Positions 1-64,000 of a stretch of DNA of 64,000 bases are shown one piece after another; the stretch's first letter is position 1; each line of letters begins with the position of its first letter. A model generated the notes under the pieces. That model ran no database searches and had not been told where the DNA came from. It worked only from the letters and a program-made list of their open reading frames with translations. The DNA is from an uncultured Ignavibacteriales bacterium (GTDB lineage: Bacteria; Zixibacteria; MSB-5A5; GN15; JAAZOE01). The translations under genes and the position numbers were made by a program. The stretch covers positions 1 to 64,000 of the forward strand of contig CAZSYD010000010.1 of assembly GCA_964611355.1 (NCBI GenBank). The letters run 5' to 3'.

Positions 1-111
1 CTTGTAATTTTTCGATTTTCGGCAGGTCTTGTTGGCGGCGGATTATATTCGGTAAATAAATACTTCCTGTAAGTCGATAATTATAAAGATAGTTGAAATT
101 ATATACTTTCT

Positions 112-1077
112 ATGCAGAAGACAGAAACGCTGACAGACAAGTTCTGGCCTATTTACCTGGAATCGCTTCAGTTAGGCAGTATCCTTGATTTCGACCTGTA
201 TATTAATATAGGGGGAGAAATCGTTCTATACCGGGCTTCCAACATACCTTTTACCGAAAACACGCGGGCCACCCTGCTGGAGAATAACGTCGGCAGGCTC
301 TATATCGCCGCGGATAAATTGCACAGTTATCAAAGGTACGTCGAGGCCAACCTCAATAAGATTATGGAGGATACCTCTATTGATGAGTCCGCCAGGGCCG
401 GAGTGCTGTACGACAGCGCGAAACTGCTTGTCAAGGACGTCCTGAGCAACCCGATTCTTGGGGAGAATATTAAGCGCAGCCAGGCAATGGTGGAATCGAC
501 GGTATCGTTTGTTCTCAAAGGACAGGATACTTTTCATAATCTGCTCCGCGTGATGTCATATGATTATTCTATCTATACTCACTCGATCAATGTCTGCACT
601 TTTTCCCTGGCCCTGGCTTATTTTACCGGAATAAATGACCCTATAGAGCTTAACCGTCTTGGTACGGGGGCTCTCCTTCATGATGTCGGCAAGACCAGGA
701 TTTCGGAATCGATACTTAAAAAACCCGGGCCGCTGACATCGGCGGAAATGGAGATAATAAAAAAGCATCCGGAGTGGGGCGTGGAAATCGTCAGGGAAAC
801 CGGCATGATTTCACAGGAATCATACCATCCTATTATTCAGCATCATGAGCGGGAAGACAAGTCGGGGTATCCGCGCGGGCTCGACGCCGGCGATATTCAT
901 CTCTATAGCAAGATCGTGGCCATTGCCGATGCTTTCGACGCTATGACTACCCGGCGAGTATATCGGTCGGCCGTCGGAACCTTCCCTGCCCTCAGGGCAA
1001 TGTATTCGAAAAAGGGCGCGTTCAATGAACGGCTCTTAGGGGAATTTACCCGGTTAATGGGGCCTTGCGAGCGGTAG
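112..1077 (+). CDS. HD-GYP domain protein (putative c-di-GMP phosphodiesterase)
   Basis: HSINV, LLHDVGK, KKHPEWG, QHHEREDKSGYP and VAIADAFDAMTTRRVYR motifs. Confidence 0.92.
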   Translation: MQKTETLTDKFWPIYLESLQLGSILDFDLYINIGGEIVLYRASNIPFTENTRATLLENNVGRLYIAADKLHSYQRYVEANLNKIMEDTSIDESARAGVLYDSAKLLVKDVLSNPILGENIKRSQAMVESTVSFVLKGQDTFHNLLRVMSYDYSIYTHSINVCTFSLALAYFTGINDPIELNRLGTGALLHDVGKTRISESILKKPGPLTSAEMEIIKKHPEWGVEIVRETGMISQESYHPIIQHHEREDKSGYPRGLDAGDIHLYSKIVAIADAFDAMTTRRVYRSAVGTFPALRAMYSKKGAFNERLLGEFTRLMGPCER

Positions 1078-1134
1078 GCTACTTAAGCATTATGCAGGAT
1101 TTCGATAATTGCGAGCCGATATTGTCAAAGTATC

Positions 1135-1164
1135 AAAAAAAAGCGGCCCATTTGGACCGCTTTT
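1135..1164 (-). terminator. Intrinsic terminator of the PEP-CTERM gene (possibly bidirectional)
   Basis: Minus strand reads GCGGTCCA-AA-TGGGCCGC followed by T8; + strand has T4 after the stem; lies between convergent genes. Confidence 0.75.
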
Positions 1165-1189
1165 CAATAGTCTTCTTTTTTAATTACAT

Positions 1190-1346
1190 TTAGCGTTTCA
1201 TGAAACGGCGGGCAGCCACGCCAATCATACCTATCCCAAAAAGGATTAGAGTAGCCGGTTCGGGAATCGTGGGACCCGGTTCAAGGTCTGAGAAGAAATT
1301 CAGACGGAAGGCCGACTGCACCGTGTACCTTTCGGCAAAGAAGATG
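1190..1346 (-). CDS. PEP-CTERM sorting-domain protein, 3' fragment (5' part lost in the gap)
   Basis: C-terminus TIPEPATLILFGIGMIGVAARRFMKR: PEP motif, TM helix, basic tail. Confidence 0.88.
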
Positions 1347-1446
1347 NNNNNNNNNNNNNNNNNNNNNNNNNNNNNNNNNNNNNNNNNNNNNNNNNNNNNN
1401 NNNNNNNNNNNNNNNNNNNNNNNNNNNNNNNNNNNNNNNNNNNNNN
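1347..1446. other. Assembly gap (100 N)
   Basis: Run of N; true size and adjacency unknown. Confidence 1.
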
Positions 1447-1643
1447 ATGGCAATGCGGTAAATCTAACCGGCTGTATTGTCCAAATTCTGGACAAAAATA
1501 TGGATATACCAATTCTGTCCCCGGCGAATGTTTTTATCTACCGGGATAACCTAAAAGATATACGCCGCGCACTTGAGTTTGCCGAAATAGACAATCGGCA
1601 AAAACATCTCCGTGCACTTGTAATTTCCGGCAAAAACGTTTAA
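1447..1643 (+). CDS. Probable 3' fragment of a hypothetical protein
   Basis: Open frame from the gap to TAA at 1643, 40 bp before the asparaginase; no recognisable motif. Confidence 0.35.
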
Positions 1644-1683
1644 TTGCGGCGAGAAAAAAGGACTCAAATATCGGAAATATGAC

Positions 1684-2691
1684 ATGCATGAAATCGTAGC
1701 CAGAGTTTATAGAGGCGAGGGGCTGGAATCGGTTCATCATGGGGCGATTGCGGTTGTCAATACAAAAGGCGAACTGACGCATTACATCGGCGACGTTGAG
1801 TTTCCAACGCAGGCCCGCAGCGAAGCTAAGCCGTTCCAGGCGATTCCACTTTTCAGAAGCGGCGCGGCCGACCATTACGGTTTTACCGACAAGCAACTGG
1901 CTATCATGTGCGGCTCGCATATCGGAACTCAAGAACACGTCGAGACGATTAAATCGATTTTAGAAAAGATCGGTCTCGATGAATCGTATCTGCATTGCGG
2001 CACGCATCCGCCGCTTTATTATTTGGTCGAAAAACGTCTGCCGCGATCGGACGAAGTTTTTTCGCCTCTGCAGCATAACTGTTCGGGTAAACATTCCGGT
2101 TTTCTGGCCCTGTCGCAATACCTGAAGGAAGACCCGGCCAAATATCTCGATCCCGAAAGCAGGGTACAGCAGATGGTTCTCGACGCCGTCAGCGAAATGT
2201 ACGATTATCCAAAAGAAAAAATCACCATCGGTATCGACGGCTGCAGCGCGCCGGTTTTCGGTATGCCGATCAAACAGGCGGCAATCGGTTTCGTCCGCCT
2301 GACCAACCAGGTAACTGAAAACCCTGAATTAAGGACAGTTCTTGGACGCATCAAAAAAGCAATGACAACTCATCCGGAGATGGTTTCAGGCGAAGGTCGT
2401 TTCGATCTGGCTCTGGCGCGGACTTTTCCCGGCAATGTTGTCAATAAAGTCGGGGCCGAAGGTATTGAGGGTATCGGTTTTTCCGATCCGCCGCTGGGTA
2501 TCGCGGTCAAGATTCTCGACGGCAACGCGCGGGCGTTGTATCCGGTGGTAATAGAAGTGCTCAAGCAACTCGGTTTGCTCAACAAAGTCTATATGACTCA
2601 TCTTGAGCCTTTCGTCAATCCCGAAATCCGCAATTATCGCAACCTTCTCGTGGGCCGGATTGTTACCGATTTTGAGTTGAAAAAGGCATGA
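1684..2691 (+). CDS. L-asparaginase II (Rhizobium etli AnsA-type)
   Basis: ESVHHG, RSEAKPFQA, CGSH, HNCSGKHSG, DGCSAP, KVGAEG and KILDG motifs. Confidence 0.9.
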   Translation: MHEIVARVYRGEGLESVHHGAIAVVNTKGELTHYIGDVEFPTQARSEAKPFQAIPLFRSGAADHYGFTDKQLAIMCGSHIGTQEHVETIKSILEKIGLDESYLHCGTHPPLYYLVEKRLPRSDEVFSPLQHNCSGKHSGFLALSQYLKEDPAKYLDPESRVQQMVLDAVSEMYDYPKEKITIGIDGCSAPVFGMPIKQAAIGFVRLTNQVTENPELRTVLGRIKKAMTTHPEMVSGEGRFDLALARTFPGNVVNKVGAEGIEGIGFSDPPLGIAVKILDGNARALYPVVIEVLKQLGLLNKVYMTHLEPFVNPEIRNYRNLLVGRIVTDFELKKA

Positions 2692-2738
2692 TTTTCGATA
2701 TATTGGGATAATGTTTTTTCATACTGGAGAGAGGGAAT

Positions 2739-4145
2739 ATGTCAAAAAGACCGATTGAACCGTTTCGCATAAAAGTTACCGAACCTATCAGCCTTTTGCC
2801 CAAAAAAGAACGGGAGAAAAAAATAGAAGAAGCCGGGTTCAACGTTTTCAAACTGAGAGCAGAGGATATCTTTATCGATTTTTTGACCGACTCCGGCACC
2901 GGCGCGCTGTCGCAATACCAGATGGCGGCCCTGATGATCGGTGATGAATCTTATGCCGGAGGCCGCAACTGGTATCATTTTGAGGAAACGATAAAAGATA
3001 TTTTTCAAAAGAAATTCGTCATACCCTGTCACCAGGGCCGGGTGGCGGAAAATATATTTTTCTCGACTGTTCTCAAGCGTGGCGACTACGTACCCAACAA
3101 CACCCATTTCGACACGACCCGCGCGAATACCATGCACAAAGGGGGGATACCGGTTGATCTGCCGTGCTCCGAGCTTGACGATGACTCTTCCGATTTTCCG
3201 TTCAAGGGTAACATGGATACCGTCGGCCTGCAGGAGTTGATAGATAAAGTCGGGCCGAAAAAGATACCGGTGGTGGTCATGACGATGACCAATAACTCGG
3301 TCGGCGGCCAGCCGGTGTCGATGGAGAACATCAGCGAAGTCCGGCGGATTTGTGACCAGTATAACATTCCTCTTGTTTTTGACGCCGCCCGTTTTGCCGA
3401 AAACGCTTACTTTATCAAGAAGCACGAACCTGAATTTCAGAATCGCAGCGTAAAATTGATCGCTCAACAGGTGTGCGCCATGGCCGACGGGATTATGATG
3501 TCGGCCAAAAAAGACGGTCTGGCGAATATGGGCGGATTCCTGGCCGTCAATGATGAGCAACTATCCGTAAAATTGAAAGAACTTTTAATTCTAATTGAAG
3601 GTTTCCCGACCTATGGCGGCTTAAGCGGACGCGACCTTGAGACGATTGCGGTTGGCTTGAAAGAAGGTCTTGACGAGGATTACCTGGCTTATCGCGTTGG
3701 GCAGATTGAATATTTTGGAGCTATTCTTCAGGATGCCGGTCTGCCGATTGTTACTCCGACCGGCGGTCATGCCGTTTTTGCCGACGCCGGGAAACTCCTT
3801 CCGCATATTGAAACGCAGCAGTTCCCCGGACAGTCATTGGCAATAGAGATTTATCGTCGGGGAGGTATCCGGGCGGTCGAATTAGGCTCGCTCATGTTCG
3901 GCGGAGTCGATCCCAACACCGGTGAGAAACTGAAACCGAAACGCGAACTGGTCCGAATGGCCGTCCCGCGCCGAATGTACACATGCAGCCATTTTGAGTA
4001 TGTCGCCGACATAATCTCCGAAATCGTCAAAGATAAAGATAAGCTGCGCGGGTATGAAATAGTCCATGAACCGCGATACCTGAGGCATTTTACCTGCACT
4101 ATGCAGGAGTTGATTGAAAATCCGGCAGGGACATTGTCCACCTGA
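2739..4145 (+). CDS. tnaA: Tryptophanase (tryptophan indole-lyase)
   Basis: EPFRIK, DFLTDSGT, PLP lysine in SAKKDG; HFDTT and LRHFT carry the Trpase-type Asp/His rather than the TPL-type Thr/Phe. Confidence 0.9.
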   Translation: MSKRPIEPFRIKVTEPISLLPKKEREKKIEEAGFNVFKLRAEDIFIDFLTDSGTGALSQYQMAALMIGDESYAGGRNWYHFEETIKDIFQKKFVIPCHQGRVAENIFFSTVLKRGDYVPNNTHFDTTRANTMHKGGIPVDLPCSELDDDSSDFPFKGNMDTVGLQELIDKVGPKKIPVVVMTMTNNSVGGQPVSMENISEVRRICDQYNIPLVFDAARFAENAYFIKKHEPEFQNRSVKLIAQQVCAMADGIMMSAKKDGLANMGGFLAVNDEQLSVKLKELLILIEGFPTYGGLSGRDLETIAVGLKEGLDEDYLAYRVGQIEYFGAILQDAGLPIVTPTGGHAVFADAGKLLPHIETQQFPGQSLAIEIYRRGGIRAVELGSLMFGGVDPNTGEKLKPKRELVRMAVPRRMYTCSHFEYVADIISEIVKDKDKLRGYEIVHEPRYLRHFTCTMQELIENPAGTLST

Positions 4146-4147
4146 GA

Positions 4148-4177
4148 ACTAAAGTTGAAAATCGGTTCAACTTTAGT
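4148..4177 (+). terminator. Hairpin directly after the tnaA stop
   Basis: Perfect 12-bp inverted repeat ACTAAAGTTGAA-aatcgg-TTCAACTTTAGT; no strong U-tract. Confidence 0.45.
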
Positions 4178-4331
4178 GGCTCATTCTGCCGTTTCCAATT
4201 ATTAAATCAACGGAACCTGTATCTCCTTTATTTGTTAAATAGCTGAGAATTAGAATGATAGAAAAATAGCTGACCTGATATCGGGTTTGGGCCGGTAATT
4301 TGCATTATAACCGGCGGAACAGGCTATTTGC

Positions 4332-4360
4332 TTGACAAAACGGACGTAAATTATTAAACT
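4332..4360 (+). promoter_or_regulatory. Sigma70-type promoter of the porU cluster
   Basis: TTGACA-N17-TAAACT. Confidence 0.65.
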
Positions 4361-4566
4361 GCAAGGTTTATTAGACGTCGTATAAAATAAGGAGATACTA
4401 TCGAGCGTAGTTAAAGGGTTTAAATTGGAGAAATAGAGGTAATCCGTAATGTTGTCGGCGGATTGGCCCCGTATATGGAAATTGATTTGATGTACCCTTT
4501 GGCTGCGGTTGGATGGTATTTATTGTCCGACCGTGTTGAGGGCTTTTGCCCAAACATGGTTTTTTA

Positions 4567-7500
4567 ATGATAATAAAGAAGGCGTCAAAACCCTGCCCTG
4601 AATTCAAGATCGCAATTATCTTTGCGACTTTGCTTACCGCGTCGATCTGCTATTCCGGGAACGGTTCCATTTATTCCGGTTTTGATGTCCGACATGTGTC
4701 GCCGGATCATTTGACCATTAATTACAGTCCGAGTTTTTCGGATGATCTCTTGTCATTCCATGGGGCGGATCTGATCAGGTTAAACGGCAAAGACGTCTGG
4801 GGAAGGGTTTTTCTGGTTGCCGTGCCTCCCGATGGCGATCTGGATTTTTCAGTCAATTTCAGGCCCAACGGAACGACGGAAGCTCCCCCTGACGGTCGCT
4901 TCATTACCGGCGAAAACCCGCTGGTTATTCGCGGTTCAACTATCGAAGCCCGCCGTCATCGAATTGCAAGGATGTATGTATTTCCCCAGCGGCTTGAAGA
5001 AGGACGGCTGGCTGCATATACGGATATTGAAATAGATATATATTTCGCTGTCGGGAACAAAGCTGAGATACCGGTTCACCTTTCCCGATTGGATTCGGTC
5101 CTCGCAACCGCCGTTGTCAACCCCGACCAGTTTTTCAGCTTTGGCGCGTCTCCCCGGCCAATAGCGGCCTATAAAAAACTGACCGGCATGTTTGATAACT
5201 CGGCGCAGTGGCTTAAGGTTACCGTTAATGAAAACGGCGTTACCCGGATTGGCGGCAGCGATCTTCAGCAGTCGGGAATCAGTCTGACTAATCTGTCATC
5301 CGATTCAATCAGGATATTTTATGCCGGTGGTAAAAACCCGCCTGAAGACCCATCCGATGCCGATCCGGAGCTTTACCAAATAGCGATTAGTGTTGAAGCC
5401 GGCGGCGATGGGAAAATTGATGTCGGCGACAATATACTTTTCTACGCCGAAGCGCCAAGCCGTTTTGAATATGAAAGCGGAAAGCCGGAGTATCTGAAAA
5501 ATCCTTACAATGACCGTAATTACTACTGGCTGGCAGTTGGGGGTTACGCCGGTATAGCACCCTTGCGCTGGGAGTATAAAGACGGTTCTCCCTCTACAAC
5601 TCCCGATCACCTTGTTATCGCGACCCGTCAAATGGTGCGCGTTGAACAGGATAATCTTCTCGATTCGGACGGCGGCTCCATCTGGAATTATTACGACTGG
5701 TATTGGTCAGGTCAGGAAGCGATAAGCGTTTCGGTCAACCTGCCCGGTCTTTCGCCCGGTGATTCCATCGATATCGCCATGAAAGCTATCGGCGGTTTTG
5801 TCGGCACCGACATCACGCTGAACGGCACCCTGATGAACAGGTATTACGAATACGGCAATCGTTATTGGGATAAATCGGGCGCCGCTGTACCCGGGCTTAA
5901 CAGCTTGCAGATTGCCGTGAAGCCGCATGGTTCCGGCACCTATCTCGATTATCTCGATATTTCATATCTGATGCGGCTTCATTACGGCAACGATCAGATT
6001 GATTTCAATTCGTCCGGTTATTCCGGGCTTCTGCGTTACCGGGTAACCGGTTTCAATTCGTCGTTGTCGGCGCTGGATATAACCGATCCCGACCGACCGG
6101 CTCTGGTTAACGGAGTCGAGGTCAGCGGCGATACGGCCCAATTTCAGTTTCTTACCGGTGAAACGGCGGCGTCACGGTTTATAGCTTACGCGTCAGGTGA
6201 TGTCAAATCTCCAACGGCTGTGGAGAAGATGGAAATCCCCGGCTTGAGAACTGATTTGACGCAATACGATTGCGTTGTGATATCGCCGCGCGGTTTCCAG
6301 GAGGCACTCCAGGAATATGTTGCCTGTCGTCAGGCAACCGGCGGTTATAGGATCAAACTGGCGGCTCTTGAAGATATTTACGATAGTTTTGGTTTTGGTC
6401 TGGAATCGCCGATGGCGATTCGCAGTTATCTCAAGTACGCCTACGATAGTTGCGATGCCCCGGCTCCGTACGCGGTGGTGCTGGTCGGCGACGGCCATTA
6501 CGATTACCTCGACAATATGGGCCGTCATGTTTCTTCCTATGTTCCTCCCTATATCTGGTCCAAGGTAACTTCTACCGGTGATGATAACTACGTTTATTTC
6601 GGGAAAATCGACTGGCTTGATTCCGACAGCAGCCACATATATGTTCCGGATCGGGGCTGGGATATGATGATAGCCCGCTGGCCGGTCAGGTCGTCGGCAG
6701 AGGTATCCGATTATATCGCCAAATTGAAAAACTACGAGTCCGATGAAACAAAAGGAAGCTGGCGCAGCCGGATTACCTATGTCGCCGACGATGAATTCAA
6801 AGGCGAAAGTTCGAGCGAAATCATTCATACTGCCATGGCGGAAACGCTGGCGGTATTTCATACGCCGGCGGAATTCGTCAAGCAGAAAATCTACCTGACC
6901 GAATACCCTTTTGCCGCAAATGGAGAAAAACCGTCGGTCAATGACGCCATAATCAGGGCGGTCAATGAAGGAACATTAATTTTGAATTATATCGGGCACG
7001 GTTCGCCTGAAGTTTGGGCTGACGAGCATGTCCTGAAGAAATCGGCTGACCTGAACCGGATGAATAACAGCGATAAATTAGCCGTTGTGATTGCCGCCTC
7101 CTGTTCCATCGGCTTTTTCGATTCGCCCGACATGGAGAGCATGGCGGAGATTATGTTTCGTCAGCAGGGCGGGGCGGTAACGACCGTATCGGCAATGCGA
7201 ATGGTTTACGCCGGCGACAACTCGGTTTTCAATTATGATCTTTATGACGCCGTCTTTGCCGGCCGGTATAATATCAGCGAAGCCGTTTTTACAACCAAGA
7301 TGCTGCATCAATATGACAACGACTTTTCACTGATTCAAAACGATCGATCCTACGTGGTTTTTGGTGACCCGCTGGGCCGCCTGGGCCTGCCGGAGCGCCG
7401 CCTGGAAATCGTACCGGAAGACGGCGACGAGTTGATTCCGCTCGAAAGTTTTGTCTTCACCGGCCGGGTAACGGACACCGCCGGTAATACCGTTCCGGTG

Positions 7501-8442
7501 GAAGGCACGGTTGAAATCACGGTGTACGATTCGCCGATCATCAGGCATCACCGTCTGGGTCTCGATTATTCCCTGACCGGCCCGGTGATTTTCCGCGGGC
7601 CGGTGGAGGTTAAGAGCGGACTCTTTGGCGGTCAGTTTATGGTTCCGCTTGATGTCGATTACGGCGGTAGCGCCGCTCGCATTTCGGGCTATGGTTCGCT
7701 CGGTGTTGCCTCGGCTCTCGGCGGACTTGATTCGCTGGAAATCTCCGAAAATATATCCGCCACCACCGATAATTCCGGGCCGGATATTGTCTATTCGATT
7801 GAAGAAGCTCCGGGGTTTATCTCGGGCGGCAGGATTCCGGCCGACGCCACGCTCGTACTGGAGATATCCGACAATTCGGGCATCAATCTGACCGGCGGAC
7901 TGGGGCATCGGGTTGAGTTGATCTTCGATAACGACAACAACACGACCGTTAACCTGACCGATATGTTCAGTTATTATTCCGGGAGCTATCAAACGGGAGA
8001 GATACGTTTCACCCTGCCCGATCTGACCCCGGAGATGCATGTTTTCAAAGTCAAAGCCTGGGATAATGCCAATAATCCCGCCGTGGTTGAGTTTGAAGCG
8101 ATCCCGTCTCAGGAGGGGCGAATTGCGATTCACAGCCTTATGAACTACCCCAATCCGATGGAGGAAGCGACCGAGTTTTTCTTCGAGCTTTCGGAATCGG
8201 CCGAGTCGGTGGAACTTAAGATATTTACACTTTCGGGAAAGATGATAAAAGGCTTCCGAGAGGAAAATCCGGTAGTCGGACGAAACCGCCTGTTTTACTG
8301 GAATGGATGTGACGCAGACGGCGATCGAATTGCCGAGGGAGTATATATCTATAAGCTTACCGCTCGAGGCCGGGTTGTTTCGAAGGGGTCATCGGCCGAT
8401 AATATAGCTGAGGTTTTCGGCAAGCTTGTTCTGCTCAATTAA
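4567..8442 (+). CDS. porU: T9SS sortase PorU (peptidase C25) with C-terminal sorting domain
   Basis: Signal peptide from ATG 4567 (start uncertain), C25 motifs LVGDG, YVADD, NYIGHG (His), AASCSIG (Cys), FGDP, KAWDNANN, CTD NYPNP...GVYIYKL; directly upstream of porV. Confidence 0.88.
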   Translation: MIIKKASKPCPEFKIAIIFATLLTASICYSGNGSIYSGFDVRHVSPDHLTINYSPSFSDDLLSFHGADLIRLNGKDVWGRVFLVAVPPDGDLDFSVNFRPNGTTEAPPDGRFITGENPLVIRGSTIEARRHRIARMYVFPQRLEEGRLAAYTDIEIDIYFAVGNKAEIPVHLSRLDSVLATAVVNPDQFFSFGASPRPIAAYKKLTGMFDNSAQWLKVTVNENGVTRIGGSDLQQSGISLTNLSSDSIRIFYAGGKNPPEDPSDADPELYQIAISVEAGGDGKIDVGDNILFYAEAPSRFEYESGKPEYLKNPYNDRNYYWLAVGGYAGIAPLRWEYKDGSPSTTPDHLVIATRQMVRVEQDNLLDSDGGSIWNYYDWYWSGQEAISVSVNLPGLSPGDSIDIAMKAIGGFVGTDITLNGTLMNRYYEYGNRYWDKSGAAVPGLNSLQIAVKPHGSGTYLDYLDISYLMRLHYGNDQIDFNSSGYSGLLRYRVTGFNSSLSALDITDPDRPALVNGVEVSGDTAQFQFLTGETAASRFIAYASGDVKSPTAVEKMEIPGLRTDLTQYDCVVISPRGFQEALQEYVACRQATGGYRIKLAALEDIYDSFGFGLESPMAIRSYLKYAYDSCDAPAPYAVVLVGDGHYDYLDNMGRHVSSYVPPYIWSKVTSTGDDNYVYFGKIDWLDSDSSHIYVPDRGWDMMIARWPVRSSAEVSDYIAKLKNYESDETKGSWRSRITYVADDEFKGESSSEIIHTAMAETLAVFHTPAEFVKQKIYLTEYPFAANGEKPSVNDAIIRAVNEGTLILNYIGHGSPEVWADEHVLKKSADLNRMNNSDKLAVVIAASCSIGFFDSPDMESMAEIMFRQQGGAVTTVSAMRMVYAGDNSVFNYDLYDAVFAGRYNISEAVFTTKMLHQYDNDFSLIQNDRSYVVFGDPLGRLGLPERRLEIVPEDGDELIPLESFVFTGRVTDTAGNTVPVEGTVEITVYDSPIIRHHRLGLDYSLTGPVIFRGPVEVKSGLFGGQFMVPLDVDYGGSAARISGYGSLGVASALGGLDSLEISENISATTDNSGPDIVYSIEEAPGFISGGRIPADATLVLEISDNSGINLTGGLGHRVELIFDNDNNTTVNLTDMFSYYSGSYQTGEIRFTLPDLTPEMHVFKVKAWDNANNPAVVEFEAIPSQEGRIAIHSLMNYPNPMEEATEFFFELSESAESVELKIFTLSGKMIKGFREENPVVGRNRLFYWNGCDADGDRIAEGVYIYKLTARGRVVSKGSSADNIAEVFGKLVLLN

Positions 8443-8481
8443 CGACTTATTGTGATTTGGTCTATTTTTGGAGTGATTGTT

Positions 8482-11388
8482 ATGAAACAGGTTCGGACAC
8501 TTATACTGATTACCGCCATACTGGTTCTGGTTATCGCTCAGGCGGCTGAGGCGGTTTCCAACGCCGCCGTGCTTTACCTTCGGGTGGCGGCCGGATCCCG
8601 TCCGGCCGGCATGGGTGAAGCGTTTGCTTCGATTGCGGATGATGCTACGGCCACCTATTGGAATCCGGCTGGTCTGGGTAATGCCCCCATCGCGGGGGTA
8701 CTGACGACTGCGGTGCTGCCCGACAGGTATGGCGATATAACCGATGTCATTACCATGGAAGGAGCGATGGGGCGTGTCGAAACCTGGGTTATCGCCGGCG
8801 GCCGACTTCTGATGTTCGACGGCAATAACTGGAGTTCCGGCACCGAGTATCCGACTTCATCGGATCAAATGCTGGAAGATTTTCTTAAGACGATCATCGA
8901 TATAGAAGATGAAGAAAAGCTTGAAAACATGGCTGTCGGTGTAATAGACGCCAATTGCGCCGTTACCGAGGCGGAACTTGATACCTTTATAGAAATAGTC
9001 CAGACGTGGGTAACTGAGGATTACGACGCTCACGATGACCTGATTAATGGTTTGGAAAAACTGAAGGAAGGTTACCACGCCTGTTTATTGAATACGGAAC
9101 ATTTCCGCAGCCTGCAGGACAAGCTCAACGATGGTCTTAAAGACAGCGTCATGACCTCCGAGGAGCTTGACCGGATAACTTACTCTCTTGATCGCGTTGT
9201 TAATCGTTTTCTCCCGAGCCGATTGATCGTTCCTCATTCGACCGGTATCGGCGCCGACCTGACCTGCCTGGGTAAATCGGGGAAATACCTCTGGGTCGGA
9301 ACCAATGACGGCCTTTACCGGCGCGCGGGAAAAGCCTGGGCGCGGTTTTCAACCGACGATGTTCTGCCTTCCAATAATATCTCATGTATGGACAACAGCG
9401 GTGATTATCTGCTGATCGGCACCGATCAAGGCCTGGTACTCTACTATCATGGCTCATTTACCGGCTTCGATTACCTGCCGAAAGAACCGGTTGAGCAGAT
9501 AACTTTCACGGCAACCGATAACGGCTATGCCGTTATTGGCGGCGTAATCTATTCGTATGACGGACAGGGTTGGACCGACAGCTACGATTACGAAGTCCGC
9601 ATTGATGATAATATGGAAAAACTGATCGCCAGGGCGGGAGTGTATCATACTTCGGAGGAGTATGAATACCTGGAACGGAAAATCAGGGAACTCAATCGGC
9701 CGCAGTCATTGGAAACGGCGGCCGCCGCGGGTGAAGAGGCTGAATCGACGGAGGAGGGTCCGCCCGCCGATTCCCTTGCGGTTGATGCTGAACAGGCCGA
9801 GATCGAAGAGGTTGTTGAATCTGTCTCCGATACCGCTGCAGTATCAAAGGCAATAGAAGGTGAAGAAGGCGAAACTGTCGATGAATCTGAGCAGGCCGAG
9901 GTCAAAGAGGTTGTTGAACCTGTCTTGGACACCGCCGCAGTATCAGAGGCGATAGAAGGTGAAGAGGGTGAAGTTGTTGACGAATCCGAACAGGCAGAGG
10001 CTCTTGATGCTGAAGATGCGGAAATTCCTGAACACGGACTCGACTGGCTGGTCGAGGGCAACGTAATTCAATTGCCCTATTCACCTCGCTTACGGTATGA
10101 AGTAACCGCCATGACGGTGGATTTATACAACAATCTCTGGGTCGGCACTACTAACGGGCTTCTATCGTTTATAGGCAAAAACTGGACGCGATACGGATAC
10201 GACCGGTTTATGGTTCCGGTCGGAGGAGATTCGTTGAATGAGGCTGTTGCCATGACCGCTGAAGAGATCGCCCGTCATTATCTGCCCGGCGCCGATTCGA
10301 GCAGGATTGAGCTTCTGGCCGCCAATATAAATGATTACAATCAATTGAATGATGAATCAGTCCCTCCCGGCGAAACTATCTATGTTTACAACTCCAATAT
10401 CGGCGCATCTGTCCGGTCGACAGGCGAAGTTTTCGGTAATTTATACGCCGGTACCGAGTATGGTCTGGAAAAAATGACCGAAAGCGGGTGGGAAGAGGTT
10501 GGTTTCGAACAGCTTGACCAGAGGCAGGTTCTGGCGGCGTACGATTATGATGCCAAGGCTTATTACGTGTCTTCCCGGGGCATAACAACCGAAACGAGCG
10601 GGAGCCATGAACTTGTTCTGATGCACGTCAAATGGCTGCCCAACCTTGACCTGGATATGTACTACGAATTTTTGTCTTACGTGCATCACGTCCGTGGTAT
10701 CGGGACTTTCGGGGTTAGCGTAATTTACCTGACCTATGGGACGATTGAGTTTATGGATGAGCACGGAAACCCAACGGGGGAGGGACATCCGTTTGAAGTA
10801 ACCACCGCCTTATCGTACGGGTCATCACTAACGTCGAGTCTTAAATGGGGAATGACCGGGAAATTTATCCATTCCCATTTATCCGAACAGGGCGCCGGGC
10901 AGGAACGGGGAGAGGGTATTGCTTCCGCCTTTGCCTTCGATATGGGGATATTATATAAGATTTCCGAACGGTTTCAGTTTGGGGCGGCCATAAGCAACAT
11001 TGGTCCCAGGATTACTTATATCGACGCAGCCCAGTCCGATCCCCTGCCTCGCAATCTGGGCGTCGGCTTTTCATATAAACTGGTAAATTCCGCCTATAAC
11101 CGATTGACTATGCAGGTTGAAGCCAATAAGTTGCTGGTTGATATGAACGAGGGTTTGGGCAAGGAAATGGAAAACGCCATCCGCCACTTTGGCGCCGAGT
11201 ATTGCTACTCTAATCTTATTTCCTTGCGGGCCGGATATAAGTATGACAAGGAAGGCCAGGTAAAACATCTAACCTTTGGCGCGGGACTTAAACTGAGCGC
11301 GGCCCGGCTTGATTTTGCCTATGTGCCTTCATCGGAGGATTCTCCGCTGGCCAATACGCTGCGGATGTCATTCACGCTGGATTTGTAG
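8482..11388 (+). CDS. porV: PorV/PorQ-family outer membrane protein with a ~640-aa insertion
   Basis: N-terminal GSRPAGMGEAF..ADDATATYWNPAGL; C-terminal barrel from HELVLMHVKWLP with SNIGPRITY, DPLPRNL, GAEY, LRAGY, LTFGAG, SPLANTLRMS. Confidence 0.85.
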   Translation: MKQVRTLILITAILVLVIAQAAEAVSNAAVLYLRVAAGSRPAGMGEAFASIADDATATYWNPAGLGNAPIAGVLTTAVLPDRYGDITDVITMEGAMGRVETWVIAGGRLLMFDGNNWSSGTEYPTSSDQMLEDFLKTIIDIEDEEKLENMAVGVIDANCAVTEAELDTFIEIVQTWVTEDYDAHDDLINGLEKLKEGYHACLLNTEHFRSLQDKLNDGLKDSVMTSEELDRITYSLDRVVNRFLPSRLIVPHSTGIGADLTCLGKSGKYLWVGTNDGLYRRAGKAWARFSTDDVLPSNNISCMDNSGDYLLIGTDQGLVLYYHGSFTGFDYLPKEPVEQITFTATDNGYAVIGGVIYSYDGQGWTDSYDYEVRIDDNMEKLIARAGVYHTSEEYEYLERKIRELNRPQSLETAAAAGEEAESTEEGPPADSLAVDAEQAEIEEVVESVSDTAAVSKAIEGEEGETVDESEQAEVKEVVEPVLDTAAVSEAIEGEEGEVVDESEQAEALDAEDAEIPEHGLDWLVEGNVIQLPYSPRLRYEVTAMTVDLYNNLWVGTTNGLLSFIGKNWTRYGYDRFMVPVGGDSLNEAVAMTAEEIARHYLPGADSSRIELLAANINDYNQLNDESVPPGETIYVYNSNIGASVRSTGEVFGNLYAGTEYGLEKMTESGWEEVGFEQLDQRQVLAAYDYDAKAYYVSSRGITTETSGSHELVLMHVKWLPNLDLDMYYEFLSYVHHVRGIGTFGVSVIYLTYGTIEFMDEHGNPTGEGHPFEVTTALSYGSSLTSSLKWGMTGKFIHSHLSEQGAGQERGEGIASAFAFDMGILYKISERFQFGAAISNIGPRITYIDAAQSDPLPRNLGVGFSYKLVNSAYNRLTMQVEANKLLVDMNEGLGKEMENAIRHFGAEYCYSNLISLRAGYKYDKEGQVKHLTFGAGLKLSAARLDFAYVPSSEDSPLANTLRMSFTLDL
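9790..9999 (+). repeat. 99-bp (33-aa) acidic tandem repeat, about 2.1 copies, inside porV
   Basis: EQAEIEEVVESVSDTAAVSKAIEGEEGETVDES / EQAEVKEVVEPVLDTAAVSEAIEGEEGEVVDES / EQAE; units start at 9790, 9889 and 9988. Confidence 0.92.
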
Positions 11389-11448
11389 CCTGATTAAAAA
11401 TGGAGATTTTGACCGGCGGCTGGAAGCGGCCTTTATTGGTATCATAGG

Positions 11449-14400
11449 ATGAAACGGCATAAACTGATATTGTTCGCCTTGATCGGTTTTCTGCTTTTTC
11501 CCGGTTCTGTGCTGGGCGGGAAGATGCTGACGATTGATAAACGGGAAACGATCCCGGAGGATTCCCGAACCGCCGAAAATCACCGGGCCTTTTTCTCGGG
11601 CCGCTCGCGGGAGAACCTGCTTCAGCTTGAGCGAAAAACGCCCTTTGCATTCCCCAAAACGGCTATTCTGACCGGAGTGGTGGATACCATAAATATCCTT
11701 GCCATCAGGGTTGCTTTCGCCTGGGAGGATTCTGATGATCCGAATACCACCGGGCGGGGAACGTTTGACCTGCGCGATACGGCGACTTTTCTGCAGCAGG
11801 AAGGTCACGCCATGGATCCGGCCCCGCATAACCGGCATTACTTTGAAGCTCACCTGAGGGCGCTGAACCGTTACTGGAAAGTCGTTTCCAACGGTAAACT
11901 GCATCTTAATTACCAGGTCTGGCCGCAGGAATCGGATTCCTGTTATCATCTTGATTCGTCAATGGGACATTACGGTTCCCAGCCGCCCAATTTCGGGCTG
12001 GGAGAGTTTTTCCATAACGCTCTTAACAAGGCTTATGAAGTAGACGGCGGCAGCCTTGATTTTCGTGACGAGCGAGGGAGAAAAAAGGCAGTCGTCATTT
12101 TTCATGCCGGGGCGGATCAGCAGACCAATCTCTGGTTTTCGGAAACAAATACGCCTTACGACCTGTATACCGGTTTCGCTATTTTCGATTCTTTGAACTG
12201 GGTTGTTCTGGGCGAGGACACCATCGCCGAAGGAGTCATAATGCCGGAAACGATGACCCAGGATAACCGGGTCACCGTCATGAACGCCGTCATGGCGCAC
12301 GAGTTCGGGCATCAGCTTGGTTTGATAGATATCTACAACACCGGCAGCAGCCCGCTTTTGACCGAGGTCGGTGATTTCGCCCTGATGGATAACAACGGGT
12401 TGAATACGGCCGTTATCTTCGACGTTTACGGCGTGGGTGTGTTTGGTACCGTTCCGGTTTTTCCCTGCGCCTGGTCGCGCGCCTTCCTCGGATTTGATGA
12501 AGCGGTCGAGTACCGGCAGGGAACGTCAATCGAACTGGCGGCGGTCAAGATGCTTACTTCCGGTACGAAAGTCGCCAGGATACCGATCTCTTCAGCCGAA
12601 TATTACCTGCTTGAAAACCGCCGTTCCGACGTTGACGGAGAAGTGGAAGGATTGCAGCTTGACAGTTCGTCCAATGTTATCTTGGGCCCGGTTAAACGCG
12701 ATTTGGGCGGCGACAGCCTGATTCCCCTGCGCGAATATGACCTTAACATTCCGGAAGGTTCGGCCGGGATTGCCATCTGGCATGTTGACGAAGGCGTGGC
12801 GGCGGCGGATTATTTCCCCTTTGATATCTTTGATAACAATTTCAACGCCAACACCCTCCAGTGGGATCGCCGTCGGCGCTTCGTCAGGCTGGTGGAGGCC
12901 GACGGCAATATCGACTTCGGCGGCAATTACCATCGGGGTTTCGGGAAACCTCAGGACCTGTTTTACGAGGGGAATAATACTACTTTTGGCACTTATACAA
13001 ATCCGCCGAGTATTTCCAACGACGGCGGCTATACGCATATAACCATCTCAAATATATCGGCCCCGGCTATGACGATGACCTTTGATCTTTCGCAGGATCG
13101 AATGGCCGAAGCCTTCCCGCGGAGAATATCGATACCGACAAGTCCCGACCTTTCGCCGGTGGCGGCCGATCTTGACGGCGACGGCGATGATGAAATCCTG
13201 ACCGTCTCCGGCAAAAAGATACTGGCGCTTTTCGCCGACGGCCGCGATTTTCTCGATTCCCTGGGCATCCAAAAAGATTATGATACCGTTTACTGCCCGA
13301 TCAATTCGACTACGAATGTTAACTCTGAGCGTCCTATAGGTTTTACTGTCGAGCCTATGCCGATCTTCGCCGAGGTGCAGGATAATATCACGATCAGTCC
13401 GGTGGTGGCAACCTTTGGAGATACAACCATAGTTCTTGTGGGTACGCGCTTTGGGATGACTTACGCTTTTCTGACCACACCGTACTCATTCGGTATTCCG
13501 GACATGTTTCGTGCGCGAAGGTACTGGATCCGGTTTGTATCTGCCAGTGAGGTAAAGACGATTATTCCCGACGAGCATAATAATATTATTCATGTATTTC
13601 ATCGAAACGGGGAGGTAGTATCCTCTTTATGGGACAGCGTCAGTTCCGTTGCTGATACCAATGTTACGCGATTCAGCGGAGATATCACCGGCGCCTGCCG
13701 CTTTGGCGACGGCATGGCCGTAATTACCGAGTCGGGTGACGGTTCGATTCTTTATATGATGCGCGATGTCGGCGTTGCGCATCTGGACAACCGCGATACA
13801 TTAATTGCCGACAGTATTATCATTGCCGGTGAAACCGGGTTTCATCCGCCGATCGCGACCGATTTTAATCGCGACGGTATAGATGAGATTGTTCTGCTTT
13901 CGCATAACGGCCATGTCCTTTGCTACAGCTTTGATCCGTCTGGAATTGAAAAATACCAGCCTCTTGATATTTTTACCAATGATACCGCTGCCACTGGGCC
14001 GGTTGCAGGTGATTTTTCCGGAAATGGGTATCCCGAACTGATTATTCCCGGTACCAACCGGCTGTACGGGTATAATCGGGAAGGATTAACTGCTCTCGAT
14101 TTTCCGCTGACCGTCGATGACGGGCGTCCGGGTCAGCTAATTGTTTCCGGGCCGATTATATCCGATATCAGCGGCAACGGTTTCCCCGATATCGCCGTGG
14201 CGACTCTCGACTCTGCGGTTTATCCGAAGACGGCCATGATTTTTTATCTTGATACTCTCAGTTCGCCCGATACGACCTATCTTCGCACCAAAGATACGAC
14301 TTACTATTATTACAATTACTTCAGCAATATCTATGTCGTATCTCCCGGAAATTTTCGCGTTGACGGTTTCCCCGTTCCGGCGGGAATGTACGGCATAAAA

Positions 14401-14907
14401 TCACTTCGGGATACGGTGCTGGGCGTCGGCGCCCCGCTTCATCTTGAAGTCGAAAACGAAGGTTATCTGGTCAGTTGCGGCGGCGACGGTTGGTTGAATG
14501 CCTGGCGATGCGGCTGGACCGACGAGGCCGCCTTCTGGCCGATGGCGGGGCGTACGGCGGACGGCGCCGCTTACCTGCCCCTTGAAGAGCTTGGACAGGA
14601 AAGCGCCCTGTCGGAGTTATTACCCGAAGCACGATTCTTCGGTTACCCAAACCCGGCTACCGGAGAGAAAACGACTATTCGTTACTACGTCAGCCAGCCG
14701 GCCAGAGTAACCGTCACCATATTTGACGCCCTGGGTGATAAGGTCGCCGAAATGAAAAAAGAGGTTGCCGACGGCAACCGCGAAGACGAAATTCCCTGGA
14801 ATCTGGCCGGTGTCGCTTCCGGCGTGTATCATTGCCGCCTGGAGGCGGTCGCTCTTTCGGGTTCCGAACAAGCGGTAGCGTTTAAGAATATCGCGGTGGT
14901 AAAATAA
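11449..14907 (+). CDS. M6 (immune inhibitor A-like) metalloprotease with FG-GAP repeats and T9SS type A CTD
   Basis: IFHAG, HEFGHQLGLIDIY, EYYLLENR, IWHVDE, LVEADG; DLDGDGDDEI and DFNRDGIDEI repeats; GYPNP...ASGVY CTD. Confidence 0.85.
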   Translation: MKRHKLILFALIGFLLFPGSVLGGKMLTIDKRETIPEDSRTAENHRAFFSGRSRENLLQLERKTPFAFPKTAILTGVVDTINILAIRVAFAWEDSDDPNTTGRGTFDLRDTATFLQQEGHAMDPAPHNRHYFEAHLRALNRYWKVVSNGKLHLNYQVWPQESDSCYHLDSSMGHYGSQPPNFGLGEFFHNALNKAYEVDGGSLDFRDERGRKKAVVIFHAGADQQTNLWFSETNTPYDLYTGFAIFDSLNWVVLGEDTIAEGVIMPETMTQDNRVTVMNAVMAHEFGHQLGLIDIYNTGSSPLLTEVGDFALMDNNGLNTAVIFDVYGVGVFGTVPVFPCAWSRAFLGFDEAVEYRQGTSIELAAVKMLTSGTKVARIPISSAEYYLLENRRSDVDGEVEGLQLDSSSNVILGPVKRDLGGDSLIPLREYDLNIPEGSAGIAIWHVDEGVAAADYFPFDIFDNNFNANTLQWDRRRRFVRLVEADGNIDFGGNYHRGFGKPQDLFYEGNNTTFGTYTNPPSISNDGGYTHITISNISAPAMTMTFDLSQDRMAEAFPRRISIPTSPDLSPVAADLDGDGDDEILTVSGKKILALFADGRDFLDSLGIQKDYDTVYCPINSTTNVNSERPIGFTVEPMPIFAEVQDNITISPVVATFGDTTIVLVGTRFGMTYAFLTTPYSFGIPDMFRARRYWIRFVSASEVKTIIPDEHNNIIHVFHRNGEVVSSLWDSVSSVADTNVTRFSGDITGACRFGDGMAVITESGDGSILYMMRDVGVAHLDNRDTLIADSIIIAGETGFHPPIATDFNRDGIDEIVLLSHNGHVLCYSFDPSGIEKYQPLDIFTNDTAATGPVAGDFSGNGYPELIIPGTNRLYGYNREGLTALDFPLTVDDGRPGQLIVSGPIISDISGNGFPDIAVATLDSAVYPKTAMIFYLDTLSSPDTTYLRTKDTTYYYYNYFSNIYVVSPGNFRVDGFPVPAGMYGIKSLRDTVLGVGAPLHLEVENEGYLVSCGGDGWLNAWRCGWTDEAAFWPMAGRTADGAAYLPLEELGQESALSELLPEARFFGYPNPATGEKTTIRYYVSQPARVTVTIFDALGDKVAEMKKEVADGNREDEIPWNLAGVASGVYHCRLEAVALSGSEQAVAFKNIAVVK

Positions 14908-14917
14908 GGGGGAAATC

Positions 14918-15790
14918 GTGCGTTATTGTTCGAAATATAAAATTATTCCGGCGTTGACTCTTATTTTGGCTATTGTTTCCGGGGCGGCGTTTGCTTCGTC
15001 CGGCGCGCCGAAGAGTACCATTTTCATGCAGAATAACAGCGCCGCTGTCAGCAGCTATTTTACACGATTAAAAGGTGAGAATCTTATCTTTCGCCAAATA
15101 CAAAATAACACCGACCCGTCTTCGAGTTTTGACATTCGTGATTCCGGCGCTGCAAAAGAAGTGGATACAGATAAAAAGAATGTCAGGAAAGCGTTTCTCT
15201 ATTCGTTTGTCATTCCCGGCGCCGGGCAGATGTATACCGGTTCCAAAATCAAGGCGGTTTTGTTCCTCGGCGTCGAAGCGCTGGGATGGACAGGATATTT
15301 TACTTATCAGGGCCGTGGAGATGATAAGACAGGGATTTTTGAAGACTATGCCAATACTTACTGGTCGCGCCAGCAATATGCGGCGTTTCTGGATTCGGTT
15401 CCGCCGGAATACCATTTCACTCACGAACTTCCCGCAACCAACACGCAGCAGTATTATGAAATGATCGGCAAATACGATCAGTTTGTCTATGGCTGGGACG
15501 ATACCGAACCGCAGCCGCCCGATTATGAAAACATAGGCATCGCTTATTCGGCCCATCGCCTGCATTACGAGGATATGCGCCACGACGCCAATAAACAATA
15601 TGACCGGGCCACCAAGTCGCTTATCCTGGTAATGTTCAATCATCTGGTTTCCGGATTCGAGGCGGCTCTGTCGGCTAAAAGGCATAACGACCGGGTTGCT
15701 ATGCCGGCAGGCGGTATTTCGATAGAAGCGCAGATGGCCAGGATAGACTATGAACAAATTCCAATGTTGACCATGACTTACACGTTTTAG
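14918..15790 (+). CDS. Exported/membrane protein, DUF5683-like
   Basis: Signal peptide; KAFLYSFVIPGAGQMYTG; QQYYEMIGKY; C-terminal Phe. Confidence 0.65.
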   Translation: MRYCSKYKIIPALTLILAIVSGAAFASSGAPKSTIFMQNNSAAVSSYFTRLKGENLIFRQIQNNTDPSSSFDIRDSGAAKEVDTDKKNVRKAFLYSFVIPGAGQMYTGSKIKAVLFLGVEALGWTGYFTYQGRGDDKTGIFEDYANTYWSRQQYAAFLDSVPPEYHFTHELPATNTQQYYEMIGKYDQFVYGWDDTEPQPPDYENIGIAYSAHRLHYEDMRHDANKQYDRATKSLILVMFNHLVSGFEAALSAKRHNDRVAMPAGGISIEAQMARIDYEQIPMLTMTYTF

Positions 15791-15793
15791 ATT

Positions 15794-16591
15794 ATGAAAA
15801 AACGCATCTTACTTGCAGGTATTATTATTCTCCTTGTTCATTCGGCTGTATGCCGTGCCGGCGATGATATCCGACTGTCGCCGGGCCTGTTGAAACCGCT
15901 TCCTTTGATTACGAATAGCCTGTCCGCTGCTGCGGCTAGTGCGCAGCAGTCCGGTTCGGATCGGTCATTCATCGATATGTCAAGACCTGCCGCAGCCAAA
16001 GAAATATCAATGAAAAAAGCGATGTTTCTTTCGATCCTCGTGCCGGGAGCCGGTGAATATTACGCCGGGTCAACGTTTAAGGGTCAGGTTTTTATGGGCG
16101 TTGAGCTGGCCATCTGGTCCGGATTTATCGCCTATCGGGTTTACGGGGGGTGGAAGAAGAACGACTACAAGGACTACGCCTCCGCTCGTGCCGAACTGGA
16201 TAACAGCGGCAAGGACGACGAGTTTTACGACTGGGTCGGCTTTTATGACAGCCGCGAGGAGTTTAATCTGTTGGGTCGCCTCTATTATCCCGATCGACCC
16301 TATCTGCCCGATACCCGATATTACCACTGGCAATGGGAATCGGAAAAAGATCGATTCCGTTTCAAAGACCTTAAAGATGCCTCAAGAAAGGCTTTTCGCA
16401 ACTCCACTTTCATGCTGGGACTGGCCGCTCTGAACCGGCTTATTTCCGGTATTGACACCTATCGCACGGTCAGGGCGGCCCGCAGAACGGTCAGTTCCCT
16501 GACACAATTCGGCGATTACAAGTTGAAAGTGTCGCCGCGGCTATCATTCAAAGATCCCGGCGTGAAAATATCGTTGTCGCGGAAATTTTAG
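15794..16591 (+). CDS. Exported/membrane protein, DUF5683-like, paralogue of the upstream gene
   Basis: Signal peptide; KAMFLSILVPGAGEYYAG; LNRLISGID; C-terminal Phe. Confidence 0.65.
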   Translation: MKKRILLAGIIILLVHSAVCRAGDDIRLSPGLLKPLPLITNSLSAAAASAQQSGSDRSFIDMSRPAAAKEISMKKAMFLSILVPGAGEYYAGSTFKGQVFMGVELAIWSGFIAYRVYGGWKKNDYKDYASARAELDNSGKDDEFYDWVGFYDSREEFNLLGRLYYPDRPYLPDTRYYHWQWESEKDRFRFKDLKDASRKAFRNSTFMLGLAALNRLISGIDTYRTVRAARRTVSSLTQFGDYKLKVSPRLSFKDPGVKISLSRKF

Positions 16592-16593
16592 GC

Positions 16594-17568
16594 ATGCGCA
16601 TCTTATCGGCCATGCTCAGCTTCCTGGTTTTGCTCTCCTGTCACAGTTCATCACCCCCGATACCGGCAGAAACGGAAACGCCTGTCAAAGTCCCCCGGCA
16701 ACTGGTCTTCGAGCGCGAAGTATCCGGCCGTGTCATGGCCTATGACCTGAAACGTCCTTCCGGTCTGGCATTAAGCGTTACCGGCGACCTGTACATTTCC
16801 GACACCGGAAATCATCGCCTTATCAAGCTTGACCGCCGATTGAATCCGGTGCGTGACTACGGCGGTTATGGAAGCGGCATCGGCAAATTCCAAAATCCGG
16901 AAGATATAGTCATTGACCGCGGTCTTAATCTGTATGTTCTCGACACCGGTAACAGGCGGGTCGTCCAGCTTGACGCTAACCTGAATTATGTCGATGATTT
17001 CAAAGCCGAAGATGATCCGGAAGAAATAATTTCCACGCTGGGTAAACTTTCCGGCGTGCAGGTTTCATCTCTTGGCGAAATAACGGTTGCCGATTATGAT
17101 AATTCCCGCCTGATCAGGATGGATAATTTCAAACGATTCAGCCGCTATATCGGCGATTTTGGTTACGGAGAAGGTTCTTTGCTCAACCCGCTCGGCCTGG
17201 CCGCCGACAAGAAAGGCCGAATCTATGTAGCCGACGCCGGCAACGGCCGCATTGCCGTTTATGATGATTACGGCAATTATCTTTTCCGGTTCGGCCGCGA
17301 TAAACTTGGGTGTCCTTCGGCTGTCGCCGTTTCGCCAACCGGAATTATCTGGGTGTCCGACATGGAACGGCAATCTCTATTTGCTTTTGGGCTCGACGGT
17401 CGGCTGTTGATGCAAATGGGCGGGGGCGGGGCCGGGGCCGCACGTGATGAGTATGAGTTCAACAACGTCGAGGCAATAGCCGTTTCCCCGGACGGCTATC
17501 TTTACGTTGCCGACAGCGGCAATAACCGGGTGTTGGTCTATCGTATAATATATGAGGAAAACCGGTAA
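16594..17568 (+). CDS. NHL-repeat beta-propeller lipoprotein
   Basis: Lipobox LLSC; repeats LYISDTGNHR, LYVLDTGNRR, IYVADAGNGR, LYVADSGNNR. Confidence 0.88.
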   Translation: MRILSAMLSFLVLLSCHSSSPPIPAETETPVKVPRQLVFEREVSGRVMAYDLKRPSGLALSVTGDLYISDTGNHRLIKLDRRLNPVRDYGGYGSGIGKFQNPEDIVIDRGLNLYVLDTGNRRVVQLDANLNYVDDFKAEDDPEEIISTLGKLSGVQVSSLGEITVADYDNSRLIRMDNFKRFSRYIGDFGYGEGSLLNPLGLAADKKGRIYVADAGNGRIAVYDDYGNYLFRFGRDKLGCPSAVAVSPTGIIWVSDMERQSLFAFGLDGRLLMQMGGGGAGAARDEYEFNNVEAIAVSPDGYLYVADSGNNRVLVYRIIYEENR

Positions 17569-20500
17569 CAGATTGTCCCGCCGACTTCGTTTTGTTCTCA
17601 TTATAGCCATACCTGTTTCTATAACACTCCTTACATGTTCGGCGCATGCCGGCCGGGTCAGGAAAAGTTTTCCTCTATCGGCGAAAAGCCGCGTTATTGA
17701 AACCGGAATCGCTCCGATAGCCGACGGCTCTGATTCCGTGTTGTGTGACGGAGATCTGCTTAGACGCGGCGACGATTATGAAATAAATCTGCTCACCGGC
17801 AGGTTGACTTTTGTCTATCAATCGGTATGCGATTCGATTATCCTGATTGCCTTTCAACTTCCTGCCTGGTTGACGGAACCGGTCGGCAATCCTGTTCCGC
17901 AGGGGAGCAAACGGATTTATTTGGAAACAAATCCGGGCAACCTGCCGCATCGGCCGGTATCGGGCCCGCAAAAAATCAAGCTTTCCGGAAACAAATCGTT
18001 TTCCTTTAATGTCGGTCGTTCCGGCGAAGGACGCTTTTCGCAGGGCCTAAATATAGATTTTGACGCTCTCCTGACCGGCGGCCTGCGCGCGCGCGGATCG
18101 GTTTCAGACCGGATCGGTTCCACCACCGCCGCCATACCCGGTTCCGGCGGCACGACATTGCTGTCGGAACTTGATAAATACTTCTTTGAGATTGAAGGCC
18201 GAAAGGTGACGGTGCGCGGCGGCGATATTAATACATCCGCCGGGTCTTATCTTCCGGCCAAGAAGATCAAAGGCGTTTACGGCTTATTCAAAAGCGAAAG
18301 TTTTAATTTTGCGGCGGACGTCGGCCGCCCGGCGGGGAGGTTTGTCAGCCGGAATATCAGAGGTGTTGACGGCCGCCAGGGTCCTTATCAGGCGCGCGGA
18401 AACGACGGCCTTCCGACGGCGGTTGTGCACGGTTCGGAAAAAGTCTATCTGGACGGTCGATTGCTGGAGGGCGGTTCGGATAAGCATTACCTGTTCGATT
18501 ATCCGTCCGGTCGCATAACCTTTTCGCCGCGGGTTCTGATAACTTCGCGCAGCAGGATTGAAATCGATTTTGAAGCGGCTGAAAATAATTACGAACAGGT
18601 TGTTTACGATGCTATCGGCGGCGTGGGGGGCGTGAGAAAAAAGTTCAGCTTCAGCGCCGGATTCAGGCGGGAATCGGACGATAAAGAACGATTACGGTTT
18701 GGTTCATATACTCCGGCGGAAGTATCCATTCTGCAAAATGCCGGTGATTCGACATCCGGCGCGGCTAAAAGCGGCGTGGTTGAAGATCCTGACGGAGACT
18801 ATGAATCGGCGACCGATTCCTTCGGGATTGAATATTACCGCTATGTCGGAAGCGGTAACGGAGAATACAAAATCTCATTTTCATTCGTTGGAGAGGGGGA
18901 GGGTGATTACAGTTATATAGGTTCAGGTGTTTATCAATATGCGGGCAAAGGCGTCGGCGATTACCTGCCGATAATCTATCTGCGGCTTCCGGTGCGCAAC
19001 GATTATCTCTTTACCGTAATGGAGATATTCCCCTATTCCGGGGGAAAGATGCGGCTGGAATACCAGGGAAACATTCGTGATCAAAACCTGTTTTCTAACT
19101 CGGATGACGGCGACAATTTCAAAAGCCGGGTTGTGGGAGGTTTTTTCCATAGCGACAGCAGCCTTAATGCCGGTCTCGATTTTTACTTTCGTCAGGACGA
19201 TTATAAATCATTTAGTCGGCTAAAAGCCGCCGATTACAATCGGCTTTGGGCGCTGCCGCAGGGAGAAATTTCGGGCGACGAACTCAGGATTGAGACGGAT
19301 AATTCGTTTAAGTACCGCCATAACCGCTTCAAAGCGGGATACGGATACCTTAGATATAAAGACAATCTTCACTCGCGTCGCCTGATGCTTGGGGCGCATC
19401 TTCTGGAAAATAAAAGGCTATCTCCTCGCATAACATACCAGAGCGGCAATTCGGAAAGCTTAAGTAATCCGTCGAAGGACGGCTTATTTGAAAAACTCAA
19501 CGCCGGTGCGGCTCTCAAGCCGATAAGGACCCTGCGGCTTGATTTTGATTTCGACCGGGAACTATCCAAAGACCGTTTCGGGCCAGAACCAAGCGTTGAA
19601 AAGTATCTCCGGTATCGCGGCACGGCTTTTTTGGGCAATACCGTTCTTGCGGTTTCCCGCCGGATTGATTTCCGAAGCGGCGCATACGGCGTCAAGGGGC
19701 CGCAGTCGGACAAAATAGAACTAACCTCCGATGAAAACCTCGGCAGGCTCAGGATTTCGGTCGCCGGCGCCTGGCTGGATCAGAAACGACTTGATTCCGA
19801 CCGGCAAGACCGAAGGGAACGTCTGTTTCAAACATCTTTCAGTTATTCTCCCGCCGGCGGATGGTTGTCAATGCAGGCGGAATACCGCCAGAATCGTCAA
19901 TCGGCCCGGCCATCCGCGTACCGATACATTCAAGTCAACAGCGGCGAGGGTGACTATCGGTTCGAAGACGGCCGGTACCTGTCCGATCCGGATGGCGATT
20001 ATATCCGTATCATGGAGGAAACCGGGCAGGCGACATCGGTTTCGGTCGGAGAAAAAAGCCATAATATCGTCTTTTATCCCGGCCGATTGCCGGTGCCGAA
20101 AAGTTATAAAAATATTCTTTCTCAGATCGCCTTTCGCCTGCGCACGGAGATTACCGAGGAACTGCCCGGCCGGGACAGGCATCACATTTCCTGGCTGCTT
20201 CCCTGGGTCAGCCATTCCGGCCTTGATTATCTGAACCGCCGCCGCAGGGAAGGTTACTCGGTTCTGTCATTCCCGATGTTCAATTTTTACATTTTGAATT
20301 TCTCCTGCAGCCATGTTTTTGAAGAACACGAAAGCGGTTCGCAACTGAGTCGCAACCGGAAAGAGTATGATACGCAAATCAAGAACCGTCTTTCTCCTGC
20401 GGTTCGGACTGATCTGAAGTGGCATCATGTAAGAAGCAAAGAACGAGGAGTCGGGCTTGTATCGTTACATCTGATAAGTAATGAATATATTGCCGGCCTT

Positions 20501-20863
20501 ATTATAAATCAGGGCCGCTTTCAACTGATGCCTCAAATCGCTCACGTTCGATTCAGCGATGATCTGTCCGGCGGCCAGGGGCGCGGCGTTTGGATAAGCG
20601 CCGAAACCATCTATCGTCGGCCGGACCGGGGTGAGATGCGGTTCCATACCGAACTGCGGTCGCTGACCGAGAAACAAAAATTCAGTCAGCCGGAATATCA
20701 GGTTACCGGCGGCAAACGGTTCGGGAAATCGGCCCTTTTCGGTCTTATCGGGAGTTATGATATCGGCAAATCAATGCGGTTAACGGTCAATCTTACCGAC
20801 CGGATTTTTGAAGACCGTCCGGCCGAATTTGTTGGAAGAGGGGAACTCGTTGCCCGATTTTAG
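17552..20863 (+). CDS. Large hypothetical outer-membrane beta-barrel protein
   Basis: Signal peptide, many amphipathic strands, terminal LVARF; GSEKVYLDG..DYPSGRITF motif resembling SprA. Confidence 0.65.
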   Translation: MRKTGNRLSRRLRFVLIIAIPVSITLLTCSAHAGRVRKSFPLSAKSRVIETGIAPIADGSDSVLCDGDLLRRGDDYEINLLTGRLTFVYQSVCDSIILIAFQLPAWLTEPVGNPVPQGSKRIYLETNPGNLPHRPVSGPQKIKLSGNKSFSFNVGRSGEGRFSQGLNIDFDALLTGGLRARGSVSDRIGSTTAAIPGSGGTTLLSELDKYFFEIEGRKVTVRGGDINTSAGSYLPAKKIKGVYGLFKSESFNFAADVGRPAGRFVSRNIRGVDGRQGPYQARGNDGLPTAVVHGSEKVYLDGRLLEGGSDKHYLFDYPSGRITFSPRVLITSRSRIEIDFEAAENNYEQVVYDAIGGVGGVRKKFSFSAGFRRESDDKERLRFGSYTPAEVSILQNAGDSTSGAAKSGVVEDPDGDYESATDSFGIEYYRYVGSGNGEYKISFSFVGEGEGDYSYIGSGVYQYAGKGVGDYLPIIYLRLPVRNDYLFTVMEIFPYSGGKMRLEYQGNIRDQNLFSNSDDGDNFKSRVVGGFFHSDSSLNAGLDFYFRQDDYKSFSRLKAADYNRLWALPQGEISGDELRIETDNSFKYRHNRFKAGYGYLRYKDNLHSRRLMLGAHLLENKRLSPRITYQSGNSESLSNPSKDGLFEKLNAGAALKPIRTLRLDFDFDRELSKDRFGPEPSVEKYLRYRGTAFLGNTVLAVSRRIDFRSGAYGVKGPQSDKIELTSDENLGRLRISVAGAWLDQKRLDSDRQDRRERLFQTSFSYSPAGGWLSMQAEYRQNRQSARPSAYRYIQVNSGEGDYRFEDGRYLSDPDGDYIRIMEETGQATSVSVGEKSHNIVFYPGRLPVPKSYKNILSQIAFRLRTEITEELPGRDRHHISWLLPWVSHSGLDYLNRRRREGYSVLSFPMFNFYILNFSCSHVFEEHESGSQLSRNRKEYDTQIKNRLSPAVRTDLKWHHVRSKERGVGLVSLHLISNEYIAGLIINQGRFQLMPQIAHVRFSDDLSGGQGRGVWISAETIYRRPDRGEMRFHTELRSLTEKQKFSQPEYQVTGGKRFGKSALFGLIGSYDIGKSMRLTVNLTDRIFEDRPAEFVGRGELVARF

Positions 20864-22541
20864 GCGGATAATAACGGTATTAATGATACTGACTATTGCG
20901 ATTGTTGGGCGGCCTGCTGCGTCGTTTTGCACTGAAGTTCGAATCGTAAATGCGCCGGACGAATCGGACAATCCCCTTTCCGGTGAACTACGTAAGATGA
21001 TTGAGAAATCATTATTAAAAGCTTCGACTGATGAGTTAGCCGGTCTGATTTCGGATGCCGGATACCTTAACAGTAGCGTGACTGTTTCCGGAGATACGGC
21101 CGTGATTGAAACCGGGCCGCTGTTTAAGATTGGTGATATATCTTTGTCAATTGTTTTCCATGATGGTCGGGTCGTTACGCAGGAAGTTTCCGGCTATGGA
21201 GGTCTTGCCGCGAGCAGGGAGCATATTGAAAAAATAAAGCATGAAATTATTTCTCGCTACAACGAACGAGGGTATTACTTCGCATCTTTGAATACCGGCC
21301 GTGTGGTGATGCGTGATGACGTAATTGATATGGAATTGAAGCTGATCGCCGGCCCGCCGGTCTCCATTGACGGAGTAAGATTTAAGGGTCTGAATAAGAC
21401 CAATCCTGATTTCGTCAGGAAACTTACCGGTTTGAGAGAAGGCGATTTATTTGTTGAAAAGCAGCTCGAATCGGCGGTTCGCAACATCGAAACCGGCGGA
21501 TATTTGAAAAACGATTCCACGCCGCAACTGCTCCCTAATGAAAACTACGACGGCGTCGAAATCCTGTTTCGTCTCGCGGAGATGAAAAGCAACAGCCTGG
21601 AGTTGGGTGGCGGCTATTTACCTCGTCAGGGAAAGATTGATGGTGAATTCGTCGGGCGGATGGATTTTCGCTCGGTGAACCTTTTCGGTTCCGGAAGACG
21701 GATAGAACTTTTTCTCGATCGCAAAGATCGAGCTTCATCAAGAGTAAGAATGCTTTTCGGTCAGCCGTTTTTTGTCCCGGATCACATGGAGCTGACGTTT
21801 CAAATGGAGCAGACAGATTACGATTCCTCGTATCATTCGTTTATGGTTGATGGAGACTTAAGCTTATATACGGCCGGTGGGACGCGGTTGTCCGGGGGAT
21901 TGTCATGGAGTCGCGTCGAGCCGCAGAGATCAAGCCAGCCGCCTTCCCGGTCTCTGGCCGGCGTAGTCCGCTGCGAAATACAAAGACTCGATTACGCGCC
22001 CAATCCTTCAGCCGGTCGAAAAGTACAACTTGGATTTTCGTATATCAGACGATCCAGCCGACCGGACACGACGGCCACCGCTCTGGTCAGCAATGAAACC
22101 CTGTTTGAAGTCGCCGCGGATAATTATTTCCCGCTTTTTGGTTGTTTTGTCTTCCGCATAAATCTTGAATCGCGGGTCAGGATAACCACGCGGGAGCTTA
22201 TCGATTTTTCCGAGCAGTTCAAGCTGGGCGGATTTGGTTCGCTTCGGGGATACCGGCAGGATCAGTTTGCCGGACGTCGGACTTTTTTGGGACAGGGTGA
22301 ACTGCGCTTAAGGCCCTCGCCTCGATTCGCGGTTTATCTGTTTGCCGATTTGGGAGTTGTCTATTCAAAAAAAGAGGTTTTGCCCGGCGCAGTGGAATCC
22401 AATAATCTTACCCGTCCCGGCTTCGGATTGGGATTGTTCGCGGGCGGCGATGATGCGAGAATGACGCTTGAACTCGGCTGGGGACGTGATGATCGTCTTG
22501 ATGACGGCAAAGTCCATCTTGGGCTGGCAACCTTGTTTTAA
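20850..22541 (+). CDS. Omp85 (BamA/TamA-family) protein with POTRA domains
   Basis: POTRA motifs YNERGYY and FKGLNKT; NLFGSGR; LGGFGSLRGY lid-lock motif; terminal Phe; start placed at TTG 20850 after GAGGGG (uncertain). Confidence 0.85.
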   Translation: MPDFRRIITVLMILTIAIVGRPAASFCTEVRIVNAPDESDNPLSGELRKMIEKSLLKASTDELAGLISDAGYLNSSVTVSGDTAVIETGPLFKIGDISLSIVFHDGRVVTQEVSGYGGLAASREHIEKIKHEIISRYNERGYYFASLNTGRVVMRDDVIDMELKLIAGPPVSIDGVRFKGLNKTNPDFVRKLTGLREGDLFVEKQLESAVRNIETGGYLKNDSTPQLLPNENYDGVEILFRLAEMKSNSLELGGGYLPRQGKIDGEFVGRMDFRSVNLFGSGRRIELFLDRKDRASSRVRMLFGQPFFVPDHMELTFQMEQTDYDSSYHSFMVDGDLSLYTAGGTRLSGGLSWSRVEPQRSSQPPSRSLAGVVRCEIQRLDYAPNPSAGRKVQLGFSYIRRSSRPDTTATALVSNETLFEVAADNYFPLFGCFVFRINLESRVRITTRELIDFSEQFKLGGFGSLRGYRQDQFAGRRTFLGQGELRLRPSPRFAVYLFADLGVVYSKKEVLPGAVESNNLTRPGFGLGLFAGGDDARMTLELGWGRDDRLDDGKVHLGLATLF

Positions 22542-22579
22542 CCTTGACCTGATTGTTCGTGGCGGGCTATTTGTAAAAC

Positions 22580-23434
22580 GTGGAAACCATCCGGGCATAT
22601 TTTTCACTTATAAGAGTTCATAACGGCCTGATGGCGTCGCTGGGTGTGGCGGTAGGCCAGTATCTTTCTTCATCGTCGGGCAATTTCCCTCTGAATCCTT
22701 ATGGTATGGCGGCGGCATTTTTTGTCTGCGGATTCGGCAATATATTGAACGATATCCTTGATATTGAAACGGATCGTATCAATCACCCTCAACGTGCCCT
22801 TCCATCGGGCCGAATTACACTCGGCCAGGCCAAAGCTCTCGCCTTGCTGTTTCTTCTGGTATCTATCGCTCTGCTTATCCCGTTGAACGGTCCCGGCCGG
22901 ATTATAGTCATATTGGCCGTTTTGCTTCTTGTCTGGTACAATTTCAGGCTCAAGCATACCGCCTATACAGGGAATATCGCCGTTTCTCTGTTGGGCGGCC
23001 TGACATTTATGCTGGGTGGAACGGTGGTCGGTATCGATAATGCGCCGGCTCTGCCCGGGCCGGTAATCCCTGCCGTTTTTGCGTTCCTGATGCACTTCGG
23101 ACGCGAAATAATAAAAGATATTTCGGATCTCACCGGCGACGCCGTTACCGGTAGTCAAACTGCTCCCGTGTTAAAGGGTACAACGGTTCCTTTGATTATT
23201 GCCTATCTGCTTTTTCTTCTGTTAATAATTCTTTCTGTTTCAGTTTACCTGCTTGGTTGGTTCAACACCGTCTATTTTATAATCACGCTTTTATTGGTTG
23301 TAATTCCTCTGATCGGGCAACTGATCTGGCTGGGGATAAAACCTGACCGGAGAAAATGCCGCCTTGCCGCCGCGCTTATCAAACTACAGATGCTTCCCGG
23401 CATTATTGCTCTGATTTTGGGGAAAAATTATTGA
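22580..23434 (+). CDS. UbiA-family prenyltransferase, digeranylgeranylglyceryl-phosphate-synthase-like
   Basis: GNILNDILDIETDRINHPQRALPSG, YNFRLK, GNIAVS, REIIKDISDLTGD; multiple TM helices. Confidence 0.8.
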   Translation: METIRAYFSLIRVHNGLMASLGVAVGQYLSSSSGNFPLNPYGMAAAFFVCGFGNILNDILDIETDRINHPQRALPSGRITLGQAKALALLFLLVSIALLIPLNGPGRIIVILAVLLLVWYNFRLKHTAYTGNIAVSLLGGLTFMLGGTVVGIDNAPALPGPVIPAVFAFLMHFGREIIKDISDLTGDAVTGSQTAPVLKGTTVPLIIAYLLFLLLIILSVSVYLLGWFNTVYFIITLLLVVIPLIGQLIWLGIKPDRRKCRLAAALIKLQMLPGIIALILGKNY

Positions 23435-23640
23435 CCGCTTGCATACCTGCGTGATTGATTTAGAAAATAGCGGCTTATGTATTTTTATGCCCGGGTTTGA
23501 ATAACGTCTATGCCTGCTTTGAGTAAAAAACGCCAAAAAAATTGAAAACCTTTACATCCCATTTTTGTATAAACCATCTTTAACGACAGGATTAAAGAAC
23601 TTGACGAGGTAATTTGCCGGTTGTTAATTTAGCAATTAAT

Positions 23641-24534
23641 ATGAACGCTGATAAATGCCTTTTAATTACAGCAATTATCCTATTCACTGTCCTGTTGCCT
23701 TTTACGGGCGCGGCGGCCGGAAATATCAGTATTTCCGCCGAAGTTACCGGCGCTTCGATTCCTTTTGAAGGCAGGGATACAATTATCGTCAGACTTGCGT
23801 GGGAAGGGGAACCCTTTCTTTATCAAGTTGATGATTTTCCAATGCCGGAACTGGAAAAATTCAAAATCCTCGGCTCGTCGTCATCAGTCGCCAGCAGCGC
23901 CGATTCCGTCGTACCCTCAGGACAGGCGACGATGCGCACCTACAAGTACGTTCTCGAACCGACCGATTTCGGAACCGGGGTTATCAAACCTCTTAACCTG
24001 ACGGCAACCAACAGGGTGACCGAAGAAAAACATAATCTACAAACCGGCCGTTTGACGGTCGAGATCGCAAGGCCGACGCCAAAACCTGATAAAGAATCAC
24101 TTATTTCCGGAATAATAATTTTTATTGCCGCGGCGGTGATTATAATCGTTGGAGCGGCGGCTATTATAATCATCAGGAAGAGGAAACCTGGGGCAGGTAA
24201 GGAACCGGATGTCGGGCGGCGTTATCTTGAGGCTCTTGAGGAAATCAAAAAAGAAACTATAGCCGACGGGAAGCTTTTTTATTCCCGGCTTTATCGCTTG
24301 CTTGTGCAATACCTTGAAAAAGAATGCGGCGCGAAGTTGTCCGGTTGCACAGGCGAGGAAGTTTTACGGGAAGTGGAGTTGCTTGATAACGAATCGGAAA
24401 GAGCGAAATTGAGCGGCTGGCTTGATAAAGCCCTAAAGGTGAAATTCAAGCCGGAAGAGCTTTCTTCCGGTGAAATTGAAGATACCTATAACGCCGTACA
24501 CAAATTCTTTGAAAGCAGAATCTCAAACAAATAA
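23641..24534 (+). CDS. BatD-like exported Ig-fold protein with single TM and C-terminal helical domain
   Basis: Signal peptide, FKILGSSSS, YKYVLEP, TM followed by KRK, LRYL-like/TGEE/VKF tail. Confidence 0.6.
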   Translation: MNADKCLLITAIILFTVLLPFTGAAAGNISISAEVTGASIPFEGRDTIIVRLAWEGEPFLYQVDDFPMPELEKFKILGSSSSVASSADSVVPSGQATMRTYKYVLEPTDFGTGVIKPLNLTATNRVTEEKHNLQTGRLTVEIARPTPKPDKESLISGIIIFIAAAVIIIVGAAAIIIIRKRKPGAGKEPDVGRRYLEALEEIKKETIADGKLFYSRLYRLLVQYLEKECGAKLSGCTGEEVLREVELLDNESERAKLSGWLDKALKVKFKPEELSSGEIEDTYNAVHKFFESRISNK

Positions 24535-24545
24535 ACGGAGGATTG

Positions 24546-25535
24546 ATGGATCTCGACATCAAACAGATTCAGGATGAGGTCGAAAATAAATCGGAGTTCA
24601 TTGAACGCCTGACCTCGGAAATCAGCTCGGTCATCGTCGGACAGAAATATATGATTGACCGCCTTCTGGTAGGTCTTCTGGCGGACGGGCATATATTGCT
24701 GGAGGGAGTACCCGGATTGGCCAAGACCCTGGCTGTAAAATCGCTGGCGGCCGGAATCAAAGCCAATTTCCAGCGGATACAGTTTACTCCCGACCTTCTG
24801 CCGGCTGACCTGATCGGCACCATGATCTACAACCCGCAAAAGGCGGAATTTTTTGTCAAAAAAGGGCCGATTTTTACCAACATTATCCTTGCCGATGAGA
24901 TAAACCGCGCGCCCGCCAAGGTGCAATCGGCCCTGCTGGAAGCGATGCAGGAACGACAGGTAACAATCGGCGAAAAAACCCATAAACTCGACGAGCCGTT
25001 CCTTGTCCTTGCCACTCAGAATCCGATTGAGCAGGAAGGAACCTATCCGCTGCCGGAAGCTCAGGTTGATCGTTTCATGCTTAAGCTGAAAATCGACTAT
25101 CCTTCTCAGGAAGAGGAACGGCTGATTATGGATCGGATGACGGTCGGCGGAGACATCATCGTCAATGCCGTCGTTACGGCCGGTGATATTCTTGAAGCGC
25201 GCCGGGTGGTAACCGGCATTTATGTCGATGAGAAGGTGAAAGATTATATTCTTAACGTTGTTTTCGCCACTCGCGAACCGGCGCGGTACGGTCTGTCTGA
25301 ACTGGCTGATTTTATCGCCTATGGCGCGTCGCCCCGGGCGTCGATTTATCTTAACCTGGCCGCAAAGGCGCATGCGTTTCTCAAAGGCCGCGGCTATATC
25401 ACGCCTGAGGATATCAAGGCGATTGGCCACGACGTCCTGCGCCATCGCATTATTATTACCTATGAGGCCGAGGCTGAGGAAACCACCGCCGACGACATCG
25501 TCCAGAAGATTTTCGATACCATCGAGGTGCCGTAA
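24546..25535 (+). CDS. moxR: MoxR-family AAA+ ATPase
   Basis: GHILLEGVPGLAKT, RIQFTPDLLPAD, DEINRAPAKVQSALLEAMQE, ATQNPIEQEGTYPLPEAQVDRF. Confidence 0.96.
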   Translation: MDLDIKQIQDEVENKSEFIERLTSEISSVIVGQKYMIDRLLVGLLADGHILLEGVPGLAKTLAVKSLAAGIKANFQRIQFTPDLLPADLIGTMIYNPQKAEFFVKKGPIFTNIILADEINRAPAKVQSALLEAMQERQVTIGEKTHKLDEPFLVLATQNPIEQEGTYPLPEAQVDRFMLKLKIDYPSQEEERLIMDRMTVGGDIIVNAVVTAGDILEARRVVTGIYVDEKVKDYILNVVFATREPARYGLSELADFIAYGASPRASIYLNLAAKAHAFLKGRGYITPEDIKAIGHDVLRHRIIITYEAEAEETTADDIVQKIFDTIEVP

Positions 25536-25541
25536 ACAGCC

Positions 25542-26417
25542 GTGGTCGGGAAGGAGATATTCAAAAAAGTCCGCCGGATAGAGATACGCACCCGTCGGCT
25601 GGTCAATGACCTCTTTTCGGGCGACTATCATTCCACCTTTAAGGGTCAGGGAATGGAGTTCGAGGAAGTGCGGGAATATTCCCCGGGAGACGACATCCGC
25701 CTGATCGACTGGAACGTTACCGCCCGAACCGGTTTTCCGCATATTAAGAAATACAAGGAAGAGCGGGAACTGACGGTAATTCTGATGGTGGATGCTTCCT
25801 CGTCCGGCCGATTCGGTACGTACGAAAAATACAAAGAGGAACTGGCCGCAGAGCTGTGCGCATTACTCGCTTTTTCGGCAATCAAGAACAACGACAAAGT
25901 CGGCCTGATTATTTTTACCGATGCTATAGAGAAGTATATCCGCCCTCAGAAAGGGAAGGCGCACGTCCTGCGGTTGATTCGAGAGATTCTGTATTTCACG
26001 CCGGAGCGCACAAAAACCGATATCGGTGGAGCGCTGGAATTTTTCAGCAAGGTGACCAAAAGGCGTTCGGTCGCTTTTCTGATTTCAGATTTCATGTCCG
26101 AAGATTATTTTACGCCCCTGCGTATCGCCAATAAGAAGCACGATATGATTGCGGTCAGGATTTCCGATCCTCGCGAATTTGAATTCGGGAATTATGGCCT
26201 GATGGAACTGGAGGATGCCGAGACCGGCGAGATAACGGTTATCGATACCGCCTCGCGCAAATTCCGCAGCGAGTTTGCCGCTCACAGCAGGGATTCCAAC
26301 GACCAACTGAAACGTGCTCTTCGCCTGATCGATCTCGACTTCATCCAGATACGGACCGACCGGTCATATATCGTACCGCTGATTCAGTTTTTCAAAATGA
26401 GGGAGAAACGGCGCTGA
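25542..26417 (+). CDS. DUF58 (VWA-like) protein
   Basis: GQGMEFEEVREYSPGDDIRLIDWNVTAR, DASSS, ISDF; follows moxR. Confidence 0.93.
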   Translation: MVGKEIFKKVRRIEIRTRRLVNDLFSGDYHSTFKGQGMEFEEVREYSPGDDIRLIDWNVTARTGFPHIKKYKEERELTVILMVDASSSGRFGTYEKYKEELAAELCALLAFSAIKNNDKVGLIIFTDAIEKYIRPQKGKAHVLRLIREILYFTPERTKTDIGGALEFFSKVTKRRSVAFLISDFMSEDYFTPLRIANKKHDMIAVRISDPREFEFGNYGLMELEDAETGEITVIDTASRKFRSEFAAHSRDSNDQLKRALRLIDLDFIQIRTDRSYIVPLIQFFKMREKRR

Positions 26418-27349
26418 TGACGGGTCAGAGTAGAATATACACAAGCTTATTAGTCCTGACGGTTGCGTTGTCGGCTGTTTCACTGGCGCTGGTGATCCTT
26501 ATCTATGCTTCACTGCCGAAAAACCCGGAAGATGAAATCGTAACCAACGCCAAAAAACTGGCCGGGGAACTGGCTGATAATAACCTGCCCGAAGCCGCCA
26601 TCGAAGAATACGGCAAAATACTTGAAAATATTCGTTTAAGTAACTCCGAACGCGGAGCCGTCAACTACCTGATAGGTAAGATCTATTTCGAAGATATCGG
26701 GGATTATGAAAAGGCGGCTGCCTTTTATATTCGGGCGCGATCGCTGGATGAGAATGCTTCTTATTACAACGAAGCGGGAAAAAACCTGATAACCTGTCTG
26801 GAACGGATGGGGCGACGGCTCGACGCCCGGCGCGAACTGGATCGGCAGACGAGTTTTGAACCGGATACCGGCAAGGTCACGGGGGAAATCGTGGCTAAAG
26901 TCGGAAGTTATGATATTACTCTGAGTGATTTCAACAAGGCTATTCAGTCGTTGCCGCCGGAAATGCAAGATGAATTTTCTGATACTGAAGGCAGGAAACA
27001 ATTTCTCAACCGGATGATCGGCCGGGAACTTCTTTATCATGCCGCCCTGCGCGAAGGTTTTGATAAGACAAGCCGGGTGCGCAGAGATATGAAAAACCTC
27101 GAAAAAGAATACATGGTGCAGTATTACACTCAGGAGAAGATTATCCCCACTATCGAACCCGACACGGCCGAGTTGAATCTGTATTATGAGGCTCATAAAG
27201 ATAAATTCGACGAAAAGAAATTTGAAGAAGTCCGCGAACAGGTTACGAAGGAATATATGGCCTATATTAGCCGGAAAGCGGTCAACGAGTATATCGAGAA
27301 ACTGATGGAAGCCGAACCGGTGCAGACCTTCGAGGAGAATCTTAAATAA
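26417..27349 (+). CDS. Membrane-anchored TPR protein with SurA/PrsA N-terminal-like chaperone domain
   Basis: N-terminal TM; TPR-like helices; IVAKVGSYDIT, LNRMIGRELLYHAALREG, ELNLYYEAHKDKF, FEEVREQV. Confidence 0.65.
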   Translation: MTGQSRIYTSLLVLTVALSAVSLALVILIYASLPKNPEDEIVTNAKKLAGELADNNLPEAAIEEYGKILENIRLSNSERGAVNYLIGKIYFEDIGDYEKAAAFYIRARSLDENASYYNEAGKNLITCLERMGRRLDARRELDRQTSFEPDTGKVTGEIVAKVGSYDITLSDFNKAIQSLPPEMQDEFSDTEGRKQFLNRMIGRELLYHAALREGFDKTSRVRRDMKNLEKEYMVQYYTQEKIIPTIEPDTAELNLYYEAHKDKFDEKKFEEVREQVTKEYMAYISRKAVNEYIEKLMEAEPVQTFEENLK

Positions 27350-27458
27350 AAGCGGTCATGAACGACAGGAGATGCAGCATATTCGAGTTTGCTCCGGTTG
27401 TCGACCTTAACCGGATTGGGCAGGTTATCGAGCGTTTCGAATCTTACCGGAGGAAGCC

Positions 27459-28532
27459 GTGAGATTATTCGTTCCGGTTATGGCGTTTGTACTGATGAGC
27501 CTGTTCCCGTGTATGGCCGCGGGAGGCGATCAGCTAATAGAGGTCACGGCTTCAGTTGACAAGCAGACGGCATATATCGGCGACATTATCGATTATATGA
27601 TTACCATTACGTATGATTCAACGTTTCAACTGACGCCGCCGGCGGTTGGAGCCAACTTGGGCGGATTCGACGTTAAGGATTACGACGTTGGCAATGAGAA
27701 AATCCTGGATGACGGCCGCCGCCGACAGATCATACGGTTTAATATACGCACCTTTACCACCGGCGAATATGTTATTCCGCCGCTTCCGATAGAATATATG
27801 CTGCCTGATTCAACCAAAAAAATCATCACAGCCGACCCCATAAAAATCGAAATAAAATCTCTTCTCGGAGAAGGGGCAGCAGCGGATACCCTGCAGTTGC
27901 GCCCGCTTAAAAAACAAGTTTCGCTGGCCGGGAATCGGACGAAACTGATACTTTCAATCGTCGCCGCAGTGCTGGTGATTGTCGCGGTGATTATTTATGT
28001 TATCCTTCGACGCCGGAGAGCGAAACACGGCGAAGAATATGTTGACCCCCGGCCGGCCTGGGAAATCGCTTATGCCGATCTGGCCATGCTGAAAGAGCGC
28101 GGACTTACGGCAAAAGGGGAGATCAAGCTTTTTTATGTCGAGTTGTCGGATATTTTCAGAAGATACCTCGAAAGGAAATTCGACTTCGCCGCCGTTGATA
28201 TGACCACCGAAGAGATAAACGATACGCTGACTCTCCTGACCATGAATGATGATATTCGAAACGACGTCATTTCGTTTCTCGAACACGCCGACCTGATCAA
28301 ATTTGCAAAGTATATCCCGCCGGTTGAACGGCCCAATCAGGATTGGGAGACCGCTTATGGTTTAGTGGAAAAAACCAGGGATATTATCCTGACTCCAATA
28401 ATCGAACCGGAACCTGAACCGATTGTTTCAGCCAGGATTGAATCGGAAACACCGGAAGAACGCGAACTGAAATATATACCCCCTGAATTACGCGACCGGT
28501 TTGCTCCGGAAAAGAAGGAGGATACGTTGTGA
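27459..28532 (+). CDS. BatD-like/DUF4381-type membrane protein
   Basis: VDKQTAYIGD, GEYVIPPL, TM followed by RRRR, FRRYLERKF..MTTEEI..ADLIKFAK. Confidence 0.72.
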   Translation: MRLFVPVMAFVLMSLFPCMAAGGDQLIEVTASVDKQTAYIGDIIDYMITITYDSTFQLTPPAVGANLGGFDVKDYDVGNEKILDDGRRRQIIRFNIRTFTTGEYVIPPLPIEYMLPDSTKKIITADPIKIEIKSLLGEGAAADTLQLRPLKKQVSLAGNRTKLILSIVAAVLVIVAVIIYVILRRRRAKHGEEYVDPRPAWEIAYADLAMLKERGLTAKGEIKLFYVELSDIFRRYLERKFDFAAVDMTTEEINDTLTLLTMNDDIRNDVISFLEHADLIKFAKYIPPVERPNQDWETAYGLVEKTRDIILTPIIEPEPEPIVSARIESETPEERELKYIPPELRDRFAPEKKEDTL

Positions 28533-29560
28533 GTATCCTCAAGTTCGAAGGATGGGATCTTATTTTTCTGCATGTTCCCGGATGGCTGATTTTACTTGTC
28601 GGCGGTCTGGTAGCAGCCGCAATGGTCTGGCATTATATTGCCCGACTGTCGCGCAAATCGGCCTCGGTGCGCTATTCTGATTTATCTCTGGTAAGATCGG
28701 AGAAGAAAACCCTGCGCCAGCGTCTGCGCCCGCTGGTTTATCTGCTTCGAGTACTGGCTGTCGCGTTTCTCTTTATTGCCCTGGCCCGTCCGCAGGCGGG
28801 CAATGAAAAACGCGATATCGAGGCTGAGGGGATTGATATAATCATGGCGCTCGACGTGTCCGGTTCGATGAAAGCTGAAGATTTCAAACCACACAATCGT
28901 TTGCATGTAGCCAAGGAAGAGATCAATAAATTTATTGATCGCCGGGTCAGCGATCGAATAGGGCTGGTTGTGTTTGCCAAATCTTCCTTTACCCAGTGCC
29001 CGCTTACTCTTGATTATGGAATTTTGAAAAACTTCCTTGACCGGGTCGATTTCGACATGATCGAGGACGGCACCGCCATCGGGCTGGCTCTGGCCAATGC
29101 CGTCAACCGCCTGAAAGATTCGGAAGCGAAATCAAAGGTTGTGGTGCTTCTCACCGACGGCGTCAACAACGTCTGGGAGATCGATCCTCTTACGGCGGCC
29201 AACGTGGCCAAAACGATGGACGTTAAGGTTTATACCATCGGCGTCGGCAAGCCGGGGAATGCCATGTACCCCGTCCAAGACCCTGTTTTCGGCAAGCGGT
29301 ATGTCTATCTCCCGAATGAAATCGACGAGGAATCGCTGCGAAAAATCGCTGAAACTACCGGGGGCATTTATTTTCGGGCCCGTTCCGAGGCCGAGCTTGA
29401 CCGAATATACGGCGAGATCGATCAACTGGAGAAAACCAAAGTTAAGGTTCATGAGTATATACAATACGAGGAACTGTTTTTTGGCTGGCTTTTGTCGGGG
29501 TTTGGACTGCTTCTGGCCGAGGTTGTTCTTGGTCAGACATATTTCAAAAAGATTCCTTAG
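28529..29560 (+). CDS. batA: BatA VWA-domain protein
   Basis: ALARPQ, MIDAS DVSGSM, DRIGLVVF, QCPLTLDY, GTAIG, LLTDG, TGGIYFRA. Confidence 0.92.
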   Translation: MSILKFEGWDLIFLHVPGWLILLVGGLVAAAMVWHYIARLSRKSASVRYSDLSLVRSEKKTLRQRLRPLVYLLRVLAVAFLFIALARPQAGNEKRDIEAEGIDIIMALDVSGSMKAEDFKPHNRLHVAKEEINKFIDRRVSDRIGLVVFAKSSFTQCPLTLDYGILKNFLDRVDFDMIEDGTAIGLALANAVNRLKDSEAKSKVVVLLTDGVNNVWEIDPLTAANVAKTMDVKVYTIGVGKPGNAMYPVQDPVFGKRYVYLPNEIDEESLRKIAETTGGIYFRARSEAELDRIYGEIDQLEKTKVKVHEYIQYEELFFGWLLSGFGLLLAEVVLGQTYFKKIP

Positions 29561-29572
29561 GGATATTGCCTG

Positions 29573-30610
29573 ATGCGTTTTTATGAACCGATATATCTGC
29601 TTGGCATATTATTGATTCCCGTAATCGCCTTGTTTTTCTGGTGGGCGATAGACAGGAAGAAAAAGCTCCTGGCCCGTTTTGGCGATATGCCTCTGATTAT
29701 GCGGGCCGCTTCGGGCATATCATTTAAACGGCAGGCAAGCAAAGTGACGATGCTTTGTGCGGCGGTTCTTTTTCTGTCGCTGGCGGCGGCCAAACCGCAA
29801 ATCGGAACGCACATGGAGTTGATGAAGCGCGAAGGTATCGATATTATCATAGCTATCGACGTTTCCAGGTCGATGGAAGCGATGGATGTTACGCCCGGCC
29901 CGATATCGCGTCTGGCCAAGGCCAAGCAGGAGATTCGTTCGCTTATCAATCCGGAAAGGCTCCAGGGTGACCGGGTCGGCCTGGTGGCTTTTGCAGGTGA
30001 AGCCTTTATACAATGCCCGCTGACGCTTGATTATTCGGCGGCCCGAATTTTCCTTGACGTTATAAATACCGATCTTATCCCGTCTCCCGGTACCGATCTT
30101 GGCGCGGCCATTCGAAAAGCCGCCGAAGGGTTTATCCGCCGGGAACGAAAACATAAGGTATTGATACTTATCACCGACGGCGAAGGGCACGGCAGCGATC
30201 CAATCAAAGCCGCTGAAGAGGCCCGCAAGGAAGGCGTTAAAATATATACCATCGGCATCGGCAATCCGGAAGGCGAACCGATACCGATATACAACAGGCG
30301 GGGCGAGCGGGTCGGGTTCAAAAAAGACAAAGAGGGGGAGGTAGTGATTTCCAAGACCGACGTGACCTCTCTGCAAAAAATTGCTTTGGCCACCGGCGGG
30401 AAGTTTTACAGGGCGAGTCCGTCGGAGATGGAACTGGATAAAATCTACGAAGAAATCGCCGGAATGGAAAAAAAAGAGCTTGAAGGAAAGCTACTGCTTC
30501 AGTATGACGACAGGTTTCAATGGCCGCTGGCTATAGCGATGCTGTTTATTATCTGGGAGCTGTTTCTGCCGGAACGGGTAAAAAAGATAAGAAGGAGCGC
30601 AGAGGCGTGA
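29573..30610 (+). CDS. batB: BatB VWA-domain protein
   Basis: DVSRSM, DRVGLVAFAG, PLTLDY, ITDGE, TIGIG, RFQWPL. Confidence 0.9.
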   Translation: MRFYEPIYLLGILLIPVIALFFWWAIDRKKKLLARFGDMPLIMRAASGISFKRQASKVTMLCAAVLFLSLAAAKPQIGTHMELMKREGIDIIIAIDVSRSMEAMDVTPGPISRLAKAKQEIRSLINPERLQGDRVGLVAFAGEAFIQCPLTLDYSAARIFLDVINTDLIPSPGTDLGAAIRKAAEGFIRRERKHKVLILITDGEGHGSDPIKAAEEARKEGVKIYTIGIGNPEGEPIPIYNRRGERVGFKKDKEGEVVISKTDVTSLQKIALATGGKFYRASPSEMELDKIYEEIAGMEKKELEGKLLLQYDDRFQWPLAIAMLFIIWELFLPERVKKIRRSAEA

Positions 30611-31332
30611 TACGGCTGACTTTGTTTGCGGTAATCAGCGTAATTCTGGTTGTACCTGTTCTGGCCGATGACCATGTTTCCTTAAACGAAAAGGGAAACA
30701 AAGAGTTTGCCGAGGGAAACTACAAGGAGTCCCTTGAATATTATCGCCGGGCGGAAGTTGAGCGACCGGAAACGCCGGAAATATATTATAACCATGCCAA
30801 TGCATTGGTTGAGACCGGCAGCTTTGAGGAAGCCGCCGAAAAATACGGCAAGGCTATGGCCACAGATGACATTTCGCTTCAGGCCGGCATTTACTATAAT
30901 TCCGGCAACGGCTATTTTTTACAGGAAGATTACGTGAAAGCAATCGAAGCCTACCAGCAGACACTTGAGCTTAACCCTGATGATCTGGATGCCAAGTATA
31001 ATCTGGAACTCGCGCGCAACCGATTGAAAGAACAAATGGAACGGCAACCACAGGAGCAAAACCAGCAGGGTCAGCAGCAGCAGCAGGAGAATCAGCAAAA
31101 CGACAAGCAGGATCAACAGCAACAACAGCAGCAGAAAGAGAACCAACAGCAGCAGGCTCAGGAACAACAACAAAAACAACAGCAACAGCAACAGCAACAG
31201 CCTAACCCTGATGAGATGTCAAAAGAGGATGCTCTGAGAATACTGCGAGCTTTGGAAGAAGCCGACGAGGAAAATCAGAAAAACAGGCAAAAGGTCAAGA
31301 TCAAAGGTACATACCGGGGTAAAGATTGGTAA
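30607..31332 (+). CDS. batC: BatC TPR protein with Gln-rich linker
   Basis: GTG start overlapping the batB stop; signal peptide, TPRs, AKYNLELA, poly-Q, MSKEDALRIL...KDW. Confidence 0.88.
   Translation: MIRLTLFAVISVILVVPVLADDHVSLNEKGNKEFAEGNYKESLEYYRRAEVERPETPEIYYNHANALVETGSFEEAAEKYGKAMATDDISLQAGIYYNSGNGYFLQEDYVKAIEAYQQTLELNPDDLDAKYNLELARNRLKEQMERQPQEQNQQGQQQQQENQQNDKQDQQQQQQQKENQQQQAQEQQQKQQQQQQQQPNPDEMSKEDALRILRALEEADEENQKNRQKVKIKGTYRGKDW
31043..31200 (+). repeat. CAG/CAA low-complexity poly-glutamine tract in batC
   Basis: Runs of CAG/CAA codons. Confidence 0.85.
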
Positions 31333-33155
31333 AGGCGGTGCGTAAATATCGGATCATAACCTTGTTGGCGGTTAGCCTGGCGATGTTTTTAACTTTACCG
31401 GTTGCCGCTCAGGATGACGTTTCTATCAATTTGTCGCTTGATCGAAATACCGTCGGGCTGGATGAAACGACCATCCTGTCGGTAACCATGTCCGGCGCCG
31501 GAAGACAACAATTGCCCGATCCCAAACTGCCGCCGCTTCCCCAGTTTGAAATATATTCCGCGGGTAGTTCGACAAATCTGCAAATAATCAACGGGGCTAT
31601 GACCTATGGGCAGACATATAATTATATTTTATCACCGAAAAAAGAAGGGACTTTTCCTATTCGTTCCGCATGGGTGGTGGTGGATGGCAAACGATATGAA
31701 TCGAATGAATTATCAATAAAAGTTCTCGCCTCGGGCGCTGAAGCGGCCGGCTCGGCAGACAAAGAAGCCGTCGACGGCGAAGGAGAAGCGAAAGACCTGT
31801 TCCTGACGGCTGAAGTCGATAAGAAAAATCCTTATGTTGACGAGCAAGTGACCCTCATTATTAAATTTTCCCGACGCCGAGGGATTAAGCTGCTCTCAAC
31901 ACCCGATTACGTTCCGCCTCAAACGCCCGGGTTCTGGACCAATGAGATTGGCCCTCAGAAGCAATATTACCAGACCATTAATGGCACCGATTATTTGGTC
32001 GCTGAAATTAAGACCGCTCTGTTTCCAACCAAGCCGGGCAAGCCAACTATTGACCGGGCGCAGGTAACGGCCACGGTTCCGGATCGTCGCCGTCGCCGAA
32101 GCCGCGATCCGTTTTCGCTTTTTGATGATATTTTCCAGCAGGGACGCAACGTAATCGTCAAATCGAAACCGATAACGGTCAACGTTAGGCCGCTGCCTGT
32201 CGAAGGCAAAACCGAACAGTTCTCCGGAGGTGTCGGCAGTTACAAGATTTCGGCTGCGGTGGATAAACGCGAGGTGGAGGTGAACGAGGCTATTACTTTG
32301 ACGGTAAAGATTTCCGGTCGAGGCAATATCAAGTCTATTCCCGAACCGTCCCTGCCGGAACTGGCAGATTTTCGCGTGGAGGAATCTTCGTCTGATTTCA
32401 AAATAACCGATCTTGACGGTGAACTGGGTGGCAGCAAGACGTTTGAATATATTCTCATCCCGCGACTGCCCGGCCTCCACACCGTCGATCCGATTACCCT
32501 GAACTACTTCGATCCGGGCAGGAAGAAATATCTCACGGCCAAAACTAATTCGATTACTCTTTCGGTAAAACAGGGCGAACTGGCGGCCGGGCCGGAGATA
32601 CCTTACAATATGGTTTCCGGTCAGACGATAAACCTGCGCGAAACCGATATCAGGTTTATCAGAACCGGAGACGGAAATCTTGTTCGGCGGGGCCGACTGA
32701 TTCTCACCTCGCCGATTTTTCTTGCCATGACCGCTCTGCCGCTGGTGGCGCTTTTGGGCGGAATGGTTGACGTCCATAGAAGACGCCGCCTGACCGGCGA
32801 TATCGCTTATGCCCGGTTGCGGCGGGCCAATGCGATAGCCAAAAAACGCCTGAAAAAAGCCGAAAAGCTGATGCCGAGCGACGATAAAACGGCCTTCTAT
32901 GCCGAAATATCCGGGGTGATCCTGCAGTATATCGCCGACAAATTCAATTGTTCGGCGCACGGACTTACGTCCGACGGAGTAGAAGAACTATTACGTCAAA
33001 AGAGCATTGACGATGACCTGCGGCGGGAAACCCTGGCGCTGTTGCAGCAGGCTGATTTCGGCCGCTTTGCCGGAGCAACCGAACCCGTCGAGGACCGGCG
33101 CGACCTGTTTGAACGAGTCAGGAAAGTTTTCGTCGGGCTGGAGGAGGCGATATGA
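31326..33155 (+). CDS. batD: BatD protein
   Basis: Three Ig-like modules (LDRNTV, VDKKNPYVDEQ, VDKREVEVNEA), ISGRGNI, YFDP, TM and helical tail. Confidence 0.9.
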   Translation: MVKAVRKYRIITLLAVSLAMFLTLPVAAQDDVSINLSLDRNTVGLDETTILSVTMSGAGRQQLPDPKLPPLPQFEIYSAGSSTNLQIINGAMTYGQTYNYILSPKKEGTFPIRSAWVVVDGKRYESNELSIKVLASGAEAAGSADKEAVDGEGEAKDLFLTAEVDKKNPYVDEQVTLIIKFSRRRGIKLLSTPDYVPPQTPGFWTNEIGPQKQYYQTINGTDYLVAEIKTALFPTKPGKPTIDRAQVTATVPDRRRRRSRDPFSLFDDIFQQGRNVIVKSKPITVNVRPLPVEGKTEQFSGGVGSYKISAAVDKREVEVNEAITLTVKISGRGNIKSIPEPSLPELADFRVEESSSDFKITDLDGELGGSKTFEYILIPRLPGLHTVDPITLNYFDPGRKKYLTAKTNSITLSVKQGELAAGPEIPYNMVSGQTINLRETDIRFIRTGDGNLVRRGRLILTSPIFLAMTALPLVALLGGMVDVHRRRRLTGDIAYARLRRANAIAKKRLKKAEKLMPSDDKTAFYAEISGVILQYIADKFNCSAHGLTSDGVEELLRQKSIDDDLRRETLALLQQADFGRFAGATEPVEDRRDLFERVRKVFVGLEEAI

Positions 33156-33910
33156 TTGCCCGCCGGTTAATGCCGATTGTATTTTGTCTACTTTGTCTTT
33201 TTCCCGCGCTATCGCGGGCAGACAGCCTTGATCGTAATTTCGAGTTGGGCAATAAATTCTATATCGAGGGCGACTATACCAAAGCGATTGCCGAATATGA
33301 AAAGATTCTCGGGGCCGGATATCATTCGGCGGAGCTTTACTATAATTTGGGAAATGCCTGTTTCCGCGAGGGAAAACTTGGATTGGCGGTTGCCAATTAC
33401 ATTCGGGCCAAAAGGCTGGCTCCGCGCGACGAAGACATCCGCGTCAACCTCGAGTTTGCTCGCCGGTTTGCAATCGATAAAATCGAAGTTACCGAGGAAA
33501 CCATTCTGCTTGATTATATCAATCGTTTTTTTGATTCTTTCAGTCTTGATGAAATAACAACGCTTGCTATTATGCTTTATATTCTGACTGCGGCGGTAAT
33601 CCTGGTGCGCTTTATCTATCGGTGGATGTATGTTTACACGCCGGTGGCGGTGATTCTTCTGGCGCTTTTCTTCTTTTCAGCGATCTTTACTGGCGTGAAA
33701 CTGGAGCGGGACGCGCTGACTCGATCCGGTGTGGTGCTTGACCAACAGGCTGAAGTCAAAAACGGGCCGGGGGATGATTTCTCAAATCAGTTCACGGCTC
33801 ACGCCGGCCTGATGTTCAGGATTGAGCGAGAAGAATCCGGTTATTTCCTGGTCAATTTTGAAAATCGCCTGAAGGGTTGGATACCTAAAAAGGCAATTGC
33901 CGAAATCTAA
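33152..33910 (+). CDS. batE: BatE TPR/SH3-like protein
   Basis: LYYNLGNA, APRDEDIRVNL, two TM helices, KNGPG...KGWIP. Confidence 0.88.
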   Translation: MIARRLMPIVFCLLCLFPALSRADSLDRNFELGNKFYIEGDYTKAIAEYEKILGAGYHSAELYYNLGNACFREGKLGLAVANYIRAKRLAPRDEDIRVNLEFARRFAIDKIEVTEETILLDYINRFFDSFSLDEITTLAIMLYILTAAVILVRFIYRWMYVYTPVAVILLALFFFSAIFTGVKLERDALTRSGVVLDQQAEVKNGPGDDFSNQFTAHAGLMFRIEREESGYFLVNFENRLKGWIPKKAIAEI

Positions 33911-33945
33911 GGGGTTCGCCTGAGCCCGCGAATCGCCAATTTTAT

Positions 33946-33974
33946 TTGACAGAACGTATCTTTTTGTATAGCTT
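33946..33974 (+). promoter_or_regulatory. Sigma70-type promoter
   Basis: TTGACA-N17-TAGCTT. Confidence 0.5.
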
Positions 33975-34022
33975 TGGGTTTGATCAAAGACCCGGCTTTG
34001 GCCGGTTGTTTTTTGGGTTGCC

Positions 34023-35069
34023 ATGCCGTTCATCTTGAAGAAGAAACAGTTCTGGGGCGTATTGATCGCCTGCGGTATTCTGATCTTTCTGTTTTACGAT
34101 CTCGATCTTCCCCGAACCGTCGAAGTCGCCCGGCGTCTCAGCTTATGGCACTTTATTCCCGCCCTTATATGTGCCGCCCTGATTATAGTTTTTAAGGCCC
34201 TGCGGTGGATTACAATTGTCAGCAAGGTGCGAAAAATCCTTTTCTGGCCCACCCTGTCTCTCTATGCCACCGCCCAGATAATTGCCGTTATCCTGCCGGC
34301 TCTTACCGGTCAGGCGGGACGCATAATCCTTTTTTCGAAAAAGGGCGAGTTTACCAAGACCTATGCTTTTTCCACGATTTTTCTGGAAGTTGTACTTGAC
34401 GGCGCCGGTCTGATCGGATTGATGCTTATTGGTTCGAGTTTCTTTGTCTTTCCCCGTGAATACCGCTTCATCAGCTACATTATCGGCGCCGCCATGCTGA
34501 TCCTGCTGATCCTGTTCTATGCCAGCCTGCATTTTCAGGAAGAGATTGAACGGTTCGGCTATGATAAAATTCGGCGCCGTTCGCCCAAGTTTTTTCTGAT
34601 CCTTCGCAAATTCATCAGGTCGTTCAACGAAGGCATATCGGTGATGAAATCAACCGATAAACTGTTTATTATCTCGATCTTCACTTTTTTGGCCTGGGCC
34701 TCTCATGTTGGGGAGGTATTCTTCCTCTTTCATATGTTTAATATTAATCTGCCGATCACGGCCGCCGTGGTGGTTATTATAATCAATTACCTGGCCCTGA
34801 TGGTGCCGATCACGCCAGGTAACCTTGGTTCTTTTCAACTGGCGGTGGTAGCCGCTTTGAATATCTTTTCCGTGCCCAAGACCGAAGCTGTCCTTTTTTC
34901 CATCATTCTTTACTTGATTGATATGCTGCCCATGATGATATTGTCGGGGTTTTTTATATTCAAGGAACATTTTCCCATCTCTGAGATCAGCCGTGATGAA
35001 GAGCTGATCGCCGAAGTGGAAAAGATGGTGACCGAACCGAGTGTGCCGGTCGAGGAAGAGCAGTCATGA
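34023..35069 (+). CDS. Lysylphosphatidylglycerol-synthase TM / flippase-like (UPF0104) membrane protein
   Basis: KALRW, ILPALTGQAGR, LEVVLD, VPITPGNLGSFQ; multiple TM helices. Confidence 0.8.
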   Translation: MPFILKKKQFWGVLIACGILIFLFYDLDLPRTVEVARRLSLWHFIPALICAALIIVFKALRWITIVSKVRKILFWPTLSLYATAQIIAVILPALTGQAGRIILFSKKGEFTKTYAFSTIFLEVVLDGAGLIGLMLIGSSFFVFPREYRFISYIIGAAMLILLILFYASLHFQEEIERFGYDKIRRRSPKFFLILRKFIRSFNEGISVMKSTDKLFIISIFTFLAWASHVGEVFFLFHMFNINLPITAAVVVIIINYLALMVPITPGNLGSFQLAVVAALNIFSVPKTEAVLFSIILYLIDMLPMMILSGFFIFKEHFPISEISRDEELIAEVEKMVTEPSVPVEEEQS

Positions 35070-36034
35070 TCAGGACATTTATCTATACTCCCGAAGAAGG
35101 CACCGAGATTCACGAGGGGATTATCGATTTCGACCACTACCTGGCTAAGCCTGATTTGATTATGTGGGTTGATCTGTGCGCGCCTTCGGACAAGGAATCG
35201 TTTGTTCTGACGCATGATTTCAAATTCCACCCGCTGGCAATCGAGGACGTTATCTCCGAAGTTCCCAGGCCGAAGCTGGACGACTATGGTAATTATCTCT
35301 TTATGGTTTTCCAGCTGGCCGATTATATGGGCCGGGAAAAGGGGATGAAAATAAGCGAGGTTGACCTTTTTCTGACCGACAAGGCGGTCGTCTCCGTCCA
35401 TTTCGACGATCACACTGTGTTTGATACTCTCTACATGAAAGCCAAAAAGGATGACCGCCTGTTTTCGCGGGGCGCCGATTTTCTATTCCATGCCATTCTG
35501 GATGCCATCGTGGACAATTATAATACCGCGCTGGATCTGCTTGAATTCGAAGTTGACGCCGTGGAAGACGATGTCTTTGAAGAACCGGACGAGCAAACGG
35601 TCAAATCGATATTTACCCTGAGACGCGATATACACCAGTTGAAACGGATATCGATACCGCAGCTGGAAGTCCTTTCCCAGCTTACTCGCGACAAGCACGA
35701 CTTGATCTCGGAAAAGACGTCCGTATATATGAGCGATATTTTCGATCATATGGCGCGCGTCAACGAAACCACCGACAGCTATCGCGATACCCTGATTTCA
35801 GCCCTCGAGGTCTATTTTTCCAGCGTTTCCACCCGCACCAACGAAATAATCAAGATTCTGACTATTTTTACCGCTATTCTTATGCCGCCGACCTTTCTGG
35901 TCGGATTATACGGTATGAATTTCAGGTATTTCCCCGAAATTAACTGGAAATACGGTTATGTCTTTTTCTGGGCTTTGGTGCTGCTCATTACCATCGCGCT
36001 TTTATTTTTCTTCAAGAAAAAGAAATGGATATAA
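35066..36034 (+). CDS. corA: Magnesium/cobalt transporter CorA
   Basis: FHPLAIED, RPKLDDY, GLYGMNF signature, two C-terminal TM helices. Confidence 0.95.
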   Translation: MIRTFIYTPEEGTEIHEGIIDFDHYLAKPDLIMWVDLCAPSDKESFVLTHDFKFHPLAIEDVISEVPRPKLDDYGNYLFMVFQLADYMGREKGMKISEVDLFLTDKAVVSVHFDDHTVFDTLYMKAKKDDRLFSRGADFLFHAILDAIVDNYNTALDLLEFEVDAVEDDVFEEPDEQTVKSIFTLRRDIHQLKRISIPQLEVLSQLTRDKHDLISEKTSVYMSDIFDHMARVNETTDSYRDTLISALEVYFSSVSTRTNEIIKILTIFTAILMPPTFLVGLYGMNFRYFPEINWKYGYVFFWALVLLITIALLFFFKKKKWI

Positions 36035-36181
36035 GCCGGCGGGCCATTTTTTATTAATTATCATGTGAAGATTGTTAAAAGAACAGATTGATTGCCAAAC
36101 TGCATTGATCTGACGGCAATCTCAAAACGGTGCCTATTTTCCATTCTTGATTTCCGGCCTGGAATTTATTATAGAATAATC

Positions 36182-36274
36182 GGAAGCGGATAGGGTCTGG
36201 TGGCCCTTGCGGTCTTCAAAACCGTGGGCCGGCGGTTAGGCCGTCGGCGGTGGGTTCGATTCCCACCCCTTCCG
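36182..36274 (+). tRNA. selC: tRNA-Sec (anticodon UCA), CCA not encoded
   Basis: 6-bp D stem AGGGTC/GGCCCT with TGGT loop; anticodon loop CTTCAAA; long variable arm; GTGGG-TTCGATT-CCCAC T arm; G discriminator; selA and selB in the window. Confidence 0.95.
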
Positions 36275-36397
36275 TTTTTTAATTTGACGCCATACAGCAT
36301 TATATAATCGCCTGAAACGATGCATAATAGGCAAACTTATCATAAGGAATCCGATTATTTCAACGCGGCGGATACCTGCCGGTTATTCCCAAATCAA

Positions 36398-36426
36398 TTG
36401 ACTTACTCCGCAGGTAAAGGTATTTT
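36398..36426 (+). promoter_or_regulatory. Sigma70-type promoter of the PAS-LuxR gene
   Basis: TTGACT-N17-TATTTT. Confidence 0.5.
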
Positions 36427-36473
36427 TCATTTGTGAATTAGTCAGTGTTCACGGTATATGGAGATATTCCGCC

Positions 36474-38549
36474 ATGAAAGCCAAAAATAGCAATAAAAAC
36501 GGCGCTTCGCACCAGCCTGATAATGGAACCGATCCTAACCTTGGCAATTTATACCGCGCCGTGCTGGAATCGGTTGAATTTGCTATCCATGTCATTGACT
36601 CTAGCCTGAAGATAGTGGTTTTCAACGCCGCTTTCCGGCGATGGTGCCGGGAACTGGGGCTCGATATTGAAAGGGAGATCGGCCAGATGGTGTTTGATAT
36701 CTTCCCATTTCTGCCCCCAAAAGTCAGGAATGAGTACAGGCAGGTGTTTCAGACAGGGGAAATGCTGAGTACCGAAGAGAAAACAGTCATAAATGAACGA
36801 GATTTCATTACCGAAACGCGAAAACTGCCCGTCTTTTCAGGAAAGAAAGTATCTCATGTTATTACCATAGTACAGGATATTACCGAGCGAAGACAGGCTG
36901 AGGGAGCCCTGCGTGAAAGCGACGAAAAGTATCGATCGCAGTATCAATCCATACCGGTGCCTACCTTTACCTGGGAGCATATCGGCGATAACTTCAGGCT
37001 TGTAGATTATAACCAGGCGGCGAAGATTATAACGGAAGGCAAAATATCAGACTACATTGGGAAAAAAGTCAACGAAATGTACGCTCATATGCCGGATGTT
37101 ATCAGAGATATGAATCAGTGTCTGGCCGATAAAGCCATGATAACCAGAGAAACGCCGTATCGTTTTATGAGCACCGGTCAGGAAAGATATTTAATCGTAA
37201 AATACGCATATGTCCCCCCGAACCTGGTGCTCGTCCACACCGAAGATATTACCGAACACAAAAATGCTGAGGAAAGATTAAAGGAAACGATCGCGTTGCT
37301 CCAAAGTATCATGGATAGCTCCAGCGAGGGAATCGTTATAGCAACTGACATCACGGGAGTTATTCTTATCTGGAACGAGGGAGCGAGGCGGATTTTGGGC
37401 TATGAACCTCAAGAGGTGGTGGGTAAGAAAAGCGTTCGGATATTCCATACGAAAGACTATCTAAAGTCCGGAGTAATGGAGACAAATATCGAGAACATGA
37501 TTACTACAGGAAAGCCGTTAGTGGGAGAAATTACGTATGTTGCCAAAGACGGCAGGTCTTTTCCCGCCTGGCAGGTCGTGAACCCTCGCTTTGATGAAAA
37601 CGGAGAATTTGTAGGTATGCTGGGTATTGCTCATGATATCACTGAGCGAAAACTGGCCGAAGATGCTTTACGACGCAGCGAAGAACGATTCCGCGCCATC
37701 TTTGAAACAGCGCAGGATTCGATTTTTATTAAGGATAAGAACCTACGCTATATTCAGGTCAATCCGGCTGTGGAGAAACTTTTTGATCTTAAGGCCTCGG
37801 AACTGCTGGGGCGGAACGATGTTGAACTCTTCGGCGAAGATGTCGCCGAATCTGTCGCTGAAGTGGACTTGCGTGTTCTGGCTGGTGAAGTAGTCGAGGA
37901 AGAACCAGTCAAACCGGTTAGGGGAACTCTCAAAACGTTTCATGTGGTCAAGGCGCCAATGAGAGATGAATCCGGTAAAGTTATTGGTATTTGTGGTATT
38001 TCCCGCGATATTACGGAAAGAAAACTGGCCGAAGAAGCAATTAAGAAAGCCCGTGATGAACTTGAAATGCGCGTCAGGGAACGAACCGAAGAGTTGGCCG
38101 AAACCAACGAAGAACTAAGAGTAGAACATGAGGCCCTACAGCAAAAGAACATCGCCCTGCAGGAAATCCTCAATCAGATTGAAGCCGGTAAACGGCAAAT
38201 GGCTTCGCAAATACAGTCAAACGTTGACAGAATAATCCTTCCAATACTGAATACTCTCGAAGGAAAAATCAGCCAATCGGGTAAACATTATATTTCCCTT
38301 CTGAGAAGCAGCCTGAGCGAGATTACATCCCCTTTTATTGACAGCCTTGAAACCCGGTTTTCAAAGCTGACGCCCCGGGAAGTGGAAATCTGCAATATGG
38401 TGAAAAACGGCCTTACCTGTAAGGATATTGCAAATACGCTGAGCATTTCGGTCCAAACCGTTCTCAAGCAACGAGCGACAATCAGGAAAAAACTTGGTAT
38501 ATCGAATAAAAAGGTTAATCTGTCTTCTTATCTAATGTCATTGAAATAG
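36474..38549 (+). CDS. Multi-PAS sensor with C-terminal LuxR-type HTH
   Basis: Four PAS/PAC units each ending in DITE(R/H)(R/K), a coiled coil, then LTPREVEIC..GLTCKDIA..IRKKLGI. Confidence 0.92.
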   Translation: MKAKNSNKNGASHQPDNGTDPNLGNLYRAVLESVEFAIHVIDSSLKIVVFNAAFRRWCRELGLDIEREIGQMVFDIFPFLPPKVRNEYRQVFQTGEMLSTEEKTVINERDFITETRKLPVFSGKKVSHVITIVQDITERRQAEGALRESDEKYRSQYQSIPVPTFTWEHIGDNFRLVDYNQAAKIITEGKISDYIGKKVNEMYAHMPDVIRDMNQCLADKAMITRETPYRFMSTGQERYLIVKYAYVPPNLVLVHTEDITEHKNAEERLKETIALLQSIMDSSSEGIVIATDITGVILIWNEGARRILGYEPQEVVGKKSVRIFHTKDYLKSGVMETNIENMITTGKPLVGEITYVAKDGRSFPAWQVVNPRFDENGEFVGMLGIAHDITERKLAEDALRRSEERFRAIFETAQDSIFIKDKNLRYIQVNPAVEKLFDLKASELLGRNDVELFGEDVAESVAEVDLRVLAGEVVEEEPVKPVRGTLKTFHVVKAPMRDESGKVIGICGISRDITERKLAEEAIKKARDELEMRVRERTEELAETNEELRVEHEALQQKNIALQEILNQIEAGKRQMASQIQSNVDRIILPILNTLEGKISQSGKHYISLLRSSLSEITSPFIDSLETRFSKLTPREVEICNMVKNGLTCKDIANTLSISVQTVLKQRATIRKKLGISNKKVNLSSYLMSLK

Positions 38550-38606
38550 TGAGTTTTTCTCGATTGGTATTCCCTCATTGGGGAAGAAAGGCTATTAAGG
38601 CTGGTC

Positions 38607-38678
38607 TATGGTATATTATATACCGTATATATACCATATAATACCCTCTTGCTTTATAATAAAATTAACATTTATTTT
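38607..38678 (+). promoter_or_regulatory. TATACC repeat/palindrome operator plus promoter
   Basis: TATGGTATAT-N12-ATATACCATA inverted repeat; ATACC at 10-11 bp spacing; TTGCTT(38649)-N18-TATTTT. Confidence 0.5.
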
Positions 38679-38684
38679 ATATTG

Positions 38685-38776
38685 AAAGAAATGTGCCTGA
38701 CCCGGACGCCCCCCTGGATGGTGATGCCCAACCCTGCAGAGCACAGCATTGCCATTTCCGGTCAGGCACAGTTTTT
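38685..38776 (+). ncRNA. Candidate small structured RNA
   Basis: TGTGCCTGACC/GGTCAGGCACA outer stem, ATGGTGATGC/GCATTGCCAT inner stem, C-rich loops, T-tract. Confidence 0.55.
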
Positions 38777-38843
38777 ATTATGGCTAATCTGCTATCAACA
38801 TAGAATTAATCTCCTTTATGATTTCCGCTGTAGCCTAAAATGA

Positions 38844-38872
38844 TTGACTTCAATCCAGCCCCTTGATAGCTT
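38844..38872 (+). promoter_or_regulatory. Sigma70-type promoter of recG (leaderless geometry)
   Basis: TTGACT-N17-TAGCTT, then 6 nt to the GTG start. Confidence 0.55.
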
Positions 38873-38878
38873 TCTCTC

Positions 38879-40966
38879 GTGCCAAAACTTGATTTTTCAA
38901 CCGACATAAAATATCTCAAGGGGGTTGGTCCGAAGCGGGGCGAGGTATTGGTGGGGTACGGGATTGATACGGCAGGTAAGCTCCTTTATTATTTCCCGCG
39001 CAAATATATTGACCGTTCGCAGGCAGCCAAAATATCTTCGCTGTGCGAACATGATTACAAGACCATCGTCGGTAAAGTCCTCGGAAAAGGTTTGCTTAAA
39101 GGCGGTAAGACGCGCCTGGAAGTTATTGTCGGCGACGATACCGGGCATCTTTCCCTTTTGTGGTTTGCCGGTTACAAATACCTGGAGAGGAAGTTTAGGA
39201 AAGGTGACGAACTGGCGGTTACCGGTACGGTATCGTATTTCAACGGTTATCAGATGATTCATCCGGAATTTGAGTTTCTCGAAGATGATTCCGGCGAACA
39301 GATTCATACCGGTCGGGTGGTGCCGATTTATCCTCTGACCGCCGAATTGAATAAAGTCGGCCTGACATCCCGTTCTATTCGGAAGCTGATCAGGACGGTC
39401 CTTTCCGAGTTGGGGCAAAGTATTGACGAATACCTGCCGCATGAAATACTTGAAGCTGAAAATCTCCCCGACCTGGCGGAGGCGGTCAATGAGATTCATT
39501 TTCCATCCGATGCCGACAGCGCGGAAAAAGCCCGCCGTCGTCTTGCCTTCGATGAGCTGTTGTACATCCAGTTTCTCCTTCAGAAACGCAAAAAGAAATA
39601 CCGGCAACAGGAAAAGGACCATCCCTGTCGGCGGCCCGGCAGGTTATTTACTTCAATTATTGATCAATTACCTTTCAGACTTACCCCGGGGCAGAAAGAG
39701 AGCCTTGATCAGATAATCGACGATATGACTTCGGCAAGGCCGATGAACCGTCTTCTGCAGGGGGATGTCGGTTCCGGCAAGACGGTCGTGGCCGTTCTGG
39801 CGGCGGTTCTGGCGGTAGAAAATGGCGGGCAGGCCGCCATCATGGCGCCGACGGAAATACTGACCGAACAGCATTACAGGAACTGGAAAACAGCGCTCGC
39901 TCAAGCAGGCATTTCGGCAGGTCTCTTGATAGGTTCGATTAAGGCGCGCGAAAAAAAGAAGATTACCGTCGGCCTTGAATCAGGCGATATTAATATCATC
40001 TTCGGCACTCACGCTATTATCAGCCGGTCGGTGACCTTTGCCGATTTGCGACTCGCGGTTATTGACGAACAGCATCGTTTTGGTGTTATGCAACGGAGTC
40101 GTCTGGCCGAAAAAGGCGAATTGCCGGATCGCCTGGTAATGACGGCTACGCCGATACCGCGGACGCTGGCCCTGACATTGTACGGGGATCTTGATATTTC
40201 CACCATTCCCGATCTGCCCCCGGGTCGCAAACCGGTTAGAACGGTGTGGCGATTTTCCACCGCCCTGGGCGATGTCTATAAATATATTGACGGGAAAATT
40301 GAGCACGGGAGCCAGGTCTTTGTCATCTATCCGCTGGTGGAAAAATCGGAGAAGCTTGACCTGCAGGCGGCCGAGGATGGGTACCGTGAGTTGACGCAGG
40401 AGATTTTACCTCACAGGAAAATCGGATTGGTCCACGGCCGGGTCAAAATGCAGGAGAGGGACGAGACGATCAAACGCTTTCACGATGGCGAGCTGGATAT
40501 CCTTGTGGCGACTACCGTTATCGAGGTGGGTATCGACATTCCCGGCGCCAATATCCTGATAATCCAGCATGCGGAGCGATTTGGCCTGGCGCAACTGCAC
40601 CAGATGCGTGGCCGGGTGGGGCGCGGCAACCGGCGCGGACTGGCCGTGGCGGTGGCCTATCAACCGATTTCGGATATCGGACGGCGGCGGCTGGAGTATT
40701 TTACCTCCACCACCGACGGTTTCAAGATTGCCGAAGCGGATCTTGAACTTCGGGGGCCGGGCGAATTTTTCGGTATCAGGCAGCATGGCCTCCCTGAATT
40801 CAGGTTGGCCAATCCGGTCTCCGACCAGGAAATCTTAGTATCTGCCAGAAACTGGGCCGAAAAGCTTGTTATTGGTTATCAACGAAACGCCGACAGACCT
40901 GATTTTTTGTTGAATCATGCCGCCATGTTTTCTAACTTACGGTCAGATTTGGCGGATGTAGCCTGA
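38879..40966 (+). CDS. recG: ATP-dependent DNA helicase RecG
   Basis: LKGVGPKR, RLLQGDVGSGKT, DEQHRFG, MTATPIPRTL, QLHQMRGRVGRG, DLELRGPGE. Confidence 0.97.
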   Translation: MPKLDFSTDIKYLKGVGPKRGEVLVGYGIDTAGKLLYYFPRKYIDRSQAAKISSLCEHDYKTIVGKVLGKGLLKGGKTRLEVIVGDDTGHLSLLWFAGYKYLERKFRKGDELAVTGTVSYFNGYQMIHPEFEFLEDDSGEQIHTGRVVPIYPLTAELNKVGLTSRSIRKLIRTVLSELGQSIDEYLPHEILEAENLPDLAEAVNEIHFPSDADSAEKARRRLAFDELLYIQFLLQKRKKKYRQQEKDHPCRRPGRLFTSIIDQLPFRLTPGQKESLDQIIDDMTSARPMNRLLQGDVGSGKTVVAVLAAVLAVENGGQAAIMAPTEILTEQHYRNWKTALAQAGISAGLLIGSIKAREKKKITVGLESGDINIIFGTHAIISRSVTFADLRLAVIDEQHRFGVMQRSRLAEKGELPDRLVMTATPIPRTLALTLYGDLDISTIPDLPPGRKPVRTVWRFSTALGDVYKYIDGKIEHGSQVFVIYPLVEKSEKLDLQAAEDGYRELTQEILPHRKIGLVHGRVKMQERDETIKRFHDGELDILVATTVIEVGIDIPGANILIIQHAERFGLAQLHQMRGRVGRGNRRGLAVAVAYQPISDIGRRRLEYFTSTTDGFKIAEADLELRGPGEFFGIRQHGLPEFRLANPVSDQEILVSARNWAEKLVIGYQRNADRPDFLLNHAAMFSNLRSDLADVA

Positions 40967-41033
40967 CAGGCGTTATTGGACAAGTCGGGCGGGTTTGGAT
41001 TAACGCAATTTGACCGCTTGAGGAAGATTTAAA

Positions 41034-41399
41034 ATGACCGAAAATGCCGAAAAAATTAACCCGTTGTTTTTGCAGTTGGTGTTGTCATTACAATCGGCAG
41101 CCATGTACCAAATGGGGAAGATTGTCTCGCCCGTCAGCGGCAAGATAGAGAAGGATATGGAGCAGGCCAGGATATCCATCGATCTTTTGACCATGCTTCA
41201 GGAAAAAACGAAAGGTAATCTCCTGGAAGATGAAAAACGGATTATCGATTCCACCGTCTATAACCTGCAGATGAATTATGTTGATGAGTTGAACCGGAAA
41301 AAATCCGAATCCGAACCAAAAGACAAACCTCCTGGAGAGGAGAAATCATCATCCGAAACTTCGGAAACGCCTGCCGAGGAAAACGGTAGTAAAGAGTAA
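41034..41399 (+). CDS. DUF1844 family protein
   Basis: ARISIDLLTMLQEKTKGNL..EKR..LQMNYV. Confidence 0.8.
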   Translation: MTENAEKINPLFLQLVLSLQSAAMYQMGKIVSPVSGKIEKDMEQARISIDLLTMLQEKTKGNLLEDEKRIIDSTVYNLQMNYVDELNRKKSESEPKDKPPGEEKSSSETSETPAEENGSKE

Positions 41400-41485
41400 C
41401 ATATTATTCCCCAATAAGTTGTTTCCCGTTATCTACCCCGAAATGGCTTGCCAATTTCGCCTAAGGCTTATATTTTACGAGCAGA

Positions 41486-42421
41486 GTGATACATATGAAT
41501 AGAGAGGACCGATACAATCGCTTTATTGAACGATTCCGGGGGCCGGTAAGGCGTAATGAGATTCTTTCTGCGTATACGACTTTCCGAACCGGAGGCGAAG
41601 CGGATCTGTTTATTGACGCGACGGAAGCGGGGCAGTTGGGCGAGGCAATCAGGCTGGCCGGGGAAGTCGATATACCTTACTTCGTTATCGGCGGTGGAAG
41701 CAACCTTTTGGTCAGCGATGACGGGTATCGCGGTCTCGTCATTCGGAACCGGATCATGCACCTTGATGTAAAAGGTAATGAGATAACAGCGGGAGCCGGT
41801 GAAGATATAGACAGGGTGGTTGACTTGGCCACCGAATGCTCTTTATCGGGATTTGAATTTGCCGCCGGTATCTGGGGCACCATCGGAGGCGCCGTTTACG
41901 GTAATGCCGGAGCGTTTGGCAGCGATGTCGGTTCCATACTGAAGCATGCCGAACTGGTTGACACGGCGGGTAATCGGCGCATTGAGACGGCCGAATACTT
42001 CGAGTTTACTTACCGCCATTCCAGGTTGAAACAGACGAAGGAAGCGGTGACGGTTGCTTGTTTTCGATTGGAACCGGCAATGAAGCGGGAGATAGAAAAG
42101 AGGACAGAGGAAATACGCCGCCTGCGACGCCGGAATCATCCTATGCAGCCGTGTTCGGCCGGGTGCTTTTTCAAAAACATTGAAGATCCCCGGCAACGGA
42201 ACGGCAAACTGTCAGCCGGGAAGTTGCTTGAGGAGATTGGAGCCAAAGATATCAAGGTCGGCGATGCGGTAGTATTTGAAAAGCATGCCAATATAATTAT
42301 CAATAGCGGGCATGCGAGTTCGAAAGATATACGGCAACTGGCCGATATATTGAAAGAGAAAGTTAAAGAAAAATTCGCCCTCGTACTGGACGAAGAAATC
42401 ATTAGCCTGGGAGATTTTTAG
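41486..42421 (+). CDS. murB: UDP-N-acetylenolpyruvoylglucosamine reductase
   Basis: YTTFRTGGEA, IGGGSNLLV, GTIGGAVYGNAGAFG, YRHS, SAGCFFKN, KHANIIIN; start may be ATG 41495. Confidence 0.95.
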   Translation: MIHMNREDRYNRFIERFRGPVRRNEILSAYTTFRTGGEADLFIDATEAGQLGEAIRLAGEVDIPYFVIGGGSNLLVSDDGYRGLVIRNRIMHLDVKGNEITAGAGEDIDRVVDLATECSLSGFEFAAGIWGTIGGAVYGNAGAFGSDVGSILKHAELVDTAGNRRIETAEYFEFTYRHSRLKQTKEAVTVACFRLEPAMKREIEKRTEEIRRLRRRNHPMQPCSAGCFFKNIEDPRQRNGKLSAGKLLEEIGAKDIKVGDAVVFEKHANIIINSGHASSKDIRQLADILKEKVKEKFALVLDEEIISLGDF

Positions 42422-42470
42422 CAAAGGAGGTTCTATAGGCACATATCTAATGATTTGAATTTAACGCCCA

Positions 42471-45400
42471 ATGAATAAACTTATGATTTTGCGGCGTGTG
42501 ACATTCTATATCGCTCTCCTCATACCGGTTGGTGTGGTGTGTCTTATGCCTTTGGCCGAAGCTGCTCCGCCGCAGTTCCACACCACGATGGACTTCCGGT
42601 TCACTCAGCTTTCTTCCTTTCCGGGTCTTGAACCCGGATTCATAATAAGTATTACCCCCGAAGAATACGTTTCTTTTGCCAAGTATGATGTTAGAAGAGA
42701 TTACGAATACTTCTTCGATTATCCCGAATACTCCATTACATTTGCCCGCCGCATAAAAGAAGATTTGAAGTTGATTCAGGTTACCAACGATATCGGCGCC
42801 TTCCAGGGAAGGCGGCTTGAATTGAAACAGCAGGAAATGGAATTTGACATCAACAAACGTTCGCTGGTTCGAGAACAGAGAAAGAAGGCGGGAGGCCTGT
42901 TCCAGATCACGATTCCGATCCCATCAAGAGCCTTTGAATCGATATTCGGCGAGGGAGGAGCCGGTCTGAAAGTTACCGGATATCGCCGCATTACCTTCTC
43001 CGGCCGATCAACCTGGAACGATCAGAAGCAAACGGCTTTTCACCGCCAGTCTAAATTCCCTTCGCTTGATATGGAGCAGGTGTATCGTTTCGATATTACC
43101 GGCACAATCGGATCAAAGATTACCGTCCAGGTCAGCCAGGATTCACGCAACGATCTGCCGTTGGCAAATCGCCTGATTCTCAGGTACCGGGGAGGCGAGG
43201 ACGACGTATTGCAGACTGTTGAGGCCGGCAATACGACATTGAATCTGCCGTCCACGCAATTCCTGAAGTATTCAACCATGGTGCAGGGGCTTTTTGGCTT
43301 TAAGGTCACCGCTCAGATCGCCGACCTGGCCGTTACCACAATTGTATCTCAGGAAAAGGGAACCACAGAGTCGGTTGAAGTAAACGCAGGAACGTCAAGT
43401 GCCAGCACCAAGGTGGTCCGCGATATCGAGTATAAAAAGCGGACGGTTTTCGACCTTGGGCGGTTGCCTCTCTATCGAGCCAGATCGGATGCTCTTACGG
43501 AAGATACGGTTTATGATTTTCTGCCCGGCTATGATTCGATTGTAAGCGCGATCATTTATGTGGATGATATGCCGACCGATCAATCGATTCGAGCCTCGCG
43601 GCCGGCCGGCGTTTGCTATATCGATCCCGATGATCCCAATACCGATGATTCTATCTATACCGCTATTGGAAATTTCGTAGAAGTTGATCCCACCGATTAC
43701 TATGTCAATCCGACAGGATTTTACGTTCTGTTTTTGCGTCCGGTCATCCATTCCAATGACGTTCTGGCGGTTTATCTTGAGGTTAGTCGAGAACGGGGCG
43801 GTTCGACCTATATTGACACCATTGGCGACATCACTACATTGCAGGATACTTTAATCCTGAAACTGATAAAGCCGACTTCCCACACCAGGGTGAATCATCA
43901 TGTTTGGGAGTATGAATGGAGGAATGTTTATTGGCTCGGCGGTTCCAATCTGGATTTGGCCGATCTGGAAGTGGAAATCTATAAAGGTTCGCCAATCGGC
44001 GGCAATCGGGTCGATCCGGATGATCCCAATAATCAGGATGGCGTCAAGTATCTTCAGATTTTCGGGCTGGATCAGTATAACGAAAGCAATCAAAGAATCC
44101 CTGACGGCAAAATAGACAGGAACCTCGGGCTGATCGATCCTACCCTGGGACTCTTATATTTTCCGGACCGGCATCCCTTTGATTCTCCCCTTGCCTTTGA
44201 CAGCACCGAGGATAGCGAACCGATTTTTCTTAAGGACAGCGTTCCGGAAATATACGTTTCCACCAATCAGAGTACTATTAGTCAGTCGTCGGAATATTAT
44301 TTGGCCATAATCTCCAGGCAGCGGGGGGCATCGACGATTAGTCTTAATTCGACCAATATCATTGAAGGTTCTGAGGTTATCACGTACGGCAATACCCGGC
44401 TGACCAAGGGGGTTGATTACAATATCGATTACAACTTTGGATCTCTGACGCTGTTGAAAGACGAATATACCGATATCAATTCCAATCTGTCGATTATGTT
44501 CGAGCGGGCGCCATTCTTTTCTCTCTCCAAGAAAACTCTTCTGGGAACGCGTCTTCTGTACGAACCACATCGCGATTTCAGGATCGGGACGACTATTCTG
44601 TACAAGTCGGACAAATCCACCAATCGCAAACCAAAAATAGGTGAGGAAACTTCCAAGATTCTGGTCGGGGATGTCGATTTCAACTACCGTTTTGAAAGCG
44701 GGCTTATTACCCGTCTGGCGGACGCTATCCCCTTTGTTTCGGCTACATCAACTTCAAATGTTCACATCGCTGGCGAGGCGGCGCAGTCTCGCCCCAATCC
44801 AAATGTTGACGGTCAGGTATATGTCGATGACTTCGAAGGCGCCAAAGACAGCTATTCTCTGGGCATTAAACGGACCATATGGCGTAAATGCTCCAGGCCG
44901 GTGGCCGTGGAAGATACGCTTTCCGAACGCGCACGAATAGGTTGGCACAATCCGATCGACGCTTATTCCGTTAGAGAGATTTGGAATCGCGACGAAGGCG
45001 GCGCCGATATCGCCAACGTCCTCAGGGTCTTATTTCAACCCGTGGATTTTAGGAGGACAAAAAATTATGCAGATAGTACGATAGATTCCATACCGGGAAC
45101 ACTGCCTCCTGAGAATTCCTGGAACGGGTTTATGCGCAATATTCCCGATGGCGTTGTCAGCCAGCTCGTCAATGCCCAGCTCCTGGAGATGCGGCTTAGA
45201 GGCGACGTCGGGATTATGCATATTGACTTGGGTATGATAAGCGAGGATATCGACGGTGATGGGCTTATCGACACCGAAGATCGGGACGGTTTCCATACCC
45301 TTGAGGACGACGAAGACATCGGCCTCGACGGGTTCCCGAATTCACTGGAATTCGGGTACGATCCTGAAAACGGCGTGTACGACCCGGCCGGCGATGATTT

Positions 45401-48400
45401 TGACCCGGATAATATCTGGAAAATCAACGGCACCGAGGGAAACGCTGATGATCCTGACGGCGGGTATCAGCCCGACACCGAGGACCCTCATCCCTACAAT
45501 GGCCTGAATAGAATGGACAGTTATTTTTCGTACAAGGTTGACTTATCCGATAATCGCTTTGAAGTTGCTCGTAATGACTCCAACTGGAAGACGATTCGTA
45601 TTCCCCTTCGTGGCGATCTTGCTCTTGATACCATAATCGGCCAGGCTTACTGGAACGAAATCAAGTATGCCCGCATCTGGTTTGATTCGGCCTCGGCCGC
45701 GTATTTGGATCCCAACGAGCCGATCGAAGTGGAAATCGCCTCCCTTGAACTGATCTCCACTACCTGGGCCGATTCGTTCTTCGTGGCCGATACGCTGAGA
45801 AGCGGCCCGGTCAGCTTTGACGTGGCTATCATCAATACCGAAGTGGACAGGGAGAGGTATAGTCCCCCGCCGGGGGTTGAAGGATATTACGACCCCGCCA
45901 GGGATATAGTTGAGAAAGAGCAGTCCCTTCTTTTAACCTTTGAGAACCTGAATTCCCAAGTGGTTGTAGATGATCCTCCCGGACTTGCATCTGACACCGG
46001 CCTGGCGGTGCGGAAACTGTTCCAGGCAGCAAATTACATGGGATACGGGAAGATCGAAGCGTTTGTTCATAGCAACGTCAGTAAAGACGACTCTGTTCGC
46101 TTTTTCTTCCGCGTGGGCACCGATAAGAACGCATACTATGAATACCGTACCGTGCTTGATTCCGGACCGACGACGTGGAACCCCGAAAACTATGTAATGA
46201 TTGATTTTGACGAAATCACCGCCCTGAAAGACAAGCTTCTTGACCTGCGCAAAAGAGAAGACGTGGATTCGCTGGTTATTCAGGATGGGAAGTATCTTGT
46301 TAAAATCAGCTCGAATGGCCGCGACCCGACGCTGACCAAGATCAAGTATTTCGCTATGGGTGTGGTAAATCTGAATAAGTCGAAAAAAGCATCCGGTGAA
46401 GTCTGGATTGACGAACTGCGTCTGACCGATGTTCGCAATAACGTCGGCATGGCGGCCAGGATTTCAGTCGGTGGAAATATGTCCGATCTGCTGACTTATA
46501 ATCTTAACTACTCCACCCAAGATGCCTATTATCGCGGGGTGGGCGTTACCACCAGGGGCGGAGCGACCAACAATCTCGGATCCGGGCAGACAAGGAAGAA
46601 TTATTCGTTCTCCGGATCGGTCAGGCTCGAAAAATTTTTCCCGCGATCTCTTGAAATGTCCATGCCGGTATCGGTCAACTGGTCTCAAAACGTCCAGAAA
46701 CCGCTGTTGCGTTCAGGCACTGATATCACCATTCCGGATGAGTTGAGGGATATTGAAACGAGTGTAAGTATTAACAAGGGTATTCGAATAAGTGAGAGTT
46801 TTAGGAAGAAAACCAGAAATATTCTTTTCACGCTCCTTTTGAATCAACTGAAGACATCATTCAACTACAGCACCAGCCGGGGCCACTCGCCGTCGCGGCC
46901 ATCGTATTTCAGTGAACGATACAACGCTAATGGCAATTATCAGATGAACTTGCCAAAGGCCCCGTCAATTCGACCTCTTAAATGGATGGGGCTTTTCAAG
47001 GCTCCCTTCGGACTGCCGGAAACGCAGCTTTATCTGACGCCCAACCGGCTTTCCATGACGGGGACGCTCACCGGCTCGTATTCCCGTTCCCTTAATGACA
47101 TAGGTTCGAATCCAAGCTCATCCGATCGGTTTTTTAGAGGCGGCATGAATGTCGGCTTCAAGGTTTTTGATAATCTCAACGGCACCTATGCCTATAACAC
47201 AAGCCGTGATCTTAAGGACCCTAACCTGATCAACATCACTATCAATCCAAAGAAGTTCAAACTGGGCGTGGAGCAATCCTACGATCAGAGTTTTCGGGTC
47301 AGCTATGCGCCCAAGATATTTAATTTCCTGACTCACTCGGCTGATTATTCGGCGCGTTACGGCGATCAATACCGGGTTAATCGTGATTCGGTCTTTTACC
47401 ATAGCGCCAGTCTGAGCACAAACGGCAATTTTAGCTTCGCTTTTAAGCATAAGTACCTTTTCGGCACCAACAAGCGTAGGGGCCTGGGGGGCATCAGGAA
47501 GGAAGAGAAATCGAAATCGTTTTTCAGGGGCTTCTACGCGATCACAATAACCGGCGTCAGGTATATCACCGATGCCATCAAGCCGGTGTCGGTAAAATAC
47601 AGCCGGGGCAAGAATACAACCTATCCTTCACTCTGTGACAAAGCCAGTATGAAATTCAGATTCGGTTTGACCGAGGATCCCGGAGTCGAACAGCTAAAAA
47701 CCTCCACCGGAATTGTCAGGAAATCCAAATGGACCAGCGATTCCTGGTCGGGGAGTTCCGGGGTATCGCTTTTTTACGGTATCAGTGCCGATCTGTCCTA
47801 TACCCGGAAAACGCGGGAAACCTTCGATGCCTATCCCACCAAAACTATTGATGAAACCTGGCCCAGTATTAAGTTTAATCTGAGGTCGATTAAAGGGCTG
47901 TGGATTTTGGGCGGGATAATGAACGCCCTTTCTCCCAGTTCCGGTTATACCCGCTCAACCAGTACCAAGCAGCGTACCAATGCCGCTTATCTGTCCGAAA
48001 AGAGAGAGCGGGAGGCTTTTGCGCCTCTCATCTCTTTCAGCATCAGGCCGGTCAGGGCAATACAGACTTCTGCGCGATACGAAACCAATACTTCGACTTC
48101 CACTAATTTCAACGAGGGTACCGGTGAGGTCAGGACGCAAACCAGGAATACATCGAAAAGCATTTCGTTCAGTAGTTCTTGTAATTTCCGCAAACCAACC
48201 GGAATCAAGATACCTATATTGGGGCGGATAAAATTTGAATCCACCATGTCGATATCAGTCAACGTTTCTTATCAGAAGACACGGGGCGAATCGGCCAACG
48301 CCGCCTCCAACTATGAATTTAAACGTACTTCGGAAAAGACCAATCTCAACATCCGGCCGAGCGCATCATACAGTTTCTCTTCGACCGTAAAGGGCGGTCT

Positions 48401-48491
48401 GTCAGGCCGATGGCAGGATTCGAATGACCTGCAAACGCGGAGAAAGAGTCATACCCGCGAATTGGGCATCTGGGCGGAGATGCACTTCTAA
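42471..48491 (+). CDS. sprA: T9SS translocon SprA/Sov homologue
   Basis: 2006 aa; FESIFG, GTIGSKI, GNTTLNLP, QGLFG, GVDYNIDY, YVDDFEG, ISEDIDGDG, EQSL, VWIDELRL; C-terminal amphipathic strands ending in Phe. Confidence 0.9.
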   Translation: MNKLMILRRVTFYIALLIPVGVVCLMPLAEAAPPQFHTTMDFRFTQLSSFPGLEPGFIISITPEEYVSFAKYDVRRDYEYFFDYPEYSITFARRIKEDLKLIQVTNDIGAFQGRRLELKQQEMEFDINKRSLVREQRKKAGGLFQITIPIPSRAFESIFGEGGAGLKVTGYRRITFSGRSTWNDQKQTAFHRQSKFPSLDMEQVYRFDITGTIGSKITVQVSQDSRNDLPLANRLILRYRGGEDDVLQTVEAGNTTLNLPSTQFLKYSTMVQGLFGFKVTAQIADLAVTTIVSQEKGTTESVEVNAGTSSASTKVVRDIEYKKRTVFDLGRLPLYRARSDALTEDTVYDFLPGYDSIVSAIIYVDDMPTDQSIRASRPAGVCYIDPDDPNTDDSIYTAIGNFVEVDPTDYYVNPTGFYVLFLRPVIHSNDVLAVYLEVSRERGGSTYIDTIGDITTLQDTLILKLIKPTSHTRVNHHVWEYEWRNVYWLGGSNLDLADLEVEIYKGSPIGGNRVDPDDPNNQDGVKYLQIFGLDQYNESNQRIPDGKIDRNLGLIDPTLGLLYFPDRHPFDSPLAFDSTEDSEPIFLKDSVPEIYVSTNQSTISQSSEYYLAIISRQRGASTISLNSTNIIEGSEVITYGNTRLTKGVDYNIDYNFGSLTLLKDEYTDINSNLSIMFERAPFFSLSKKTLLGTRLLYEPHRDFRIGTTILYKSDKSTNRKPKIGEETSKILVGDVDFNYRFESGLITRLADAIPFVSATSTSNVHIAGEAAQSRPNPNVDGQVYVDDFEGAKDSYSLGIKRTIWRKCSRPVAVEDTLSERARIGWHNPIDAYSVREIWNRDEGGADIANVLRVLFQPVDFRRTKNYADSTIDSIPGTLPPENSWNGFMRNIPDGVVSQLVNAQLLEMRLRGDVGIMHIDLGMISEDIDGDGLIDTEDRDGFHTLEDDEDIGLDGFPNSLEFGYDPENGVYDPAGDDFDPDNIWKINGTEGNADDPDGGYQPDTEDPHPYNGLNRMDSYFSYKVDLSDNRFEVARNDSNWKTIRIPLRGDLALDTIIGQAYWNEIKYARIWFDSASAAYLDPNEPIEVEIASLELISTTWADSFFVADTLRSGPVSFDVAIINTEVDRERYSPPPGVEGYYDPARDIVEKEQSLLLTFENLNSQVVVDDPPGLASDTGLAVRKLFQAANYMGYGKIEAFVHSNVSKDDSVRFFFRVGTDKNAYYEYRTVLDSGPTTWNPENYVMIDFDEITALKDKLLDLRKREDVDSLVIQDGKYLVKISSNGRDPTLTKIKYFAMGVVNLNKSKKASGEVWIDELRLTDVRNNVGMAARISVGGNMSDLLTYNLNYSTQDAYYRGVGVTTRGGATNNLGSGQTRKNYSFSGSVRLEKFFPRSLEMSMPVSVNWSQNVQKPLLRSGTDITIPDELRDIETSVSINKGIRISESFRKKTRNILFTLLLNQLKTSFNYSTSRGHSPSRPSYFSERYNANGNYQMNLPKAPSIRPLKWMGLFKAPFGLPETQLYLTPNRLSMTGTLTGSYSRSLNDIGSNPSSSDRFFRGGMNVGFKVFDNLNGTYAYNTSRDLKDPNLINITINPKKFKLGVEQSYDQSFRVSYAPKIFNFLTHSADYSARYGDQYRVNRDSVFYHSASLSTNGNFSFAFKHKYLFGTNKRRGLGGIRKEEKSKSFFRGFYAITITGVRYITDAIKPVSVKYSRGKNTTYPSLCDKASMKFRFGLTEDPGVEQLKTSTGIVRKSKWTSDSWSGSSGVSLFYGISADLSYTRKTRETFDAYPTKTIDETWPSIKFNLRSIKGLWILGGIMNALSPSSGYTRSTSTKQRTNAAYLSEKREREAFAPLISFSIRPVRAIQTSARYETNTSTSTNFNEGTGEVRTQTRNTSKSISFSSSCNFRKPTGIKIPILGRIKFESTMSISVNVSYQKTRGESANAASNYEFKRTSEKTNLNIRPSASYSFSSTVKGGLSGRWQDSNDLQTRRKSHTRELGIWAEMHF

Positions 48492-48504
48492 GGCAAAAAA
48501 TCGT

Positions 48505-48532
48505 TTGACAATCGACGGCAGCGAAATAACTT
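48505..48532 (+). promoter_or_regulatory. Sigma70-type promoter of the M28-selA-selB unit (leaderless geometry)
   Basis: TTGACA-N16-TAACTT, then 6 nt to ATG. Confidence 0.55.
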
Positions 48533-48538
48533 GGAAGC

Positions 48539-49465
48539 ATGAATAGAAATCCTTGCAGTATTTTGTCATATTTGTCGCTGATTTTGCCGGCGGCGTTTAT
48601 GGCTGCTTTTTGCCTGTCGTGTGAACCGGAGATAATCAAACCACGTTTTGACGGCCAACGGGCTTTCGATTTTCTAGAAACGCAGGTTGCGTTGGGGCCG
48701 CGCAATCCCGGTTCCCACGGGTGGCATGCGTTCCAGGGGTTGCTCTCGGCTCATCTGGATTCACTCGGTATTAAATATCTAACCCAGCCGTTTGATTACC
48801 ATGATTACCTGACCGATGATACCCTCCATCTCGTAAACTGGATTGCCCACATCAGCCCGGAAACGAATCACCGGATATTGATTTCTGCTCATTACGATTC
48901 CCGGCCCCGTGCAGAGTATGATCCCGATACCAGTCGGCGCGAAGAACCTATCCCGGGCGCCAACGACGGCGCCTCCGGCGTGGCCGTCCTGATGCATCTT
49001 GCCGAACTTATGGCCTCCGCGCCGCCCCGTATCGGCGTTGATCTGATATTTTTTGACGGCGAGGATTACGGCCCGCCGGGAAGAATTGATCAATACCTGC
49101 TGGGTTCCTCGTACTTCGCCTCTCACCATGAACGGGAATACCGCTTCGGGATTCTGCTCGACATGATCGGCGACAGCGACCTGGCTATTTACCGAGAAAG
49201 GTTTTCACAGGAGCGAGCCAGGGAGATCAATGACAAAATATGGGAAGCAGCGGGTCGTTTGGGAGTTACGGCGTTTATTGACAGCGTCAAGCACGGCGTA
49301 ATTGATGATCACCTGTCATTGATGGCGGCGGGAATACCCGCGGTTGATGTAATCGATTTTGACTATCCGTACTGGCACACCCAGGCGGATACCCCCGACA
49401 AATGCAGCGCGGTTTCACTGGAAGCAGTCGGCCGTGTGATGGTAGAAGTCATCTATGACGAATAA
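48539..49465 (+). CDS. M28-family lipoprotein, glutaminyl-cyclase-like
   Basis: Lipobox CLSC; AHYDSR, GANDGASG, DGEDYG, LDMIG, DDHL, WHT..D. Confidence 0.82.
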   Translation: MNRNPCSILSYLSLILPAAFMAAFCLSCEPEIIKPRFDGQRAFDFLETQVALGPRNPGSHGWHAFQGLLSAHLDSLGIKYLTQPFDYHDYLTDDTLHLVNWIAHISPETNHRILISAHYDSRPRAEYDPDTSRREEPIPGANDGASGVAVLMHLAELMASAPPRIGVDLIFFDGEDYGPPGRIDQYLLGSSYFASHHEREYRFGILLDMIGDSDLAIYRERFSQERAREINDKIWEAAGRLGVTAFIDSVKHGVIDDHLSLMAAGIPAVDVIDFDYPYWHTQADTPDKCSAVSLEAVGRVMVEVIYDE

Positions 49466-50837
49466 AAACTCAAAGCAATTCCAATCGCTGCGTGATTTTC
49501 CGTCGGTCGAAATATTAATCGCACGTAAGACACTGGCACCGTATATCAAAGACCTGACGCGACCGATTGTCGTGCAGACAGTCAGGGAAATTATCGGTAA
49601 GCTGAAAAACAGGTTTAAGTCAGGTGAAAAGACACTGACCGAAAACAACCTGATCGCTGCTGTTAAGGATGAACTTGATCGTCTGAAGCAATTAAGGCTC
49701 AAGCCGGTTATAAACGGCTCCGGCATAATTATTCATACCAACTTGGGCCGCGCGCCGCTTTCCGAGAAAATGATCCAAAACTCTCTTGAAGCCGTTACCG
49801 GATACAGTAATCTGGAGTTTGACCTAAGAAAAGGCAAAAGGGGGCGGCGCGGGTTGTTGATCGAACACCTGCTGGCGGTTCTTTGCGAAACCGAAAGCGG
49901 AACCATTGTGAATAATAACGCGGCGGCCGTGTTTATTATTCTCAACAGCCTGGCCGGTCGTAAAGAAGTGATAATTTCGCGCGGCGAACTGATACAGATT
50001 GGAGGCGGCTTCAAGATACCGGAGATTATGGTGAAATCCGGCGTTCGACTGGTCGAAATCGGCACTACCAACAAGACCACCATTGCGGATTACCGCGCGG
50101 CTGTGACTGATCGGACGCGAATGATATTGAAAGTGCATCGGTCCAATTTCACCCAAACCGGTTTTGTTGAAGAGACTTCAATGAGGGAGCTTTCCGTCCT
50201 GTGCCGCGAGCATGATTTGATCCTGACGCATGATCTGGGGTCGGGTCTTGTTTTTTTCCCGCCGAAAGTGGATATAAAAAATGAACCGAGTGTGGCCGAG
50301 TCGGTCCGTTCGGGCGCCGATCTGACCTGTTTTTCCGGGGATAAATTGCTGGGCGGAACGCAGGCCGGATTGATTGCCGGACGCCGCGATTTAATTGCCA
50401 AAATAAAAAAGAATCCGCTTTTCCGAACAATCAGATGCGACAAAATCGTCTTTTCCATGATGGAACAAGTGTTAATGTCATCCCTGAACGGGGCCCAATT
50501 TGATGACCTGCCGATCTGGCGGATGATGACCGCACCCATTACCGATTTGAAAAGAAGGGGCAAAAATATAATATCTGCCTGCGGTGGCTGTGATGTGACC
50601 CTTGAGGCGACACGCGCCTATCCGGGCGGCGGATCGACTCCGACGCAGTCGATACCCTCGCTGGCCGTATCATTGCAATCCCCGGTCAAAGTCAACAGCC
50701 TTGCGGCGCGATTTCGCCTGTATTCGCCGCCGATCATCGGCCGGGTGGAAAACGATAAATTCCTGATTGACCTGCGCGCCGTTCCGCCTGAAAAAGATCA
50801 TATTATCATCAAAGCTATCAATCGTATTTTGGGGTAA
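49455..50837 (+). CDS. selA: L-seryl-tRNA(Sec) selenium transferase
   Basis: VINGSGIIIHTNLGRAPL, VNNNAAA, SRGEL..IGGGF, KVHRSNF, DLGSG, FSGDKLLGG. Confidence 0.97.
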   Translation: MTNKNSKQFQSLRDFPSVEILIARKTLAPYIKDLTRPIVVQTVREIIGKLKNRFKSGEKTLTENNLIAAVKDELDRLKQLRLKPVINGSGIIIHTNLGRAPLSEKMIQNSLEAVTGYSNLEFDLRKGKRGRRGLLIEHLLAVLCETESGTIVNNNAAAVFIILNSLAGRKEVIISRGELIQIGGGFKIPEIMVKSGVRLVEIGTTNKTTIADYRAAVTDRTRMILKVHRSNFTQTGFVEETSMRELSVLCREHDLILTHDLGSGLVFFPPKVDIKNEPSVAESVRSGADLTCFSGDKLLGGTQAGLIAGRRDLIAKIKKNPLFRTIRCDKIVFSMMEQVLMSSLNGAQFDDLPIWRMMTAPITDLKRRGKNIISACGGCDVTLEATRAYPGGGSTPTQSIPSLAVSLQSPVKVNSLAARFRLYSPPIIGRVENDKFLIDLRAVPPEKDHIIIKAINRILG

Positions 50838-50839
50838 GC

Positions 50840-52738
50840 ATGTTCGTTCTGGGGACAGCCGGGCATATTGACCACGGCAAATCGTCTCTTATAAAGGCGA
50901 TGACCGGCATCGACCCTGACCGTCTGCCGGAAGAAACCGAACGCGGGATGACCATCGATATAGGCTTCGCCTGGCTGCGGCTCCCTGACGGCCGGGAAAT
51001 CGGGATAATCGACGTACCCGGCCATGAAAGATTTATCCGCAATATGGTGGCCGGCGCCGGCGGCGTCAATGCCGCTATGCTGGTGGTGGCTGCCGACGAT
51101 GGTTGGATGCCGCAAACCCGGGAACATCTCGATATTTTGAACATGCTTGATGTCCGCTACGGTTTGGTTGCTATAACCAAGGTCGATCTGGTCGAATCCG
51201 ACTGGCTGGAACTGGTTGAGTCTGACGTGAAATCAAAGCTGGCCGGCACGTTTCTGGCCGATGCGCCGATCGTGCCGGTGTCGTCAGTTACCGGTGAAGG
51301 CATAGATAATGTTATTGAAGCGATCGCCGGGATTTCAAATAAACTTCCGACCGTGAAAGATATCGGTAAATCGCGCCTGTTTGTTGATCGCGCTTTTGTC
51401 CTGACCGGCATCGGTGTTGTGGTTACCGGAACCAGCCGTGGGGGTGGTTTTTCCGCCGATGCCGATATCTTTCATTTTCCTTCCGGTAAAAAAATAAAGA
51501 TTCGCGCCATGCAATCTCATGGTCGCAAAGTTGACAGGGTCGGGGCGGGATATCGCGTGGCGATCAATCTTTCAGGGATCGCTCGTGATGAAATACGGCG
51601 CGGTGATGTTGTCACCGGCTTTCGCTACGACGAACGTCCATCATATTTTGCCGTTCACATAAAAAACCTGCACAACTCCACAATTACGCTTAAAGAAGGC
51701 CGAAAGCTTCTTCTTATCCTCGGCACCACCGAAACCGAGGCAATAATTCGTCCCTTTAATAGTGACGGCGTCGCCCCGGGCGAAACAGGGCTGGCGATTT
51801 TGAAGGCGACCGAACCGTTGGCCGCCTTCATAAAGGACAGGTTTATTCTGCGCTTGCCGACACCGCAGGTAACCGTTGGCGGGGGTCAAATTCTCGATAT
51901 TCTCAATCATTATCCCAGGCGCAAAAACCTGCCTCTACTGAATGATTATCTTAAAGCCCGTATCAACGGCGATTTGAAAACCGTTCTGCTTAATGAGCTT
52001 GACAAACGGATTTTCAATCCGTCAGCCTCATTTCTGGCTTATTCCAATTTTTCGACTGAAAGTATAAAGACCGCGGTTTCTTCGCTTATTGATGAAAACC
52101 AGGTTATTCGATACGGCGATTACCTGGCTGCATCAGGCAAGGTTGATGAAATCTTCGCGCGCATAAAAGCAGAGCTTGGAAAGGTACATGAAAAGAACTC
52201 GTACCTGCCCGGTCTTACAGGAGACGAACTGGCTCGGCTTACCGGGCATCCGGTCGATGAACAGTTTAACCTGTTGCTTCGCTATCTGGAGCAAAACGAT
52301 GATTTGAGCAGGTCCCGACAATTTTTTCATCTGCCGGGTTTTAAGCCTGAACTCGACGAGAAAATGCAAAATGAAGCGGACGGCATCGTTGCCCGGGCCC
52401 GACAGGCGGGGCATAATTACCTGACCTTTGGCGAAATCGAAACCTCTTTCCCCGAAAGCAGGAACACGCTGAATTTCCTTCGCGATTCGGACCGACTCAA
52501 ATCCATCGGTAATCAATTTATCACGACCGACAATATCTGGAATGATATTGTCTCGTACATTGAAGAGAAACTGGAAGGCGACGGTCAACTGACCGTGGCC
52601 GAATTTCGCGACCGGTTCGGCAACAGCCGGAAATATGCTCTGCCGGTGCTGGAATATCTCGACAGTCTCAAAATCACGCACCGCGAAGACGACGTCAGGG
52701 TTAAGGGAAGCCGATTCGGTGAACGCCATTCTTTATAA
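50840..52738 (+). CDS. selB: Selenocysteine-specific elongation factor
   Basis: GTAGHIDHGKS, RGMTIDIGFA, DVPGHE; C-terminal SRKYALPVLEYLD SECIS-binding winged helix. Confidence 0.97.
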   Translation: MFVLGTAGHIDHGKSSLIKAMTGIDPDRLPEETERGMTIDIGFAWLRLPDGREIGIIDVPGHERFIRNMVAGAGGVNAAMLVVAADDGWMPQTREHLDILNMLDVRYGLVAITKVDLVESDWLELVESDVKSKLAGTFLADAPIVPVSSVTGEGIDNVIEAIAGISNKLPTVKDIGKSRLFVDRAFVLTGIGVVVTGTSRGGGFSADADIFHFPSGKKIKIRAMQSHGRKVDRVGAGYRVAINLSGIARDEIRRGDVVTGFRYDERPSYFAVHIKNLHNSTITLKEGRKLLLILGTTETEAIIRPFNSDGVAPGETGLAILKATEPLAAFIKDRFILRLPTPQVTVGGGQILDILNHYPRRKNLPLLNDYLKARINGDLKTVLLNELDKRIFNPSASFLAYSNFSTESIKTAVSSLIDENQVIRYGDYLAASGKVDEIFARIKAELGKVHEKNSYLPGLTGDELARLTGHPVDEQFNLLLRYLEQNDDLSRSRQFFHLPGFKPELDEKMQNEADGIVARARQAGHNYLTFGEIETSFPESRNTLNFLRDSDRLKSIGNQFITTDNIWNDIVSYIEEKLEGDGQLTVAEFRDRFGNSRKYALPVLEYLDSLKITHREDDVRVKGSRFGERHSL

Positions 52739-54302
52739 CGGAATCGTTTATCCCGGGTACCGAACATACAAACGCCCGTCGGCGGTTGTCATTGGCGGCA
52801 ATAAAATTGCCGCTCTGGGCAGGGATTTACCTTACCTGAAACAACAATTCTCCGGGTACCGCCTTATCGATCTCAAAGGGCGTGTTGTTTTGCCCGGTTT
52901 TGTGGACAGTCATACTCATTTCTATTTCTGGGCAACAACGCTGGATACCATGCATCTGGAAAAAACGGCCACATTTGGCAAAGCATTGGTTAAAATCGAG
53001 AAATTTACGCGCAAATGTCCTTTGGATGAATGGATAGTCGGCGACGGCTGGTCGCCTGATCGATGGGATGAATATCATCTGCCGACCGCGTTTGAGCTGG
53101 ACAGGGTTACCGGCGGCAGACCGGCCGCTCTTTTCAGCAAAGACCAGCATATGCTCTGGGTCAATTCACGCGCTCTGCAAATGGCCGGGATTGACAGGCA
53201 TTACCGCGAACCTGAAGGAGGATCGGTTGATCGCGATCCGGCTACCGGCGAGCCGACCGGTATCCTGCGCGAAGTACCCGGTTATATGCCGGTGATTAAC
53301 CTGTTCAGCAAACCCGAAACGGAGAAAGTCGCGAAGGCATGGAAAAAGGCCGCCCGTATTGCTTATAGTCGCGGCGTAACCGGGTTTCACTCGGTCGATG
53401 CTCCCGAAGCGTGGGAATTTTTTGCGAGCAGGCATAAAGCGCACAAACTTGGTTTCCGGGTTCATTATTATTTCCCGGTTAACATGCTTGATGAACTGAT
53501 TGAGCGGAAGTTCTATTCCGGAATGGGAGACGATACTCTCCGGGTCGGCGGAGTGAAAATTTTCGCCGACGGTTCCCTCGGATCGCGAACGGCGTTTCTT
53601 AAAAAACCTTACCTGAAGGACAGCAAAAACTATGGCATTGAAGTAACCGGCTTGAAAGATTTGATATCTCAAACAGGCCGAGCTTCGCAAAACAACCTGG
53701 CCTGCGCAATTCACGCCATCGGCGACCGGGCGGTGGCCAATGTCATTACCGCTTTTGAAGGGGCAGGCGGAGGAAAGAGTTTGCGGCATCGTATCGAACA
53801 TCTCCAGCTTATAGATCGCAAAGATATTTCCCGTCTTAAAAAAATCGGCGCAGTCGCCTCGATGCAGCCGAGTCACTGTCCCTCGGATCGAAAGCCGGTT
53901 GATGCTTATTGGGGGAAACGGGGTCGCAACGCCTATATTTTCAAGACCCTTTTAAGACAACAAATCCCGCTTGCTTTCGGGTCGGACTGTCCGATAGAGC
54001 CGCTCGATCCGCTGGGCGGCATACACGCGGCCGTCAACCGGAACGGTTTTGGCGAACGGGGCGGGCGCTTTTATCCGGAAGAAAAGATAACTGTGTCGCA
54101 GGCCGTACATGGCTTTACCGCCGGTTCGGCATATGCCGCCGGAAGAGAAAGATTTTCAGGTAAAATCGCTCCGGGTTACCAAGCCGACCTGGTTATCCTT
54201 GACGATAATATTTATACTATGCCGTTGTCGCAGATATATAAAGCCCGCGTAGCGGCCACCATCTTTGACGGCAAAGTGATTTACCGCGGCAGTTCTTTCT
54301 AA
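52719..54302 (+). CDS. Amidohydrolase 3 (YtcJ-like)
   Basis: PGFVDSHTH, KIFADGSLGSRTA, HAIGDRA, RHRIEH, FGSDCP, ADLVILD; GTG 52719 overlaps the selB end. Confidence 0.9.
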   Translation: MNAILYNGIVYPGYRTYKRPSAVVIGGNKIAALGRDLPYLKQQFSGYRLIDLKGRVVLPGFVDSHTHFYFWATTLDTMHLEKTATFGKALVKIEKFTRKCPLDEWIVGDGWSPDRWDEYHLPTAFELDRVTGGRPAALFSKDQHMLWVNSRALQMAGIDRHYREPEGGSVDRDPATGEPTGILREVPGYMPVINLFSKPETEKVAKAWKKAARIAYSRGVTGFHSVDAPEAWEFFASRHKAHKLGFRVHYYFPVNMLDELIERKFYSGMGDDTLRVGGVKIFADGSLGSRTAFLKKPYLKDSKNYGIEVTGLKDLISQTGRASQNNLACAIHAIGDRAVANVITAFEGAGGGKSLRHRIEHLQLIDRKDISRLKKIGAVASMQPSHCPSDRKPVDAYWGKRGRNAYIFKTLLRQQIPLAFGSDCPIEPLDPLGGIHAAVNRNGFGERGGRFYPEEKITVSQAVHGFTAGSAYAAGRERFSGKIAPGYQADLVILDDNIYTMPLSQIYKARVAATIFDGKVIYRGSSF

Positions 54303-54440
54303 ACCTGACAGGCAATCCGCAAACCAAAACATGCCTCATGTCTTTGCCTGAACGACAACAAATTAAGAATATTCGCCAATTTCCTTATCAAATCTCTCTT
54401 TTGTCCGATATCTGAGTGGAAATTACACGCTTTTTTTACT

Positions 54441-54469
54441 TTGATTTTGATTTTCCTTAGACCTAATTT
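54441..54469 (+). promoter_or_regulatory. Possible sigma70 promoter of glnA
   Basis: TTGATT-N17-TAATTT. Confidence 0.4.
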
Positions 54470-54498
54470 AAAAGCTTATTAGCAGATCGCATCAAGGA

Positions 54499-55830
54499 GT
54501 GGAAATGGTAAAAACAAAGGAAGAAATCCTCGACCGTATCGACAGCGCCGGCGTGAAGTTTATCAGGCTTTGTTTCACCGATATTCTCGGACGTTTGAAA
54601 GGGATGGCCCTGACCCGTCCTGAGATAGAGGAAGTGCTGGAATACGGCCAGGGATTTGACGGTTCTTCGATTGAAGGTTTCGTTCGAATCGAGGAATCGG
54701 ATTTGATGGCGGTGCCCGATCCCCGGACTTTCCGGATTTTCCCCTGGCTGGTCGGTGGCGAAAAGGTAGCCATGATGTTCTGCGATATTGAAACGCCACA
54801 GGGCGAGCCTTATGCCGGTGATCCGCGGTACGTCCTGCGCCGGGCTCTGGATAAGATTAATGAGAAACGCTGGACTTTTTATACCGGACCTGAAATCGAA
54901 TATTTTTACTTCAAAGATGAAAAGAATCCGCAAATTCTGGATCGAGGCGGGTATTTCGATTATGCTACCGCTGACATCGGCACCACTCTTCGCAAAAAAA
55001 CGGTAAGGGCGCTGGAAGAGATCGGCATTCCGGTGGAATGTTGCCACCACGAAGCAGCGCCTTCGCAGCAGGAAATCGATCTTAAATTTCGGGATGCCCT
55101 GGTGATGGCTGATTTCGCCCAAATATACCGTTTTCTCGTGAAGGAAACGGCTCAGGAAAACGGCTACTATGCGACTTTTATGCCAAAACCCCTGTTTGGC
55201 GAAAACGGCTCCGGTATGCATGTCCATATGTCGATTTTTGAGAATGGCCGGAATCTCTTTTTCGACGGCAAAAATCCTTATCACCTTTCAAAACTTGCGC
55301 AGAATTTTGTAGCCGGGATATTAAATCATATAAAAGAGATTACTCTCGTTACCAATCAGTGGGTCAATTCCTACAAGAGGCTGGTGGCGGGGTACGAAGC
55401 CCCGGTTTATATCTCGTGGGGACGACGCAACCGTTCGTCGCTGGTCAGGGTGCCGATGTATCGGGTCGGCAAGGAAAACTCGACCCGCGTGGAACTCCGC
55501 TCACCCGATCCGGCCTGTAACCCCTATCTTGCCTTCGCTGTTATTCTGGCGGCGGGATTGAAAGGCATCGAAAAAGAGTATGAGCTTCCCGAACCCGTCG
55601 AGGGAAATATCTTCCACATGTTGCCGGAAGAGCGAGAATCATGCGGCATCGAATCGCTCCCCAAAACATTGGAAGAAGCGATACAGGCGACGGAGAATTC
55701 CGAGTTGGTTAGGGAAACCCTCGGTGATCATGTGTTTGAAACGCTTCTGGCCAATAAACGGGTGGAATGGGACGCCTATCGCATCCATGTCAGCGAGTAT
55801 GAAATAGATAAGTATATGTCGATGCTTTAA
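54499..55830 (+). CDS. glnA: Glutamine synthetase type I (short GSI-alpha-like form)
   Basis: FDGSSIEGF, ATFMPKP..NGSGMH, NSYKRLVAGYEAP, ELRSPDPACNPYL; start may be ATG 54505. Confidence 0.95.
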   Translation: MEMVKTKEEILDRIDSAGVKFIRLCFTDILGRLKGMALTRPEIEEVLEYGQGFDGSSIEGFVRIEESDLMAVPDPRTFRIFPWLVGGEKVAMMFCDIETPQGEPYAGDPRYVLRRALDKINEKRWTFYTGPEIEYFYFKDEKNPQILDRGGYFDYATADIGTTLRKKTVRALEEIGIPVECCHHEAAPSQQEIDLKFRDALVMADFAQIYRFLVKETAQENGYYATFMPKPLFGENGSGMHVHMSIFENGRNLFFDGKNPYHLSKLAQNFVAGILNHIKEITLVTNQWVNSYKRLVAGYEAPVYISWGRRNRSSLVRVPMYRVGKENSTRVELRSPDPACNPYLAFAVILAAGLKGIEKEYELPEPVEGNIFHMLPEERESCGIESLPKTLEEAIQATENSELVRETLGDHVFETLLANKRVEWDAYRIHVSEYEIDKYMSML

Positions 55831-55848
55831 GCCTTAACCCGTCACAGG

Positions 55849-57312
55849 ATGATGGATGATTACGGCAACCTGACCGGCGTCGATATAATAAGGCTGGTCG
55901 GGAAAAAAGAAATCAAAGCGGTCGAACTGGCCGAAGCCGCCCTGAATTTAGCTGAATCGGAAGGAAAACGTCTCAACGCCGTAATCACTGTCTGCCGTGA
56001 TAAGGCTATGGCTCAGGCCGGAAACGTCGACCGGATAGTCAAAAACGGGGGCAAGATCCCGCTTCTTGCGGGAGTGCCGGTTATCATCAAGGATAATATA
56101 GTATATTCCGGGTATCCGACCACCTGCGGCAGCCGCATCCTTGAAGGATATATTTCGCCTTATGATGCTACCTGCGTAAAGCGGCTGGAACAGTCCGGCG
56201 CAGTGATTATCGGCAAGGCCAATATGGATGAGTTCGCCATGGGTTCTTCCAACGAGACCAGCGCTTATGGAGCGGTCAAGAACCCAGTTTGCGATGGTCT
56301 CGTGCCGGGAGGATCATCGGGCGGGTCGTGCGCGGCGGTGGCCGCCGGAATCGTCCCGATCGCCTACGGTTCCGATACCGGCGGATCTGTCCGCCAGCCG
56401 GCAGGATTTTGCGGAGTGGTGGGATTGAAACCGTCTTACGGTGCTGTTTCGCGGTACGGGTTGGTAGCCTTTGCTTCTTCCACTGACCAGATCGGCCCGA
56501 TAGCGCGCAATGCTACCGATTGCGCCCTCGCTTATGAAGCCATAGCCGGATATGACGCTAACGATTCAACGTCGGTCAGATTCAATCACCCGGCCTATTC
56601 TAATGAAATTGAAAATGGAGACGACAGGAAATTTCGTTTTGGAGTACCCGAAGAATATTTTGCCGAGGGAATAGATACTGAGGTCAGGGCCTGTGTTGAA
56701 AAAGCGATTAAAAGGCTTGAGCGGGCCGGTCATCGAATCGTTAACGTATCCCTTCCGCATACTGATTTGGCTATTGCCGCATATTATATAATTGCCAATG
56801 CCGAAGCTTCATCGAATCTGGCCCGATTCGACGGCGTAAGGTACGGCTTTTCAGAAGGCCGCGATAAGGGATTATCCGAAATGTATTGCGAGACACGGGG
56901 TAAGGGATTCGGCGCCGAGGTGAAACGGCGCATCATGCTGGGAACTTTTGTTCTTTCGGCAGGGTATTACGACGCCTATTACCTGAAGGCTCAAAAGGTG
57001 CGTGAGATCATTCGGCGCGATTTTGAAAACCTGTTTAATAAGGCTGACCTGATGCTGTCTCCGACTTCGCCGACCGCCGCTTTCAGGCTGGGCGAAAAAC
57101 TGGATGATCCGCTCGAAATGTATCTCTCCGATATCCTTACTGTGCCTGCCAACCTTGCCGGTATACCGGCTATTTCTATCCCGTGCGGCAAAACCGCGGA
57201 CGGCCGTCCCGTTGGCCTGCAAATAACCGCGCCTGCCTTCGGCGAGGCTGATCTTTTGATCGCCGCACGGCAGGCCGAAAAATTAATGGGGTATCAAAAT
57301 GCCGATGATTGA
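55849..57312 (+). CDS. gatA: Asp/Glu-tRNA amidotransferase subunit A
   Basis: KDN, GKANMDEFAMGSS, GGSSGGS, GSDTGGSVRQP, SSNLARFDG, EVKRRIMLG. Confidence 0.97.
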   Translation: MMDDYGNLTGVDIIRLVGKKEIKAVELAEAALNLAESEGKRLNAVITVCRDKAMAQAGNVDRIVKNGGKIPLLAGVPVIIKDNIVYSGYPTTCGSRILEGYISPYDATCVKRLEQSGAVIIGKANMDEFAMGSSNETSAYGAVKNPVCDGLVPGGSSGGSCAAVAAGIVPIAYGSDTGGSVRQPAGFCGVVGLKPSYGAVSRYGLVAFASSTDQIGPIARNATDCALAYEAIAGYDANDSTSVRFNHPAYSNEIENGDDRKFRFGVPEEYFAEGIDTEVRACVEKAIKRLERAGHRIVNVSLPHTDLAIAAYYIIANAEASSNLARFDGVRYGFSEGRDKGLSEMYCETRGKGFGAEVKRRIMLGTFVLSAGYYDAYYLKAQKVREIIRRDFENLFNKADLMLSPTSPTAAFRLGEKLDDPLEMYLSDILTVPANLAGIPAISIPCGKTADGRPVGLQITAPAFGEADLLIAARQAEKLMGYQNADD

Positions 57313-57514
57313 TACCGGAGAAGTGAAACTCTATTACGACGAAAAGGGTTCGGGGAAACCCCTGATATTGCCGCATGGCTTCACTCTCGACAATATCAAA
57401 GGCTCAGAAATTGATATTGTGCCCGGCGCGGGGCATATGTTAAATATGGAAGCGCCCGACGGGTTTAATTCCAGGCTGGAACGGTTCTTTGATCGGGTTG
57501 AAGGGGATTTATGA
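57299..57514 (+). pseudogene. Alpha/beta hydrolase remnant with an in-frame internal deletion
   Basis: N-terminal LYYDEKGSGKPLILPHGFTLD joined directly to C-terminal IKGSEIDIVPGAGHMLNMEAP; no GxSxG nucleophile. Confidence 0.8.
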
Positions 57515-58083
57515 ATTATTTCGAGGTCCGTCAACGGCTGGCGGTTCTGGAGAAATTTCTTAGACTATATGGGGAATACCTTACTTTCACCAACCGGTTC
57601 AATAATCCCGCAGCGCAGATACTCCTGCAAAAGATGCGGCCGCTGGTTCCGATGACGATTGATTCCCTGCGCAACGCGGGAGTGGGGACAATCGTCGCCC
57701 GCGACGCGCCTTCGCGCGGGCAAAAGAAATATAAGATCAACATCATCAAGGCGATTTTCCGCGAATCGCTTATTCAACATTTCAGTCTTGAAGAGCAGGC
57801 GCCTCTGGACGCGATCGAAGCGGCCATGGTCAAATACCGTATGATGCGCAGCCGGGCTTTTTTGCAGTTGTTTAATCCTATCTTCTGGCTGGTGATTTTT
57901 ATCGGATACGCAGCCGAATCGCCGTTTATTCTGCTGCGCCAGTGCGGCTTTGAGGAAGTAAAGGATTTCAAAAAAACGGCGGCCGGACGTTTTATCAAGA
58001 TAATTGTCATGCTTTTGATTTTGATTATTTTGATTGAAGCTGTCGGTTTCAGGCGCTGGGTCTGGAATCTAATCGGCCTTTAA
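57511..58083 (+). CDS. Hypothetical membrane protein
   Basis: 190 aa, ATGA-coupled start, two C-terminal hydrophobic segments. Confidence 0.7.
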   Translation: MNYFEVRQRLAVLEKFLRLYGEYLTFTNRFNNPAAQILLQKMRPLVPMTIDSLRNAGVGTIVARDAPSRGQKKYKINIIKAIFRESLIQHFSLEEQAPLDAIEAAMVKYRMMRSRAFLQLFNPIFWLVIFIGYAAESPFILLRQCGFEEVKDFKKTAAGRFIKIIVMLLILIILIEAVGFRRWVWNLIGL

Positions 58084-58097
58084 CCTTCGGAAAATCG

Positions 58098-59546
58098 ATG
58101 GTGAGCGGGATAAAAGAATACGAACCTGTTATCGGCCTGGAAGTGCACGCTCAGCTTCTTACAGCCTCCAAAATGTTTTGCGGCTGCCGTGCGGAGTTCG
58201 GCGCGCCGCCGAACAGCCATACCTGTCCGGTTTGTCTGGGGCATCCGGGGGCGTTGCCGGTTTTGAATAAACGGGCTGTGGAGTATGCCGTCAAAATGAT
58301 TCTGGCTGTCGGAGGAGAAGTCAAATTTCATTCGGTTTTCGCCCGCAAGAATTATTTCTATCCCGACCTGCCGAAAGGGTACCAGATATCCCAGTACGAC
58401 CGGCCGATCGGCGTGGGGGGAAAGGTTCATATCGAGCTTGAAGATTATTCCAAAACCATCGGCATTGCCCGTATCCATCTCGAAGAGGACGCCGCAAAGC
58501 TGCTTCACCCCGAACATGGCGAAGGCGAAACCCGGATTGATTTTAACCGTTGCGGTATACCGCTGATCGAAATTGTTTCCAAACCGGATATTCGCACCCC
58601 GCGTGAAGCGCGCGCCTATTTGAATAAGCTGAAACAGGTACTGCGATATCTGAGTATTTGTTCGGGAGATATGGAAAAAGGCGCCCTTCGCTGTGACGCT
58701 AATGTTTCGCTGCGTCTCAGGGGAAGCGAAGGTTTCGGGATCAGGACGGAGTTGAAAAATCTTAATTCGTTTAAGGCGGTGGAAAAAGCGCTGACCTATG
58801 AGATAGAACGTCAGGCGGAAATACTGGAATCGGGCGGCGCCGTCAGCCAGGCGACGATGCTCTGGGATGAAAACAGGCAGAAGACCAGGCCGATGCGCGG
58901 CAAAGAGGAATCTGAGGATTATCGGTACTTTCCGGAGCCGGATCTGGTTAACCTTGAGATTGATAAGGAGTGGATCGACGATATTAAATTATCGCCTCCC
59001 GAACTGCCTGACGTTAAAATGAATAGAATCGTCAAAGAATATGGCATACCTCGTTATGACGCGGCCGTATTGACCGATTTGCCGGAGCTGGCCGATTATT
59101 TCGAGGCGGTGGCGAAGGGAGTCAAAGATAAAAAGCTGGCCTCCAACTGGGTCATGGTCGAGCTTTTGCGGGTGATCAGGGAGCGGAAGGCCGATATTCG
59201 ATCTTTTGCAGTCAATCCGGAAATGCTGGCGGAACTGTTGCAAAACATCGAATCAGGTATTATATCCCGAAAGATGGCCAGGGAGATTTTCGAGGAGATG
59301 GTCAACACAGGCAGACGGGCGGCGGCCATCATCGACAAGAAAGAATTGAGACAAATTACCGATAAGGATGAGTTGGTTTCCGCGGTTGAAATCATACTCA
59401 ATGCTCAAAAGGATCGGGTGGAAAAATATAAGGGCGGCAAAACCGCGCTGTTTGAATTTTTTGTGGGGCAGGTGATAAAAGAAACCGGAGGAAAGGCCGA
59501 CCCGCAAGTGGTCAGAAGTATTTTGAAAGAAAAACTGAATGGCTGA
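58098..59546 (+). CDS. gatB: Asp/Glu-tRNA amidotransferase subunit B
   Basis: VIGLEVH, RKNYFYPDLPKGYQISQ, HLEED, LRCDANVS, DYRYFPEPDL. Confidence 0.97.
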   Translation: MVSGIKEYEPVIGLEVHAQLLTASKMFCGCRAEFGAPPNSHTCPVCLGHPGALPVLNKRAVEYAVKMILAVGGEVKFHSVFARKNYFYPDLPKGYQISQYDRPIGVGGKVHIELEDYSKTIGIARIHLEEDAAKLLHPEHGEGETRIDFNRCGIPLIEIVSKPDIRTPREARAYLNKLKQVLRYLSICSGDMEKGALRCDANVSLRLRGSEGFGIRTELKNLNSFKAVEKALTYEIERQAEILESGGAVSQATMLWDENRQKTRPMRGKEESEDYRYFPEPDLVNLEIDKEWIDDIKLSPPELPDVKMNRIVKEYGIPRYDAAVLTDLPELADYFEAVAKGVKDKKLASNWVMVELLRVIRERKADIRSFAVNPEMLAELLQNIESGIISRKMAREIFEEMVNTGRRAAAIIDKKELRQITDKDELVSAVEIILNAQKDRVEKYKGGKTALFEFFVGQVIKETGGKADPQVVRSILKEKLNG

Positions 59547-60150
59547 TAAGGTCAGACTGGCGGTCTTTATTTCCGGTTCCGGCACAAATCTGCAATCGAT
59601 TATCGATAATTGTACAAGCGGCTTTATACCGGGCGAGGTGGCTCTGGTCGTCTCCAGCAAAAAAGACGTCTATGGCTTGGTGCGGGCCGAAAAGGCCGGT
59701 ATCGAAAGCGTAATTTATCGCCGAAAAAGTTTTCCTGACGGAAAAATCGCCGATGATTACCTTCTCGATCTTCTCGATAAATATAAAATCGATATTATCG
59801 CTCTGGCCGGTTATCTCAAGATGGTACCGCCGGTGGTTGTCGCCAGGTACCGGGGTCGTATCGTCAATATTCATCCGGCCCTTTTGCCTAAATATAGCGG
59901 GAAAGGGATGTACGGAATGAGTGTCCATCGGGCGGTAATCGAGGCCAAAGAAAAGGAATCCGGCGTAACTATTCATGCCGTAGATGAAGTCTACGATCAC
60001 GGCAGGATACTGGCCCGGGAAAAAGCGCCGGTGTTCCCGGAAGACACGCCGGAAGAATTGGCGGCGCGGATATTGAAAATCGAGCACACTCTATACCCAA
60101 AAGTAATCAGGGAACTATCCGAGGAAATACTGAAGGCGAAACGTCAATGA
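59539..60150 (+). CDS. purN: Phosphoribosylglycinamide formyltransferase
   Basis: [32 protein letters not shown]. Confidence 0.97.
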
Positions 60151-61037
60151 GAGAAGTTCTGACGACTGGTATAACGGAATTTCCTCTCTATTCACGAGGG
60201 AAGGTACGTGACGTCTATGATCTTGACGATCGGTTGCTGATTGTTACCACCGACCGGGTTTCGGCCTTTGATATTGTCATGCCGAACGGCGTTCCCGGCC
60301 GCGGTATGGAACTGGTCGCAATTTCAATCTTCTGGTTCGATTTCCTTAAAGACATAATTGGCAATCACCTGATTACGGCCGACATAGAGCAATACCCGCC
60401 TGAACTGCATAAATATCGCGACATTCTGGAAGGCCGCTCAATGATTGTCAGAAAAGCGCGGCGAGTCGATATCGAATGTATTGTTCGCGGTTATATTTCC
60501 GGATCGTTCTGGAAAGAATACAAAATGGCGCGCGAAAAAGGAACCACGACGATTCACGGGTTCGCTCTGCCCGAAAATCTTAAGGAATCGGGCAGATTCC
60601 CGCGGGCGATCTTTACGCCATCGACCAAAGCCGAAGAAGGCCACGACGAAAATATCTCTTTTGATAAAATGGTCGATCTGGTTGGGCGGGAAACAGCCGA
60701 GCTTTGCCGCGATAAGTCATTGGCCGTTTACAATAAAGCGGCCGAATATGCCCTGACCCGCGGTATTATCATAGCTGATACCAAGTTCGAATTCGGGTTT
60801 GATGACGACGATTTAATCCTGATTGATGAAGCATTGACTCCCGATTCATCGCGCTTCTGGCCGGTTGACGAATACGAGGCGGGACATTCGCAGCCCTCGT
60901 TTGACAAGCAGATTATACGCGATTATCTTAGTATGCTGGATTGGGATAAAACCGAACCGGCGCCGGGACTTCCGGATGAAGTTATAAAAGAAACGCAGGA
61001 AAAATATCGGGAGGTAGTTGCCCGGTTAAGGCAATAA
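60147..61037 (+). CDS. purC: SAICAR synthetase
   Basis: [41 protein letters not shown]. Confidence 0.97.
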
Positions 61038-61119
61038 TAGGATTGTTGACAAACGACAAAATTGTCATCACCGTGGACTGGCTTCCGCAGTCGCAGGGAA
61101 AGATAACGAAGGGGAAAAA

Positions 61120-62694
61120 ATGCAGGATTTGATGAAGATAAAGCGAGCCCTGATTTCCGTATCGGATAAGACCGGTCTTGTCGAACTGGCCGGTAAGTTG
61201 AAAGATATGGAGGTGCAGATAATTTCCACCGGCGGTACTCTGGCCAAACTTAAAGAGGCGGATATACAGGCGATTTCGATTACCACCTTTACCGGCGCTC
61301 CGGAGATTCTCGGCGGTCGGGTAAAAACGCTTCATCCCAAGGTCCACGCCGGGATTTTATTTAGACGGGATAGCGAGGAACATCAGGCCGAGATGACTCA
61401 GCAGGAATGCAAGGGAATCGATCTGGTGGTGGTTAGTCTCTATCCGTTCGAACAGACCTTAGGTGACCCCGGCGCGAGTGACGTCGATAAAATCGAAAAT
61501 ATAGATATCGGCGGGCCGACCATGATTCGGGCCGCGGCCAAGAATTATGAATCGGTGGCGGTGGTAACCGGTCCGTCTGACTATGTCCGGATAATCGGGG
61601 AAATGGAGAAAAACGACGGCTGTCTTTCATACGCCACGCGGCGGCGGCTGGCCGGCAAGGCATTCGCATTGACGACTCGATATGATACCGCTATCGCCGG
61701 TTATTTTGCCGGATTACTGGAAGAAAAAAAGGCAGGAGAAGAAAAAGAGGGTATTGATCTTTCTTTTACAAAGATTCAAGACCTTCGATACGGTGAAAAC
61801 CCGCATCAGTCGGCGGCTTTTTATCGGTTGAAAAGATATAACGGTGTTACTCTGGCCGACGCCGTTCAGCATTCCGGCAAGGACTTATCATACAATAACA
61901 TAGCCGATATCGACGCCACTCTTGACATGATTCTGGAATTCGAGGAACCGTTCGCGGTGGTGGTCAAGCACGCCAACCCGTGCGGCGCGGCCGAAGCCGA
62001 CACGTTGACCGAAGCCTACCGGCTGGCGTATGAAACCGATCCTCTTTCGGCCTATGGGTCGATCATCGGTCTTAATCGGGTAGTAAATATTGATACCGCC
62101 AACCTTCTGCACCGGACTAAATTTATCGAATGCGTGCTGGCTCCGGGGTATTCCGATGAAGCGCTGGCTCTTTTACGAAAGAAAAAAGCCCGGCGGCTTC
62201 TGTCGCTGCCATCGATATTGGAAAATCTGCCCGCGCCGGATAAGGTCTATAAACATATTCGAGGCGGTCTTCTAACTCAAACTCCCGATAATATCGATCT
62301 TGACCGGGCCGGGATTACGATCGCGACCAAAAAGAAACCGACCGAAGCCGAGATGGAGTCTTTAATCTTCGGCTTCAAACTTGTCAAGCACGTAAGGTCA
62401 AATGCGGTATTGATTTGTCAGGGGAAGGCGGCGGTTGGTATCGGCATGGGACAAACCTCGCGCGTCGATTCATCGTTTTTGGCCGTTAAGCGAGCCGGAG
62501 ATCGGGCAATGGGCGGAACCTGCGCTTCGGATGCCTTTTTCCCTATGGCTGATGGTTTGGAAGTCGTTGCCGATAAAGGAGTCAAGGCTTTTATTCAGCC
62601 CGGCGGTTCAAAAGGCGACCCGGATGTGATTGCAGCCGCCGACCGAATGGGAGTCAGTATGGTATTTACCGGGATCAGGCATTTTAAGCATTAG
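61120..62694 (+). CDS. purH: Bifunctional AICAR formyltransferase/IMP cyclohydrolase
   Basis: ALISVSDK, GRVKTLHP, IDIGGP, LRYGENPHQ, KHANPCG, ASDAFFP, RHFKH. Confidence 0.98.
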   Translation: MQDLMKIKRALISVSDKTGLVELAGKLKDMEVQIISTGGTLAKLKEADIQAISITTFTGAPEILGGRVKTLHPKVHAGILFRRDSEEHQAEMTQQECKGIDLVVVSLYPFEQTLGDPGASDVDKIENIDIGGPTMIRAAAKNYESVAVVTGPSDYVRIIGEMEKNDGCLSYATRRRLAGKAFALTTRYDTAIAGYFAGLLEEKKAGEEKEGIDLSFTKIQDLRYGENPHQSAAFYRLKRYNGVTLADAVQHSGKDLSYNNIADIDATLDMILEFEEPFAVVVKHANPCGAAEADTLTEAYRLAYETDPLSAYGSIIGLNRVVNIDTANLLHRTKFIECVLAPGYSDEALALLRKKKARRLLSLPSILENLPAPDKVYKHIRGGLLTQTPDNIDLDRAGITIATKKKPTEAEMESLIFGFKLVKHVRSNAVLICQGKAAVGIGMGQTSRVDSSFLAVKRAGDRAMGGTCASDAFFPMADGLEVVADKGVKAFIQPGGSKGDPDVIAAADRMGVSMVFTGIRHFKH

Positions 62695-62707
62695 GCAAAC
62701 ATTGTGC

Positions 62708-62736
62708 TTGCAAAACCGGTTTTCTATACATAAATT
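62708..62736 (+). promoter_or_regulatory. Possible sigma70 promoter
   Basis: TTGCAA-N17-TAAATT. Confidence 0.4.
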
Positions 62737-62756
62737 ACTTATTAAACGGGCGTGAG

Positions 62757-63236
62757 GTGATGGTACACGAGAGAATTCTGGAAATTGTTGTCTACCTGGT
62801 GAGTCATCTGAGTGATCGCCGGGAGGGCCTTGGCAACCTGGATGAAATGTCAACCGACCTCCGCTCTATGGGTTTTACCGACAATGAAATTTCTTCCGCA
62901 TATAGCTGGTTGCTCAAGCATTTTGAAAACTATCCCAATGATTTTTCGGATCAAAATGACAGGACCGACAGTCGATCGGTGCGCGTTCTCTCCGAATATG
63001 AAAGAAAACTTATATCTGCCGAAGCGTACGGTTATCTTCTCCGACTCAGGCATCTGGATCTGATCACCGCCGCGCAGATGGAGATGATACTTGATCGCTG
63101 CATCTTATTCGATACCGACCCGCTCGATATAGATGATATAAAAATTATCGCCTCGGCAACCATGTTTGAGGTCGGTTCCGCCGATCTGCCTTACGCCATA
63201 TGGGTAGGTGATCCCGAAAGTGAACCGATCAATTAA
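62757..63236 (+). CDS. DUF494 (Smg-like) protein
   Basis: [35 protein letters not shown]. Confidence 0.85.
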
Positions 63237-63249
63237 TCGGTCGCTTCCG

Positions 63250-64000
63250 ATGCAGTTAACCAACTACAAAATAATCCTCGGTATCACCGGCGGTATCGCG
63301 GCCTATAAGTCGGCCTATCTGGCGAGATTGTTAGTCAAAGCAGGGGCCGAAGTGCGGGTCGTTATGACCGAGGCGGCCGTCAAGTTTATTACTCCTCTGA
63401 CCTTTGAATCGCTGACCAATCGCGAAGTAGCCGTAGAAATGTTTCCGGAGGGCAGATTCGTCAGCGCCCGTCATATTGCCCTGGCCGAATGGCCCGACCT
63501 TATAGTCGTCGCCCCGGCCACGGCCGATTTTATCGCTCAGGTAGCCAATGGGCGCTGTTCCTCGTTACTATCAGCGGTGCTGTGCGCTACTAAAAGAAAA
63601 GTAATCATGGCGCCGTCGATGAACGAAGGAATGTATGCCAACCCGGCCGTCCAGAGAAATATTTCCACACTGCGAGAATTCGGGTATTGCCTGGCTGAAG
63701 TTGGCGTGGGAGATATGGCCTGCGGTAGTTTTGGCCCCGGTCGTATGGCCGAACCGGAAGAGATATTTGAACTGGTGACCAAAGAGCTCAGAAGTGAAGG
63801 GTCTCTAAACGGGGAAAAGATCATAGTAACCGCCGGGCCATGCCGCGAAGCGATTGATCCGGTTCGTTTTATTTCCAATCGTTCCTCCGGCAAAATGGGC
63901 TTTGCCATAGCTTCCGAAGCCGAAAAGCTCGGAGGCGAAGTAACTCTTATTGCCGGGCCGGTCTCCTTGCCGGATCCGAGAGGCGTGAGGGTTATCAGTG
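63250..64000 (+). CDS. coaBC: Bifunctional CoaBC (5' part; runs off the window)
   Basis: Manual translation [20 protein letters not shown]...APATA...APSMN...GPGRMAEP...[24 protein letters not shown]. Confidence 0.95.

Follow-up and report, generated by a model that had tools for sequence, protein, structure and literature searches.

In the usual view, PorV is simply a FadL-like barrel, diffusing through the outer membrane between SprA, the translocon, and the attachment complex of PorU. For the PorV of Porphyromonas gingivalis, the accessible text of one report describes a shuttle role (PMC5562754). A second outer-membrane barrel of P. gingivalis, PorP, is joined by a periplasmic lipoprotein, PorE, with TPR, a WD40 propeller, a CRD and an OmpA_C peptidoglycan-binding domain, according to the available parts of three sources (10.1101/2020.05.13.094771; PMC12773672; PMC7192894). 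The gene described here encodes a real and undescribed variant of PorV, in which an insert made of a predicted propeller and LysM-like modules interrupts the chain. In the literature, no paper was found that connects Zixibacteria with PorV or with type IX secretion, and the matches listed for PorV together with LysM held nothing relevant, judged by title. Homologues of the long PorV carry only the public annotation 'PorV/PorQ family protein'.

A porU-Adjacent PorV in Zixibacteria

The DNA analyzed covers positions 1 to 64,000 of contig CAZSYD010000010.1 (assembly GCA_964611355.1), from an uncultured Ignavibacteriales bacterium (GTDB Zixibacteria; MSB-5A5; GN15; JAAZOE01). This whole stretch of 64,000 nucleotides is referred to as the window, and its features are collected in Table 1. 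The long gene is confirmed as the porU-adjacent PorV orthologue of the Zixibacteria type IX secretion system (T9SS). Its product scored 254.5 bits against the PorV_fam profile NF033709 (cut-off 90) and 85.3 bits against Pfam PF19572 (cut-off 27), and the Pfam PorV match covered only residues 726-897 (profile 62-239 of 243). Against the PorV equivalog NF033710 it reached 193.5 bits, below the cut-off of 250, in three stretches split by the insert; this profile ranked it top of the four paralogues in the genome (193.5 vs 98.4, 76.7 and 74.8 bits). A VIA search with the AlphaFold model gave Z 25.3 to PorV 8gl6_F (284 aligned, 28% identity) and 25.1 to 6h3i_F. The gene context is typical of PorV, with PorU directly upstream and SprA in the same window, and a profile search found sorting-domain matches in at least 20 frames of the genome alongside SprA.

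Residues are numbered along the chain that starts at ATG 8482 (MKQVRT..., P0002), which is the likely start in preference to GTG 8452 because all homologues begin at its equivalent. The chain consists, in order, of a signal peptide (signal peptidase I type, as read from the sequence), a conserved FadL-type hatch, the 642-aa insert and a 14-stranded barrel. The original prediction held that PorV breaks off after YWNPAGLG (8656-8679) and resumes at HELVLMHVKWLP (10606-10641). The Pfam alignment and the alignment to F. johnsoniae PorV 6h3i_F agree on this, the latter matching query residues 1-77 to chain residues 1-77 and query residues 711-966 to chain residues 74-393, and the insert sits exactly between the end of the hatch and barrel strand 1. 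Residues W60, N61 and P62 of the hatch were invariant in the alignment of 28 homologues. VIA pairs hatch residues 45 onward of the model with residues 29 onward of the PorV chain, in a region of low pLDDT.

Table 1. Positions of the long porV gene, its parts and neighboring T9SS genes in the window.
Feature	Position	Strand	Basis or remarks
porU, T9SS sortase with C-terminal sorting domain, directly upstream of porV	4546..8442	+	NCBIfam T9SS_sortase PorU 625.2 bits (cut-off 420); Pfam Peptidase_C25 1.5e-75
Long porV gene	8482..11388	+	968 aa from ATG 8482; frame open from GTG 8452
Signal peptide MKQVRTLILITAILVLVIAQAAEA	8482..8553	+	Predicted by eye from the sequence; same start in 28/28 homologues
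FadL-type hatch with NPA motif, most conserved stretch of the family	8554..8679	+	Many invariant columns from L33 to P69; 6h3i_F residues 1-77
642-aa insert, seven-bladed Reg_prop propeller with three LysM-like modules	8680..10605	+	AlphaFold model, VIA, Foldseek
M1, following blade 1: strand-helix-helix, four nested helices, strand	8839..9234	+	DSSP E120-124, H131-138, H144-158, E247-251
Four-helix insert in M1, helix 2-strand 2 loop	8959..9207 (residues 160-242)	+	H163-176, H184-199, H205-219, H226-239
Blades 2-4 (LWVGTNDGL, LLIGTDQGL, YAVIGGVIY)	9247..9576	+	Three sets of four strands, pLDDT about 90
M2, after blade 4: predicted LysM fold interrupted by acidic tract	9580..10077	+	VIA, hhalign
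Disordered acidic tract in M2	9694..10041 (residues 405-520)	+	pLDDT <50
Blade 5 (LWVGTTNGL)	10102..10194	+	E541-571; weak Reg_prop match at 551-568 of P0001
M3, after blade 5: contiguous predicted LysM fold, about 12 extra residues in strand 1-helix 1 loop	10198..10389	+	VIA
Blades 6-7 (LYAGTEYGL, KAYYVSS)	10411..10596	+	DSSP
14-stranded PorV barrel	10606..11385	+	14 strands in model; aligns to PorV 74-393; begins 3 residues past last propeller strand
M6-like metalloprotease with FG-GAP repeats and T9SS sorting domain, downstream of porV	11449..14907	+	NF052323 318.7 bits (cut-off 600); Por_Secre_tail
sprA, T9SS translocon	42471..48491	+	TIGR04189, 555.7 bits summed over one 2008-aa frame (cut-off 200)

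Other T9SS components were searched for in the same genome. A PorZ-like gene lies elsewhere, in a 762-aa frame of contig C20 with scores of 78.9 and 25.5 bits, where the cut-off is 260. The long PorV itself also gave a weak NCBIfam match to PorZ. Profile searches run with no positive control returned no match in the window's genome for GldM (TIGR03517, PF12081) or GldK (TIGR03525), nor for PF12081 in five other genomes with a long or short PorV. The PorP family TIGR03519 gave only a 19-bit match in the window's genome, to a short PorV-like paralogue. A PorE-like architecture built on OmpA domains was absent from the three largest of the seven OmpA-domain frames in the genome, which are CsgG+OmpA, unknown+OmpA and barrel+TSP3+OmpA; the other four measure 176-288 aa. 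None of the Pfam families of PorE was detected in the long PorV, whether the protein or pieces of its insert were searched.

Conservation and Origin of the Long Architecture

The long architecture is kept in 28 homologues of 862-977 aa from several sources, and the insert was matched in all 201 genomes and all 108 genera sampled across the phylum. Its size ranges from 400 to 720 aa, and the insertion site was identical in 37/37 long rows compared. A single origin of the insert was not rejected by the AU test (p-AU 0.661). In canonical PorV from sister phyla the insertion site is empty (0 residues), and KSB1, Calditrichota and Latescibacterota have a short PorV with the same synteny of porV and M6-like protease. 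This protease follows porV at 38/40 long-PorV loci and equally at 38/40 short-PorV loci, and PorU lies directly upstream in 30 of the 40 long-PorV loci.

An insert of this size could in principle reflect a chimeric assembly or a mis-joined gene. That explanation was rejected and is almost certainly wrong, because the architecture is conserved phylum-wide: it recurs in the homologues and genomes counted above and in 40 of 80 loci from independent records. In addition, porV is one open frame without stops, with even composition across the joints of the insert.

The Insert Contains a Seven-Bladed Propeller

A beta-propeller had been predicted within the insert from its blade motifs, all four of which lie where they were placed (LWVGTNDGL at 9289, LLIGTDQGL at 9409, LWVGTTNGL at 10135 and LYAGTEYGL at 10441). 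The AlphaFold model bears the prediction out with a seven-bladed fold made of seven sets of strands (VIA Z about 22, Foldseek E about 1e-8), the propeller and modules being modeled at pLDDT of about 85-95. With model residues 71-707, VIA matched BT4663 (4a2l_D, Z 22.8, 277 aligned) and the seven-bladed virginiamycin B lyase (2z2n, Z 21.8, 269 of 293 residues aligned), and Foldseek matched the long PorV to HTCS sensors at E about 1e-8 and to PorZ 5m11 at E 2e-5. The Reg_prop family PF07494 scored 16.7-18.2 bits in the window's protein (cut-off 20.4) and 59.8 bits in P0118, a relative of the same architecture. Judging from the strand count, model strand 74-78 at the N-terminus probably closes blade 7.

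Sidedness of the Insert

The original prediction placed the insert in the periplasm, and this placement is supported by the barrel topology of the model together with the alignment of the hatch to the PorV hatch. In outer-membrane barrels the side of the short turns and of the C-terminus is periplasmic. The modeled barrel has 14 strands, with turns of 2-4 residues at S2/3, S4/5, S6/7, S8/9, S10/11 and S12/13, and its alternate loops measure 5-19 residues, at least 9 in five of seven. Strand 1 starts at the end of the barrel where these short turns and the C-terminus lie, and only 3 residues connect it to the last blade strand. The insert starts where the hatch exits the lumen and ends these 3 residues before strand 1, and therefore would hang directly below the periplasmic mouth of the barrel.

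The resemblance of the blades to those of PorZ, and the fact that PorU and PorZ act at the surface, could suggest that the insert is a PorZ-like module fused into PorV and exposed on the outside of the cell. This is very improbable given that the insert stops 3 residues ahead of strand 1, that strand 1 begins on the periplasmic side, and that the linker is too short to cross the barrel. Another alternative keeps the insert in the periplasm and has it bind another glycan there, such as the polysaccharide or lipopolysaccharide to which the sortase attaches cargo, so as to feed or sense this substrate. HTCS Reg_prop propellers bind heparin and other glycans, judging from structure entry titles, and the accessible text of two reports states that PorZ, a double propeller matched by the model (5m11), delivers anionic LPS to PorU (PMC8545088) and that LysM generally binds GlcNAc-containing polymers (PMC4083421). 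However, PorZ works at the cell surface whereas the insert is periplasmic by topology, the genome has its separate PorZ-like gene, and HTCS sensors have two propellers where the long PorV has one. We consider this alternative improbable.

LysM-Like Modules Spliced Between Propeller Blades

In the model, blades 1, 4 and 5 are each followed, past their outermost strand, by a spliced-in module (M1, M2 and M3, respectively), and the edges originally proposed for these modules (8848/9234, 9589/10077 and 10207/10386) were confirmed. All three had been proposed as LysM-like. This holds for M2 and M3, which on the predicted model have the beta-alpha-alpha-beta LysM fold (43-50 residues) and match solved domains nearly end to end, and may hold for M1, whose modeled topology is as in M2 and M3 and whose strand-helix-helix-strand order fits LysM. 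The first two modules are also split in the model as had been foreseen, M1 by four helices and M2 by a disordered acidic tract. The four-helix insert is missing from variants of 724-820 aa, and an ESM Atlas search with M1 residues 116-255 gave no usable match. The acidic tract includes 2.2 tandem copies of a 99-bp unit (9788-10000, tandem repeat score 300), varies in length among homologues and is missing in P0028 and P0029. Despite its insertion just before them, the residues WLVEGN ahead of M2 strand 2 are nearly invariant. An Asn ends helix 2 in each module, invariant as N405 in M2 and N620 in M3 and nearly invariant as N158 in M1.

A wide VIA search was needed for the modules because Foldseek, given the fragment M2-blade5-M3, found nothing in PDB at E 0.001 or better. 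The VIA search was run with this fragment, tract trimmed, against 48,161 chains. For M2 it matched the Volvox LysM 5k2l (Z 5.4, rmsd 1.9, 48 aligned, chain of 49) and the MltD LysM 1e0g (Z 4.5, rmsd 2.0, 47 aligned, chain of 48); for M3 it matched SleL 4s3j (Z 6.2, rmsd 2.6, 52 aligned), the AtlA LysM 2mkx (Z 5.1, rmsd 2.1, 51 aligned, chain of 51) and Ecp6 4b9h (Z 5.4). Of these, 5k2l, 1e0g and 2mkx are single-domain LysM chains; in the two-LysM chain 4uz2, 95 residues aligned (chain of 99), spanning M2 and M3. These module Z values, 4.5-6.2, fall in the middling range of VIA. Twelve whole-model alignments had Z of at least 5 (14 rows after a second alignment), and LysM proteins dominated the top rows, with LysM named in the titles of 7 of the 50 rows listed; the LysM chains of TsaP, MltD and transpeptidases were all among the matches. 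About 10 of the best 29 rows for the modules were phage or contractile-injection baseplate chains, whose matched LysM-like domain we take to be structural.

Similarity at the sequence level was weaker. Searched up to E 10, neither the insert nor the module pieces matched Pfam LysM (PF01476), only weak Reg_prop appearing there, and a six-frame search of the window's genome found none of the modules and only one 686-aa frame elsewhere. Across 21 related genomes, none of the Pfam LysM matches listed lay in a frame of long-PorV size (860-1060 aa), judged by frame length. With hhalign, 33 natural LysM domains from these 21 genomes served as reference (controls P 0.1-0.85). M2 showed weak similarity to them over 19 columns in register (P 3.4e-4), M3 was marginal (P 0.006), and M1 gave P 0.11. 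Between modules, the N-terminal part of M1 aligned to M2 over 45 gapless in-register columns (P 0.003), and M2 against M3 gave P 0.12.

Several of these results can be read as evidence that the propeller is a periplasmic docking platform for proteins (another component of the T9SS, SprA on its periplasmic face, or the sorting domains of cargo before export), with LysM-fold modules that are structural and bind no glycan. Beta-propellers commonly bind proteins, many WD40-type scaffolds were among the top VIA matches, and the baseplate chains and the silence of Pfam LysM point the same way, as do nested inserts that occupy the canonical LysM groove loops (as these are described in the accessible text of PMC4083421). 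Yet a mere scaffold would need no glycan-binding fold in three copies, retained phylum-wide with LysM-typical Asp and Asn positions. The closest propeller relatives, the HTCS sensors, bind glycans according to structure entry titles. We judge the docking platform possible, if on the unlikely side.

A Possible Tether to the Cell Wall

Tethering of PorV to the cell wall through the insert, as the original prediction proposed with PorE in mind, is a plausible though tentative reading by analogy. The propeller would be a rigid scaffold offering the peptidoglycan layer as many as three LysM modules with weak glycan binding, and the modules would tie PorV to the cell wall, together with the sortase PorU that PorV holds at the surface; the acidic tract may be a flexible spacer or lid. 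PorV would thus be a fixed or slow-moving station beside SprA instead of a freely diffusing shuttle, and one chain would do what P. gingivalis splits between the PorP barrel and the periplasmic, propeller-bearing, peptidoglycan-binding lipoprotein PorE.

Some of the evidence counts against peptidoglycan binding by the modules. The glycan groove of LysM is formed by loops, according to the accessible text of one report (PMC4083421), and the loops that correspond to this description carry the four-helix insert in M1, the acidic tract in M2 and the ~12 extra residues in M3, which would argue against binding. The Pfam LysM silence and the share of baseplate chains among the fold matches (about a third) may be taken in the same sense. 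A wall tether is also difficult to square with the shuttling that PMC5562754, in its available text, shows for the PorV of P. gingivalis. A bolder version of the tether makes the PorU-associated PorV of Zixibacteria a stationary wall-bolted hub, the one-chain equivalent of PorP plus PorE, with cargo delivered by short PorV-like barrels encoded beside the genes of single cargo proteins; such a T9SS would consist of fixed stations, possibly without a PorKLMN motor, and we regard this version as unlikely.

PorV may well have a second, periplasmic job in Zixibacteria, because the entire phylum keeps a 400-720-aa propeller with LysM-fold modules. The long PorV would offer a natural test of whether movement is necessary for PorV to function, and its family a compact model for coupling a part of type IX secretion to the cell wall. 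LysM folds spliced between propeller blades, as modeled here, would be a rare case, and the insert, probably of a single origin, provides a clear marker of how type IX secretion evolved outside Bacteroidota.

Comparison With Known Systems

The Zixibacteria protein shares with canonical PorV (F. johnsoniae 6H3I and 8GL6; P. gingivalis) the NPA hatch, the 14-strand barrel and the porU neighbor. It differs in the 400-720-aa periplasmic domain added between hatch and strand 1, and in its score of 193.5 against the equivalog cut-off of 250. With the sensor propellers of HTCS (Bacteroides BT4663, BT4673 and BT3049) and with PorZ it has in common a seven-bladed Reg_prop propeller and the LWVGT..GL motif. 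However, their propellers are paired, whereas that of the long PorV is single, holds LysM-fold modules between its blades and lies within an outer-membrane protein. The long PorV resembles LysM proteins that tie structures to the wall, such as TsaP of the type IVa pilus secretin (3jc8_Ta), MltD and the L,D-transpeptidases, in having a predicted LysM fold in a diderm periplasm; TsaP anchors the secretin. In contrast to theirs, its modules are unseen by Pfam LysM and lie within a propeller instead of following one another along linkers; M1 and M2 are in turn interrupted.

The likeness to PorP-PorE, as far as the available text of the sources on that pair describes it, lies in a T9SS barrel joined to a periplasmic propeller and to a cell-wall-binding type of module. 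On the same descriptions, PorP-PorE consists of two proteins with a PorP barrel, OmpA_C and WD40, whereas the long PorV is one chain with a PorV barrel, LysM-fold modules and a Reg_prop propeller, and has no TPR or CRD. By this comparison the long PorV is best described as an analogue of PorP-PorE, one that would work like it, and not as a homologue or a member of the PorE family.

A long PorV in the type IX secretion locus

The forward-strand frame 8452..11388 encodes 978 amino acids from a GTG codon, or 968 from the ATG at 8482, the start used by all homologues of this gene (here referred to as long porV). The Pfam PorV model covers residues 726-897 only (profile positions 62-239 of 243), and the solved PorV of F. 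johnsoniae (6h3i_F) aligns in three pieces, with query residues 1-77, 711-894 and 887-966 matching chain residues 1-77, 74-266 and 310-393. These results bear out the original prediction that PorV is split after YWNPAGLG, each of whose quoted motifs was recovered at its position, and indicate that PorV is interrupted near its residue 73, between YWNPAGLG and the opening strand of the barrel, by 642 additional residues (8680..10605). No break in base composition was seen across the insert joints.

The source genome contains four PorV/PorQ-family genes, one long and three short (326-331 aa, barrels without the insert). Long PorV scores 193.5 bits against the PorV equivalog model, below the cut-off because of the insert, compared with 98.4, 76.7 and 74.8 bits for the short paralogues. 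Based on this top score, the PorU gene upstream and the surrounding type IX secretion system (T9SS) genes, the long gene is a PorV/PorQ family member and, by context, the PorU-partnered PorV orthologue. Two of the three short paralogues lie directly downstream of large genes whose ends match the T9SS sorting domain, and these resemble cargo-specific partner barrels.

Features of the long porV locus, the predicted insert modules and related genes of the source genome
Feature	Location	Strand	Context or score
PorU			directly upstream of long porV; 625.2 bits, cut-off 420
M1	residues 120-251		after blade 1
M2	residues 367-532		after blade 4
M3	residues 573-636		after blade 5
M6-like metalloprotease with T9SS sorting domain	window 11449-14907		directly downstream of long porV
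SprA	window 42471..48491
Short PorV/PorQ barrel	L002 1267-2262	-	elsewhere in source genome; 326-331 aa class
Short PorV/PorQ barrel	L003 1000-1989	-	elsewhere in source genome; 326-331 aa class
Short PorV/PorQ barrel	L004 1264-2244	-	elsewhere in source genome; 326-331 aa class
Possible PorZ-like double propeller with sorting domain	L005/L011, contig C20 of source genome G000, ~10562-12733		762-aa frame

The M6-like gene is closest to the NCBIfam family 'T9SS-dependent M6-like inactivated metalloprotease' (318.7 bits, cut-off 600). Its HExxH motif is intact (AHEFGH), so the protein may, from its sequence, be an active protease. It is followed by a tandem gene pair with weak DUF5683 matches below cut-off (14918-15790 and 15794-16591), an NHL-repeat propeller (16594-17568), a 1103-aa protein with no Pfam match (17552-20863) and an Omp85/POTRA protein (20808-22541). 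A Bat-like cluster of MoxR-type AAA ATPase, DUF58/VWA and BatD-like genes (24543-28532) lies downstream of the T9SS genes. The sorting-domain portion of the PorZ model has matches in 20 frames of the source genome. The 762-aa frame on contig C20 hits this model at either end (with 78.9 and 25.5 bits against a cut-off of 260), making it a possible, weak PorZ-like candidate. Searches for GldM (TIGR03517, PF12081) and GldK (TIGR03525) gave no match in the source genome, yet this genome has SprA, PorU and PorV along with numerous proteins bearing sorting domains. Nor did PF12081 match in five further FCB genomes; since no positive control gave a signal in these searches, a T9SS that lacks the PorKLMN motor is no more than a lead. 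The search for PorE likewise ran without a positive control.

Predicted architecture and sidedness of the insert

All structural statements derive from AlphaFold models built from a 28-sequence alignment (full-length model: mean pLDDT 75.8, pTM 0.64; insert ~85-95, save residues 409-518). Foldseek with the full model placed PorV first (8gl6_F, E 9e-17), followed by the Reg_prop sensor propellers BT4663, BT4673 and BT3049 (E ~1e-8) and, further down, FadL and TodX, with PorZ at rank 49. VIA alignment recovered PorV at Z 25.3 over model residues 45-968 and seven-bladed propellers at Z ~22 over residues 71-707 (~265-277 residues aligned). The modelled insert thus contains a propeller, with seven blades. 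Three beta-alpha-alpha-beta modules (M1, M2 and M3) follow the outermost strand of their blades, at xGxxW ends, and each is laid out as a strand, two helices and a later return strand. In M1, helix 2 is separated from the return strand by four additional helices (163-239); at the equivalent place M2 has a disordered acidic tract (405-520), whose length varies even among close relatives and which the homologues P0028 and P0029 lack. In the window, a 99-bp unit repeated 2.2 times (9788-10000, 83% matches) encodes a doubled acidic peptide inside M2.

The original prediction compared these modules with LysM. Pfam LysM gave nothing on the insert pieces at E up to 10, its sole match in a six-frame search of the source genome was one 686-aa frame elsewhere, and among the matches listed from 21 genomes none was in a frame of 860-1060 aa (the size of long PorV, as judged by frame length). 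Against an hhalign profile of 33 natural LysM domains from the 21 genomes, M2 aligned with 19 columns in register (P 3.4e-4) and M3 with 9 columns (P 0.006); M1 did not match (P 0.11), and four control regions gave P 0.1-0.85. The N-terminal part of M1 matched M2 over 45 gapless columns (P 0.003).

A second model (residues 363-640, ordered parts at ~90 pLDDT) was compared with 48,161 representative chains; 12 of them reached Z of at least 5 when the whole model was aligned, and a second alignment brought this to 14 rows. LysM proteins dominated the list, including SleL (Z 6.2, rmsd 2.6, 52 aligned), the two-LysM chain 4uz2 spanning M2 and M3 (Z 5.5, 95 aligned of 99) and Ecp6 (Z 5.4). Single LysM domains matched almost end to end: Volvox 5k2l (Z 5.4, rmsd 1.9, 48 of 49) and MltD 1e0g (Z 4.5, rmsd 2.0, 47 of 48) on M2, and AtlA 2mkx (Z 5.1, rmsd 2.1, 51 of 51) on M3; by the caveat of VIA, Z below 8 can reflect a common arrangement. 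LysM is named in the title of 7 of the 50 rows; we take the matched chains SleL, LYR4, LYK3, CEBiP, L,D-transpeptidases, Kbp, MltD, TsaP, MoCVNH3 and P2 gpX to carry it too. Phage or injection-system baseplate chains made up about 10 of the 29 highest rows, and Foldseek on this fragment found nothing at E 0.001 or better. In the models, M2 and M3 show a LysM fold: the proposed likeness holds for these two modules by predicted fold, and not by the Pfam model, which was silent on all pieces.

The modelled barrel has 14 strands, with connections of 2-4 residues at S2/3, S4/5, S6/7, S8/9, S10/11 and S12/13 and of 5-19 residues at the alternate positions (at least 9 residues in five of seven). Outer-membrane barrels have their short turns and C-terminus on the periplasmic side, and strand 1 would therefore begin in the periplasm. 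Only 3 residues separate the last propeller strand from strand 1, and the hatch, where conservation within the family is highest, aligns with the PorV hatch (model from residue 45; hatch pLDDT low). Together these features place the insert at the periplasmic mouth of the barrel, a strong inference that agrees with the side originally proposed. A surface-exposed insert is very improbable; the model contains no linker able to carry it outward.

Distribution and origin of the insert

The insert is conserved. A word-index search returned 28 proteins of 862-977 aa (E 3.5e-131 or better), among them two named Zixibacteria and one FCB group bacterium. All 201 genomes sampled from 19 families and 108 genera of the phylum had a match to the insert; listed matches were mostly in 860-1060-aa frames, and the weakest genomes had best E values of 3.1e-7 and 1e-13. 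This recurrence speaks against the chimeric assembly that had been a concern, and an artefactual insert is hardly conceivable. An exhaustive search gave 50 representatives at E 1e-30 or better, and also shorter forms of 724-820 aa, likewise PorV with Reg_prop, which keep M2 and M3 and have neither the nested four helices nor the acidic tract.

Among loci from species-representative genomes, 40 of 80 had the long match, under the titles Zixiibacteriota (16), Ignavibacteria or Ignavibacteriales (6), Gemmatimonadota (1), Calditrichaeota (1), UBP14_UBA6098 and unnamed 'bacterium', metagenome-bin labels that may be loose. The other 40 had a match of ~1 kb (KSB1, Calditrichota, Latescibacterota, Deferribacteres, 'Cytophagia'). 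The gene after porV is M6-like in 38 of the 40 long loci and in equally many of the 40 short ones, in several FCB phyla. PorU is upstream in 30 of the 40 long loci and, among short loci, only in L111, L117 and L130. Seven of the ten long loci without it have less than 500 nt upstream; L075, L076 and L080, one subclade of long-PorV lineages, have ~6 kb upstream and no PorU, and there the porU-porV link is broken.

At one alignment site, 37 long rows (36 loci and the window) carry 400-720 residues, where 37 short rows and three paralogues have none; seven loci were dropped, L078, L086, L092, L097, L101 and L118 with open-ended frames and L137 after a failed motif search. In a tree of 337 hatch-plus-barrel columns (insert columns removed, the three own paralogues as outgroup), two changes of the long/short label were needed, and well-supported branches force only one. 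The tree with all long rows together had a log-likelihood 2.97 higher (p-AU 0.661), so that a single gain of the insert is compatible with the data, not proven by them.

Potential role and comparison with known systems

The propeller may present up to three LysM modules to peptidoglycan, and these would anchor PorV, and through it PorU, close to SprA. We propose this tether tentatively, giving it a little less than an even chance. LysM modules bind weakly singly and additively together (PMC4083421). Counting against the tether, the nested inserts of the modules occupy loops that shape the glycan groove of LysM; the WLVEGN stretch immediately ahead of M2 strand 2 is, however, nearly invariant. 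The insert might instead be a protein-docking platform, which we consider rather unlikely, or bind another glycan such as an anchor polysaccharide, which appears improbable.

In the literature covered, no paper joins PorV or type IX secretion with Zixibacteria, and among the matches listed for PorV with LysM none was relevant by title. Source annotations of these proteins read only 'PorV/PorQ family protein' or 'hypothetical protein'. The proposed tether has a counterpart in P. gingivalis, where the periplasmic lipoprotein PorE, which combines a propeller with a peptidoglycan-binding domain, is coupled to the PorP barrel (10.1101/2020.05.13.094771, PMC7192894, PMC12773672). Long PorV, with its predicted propeller-LysM insert, is not a PorE homologue.
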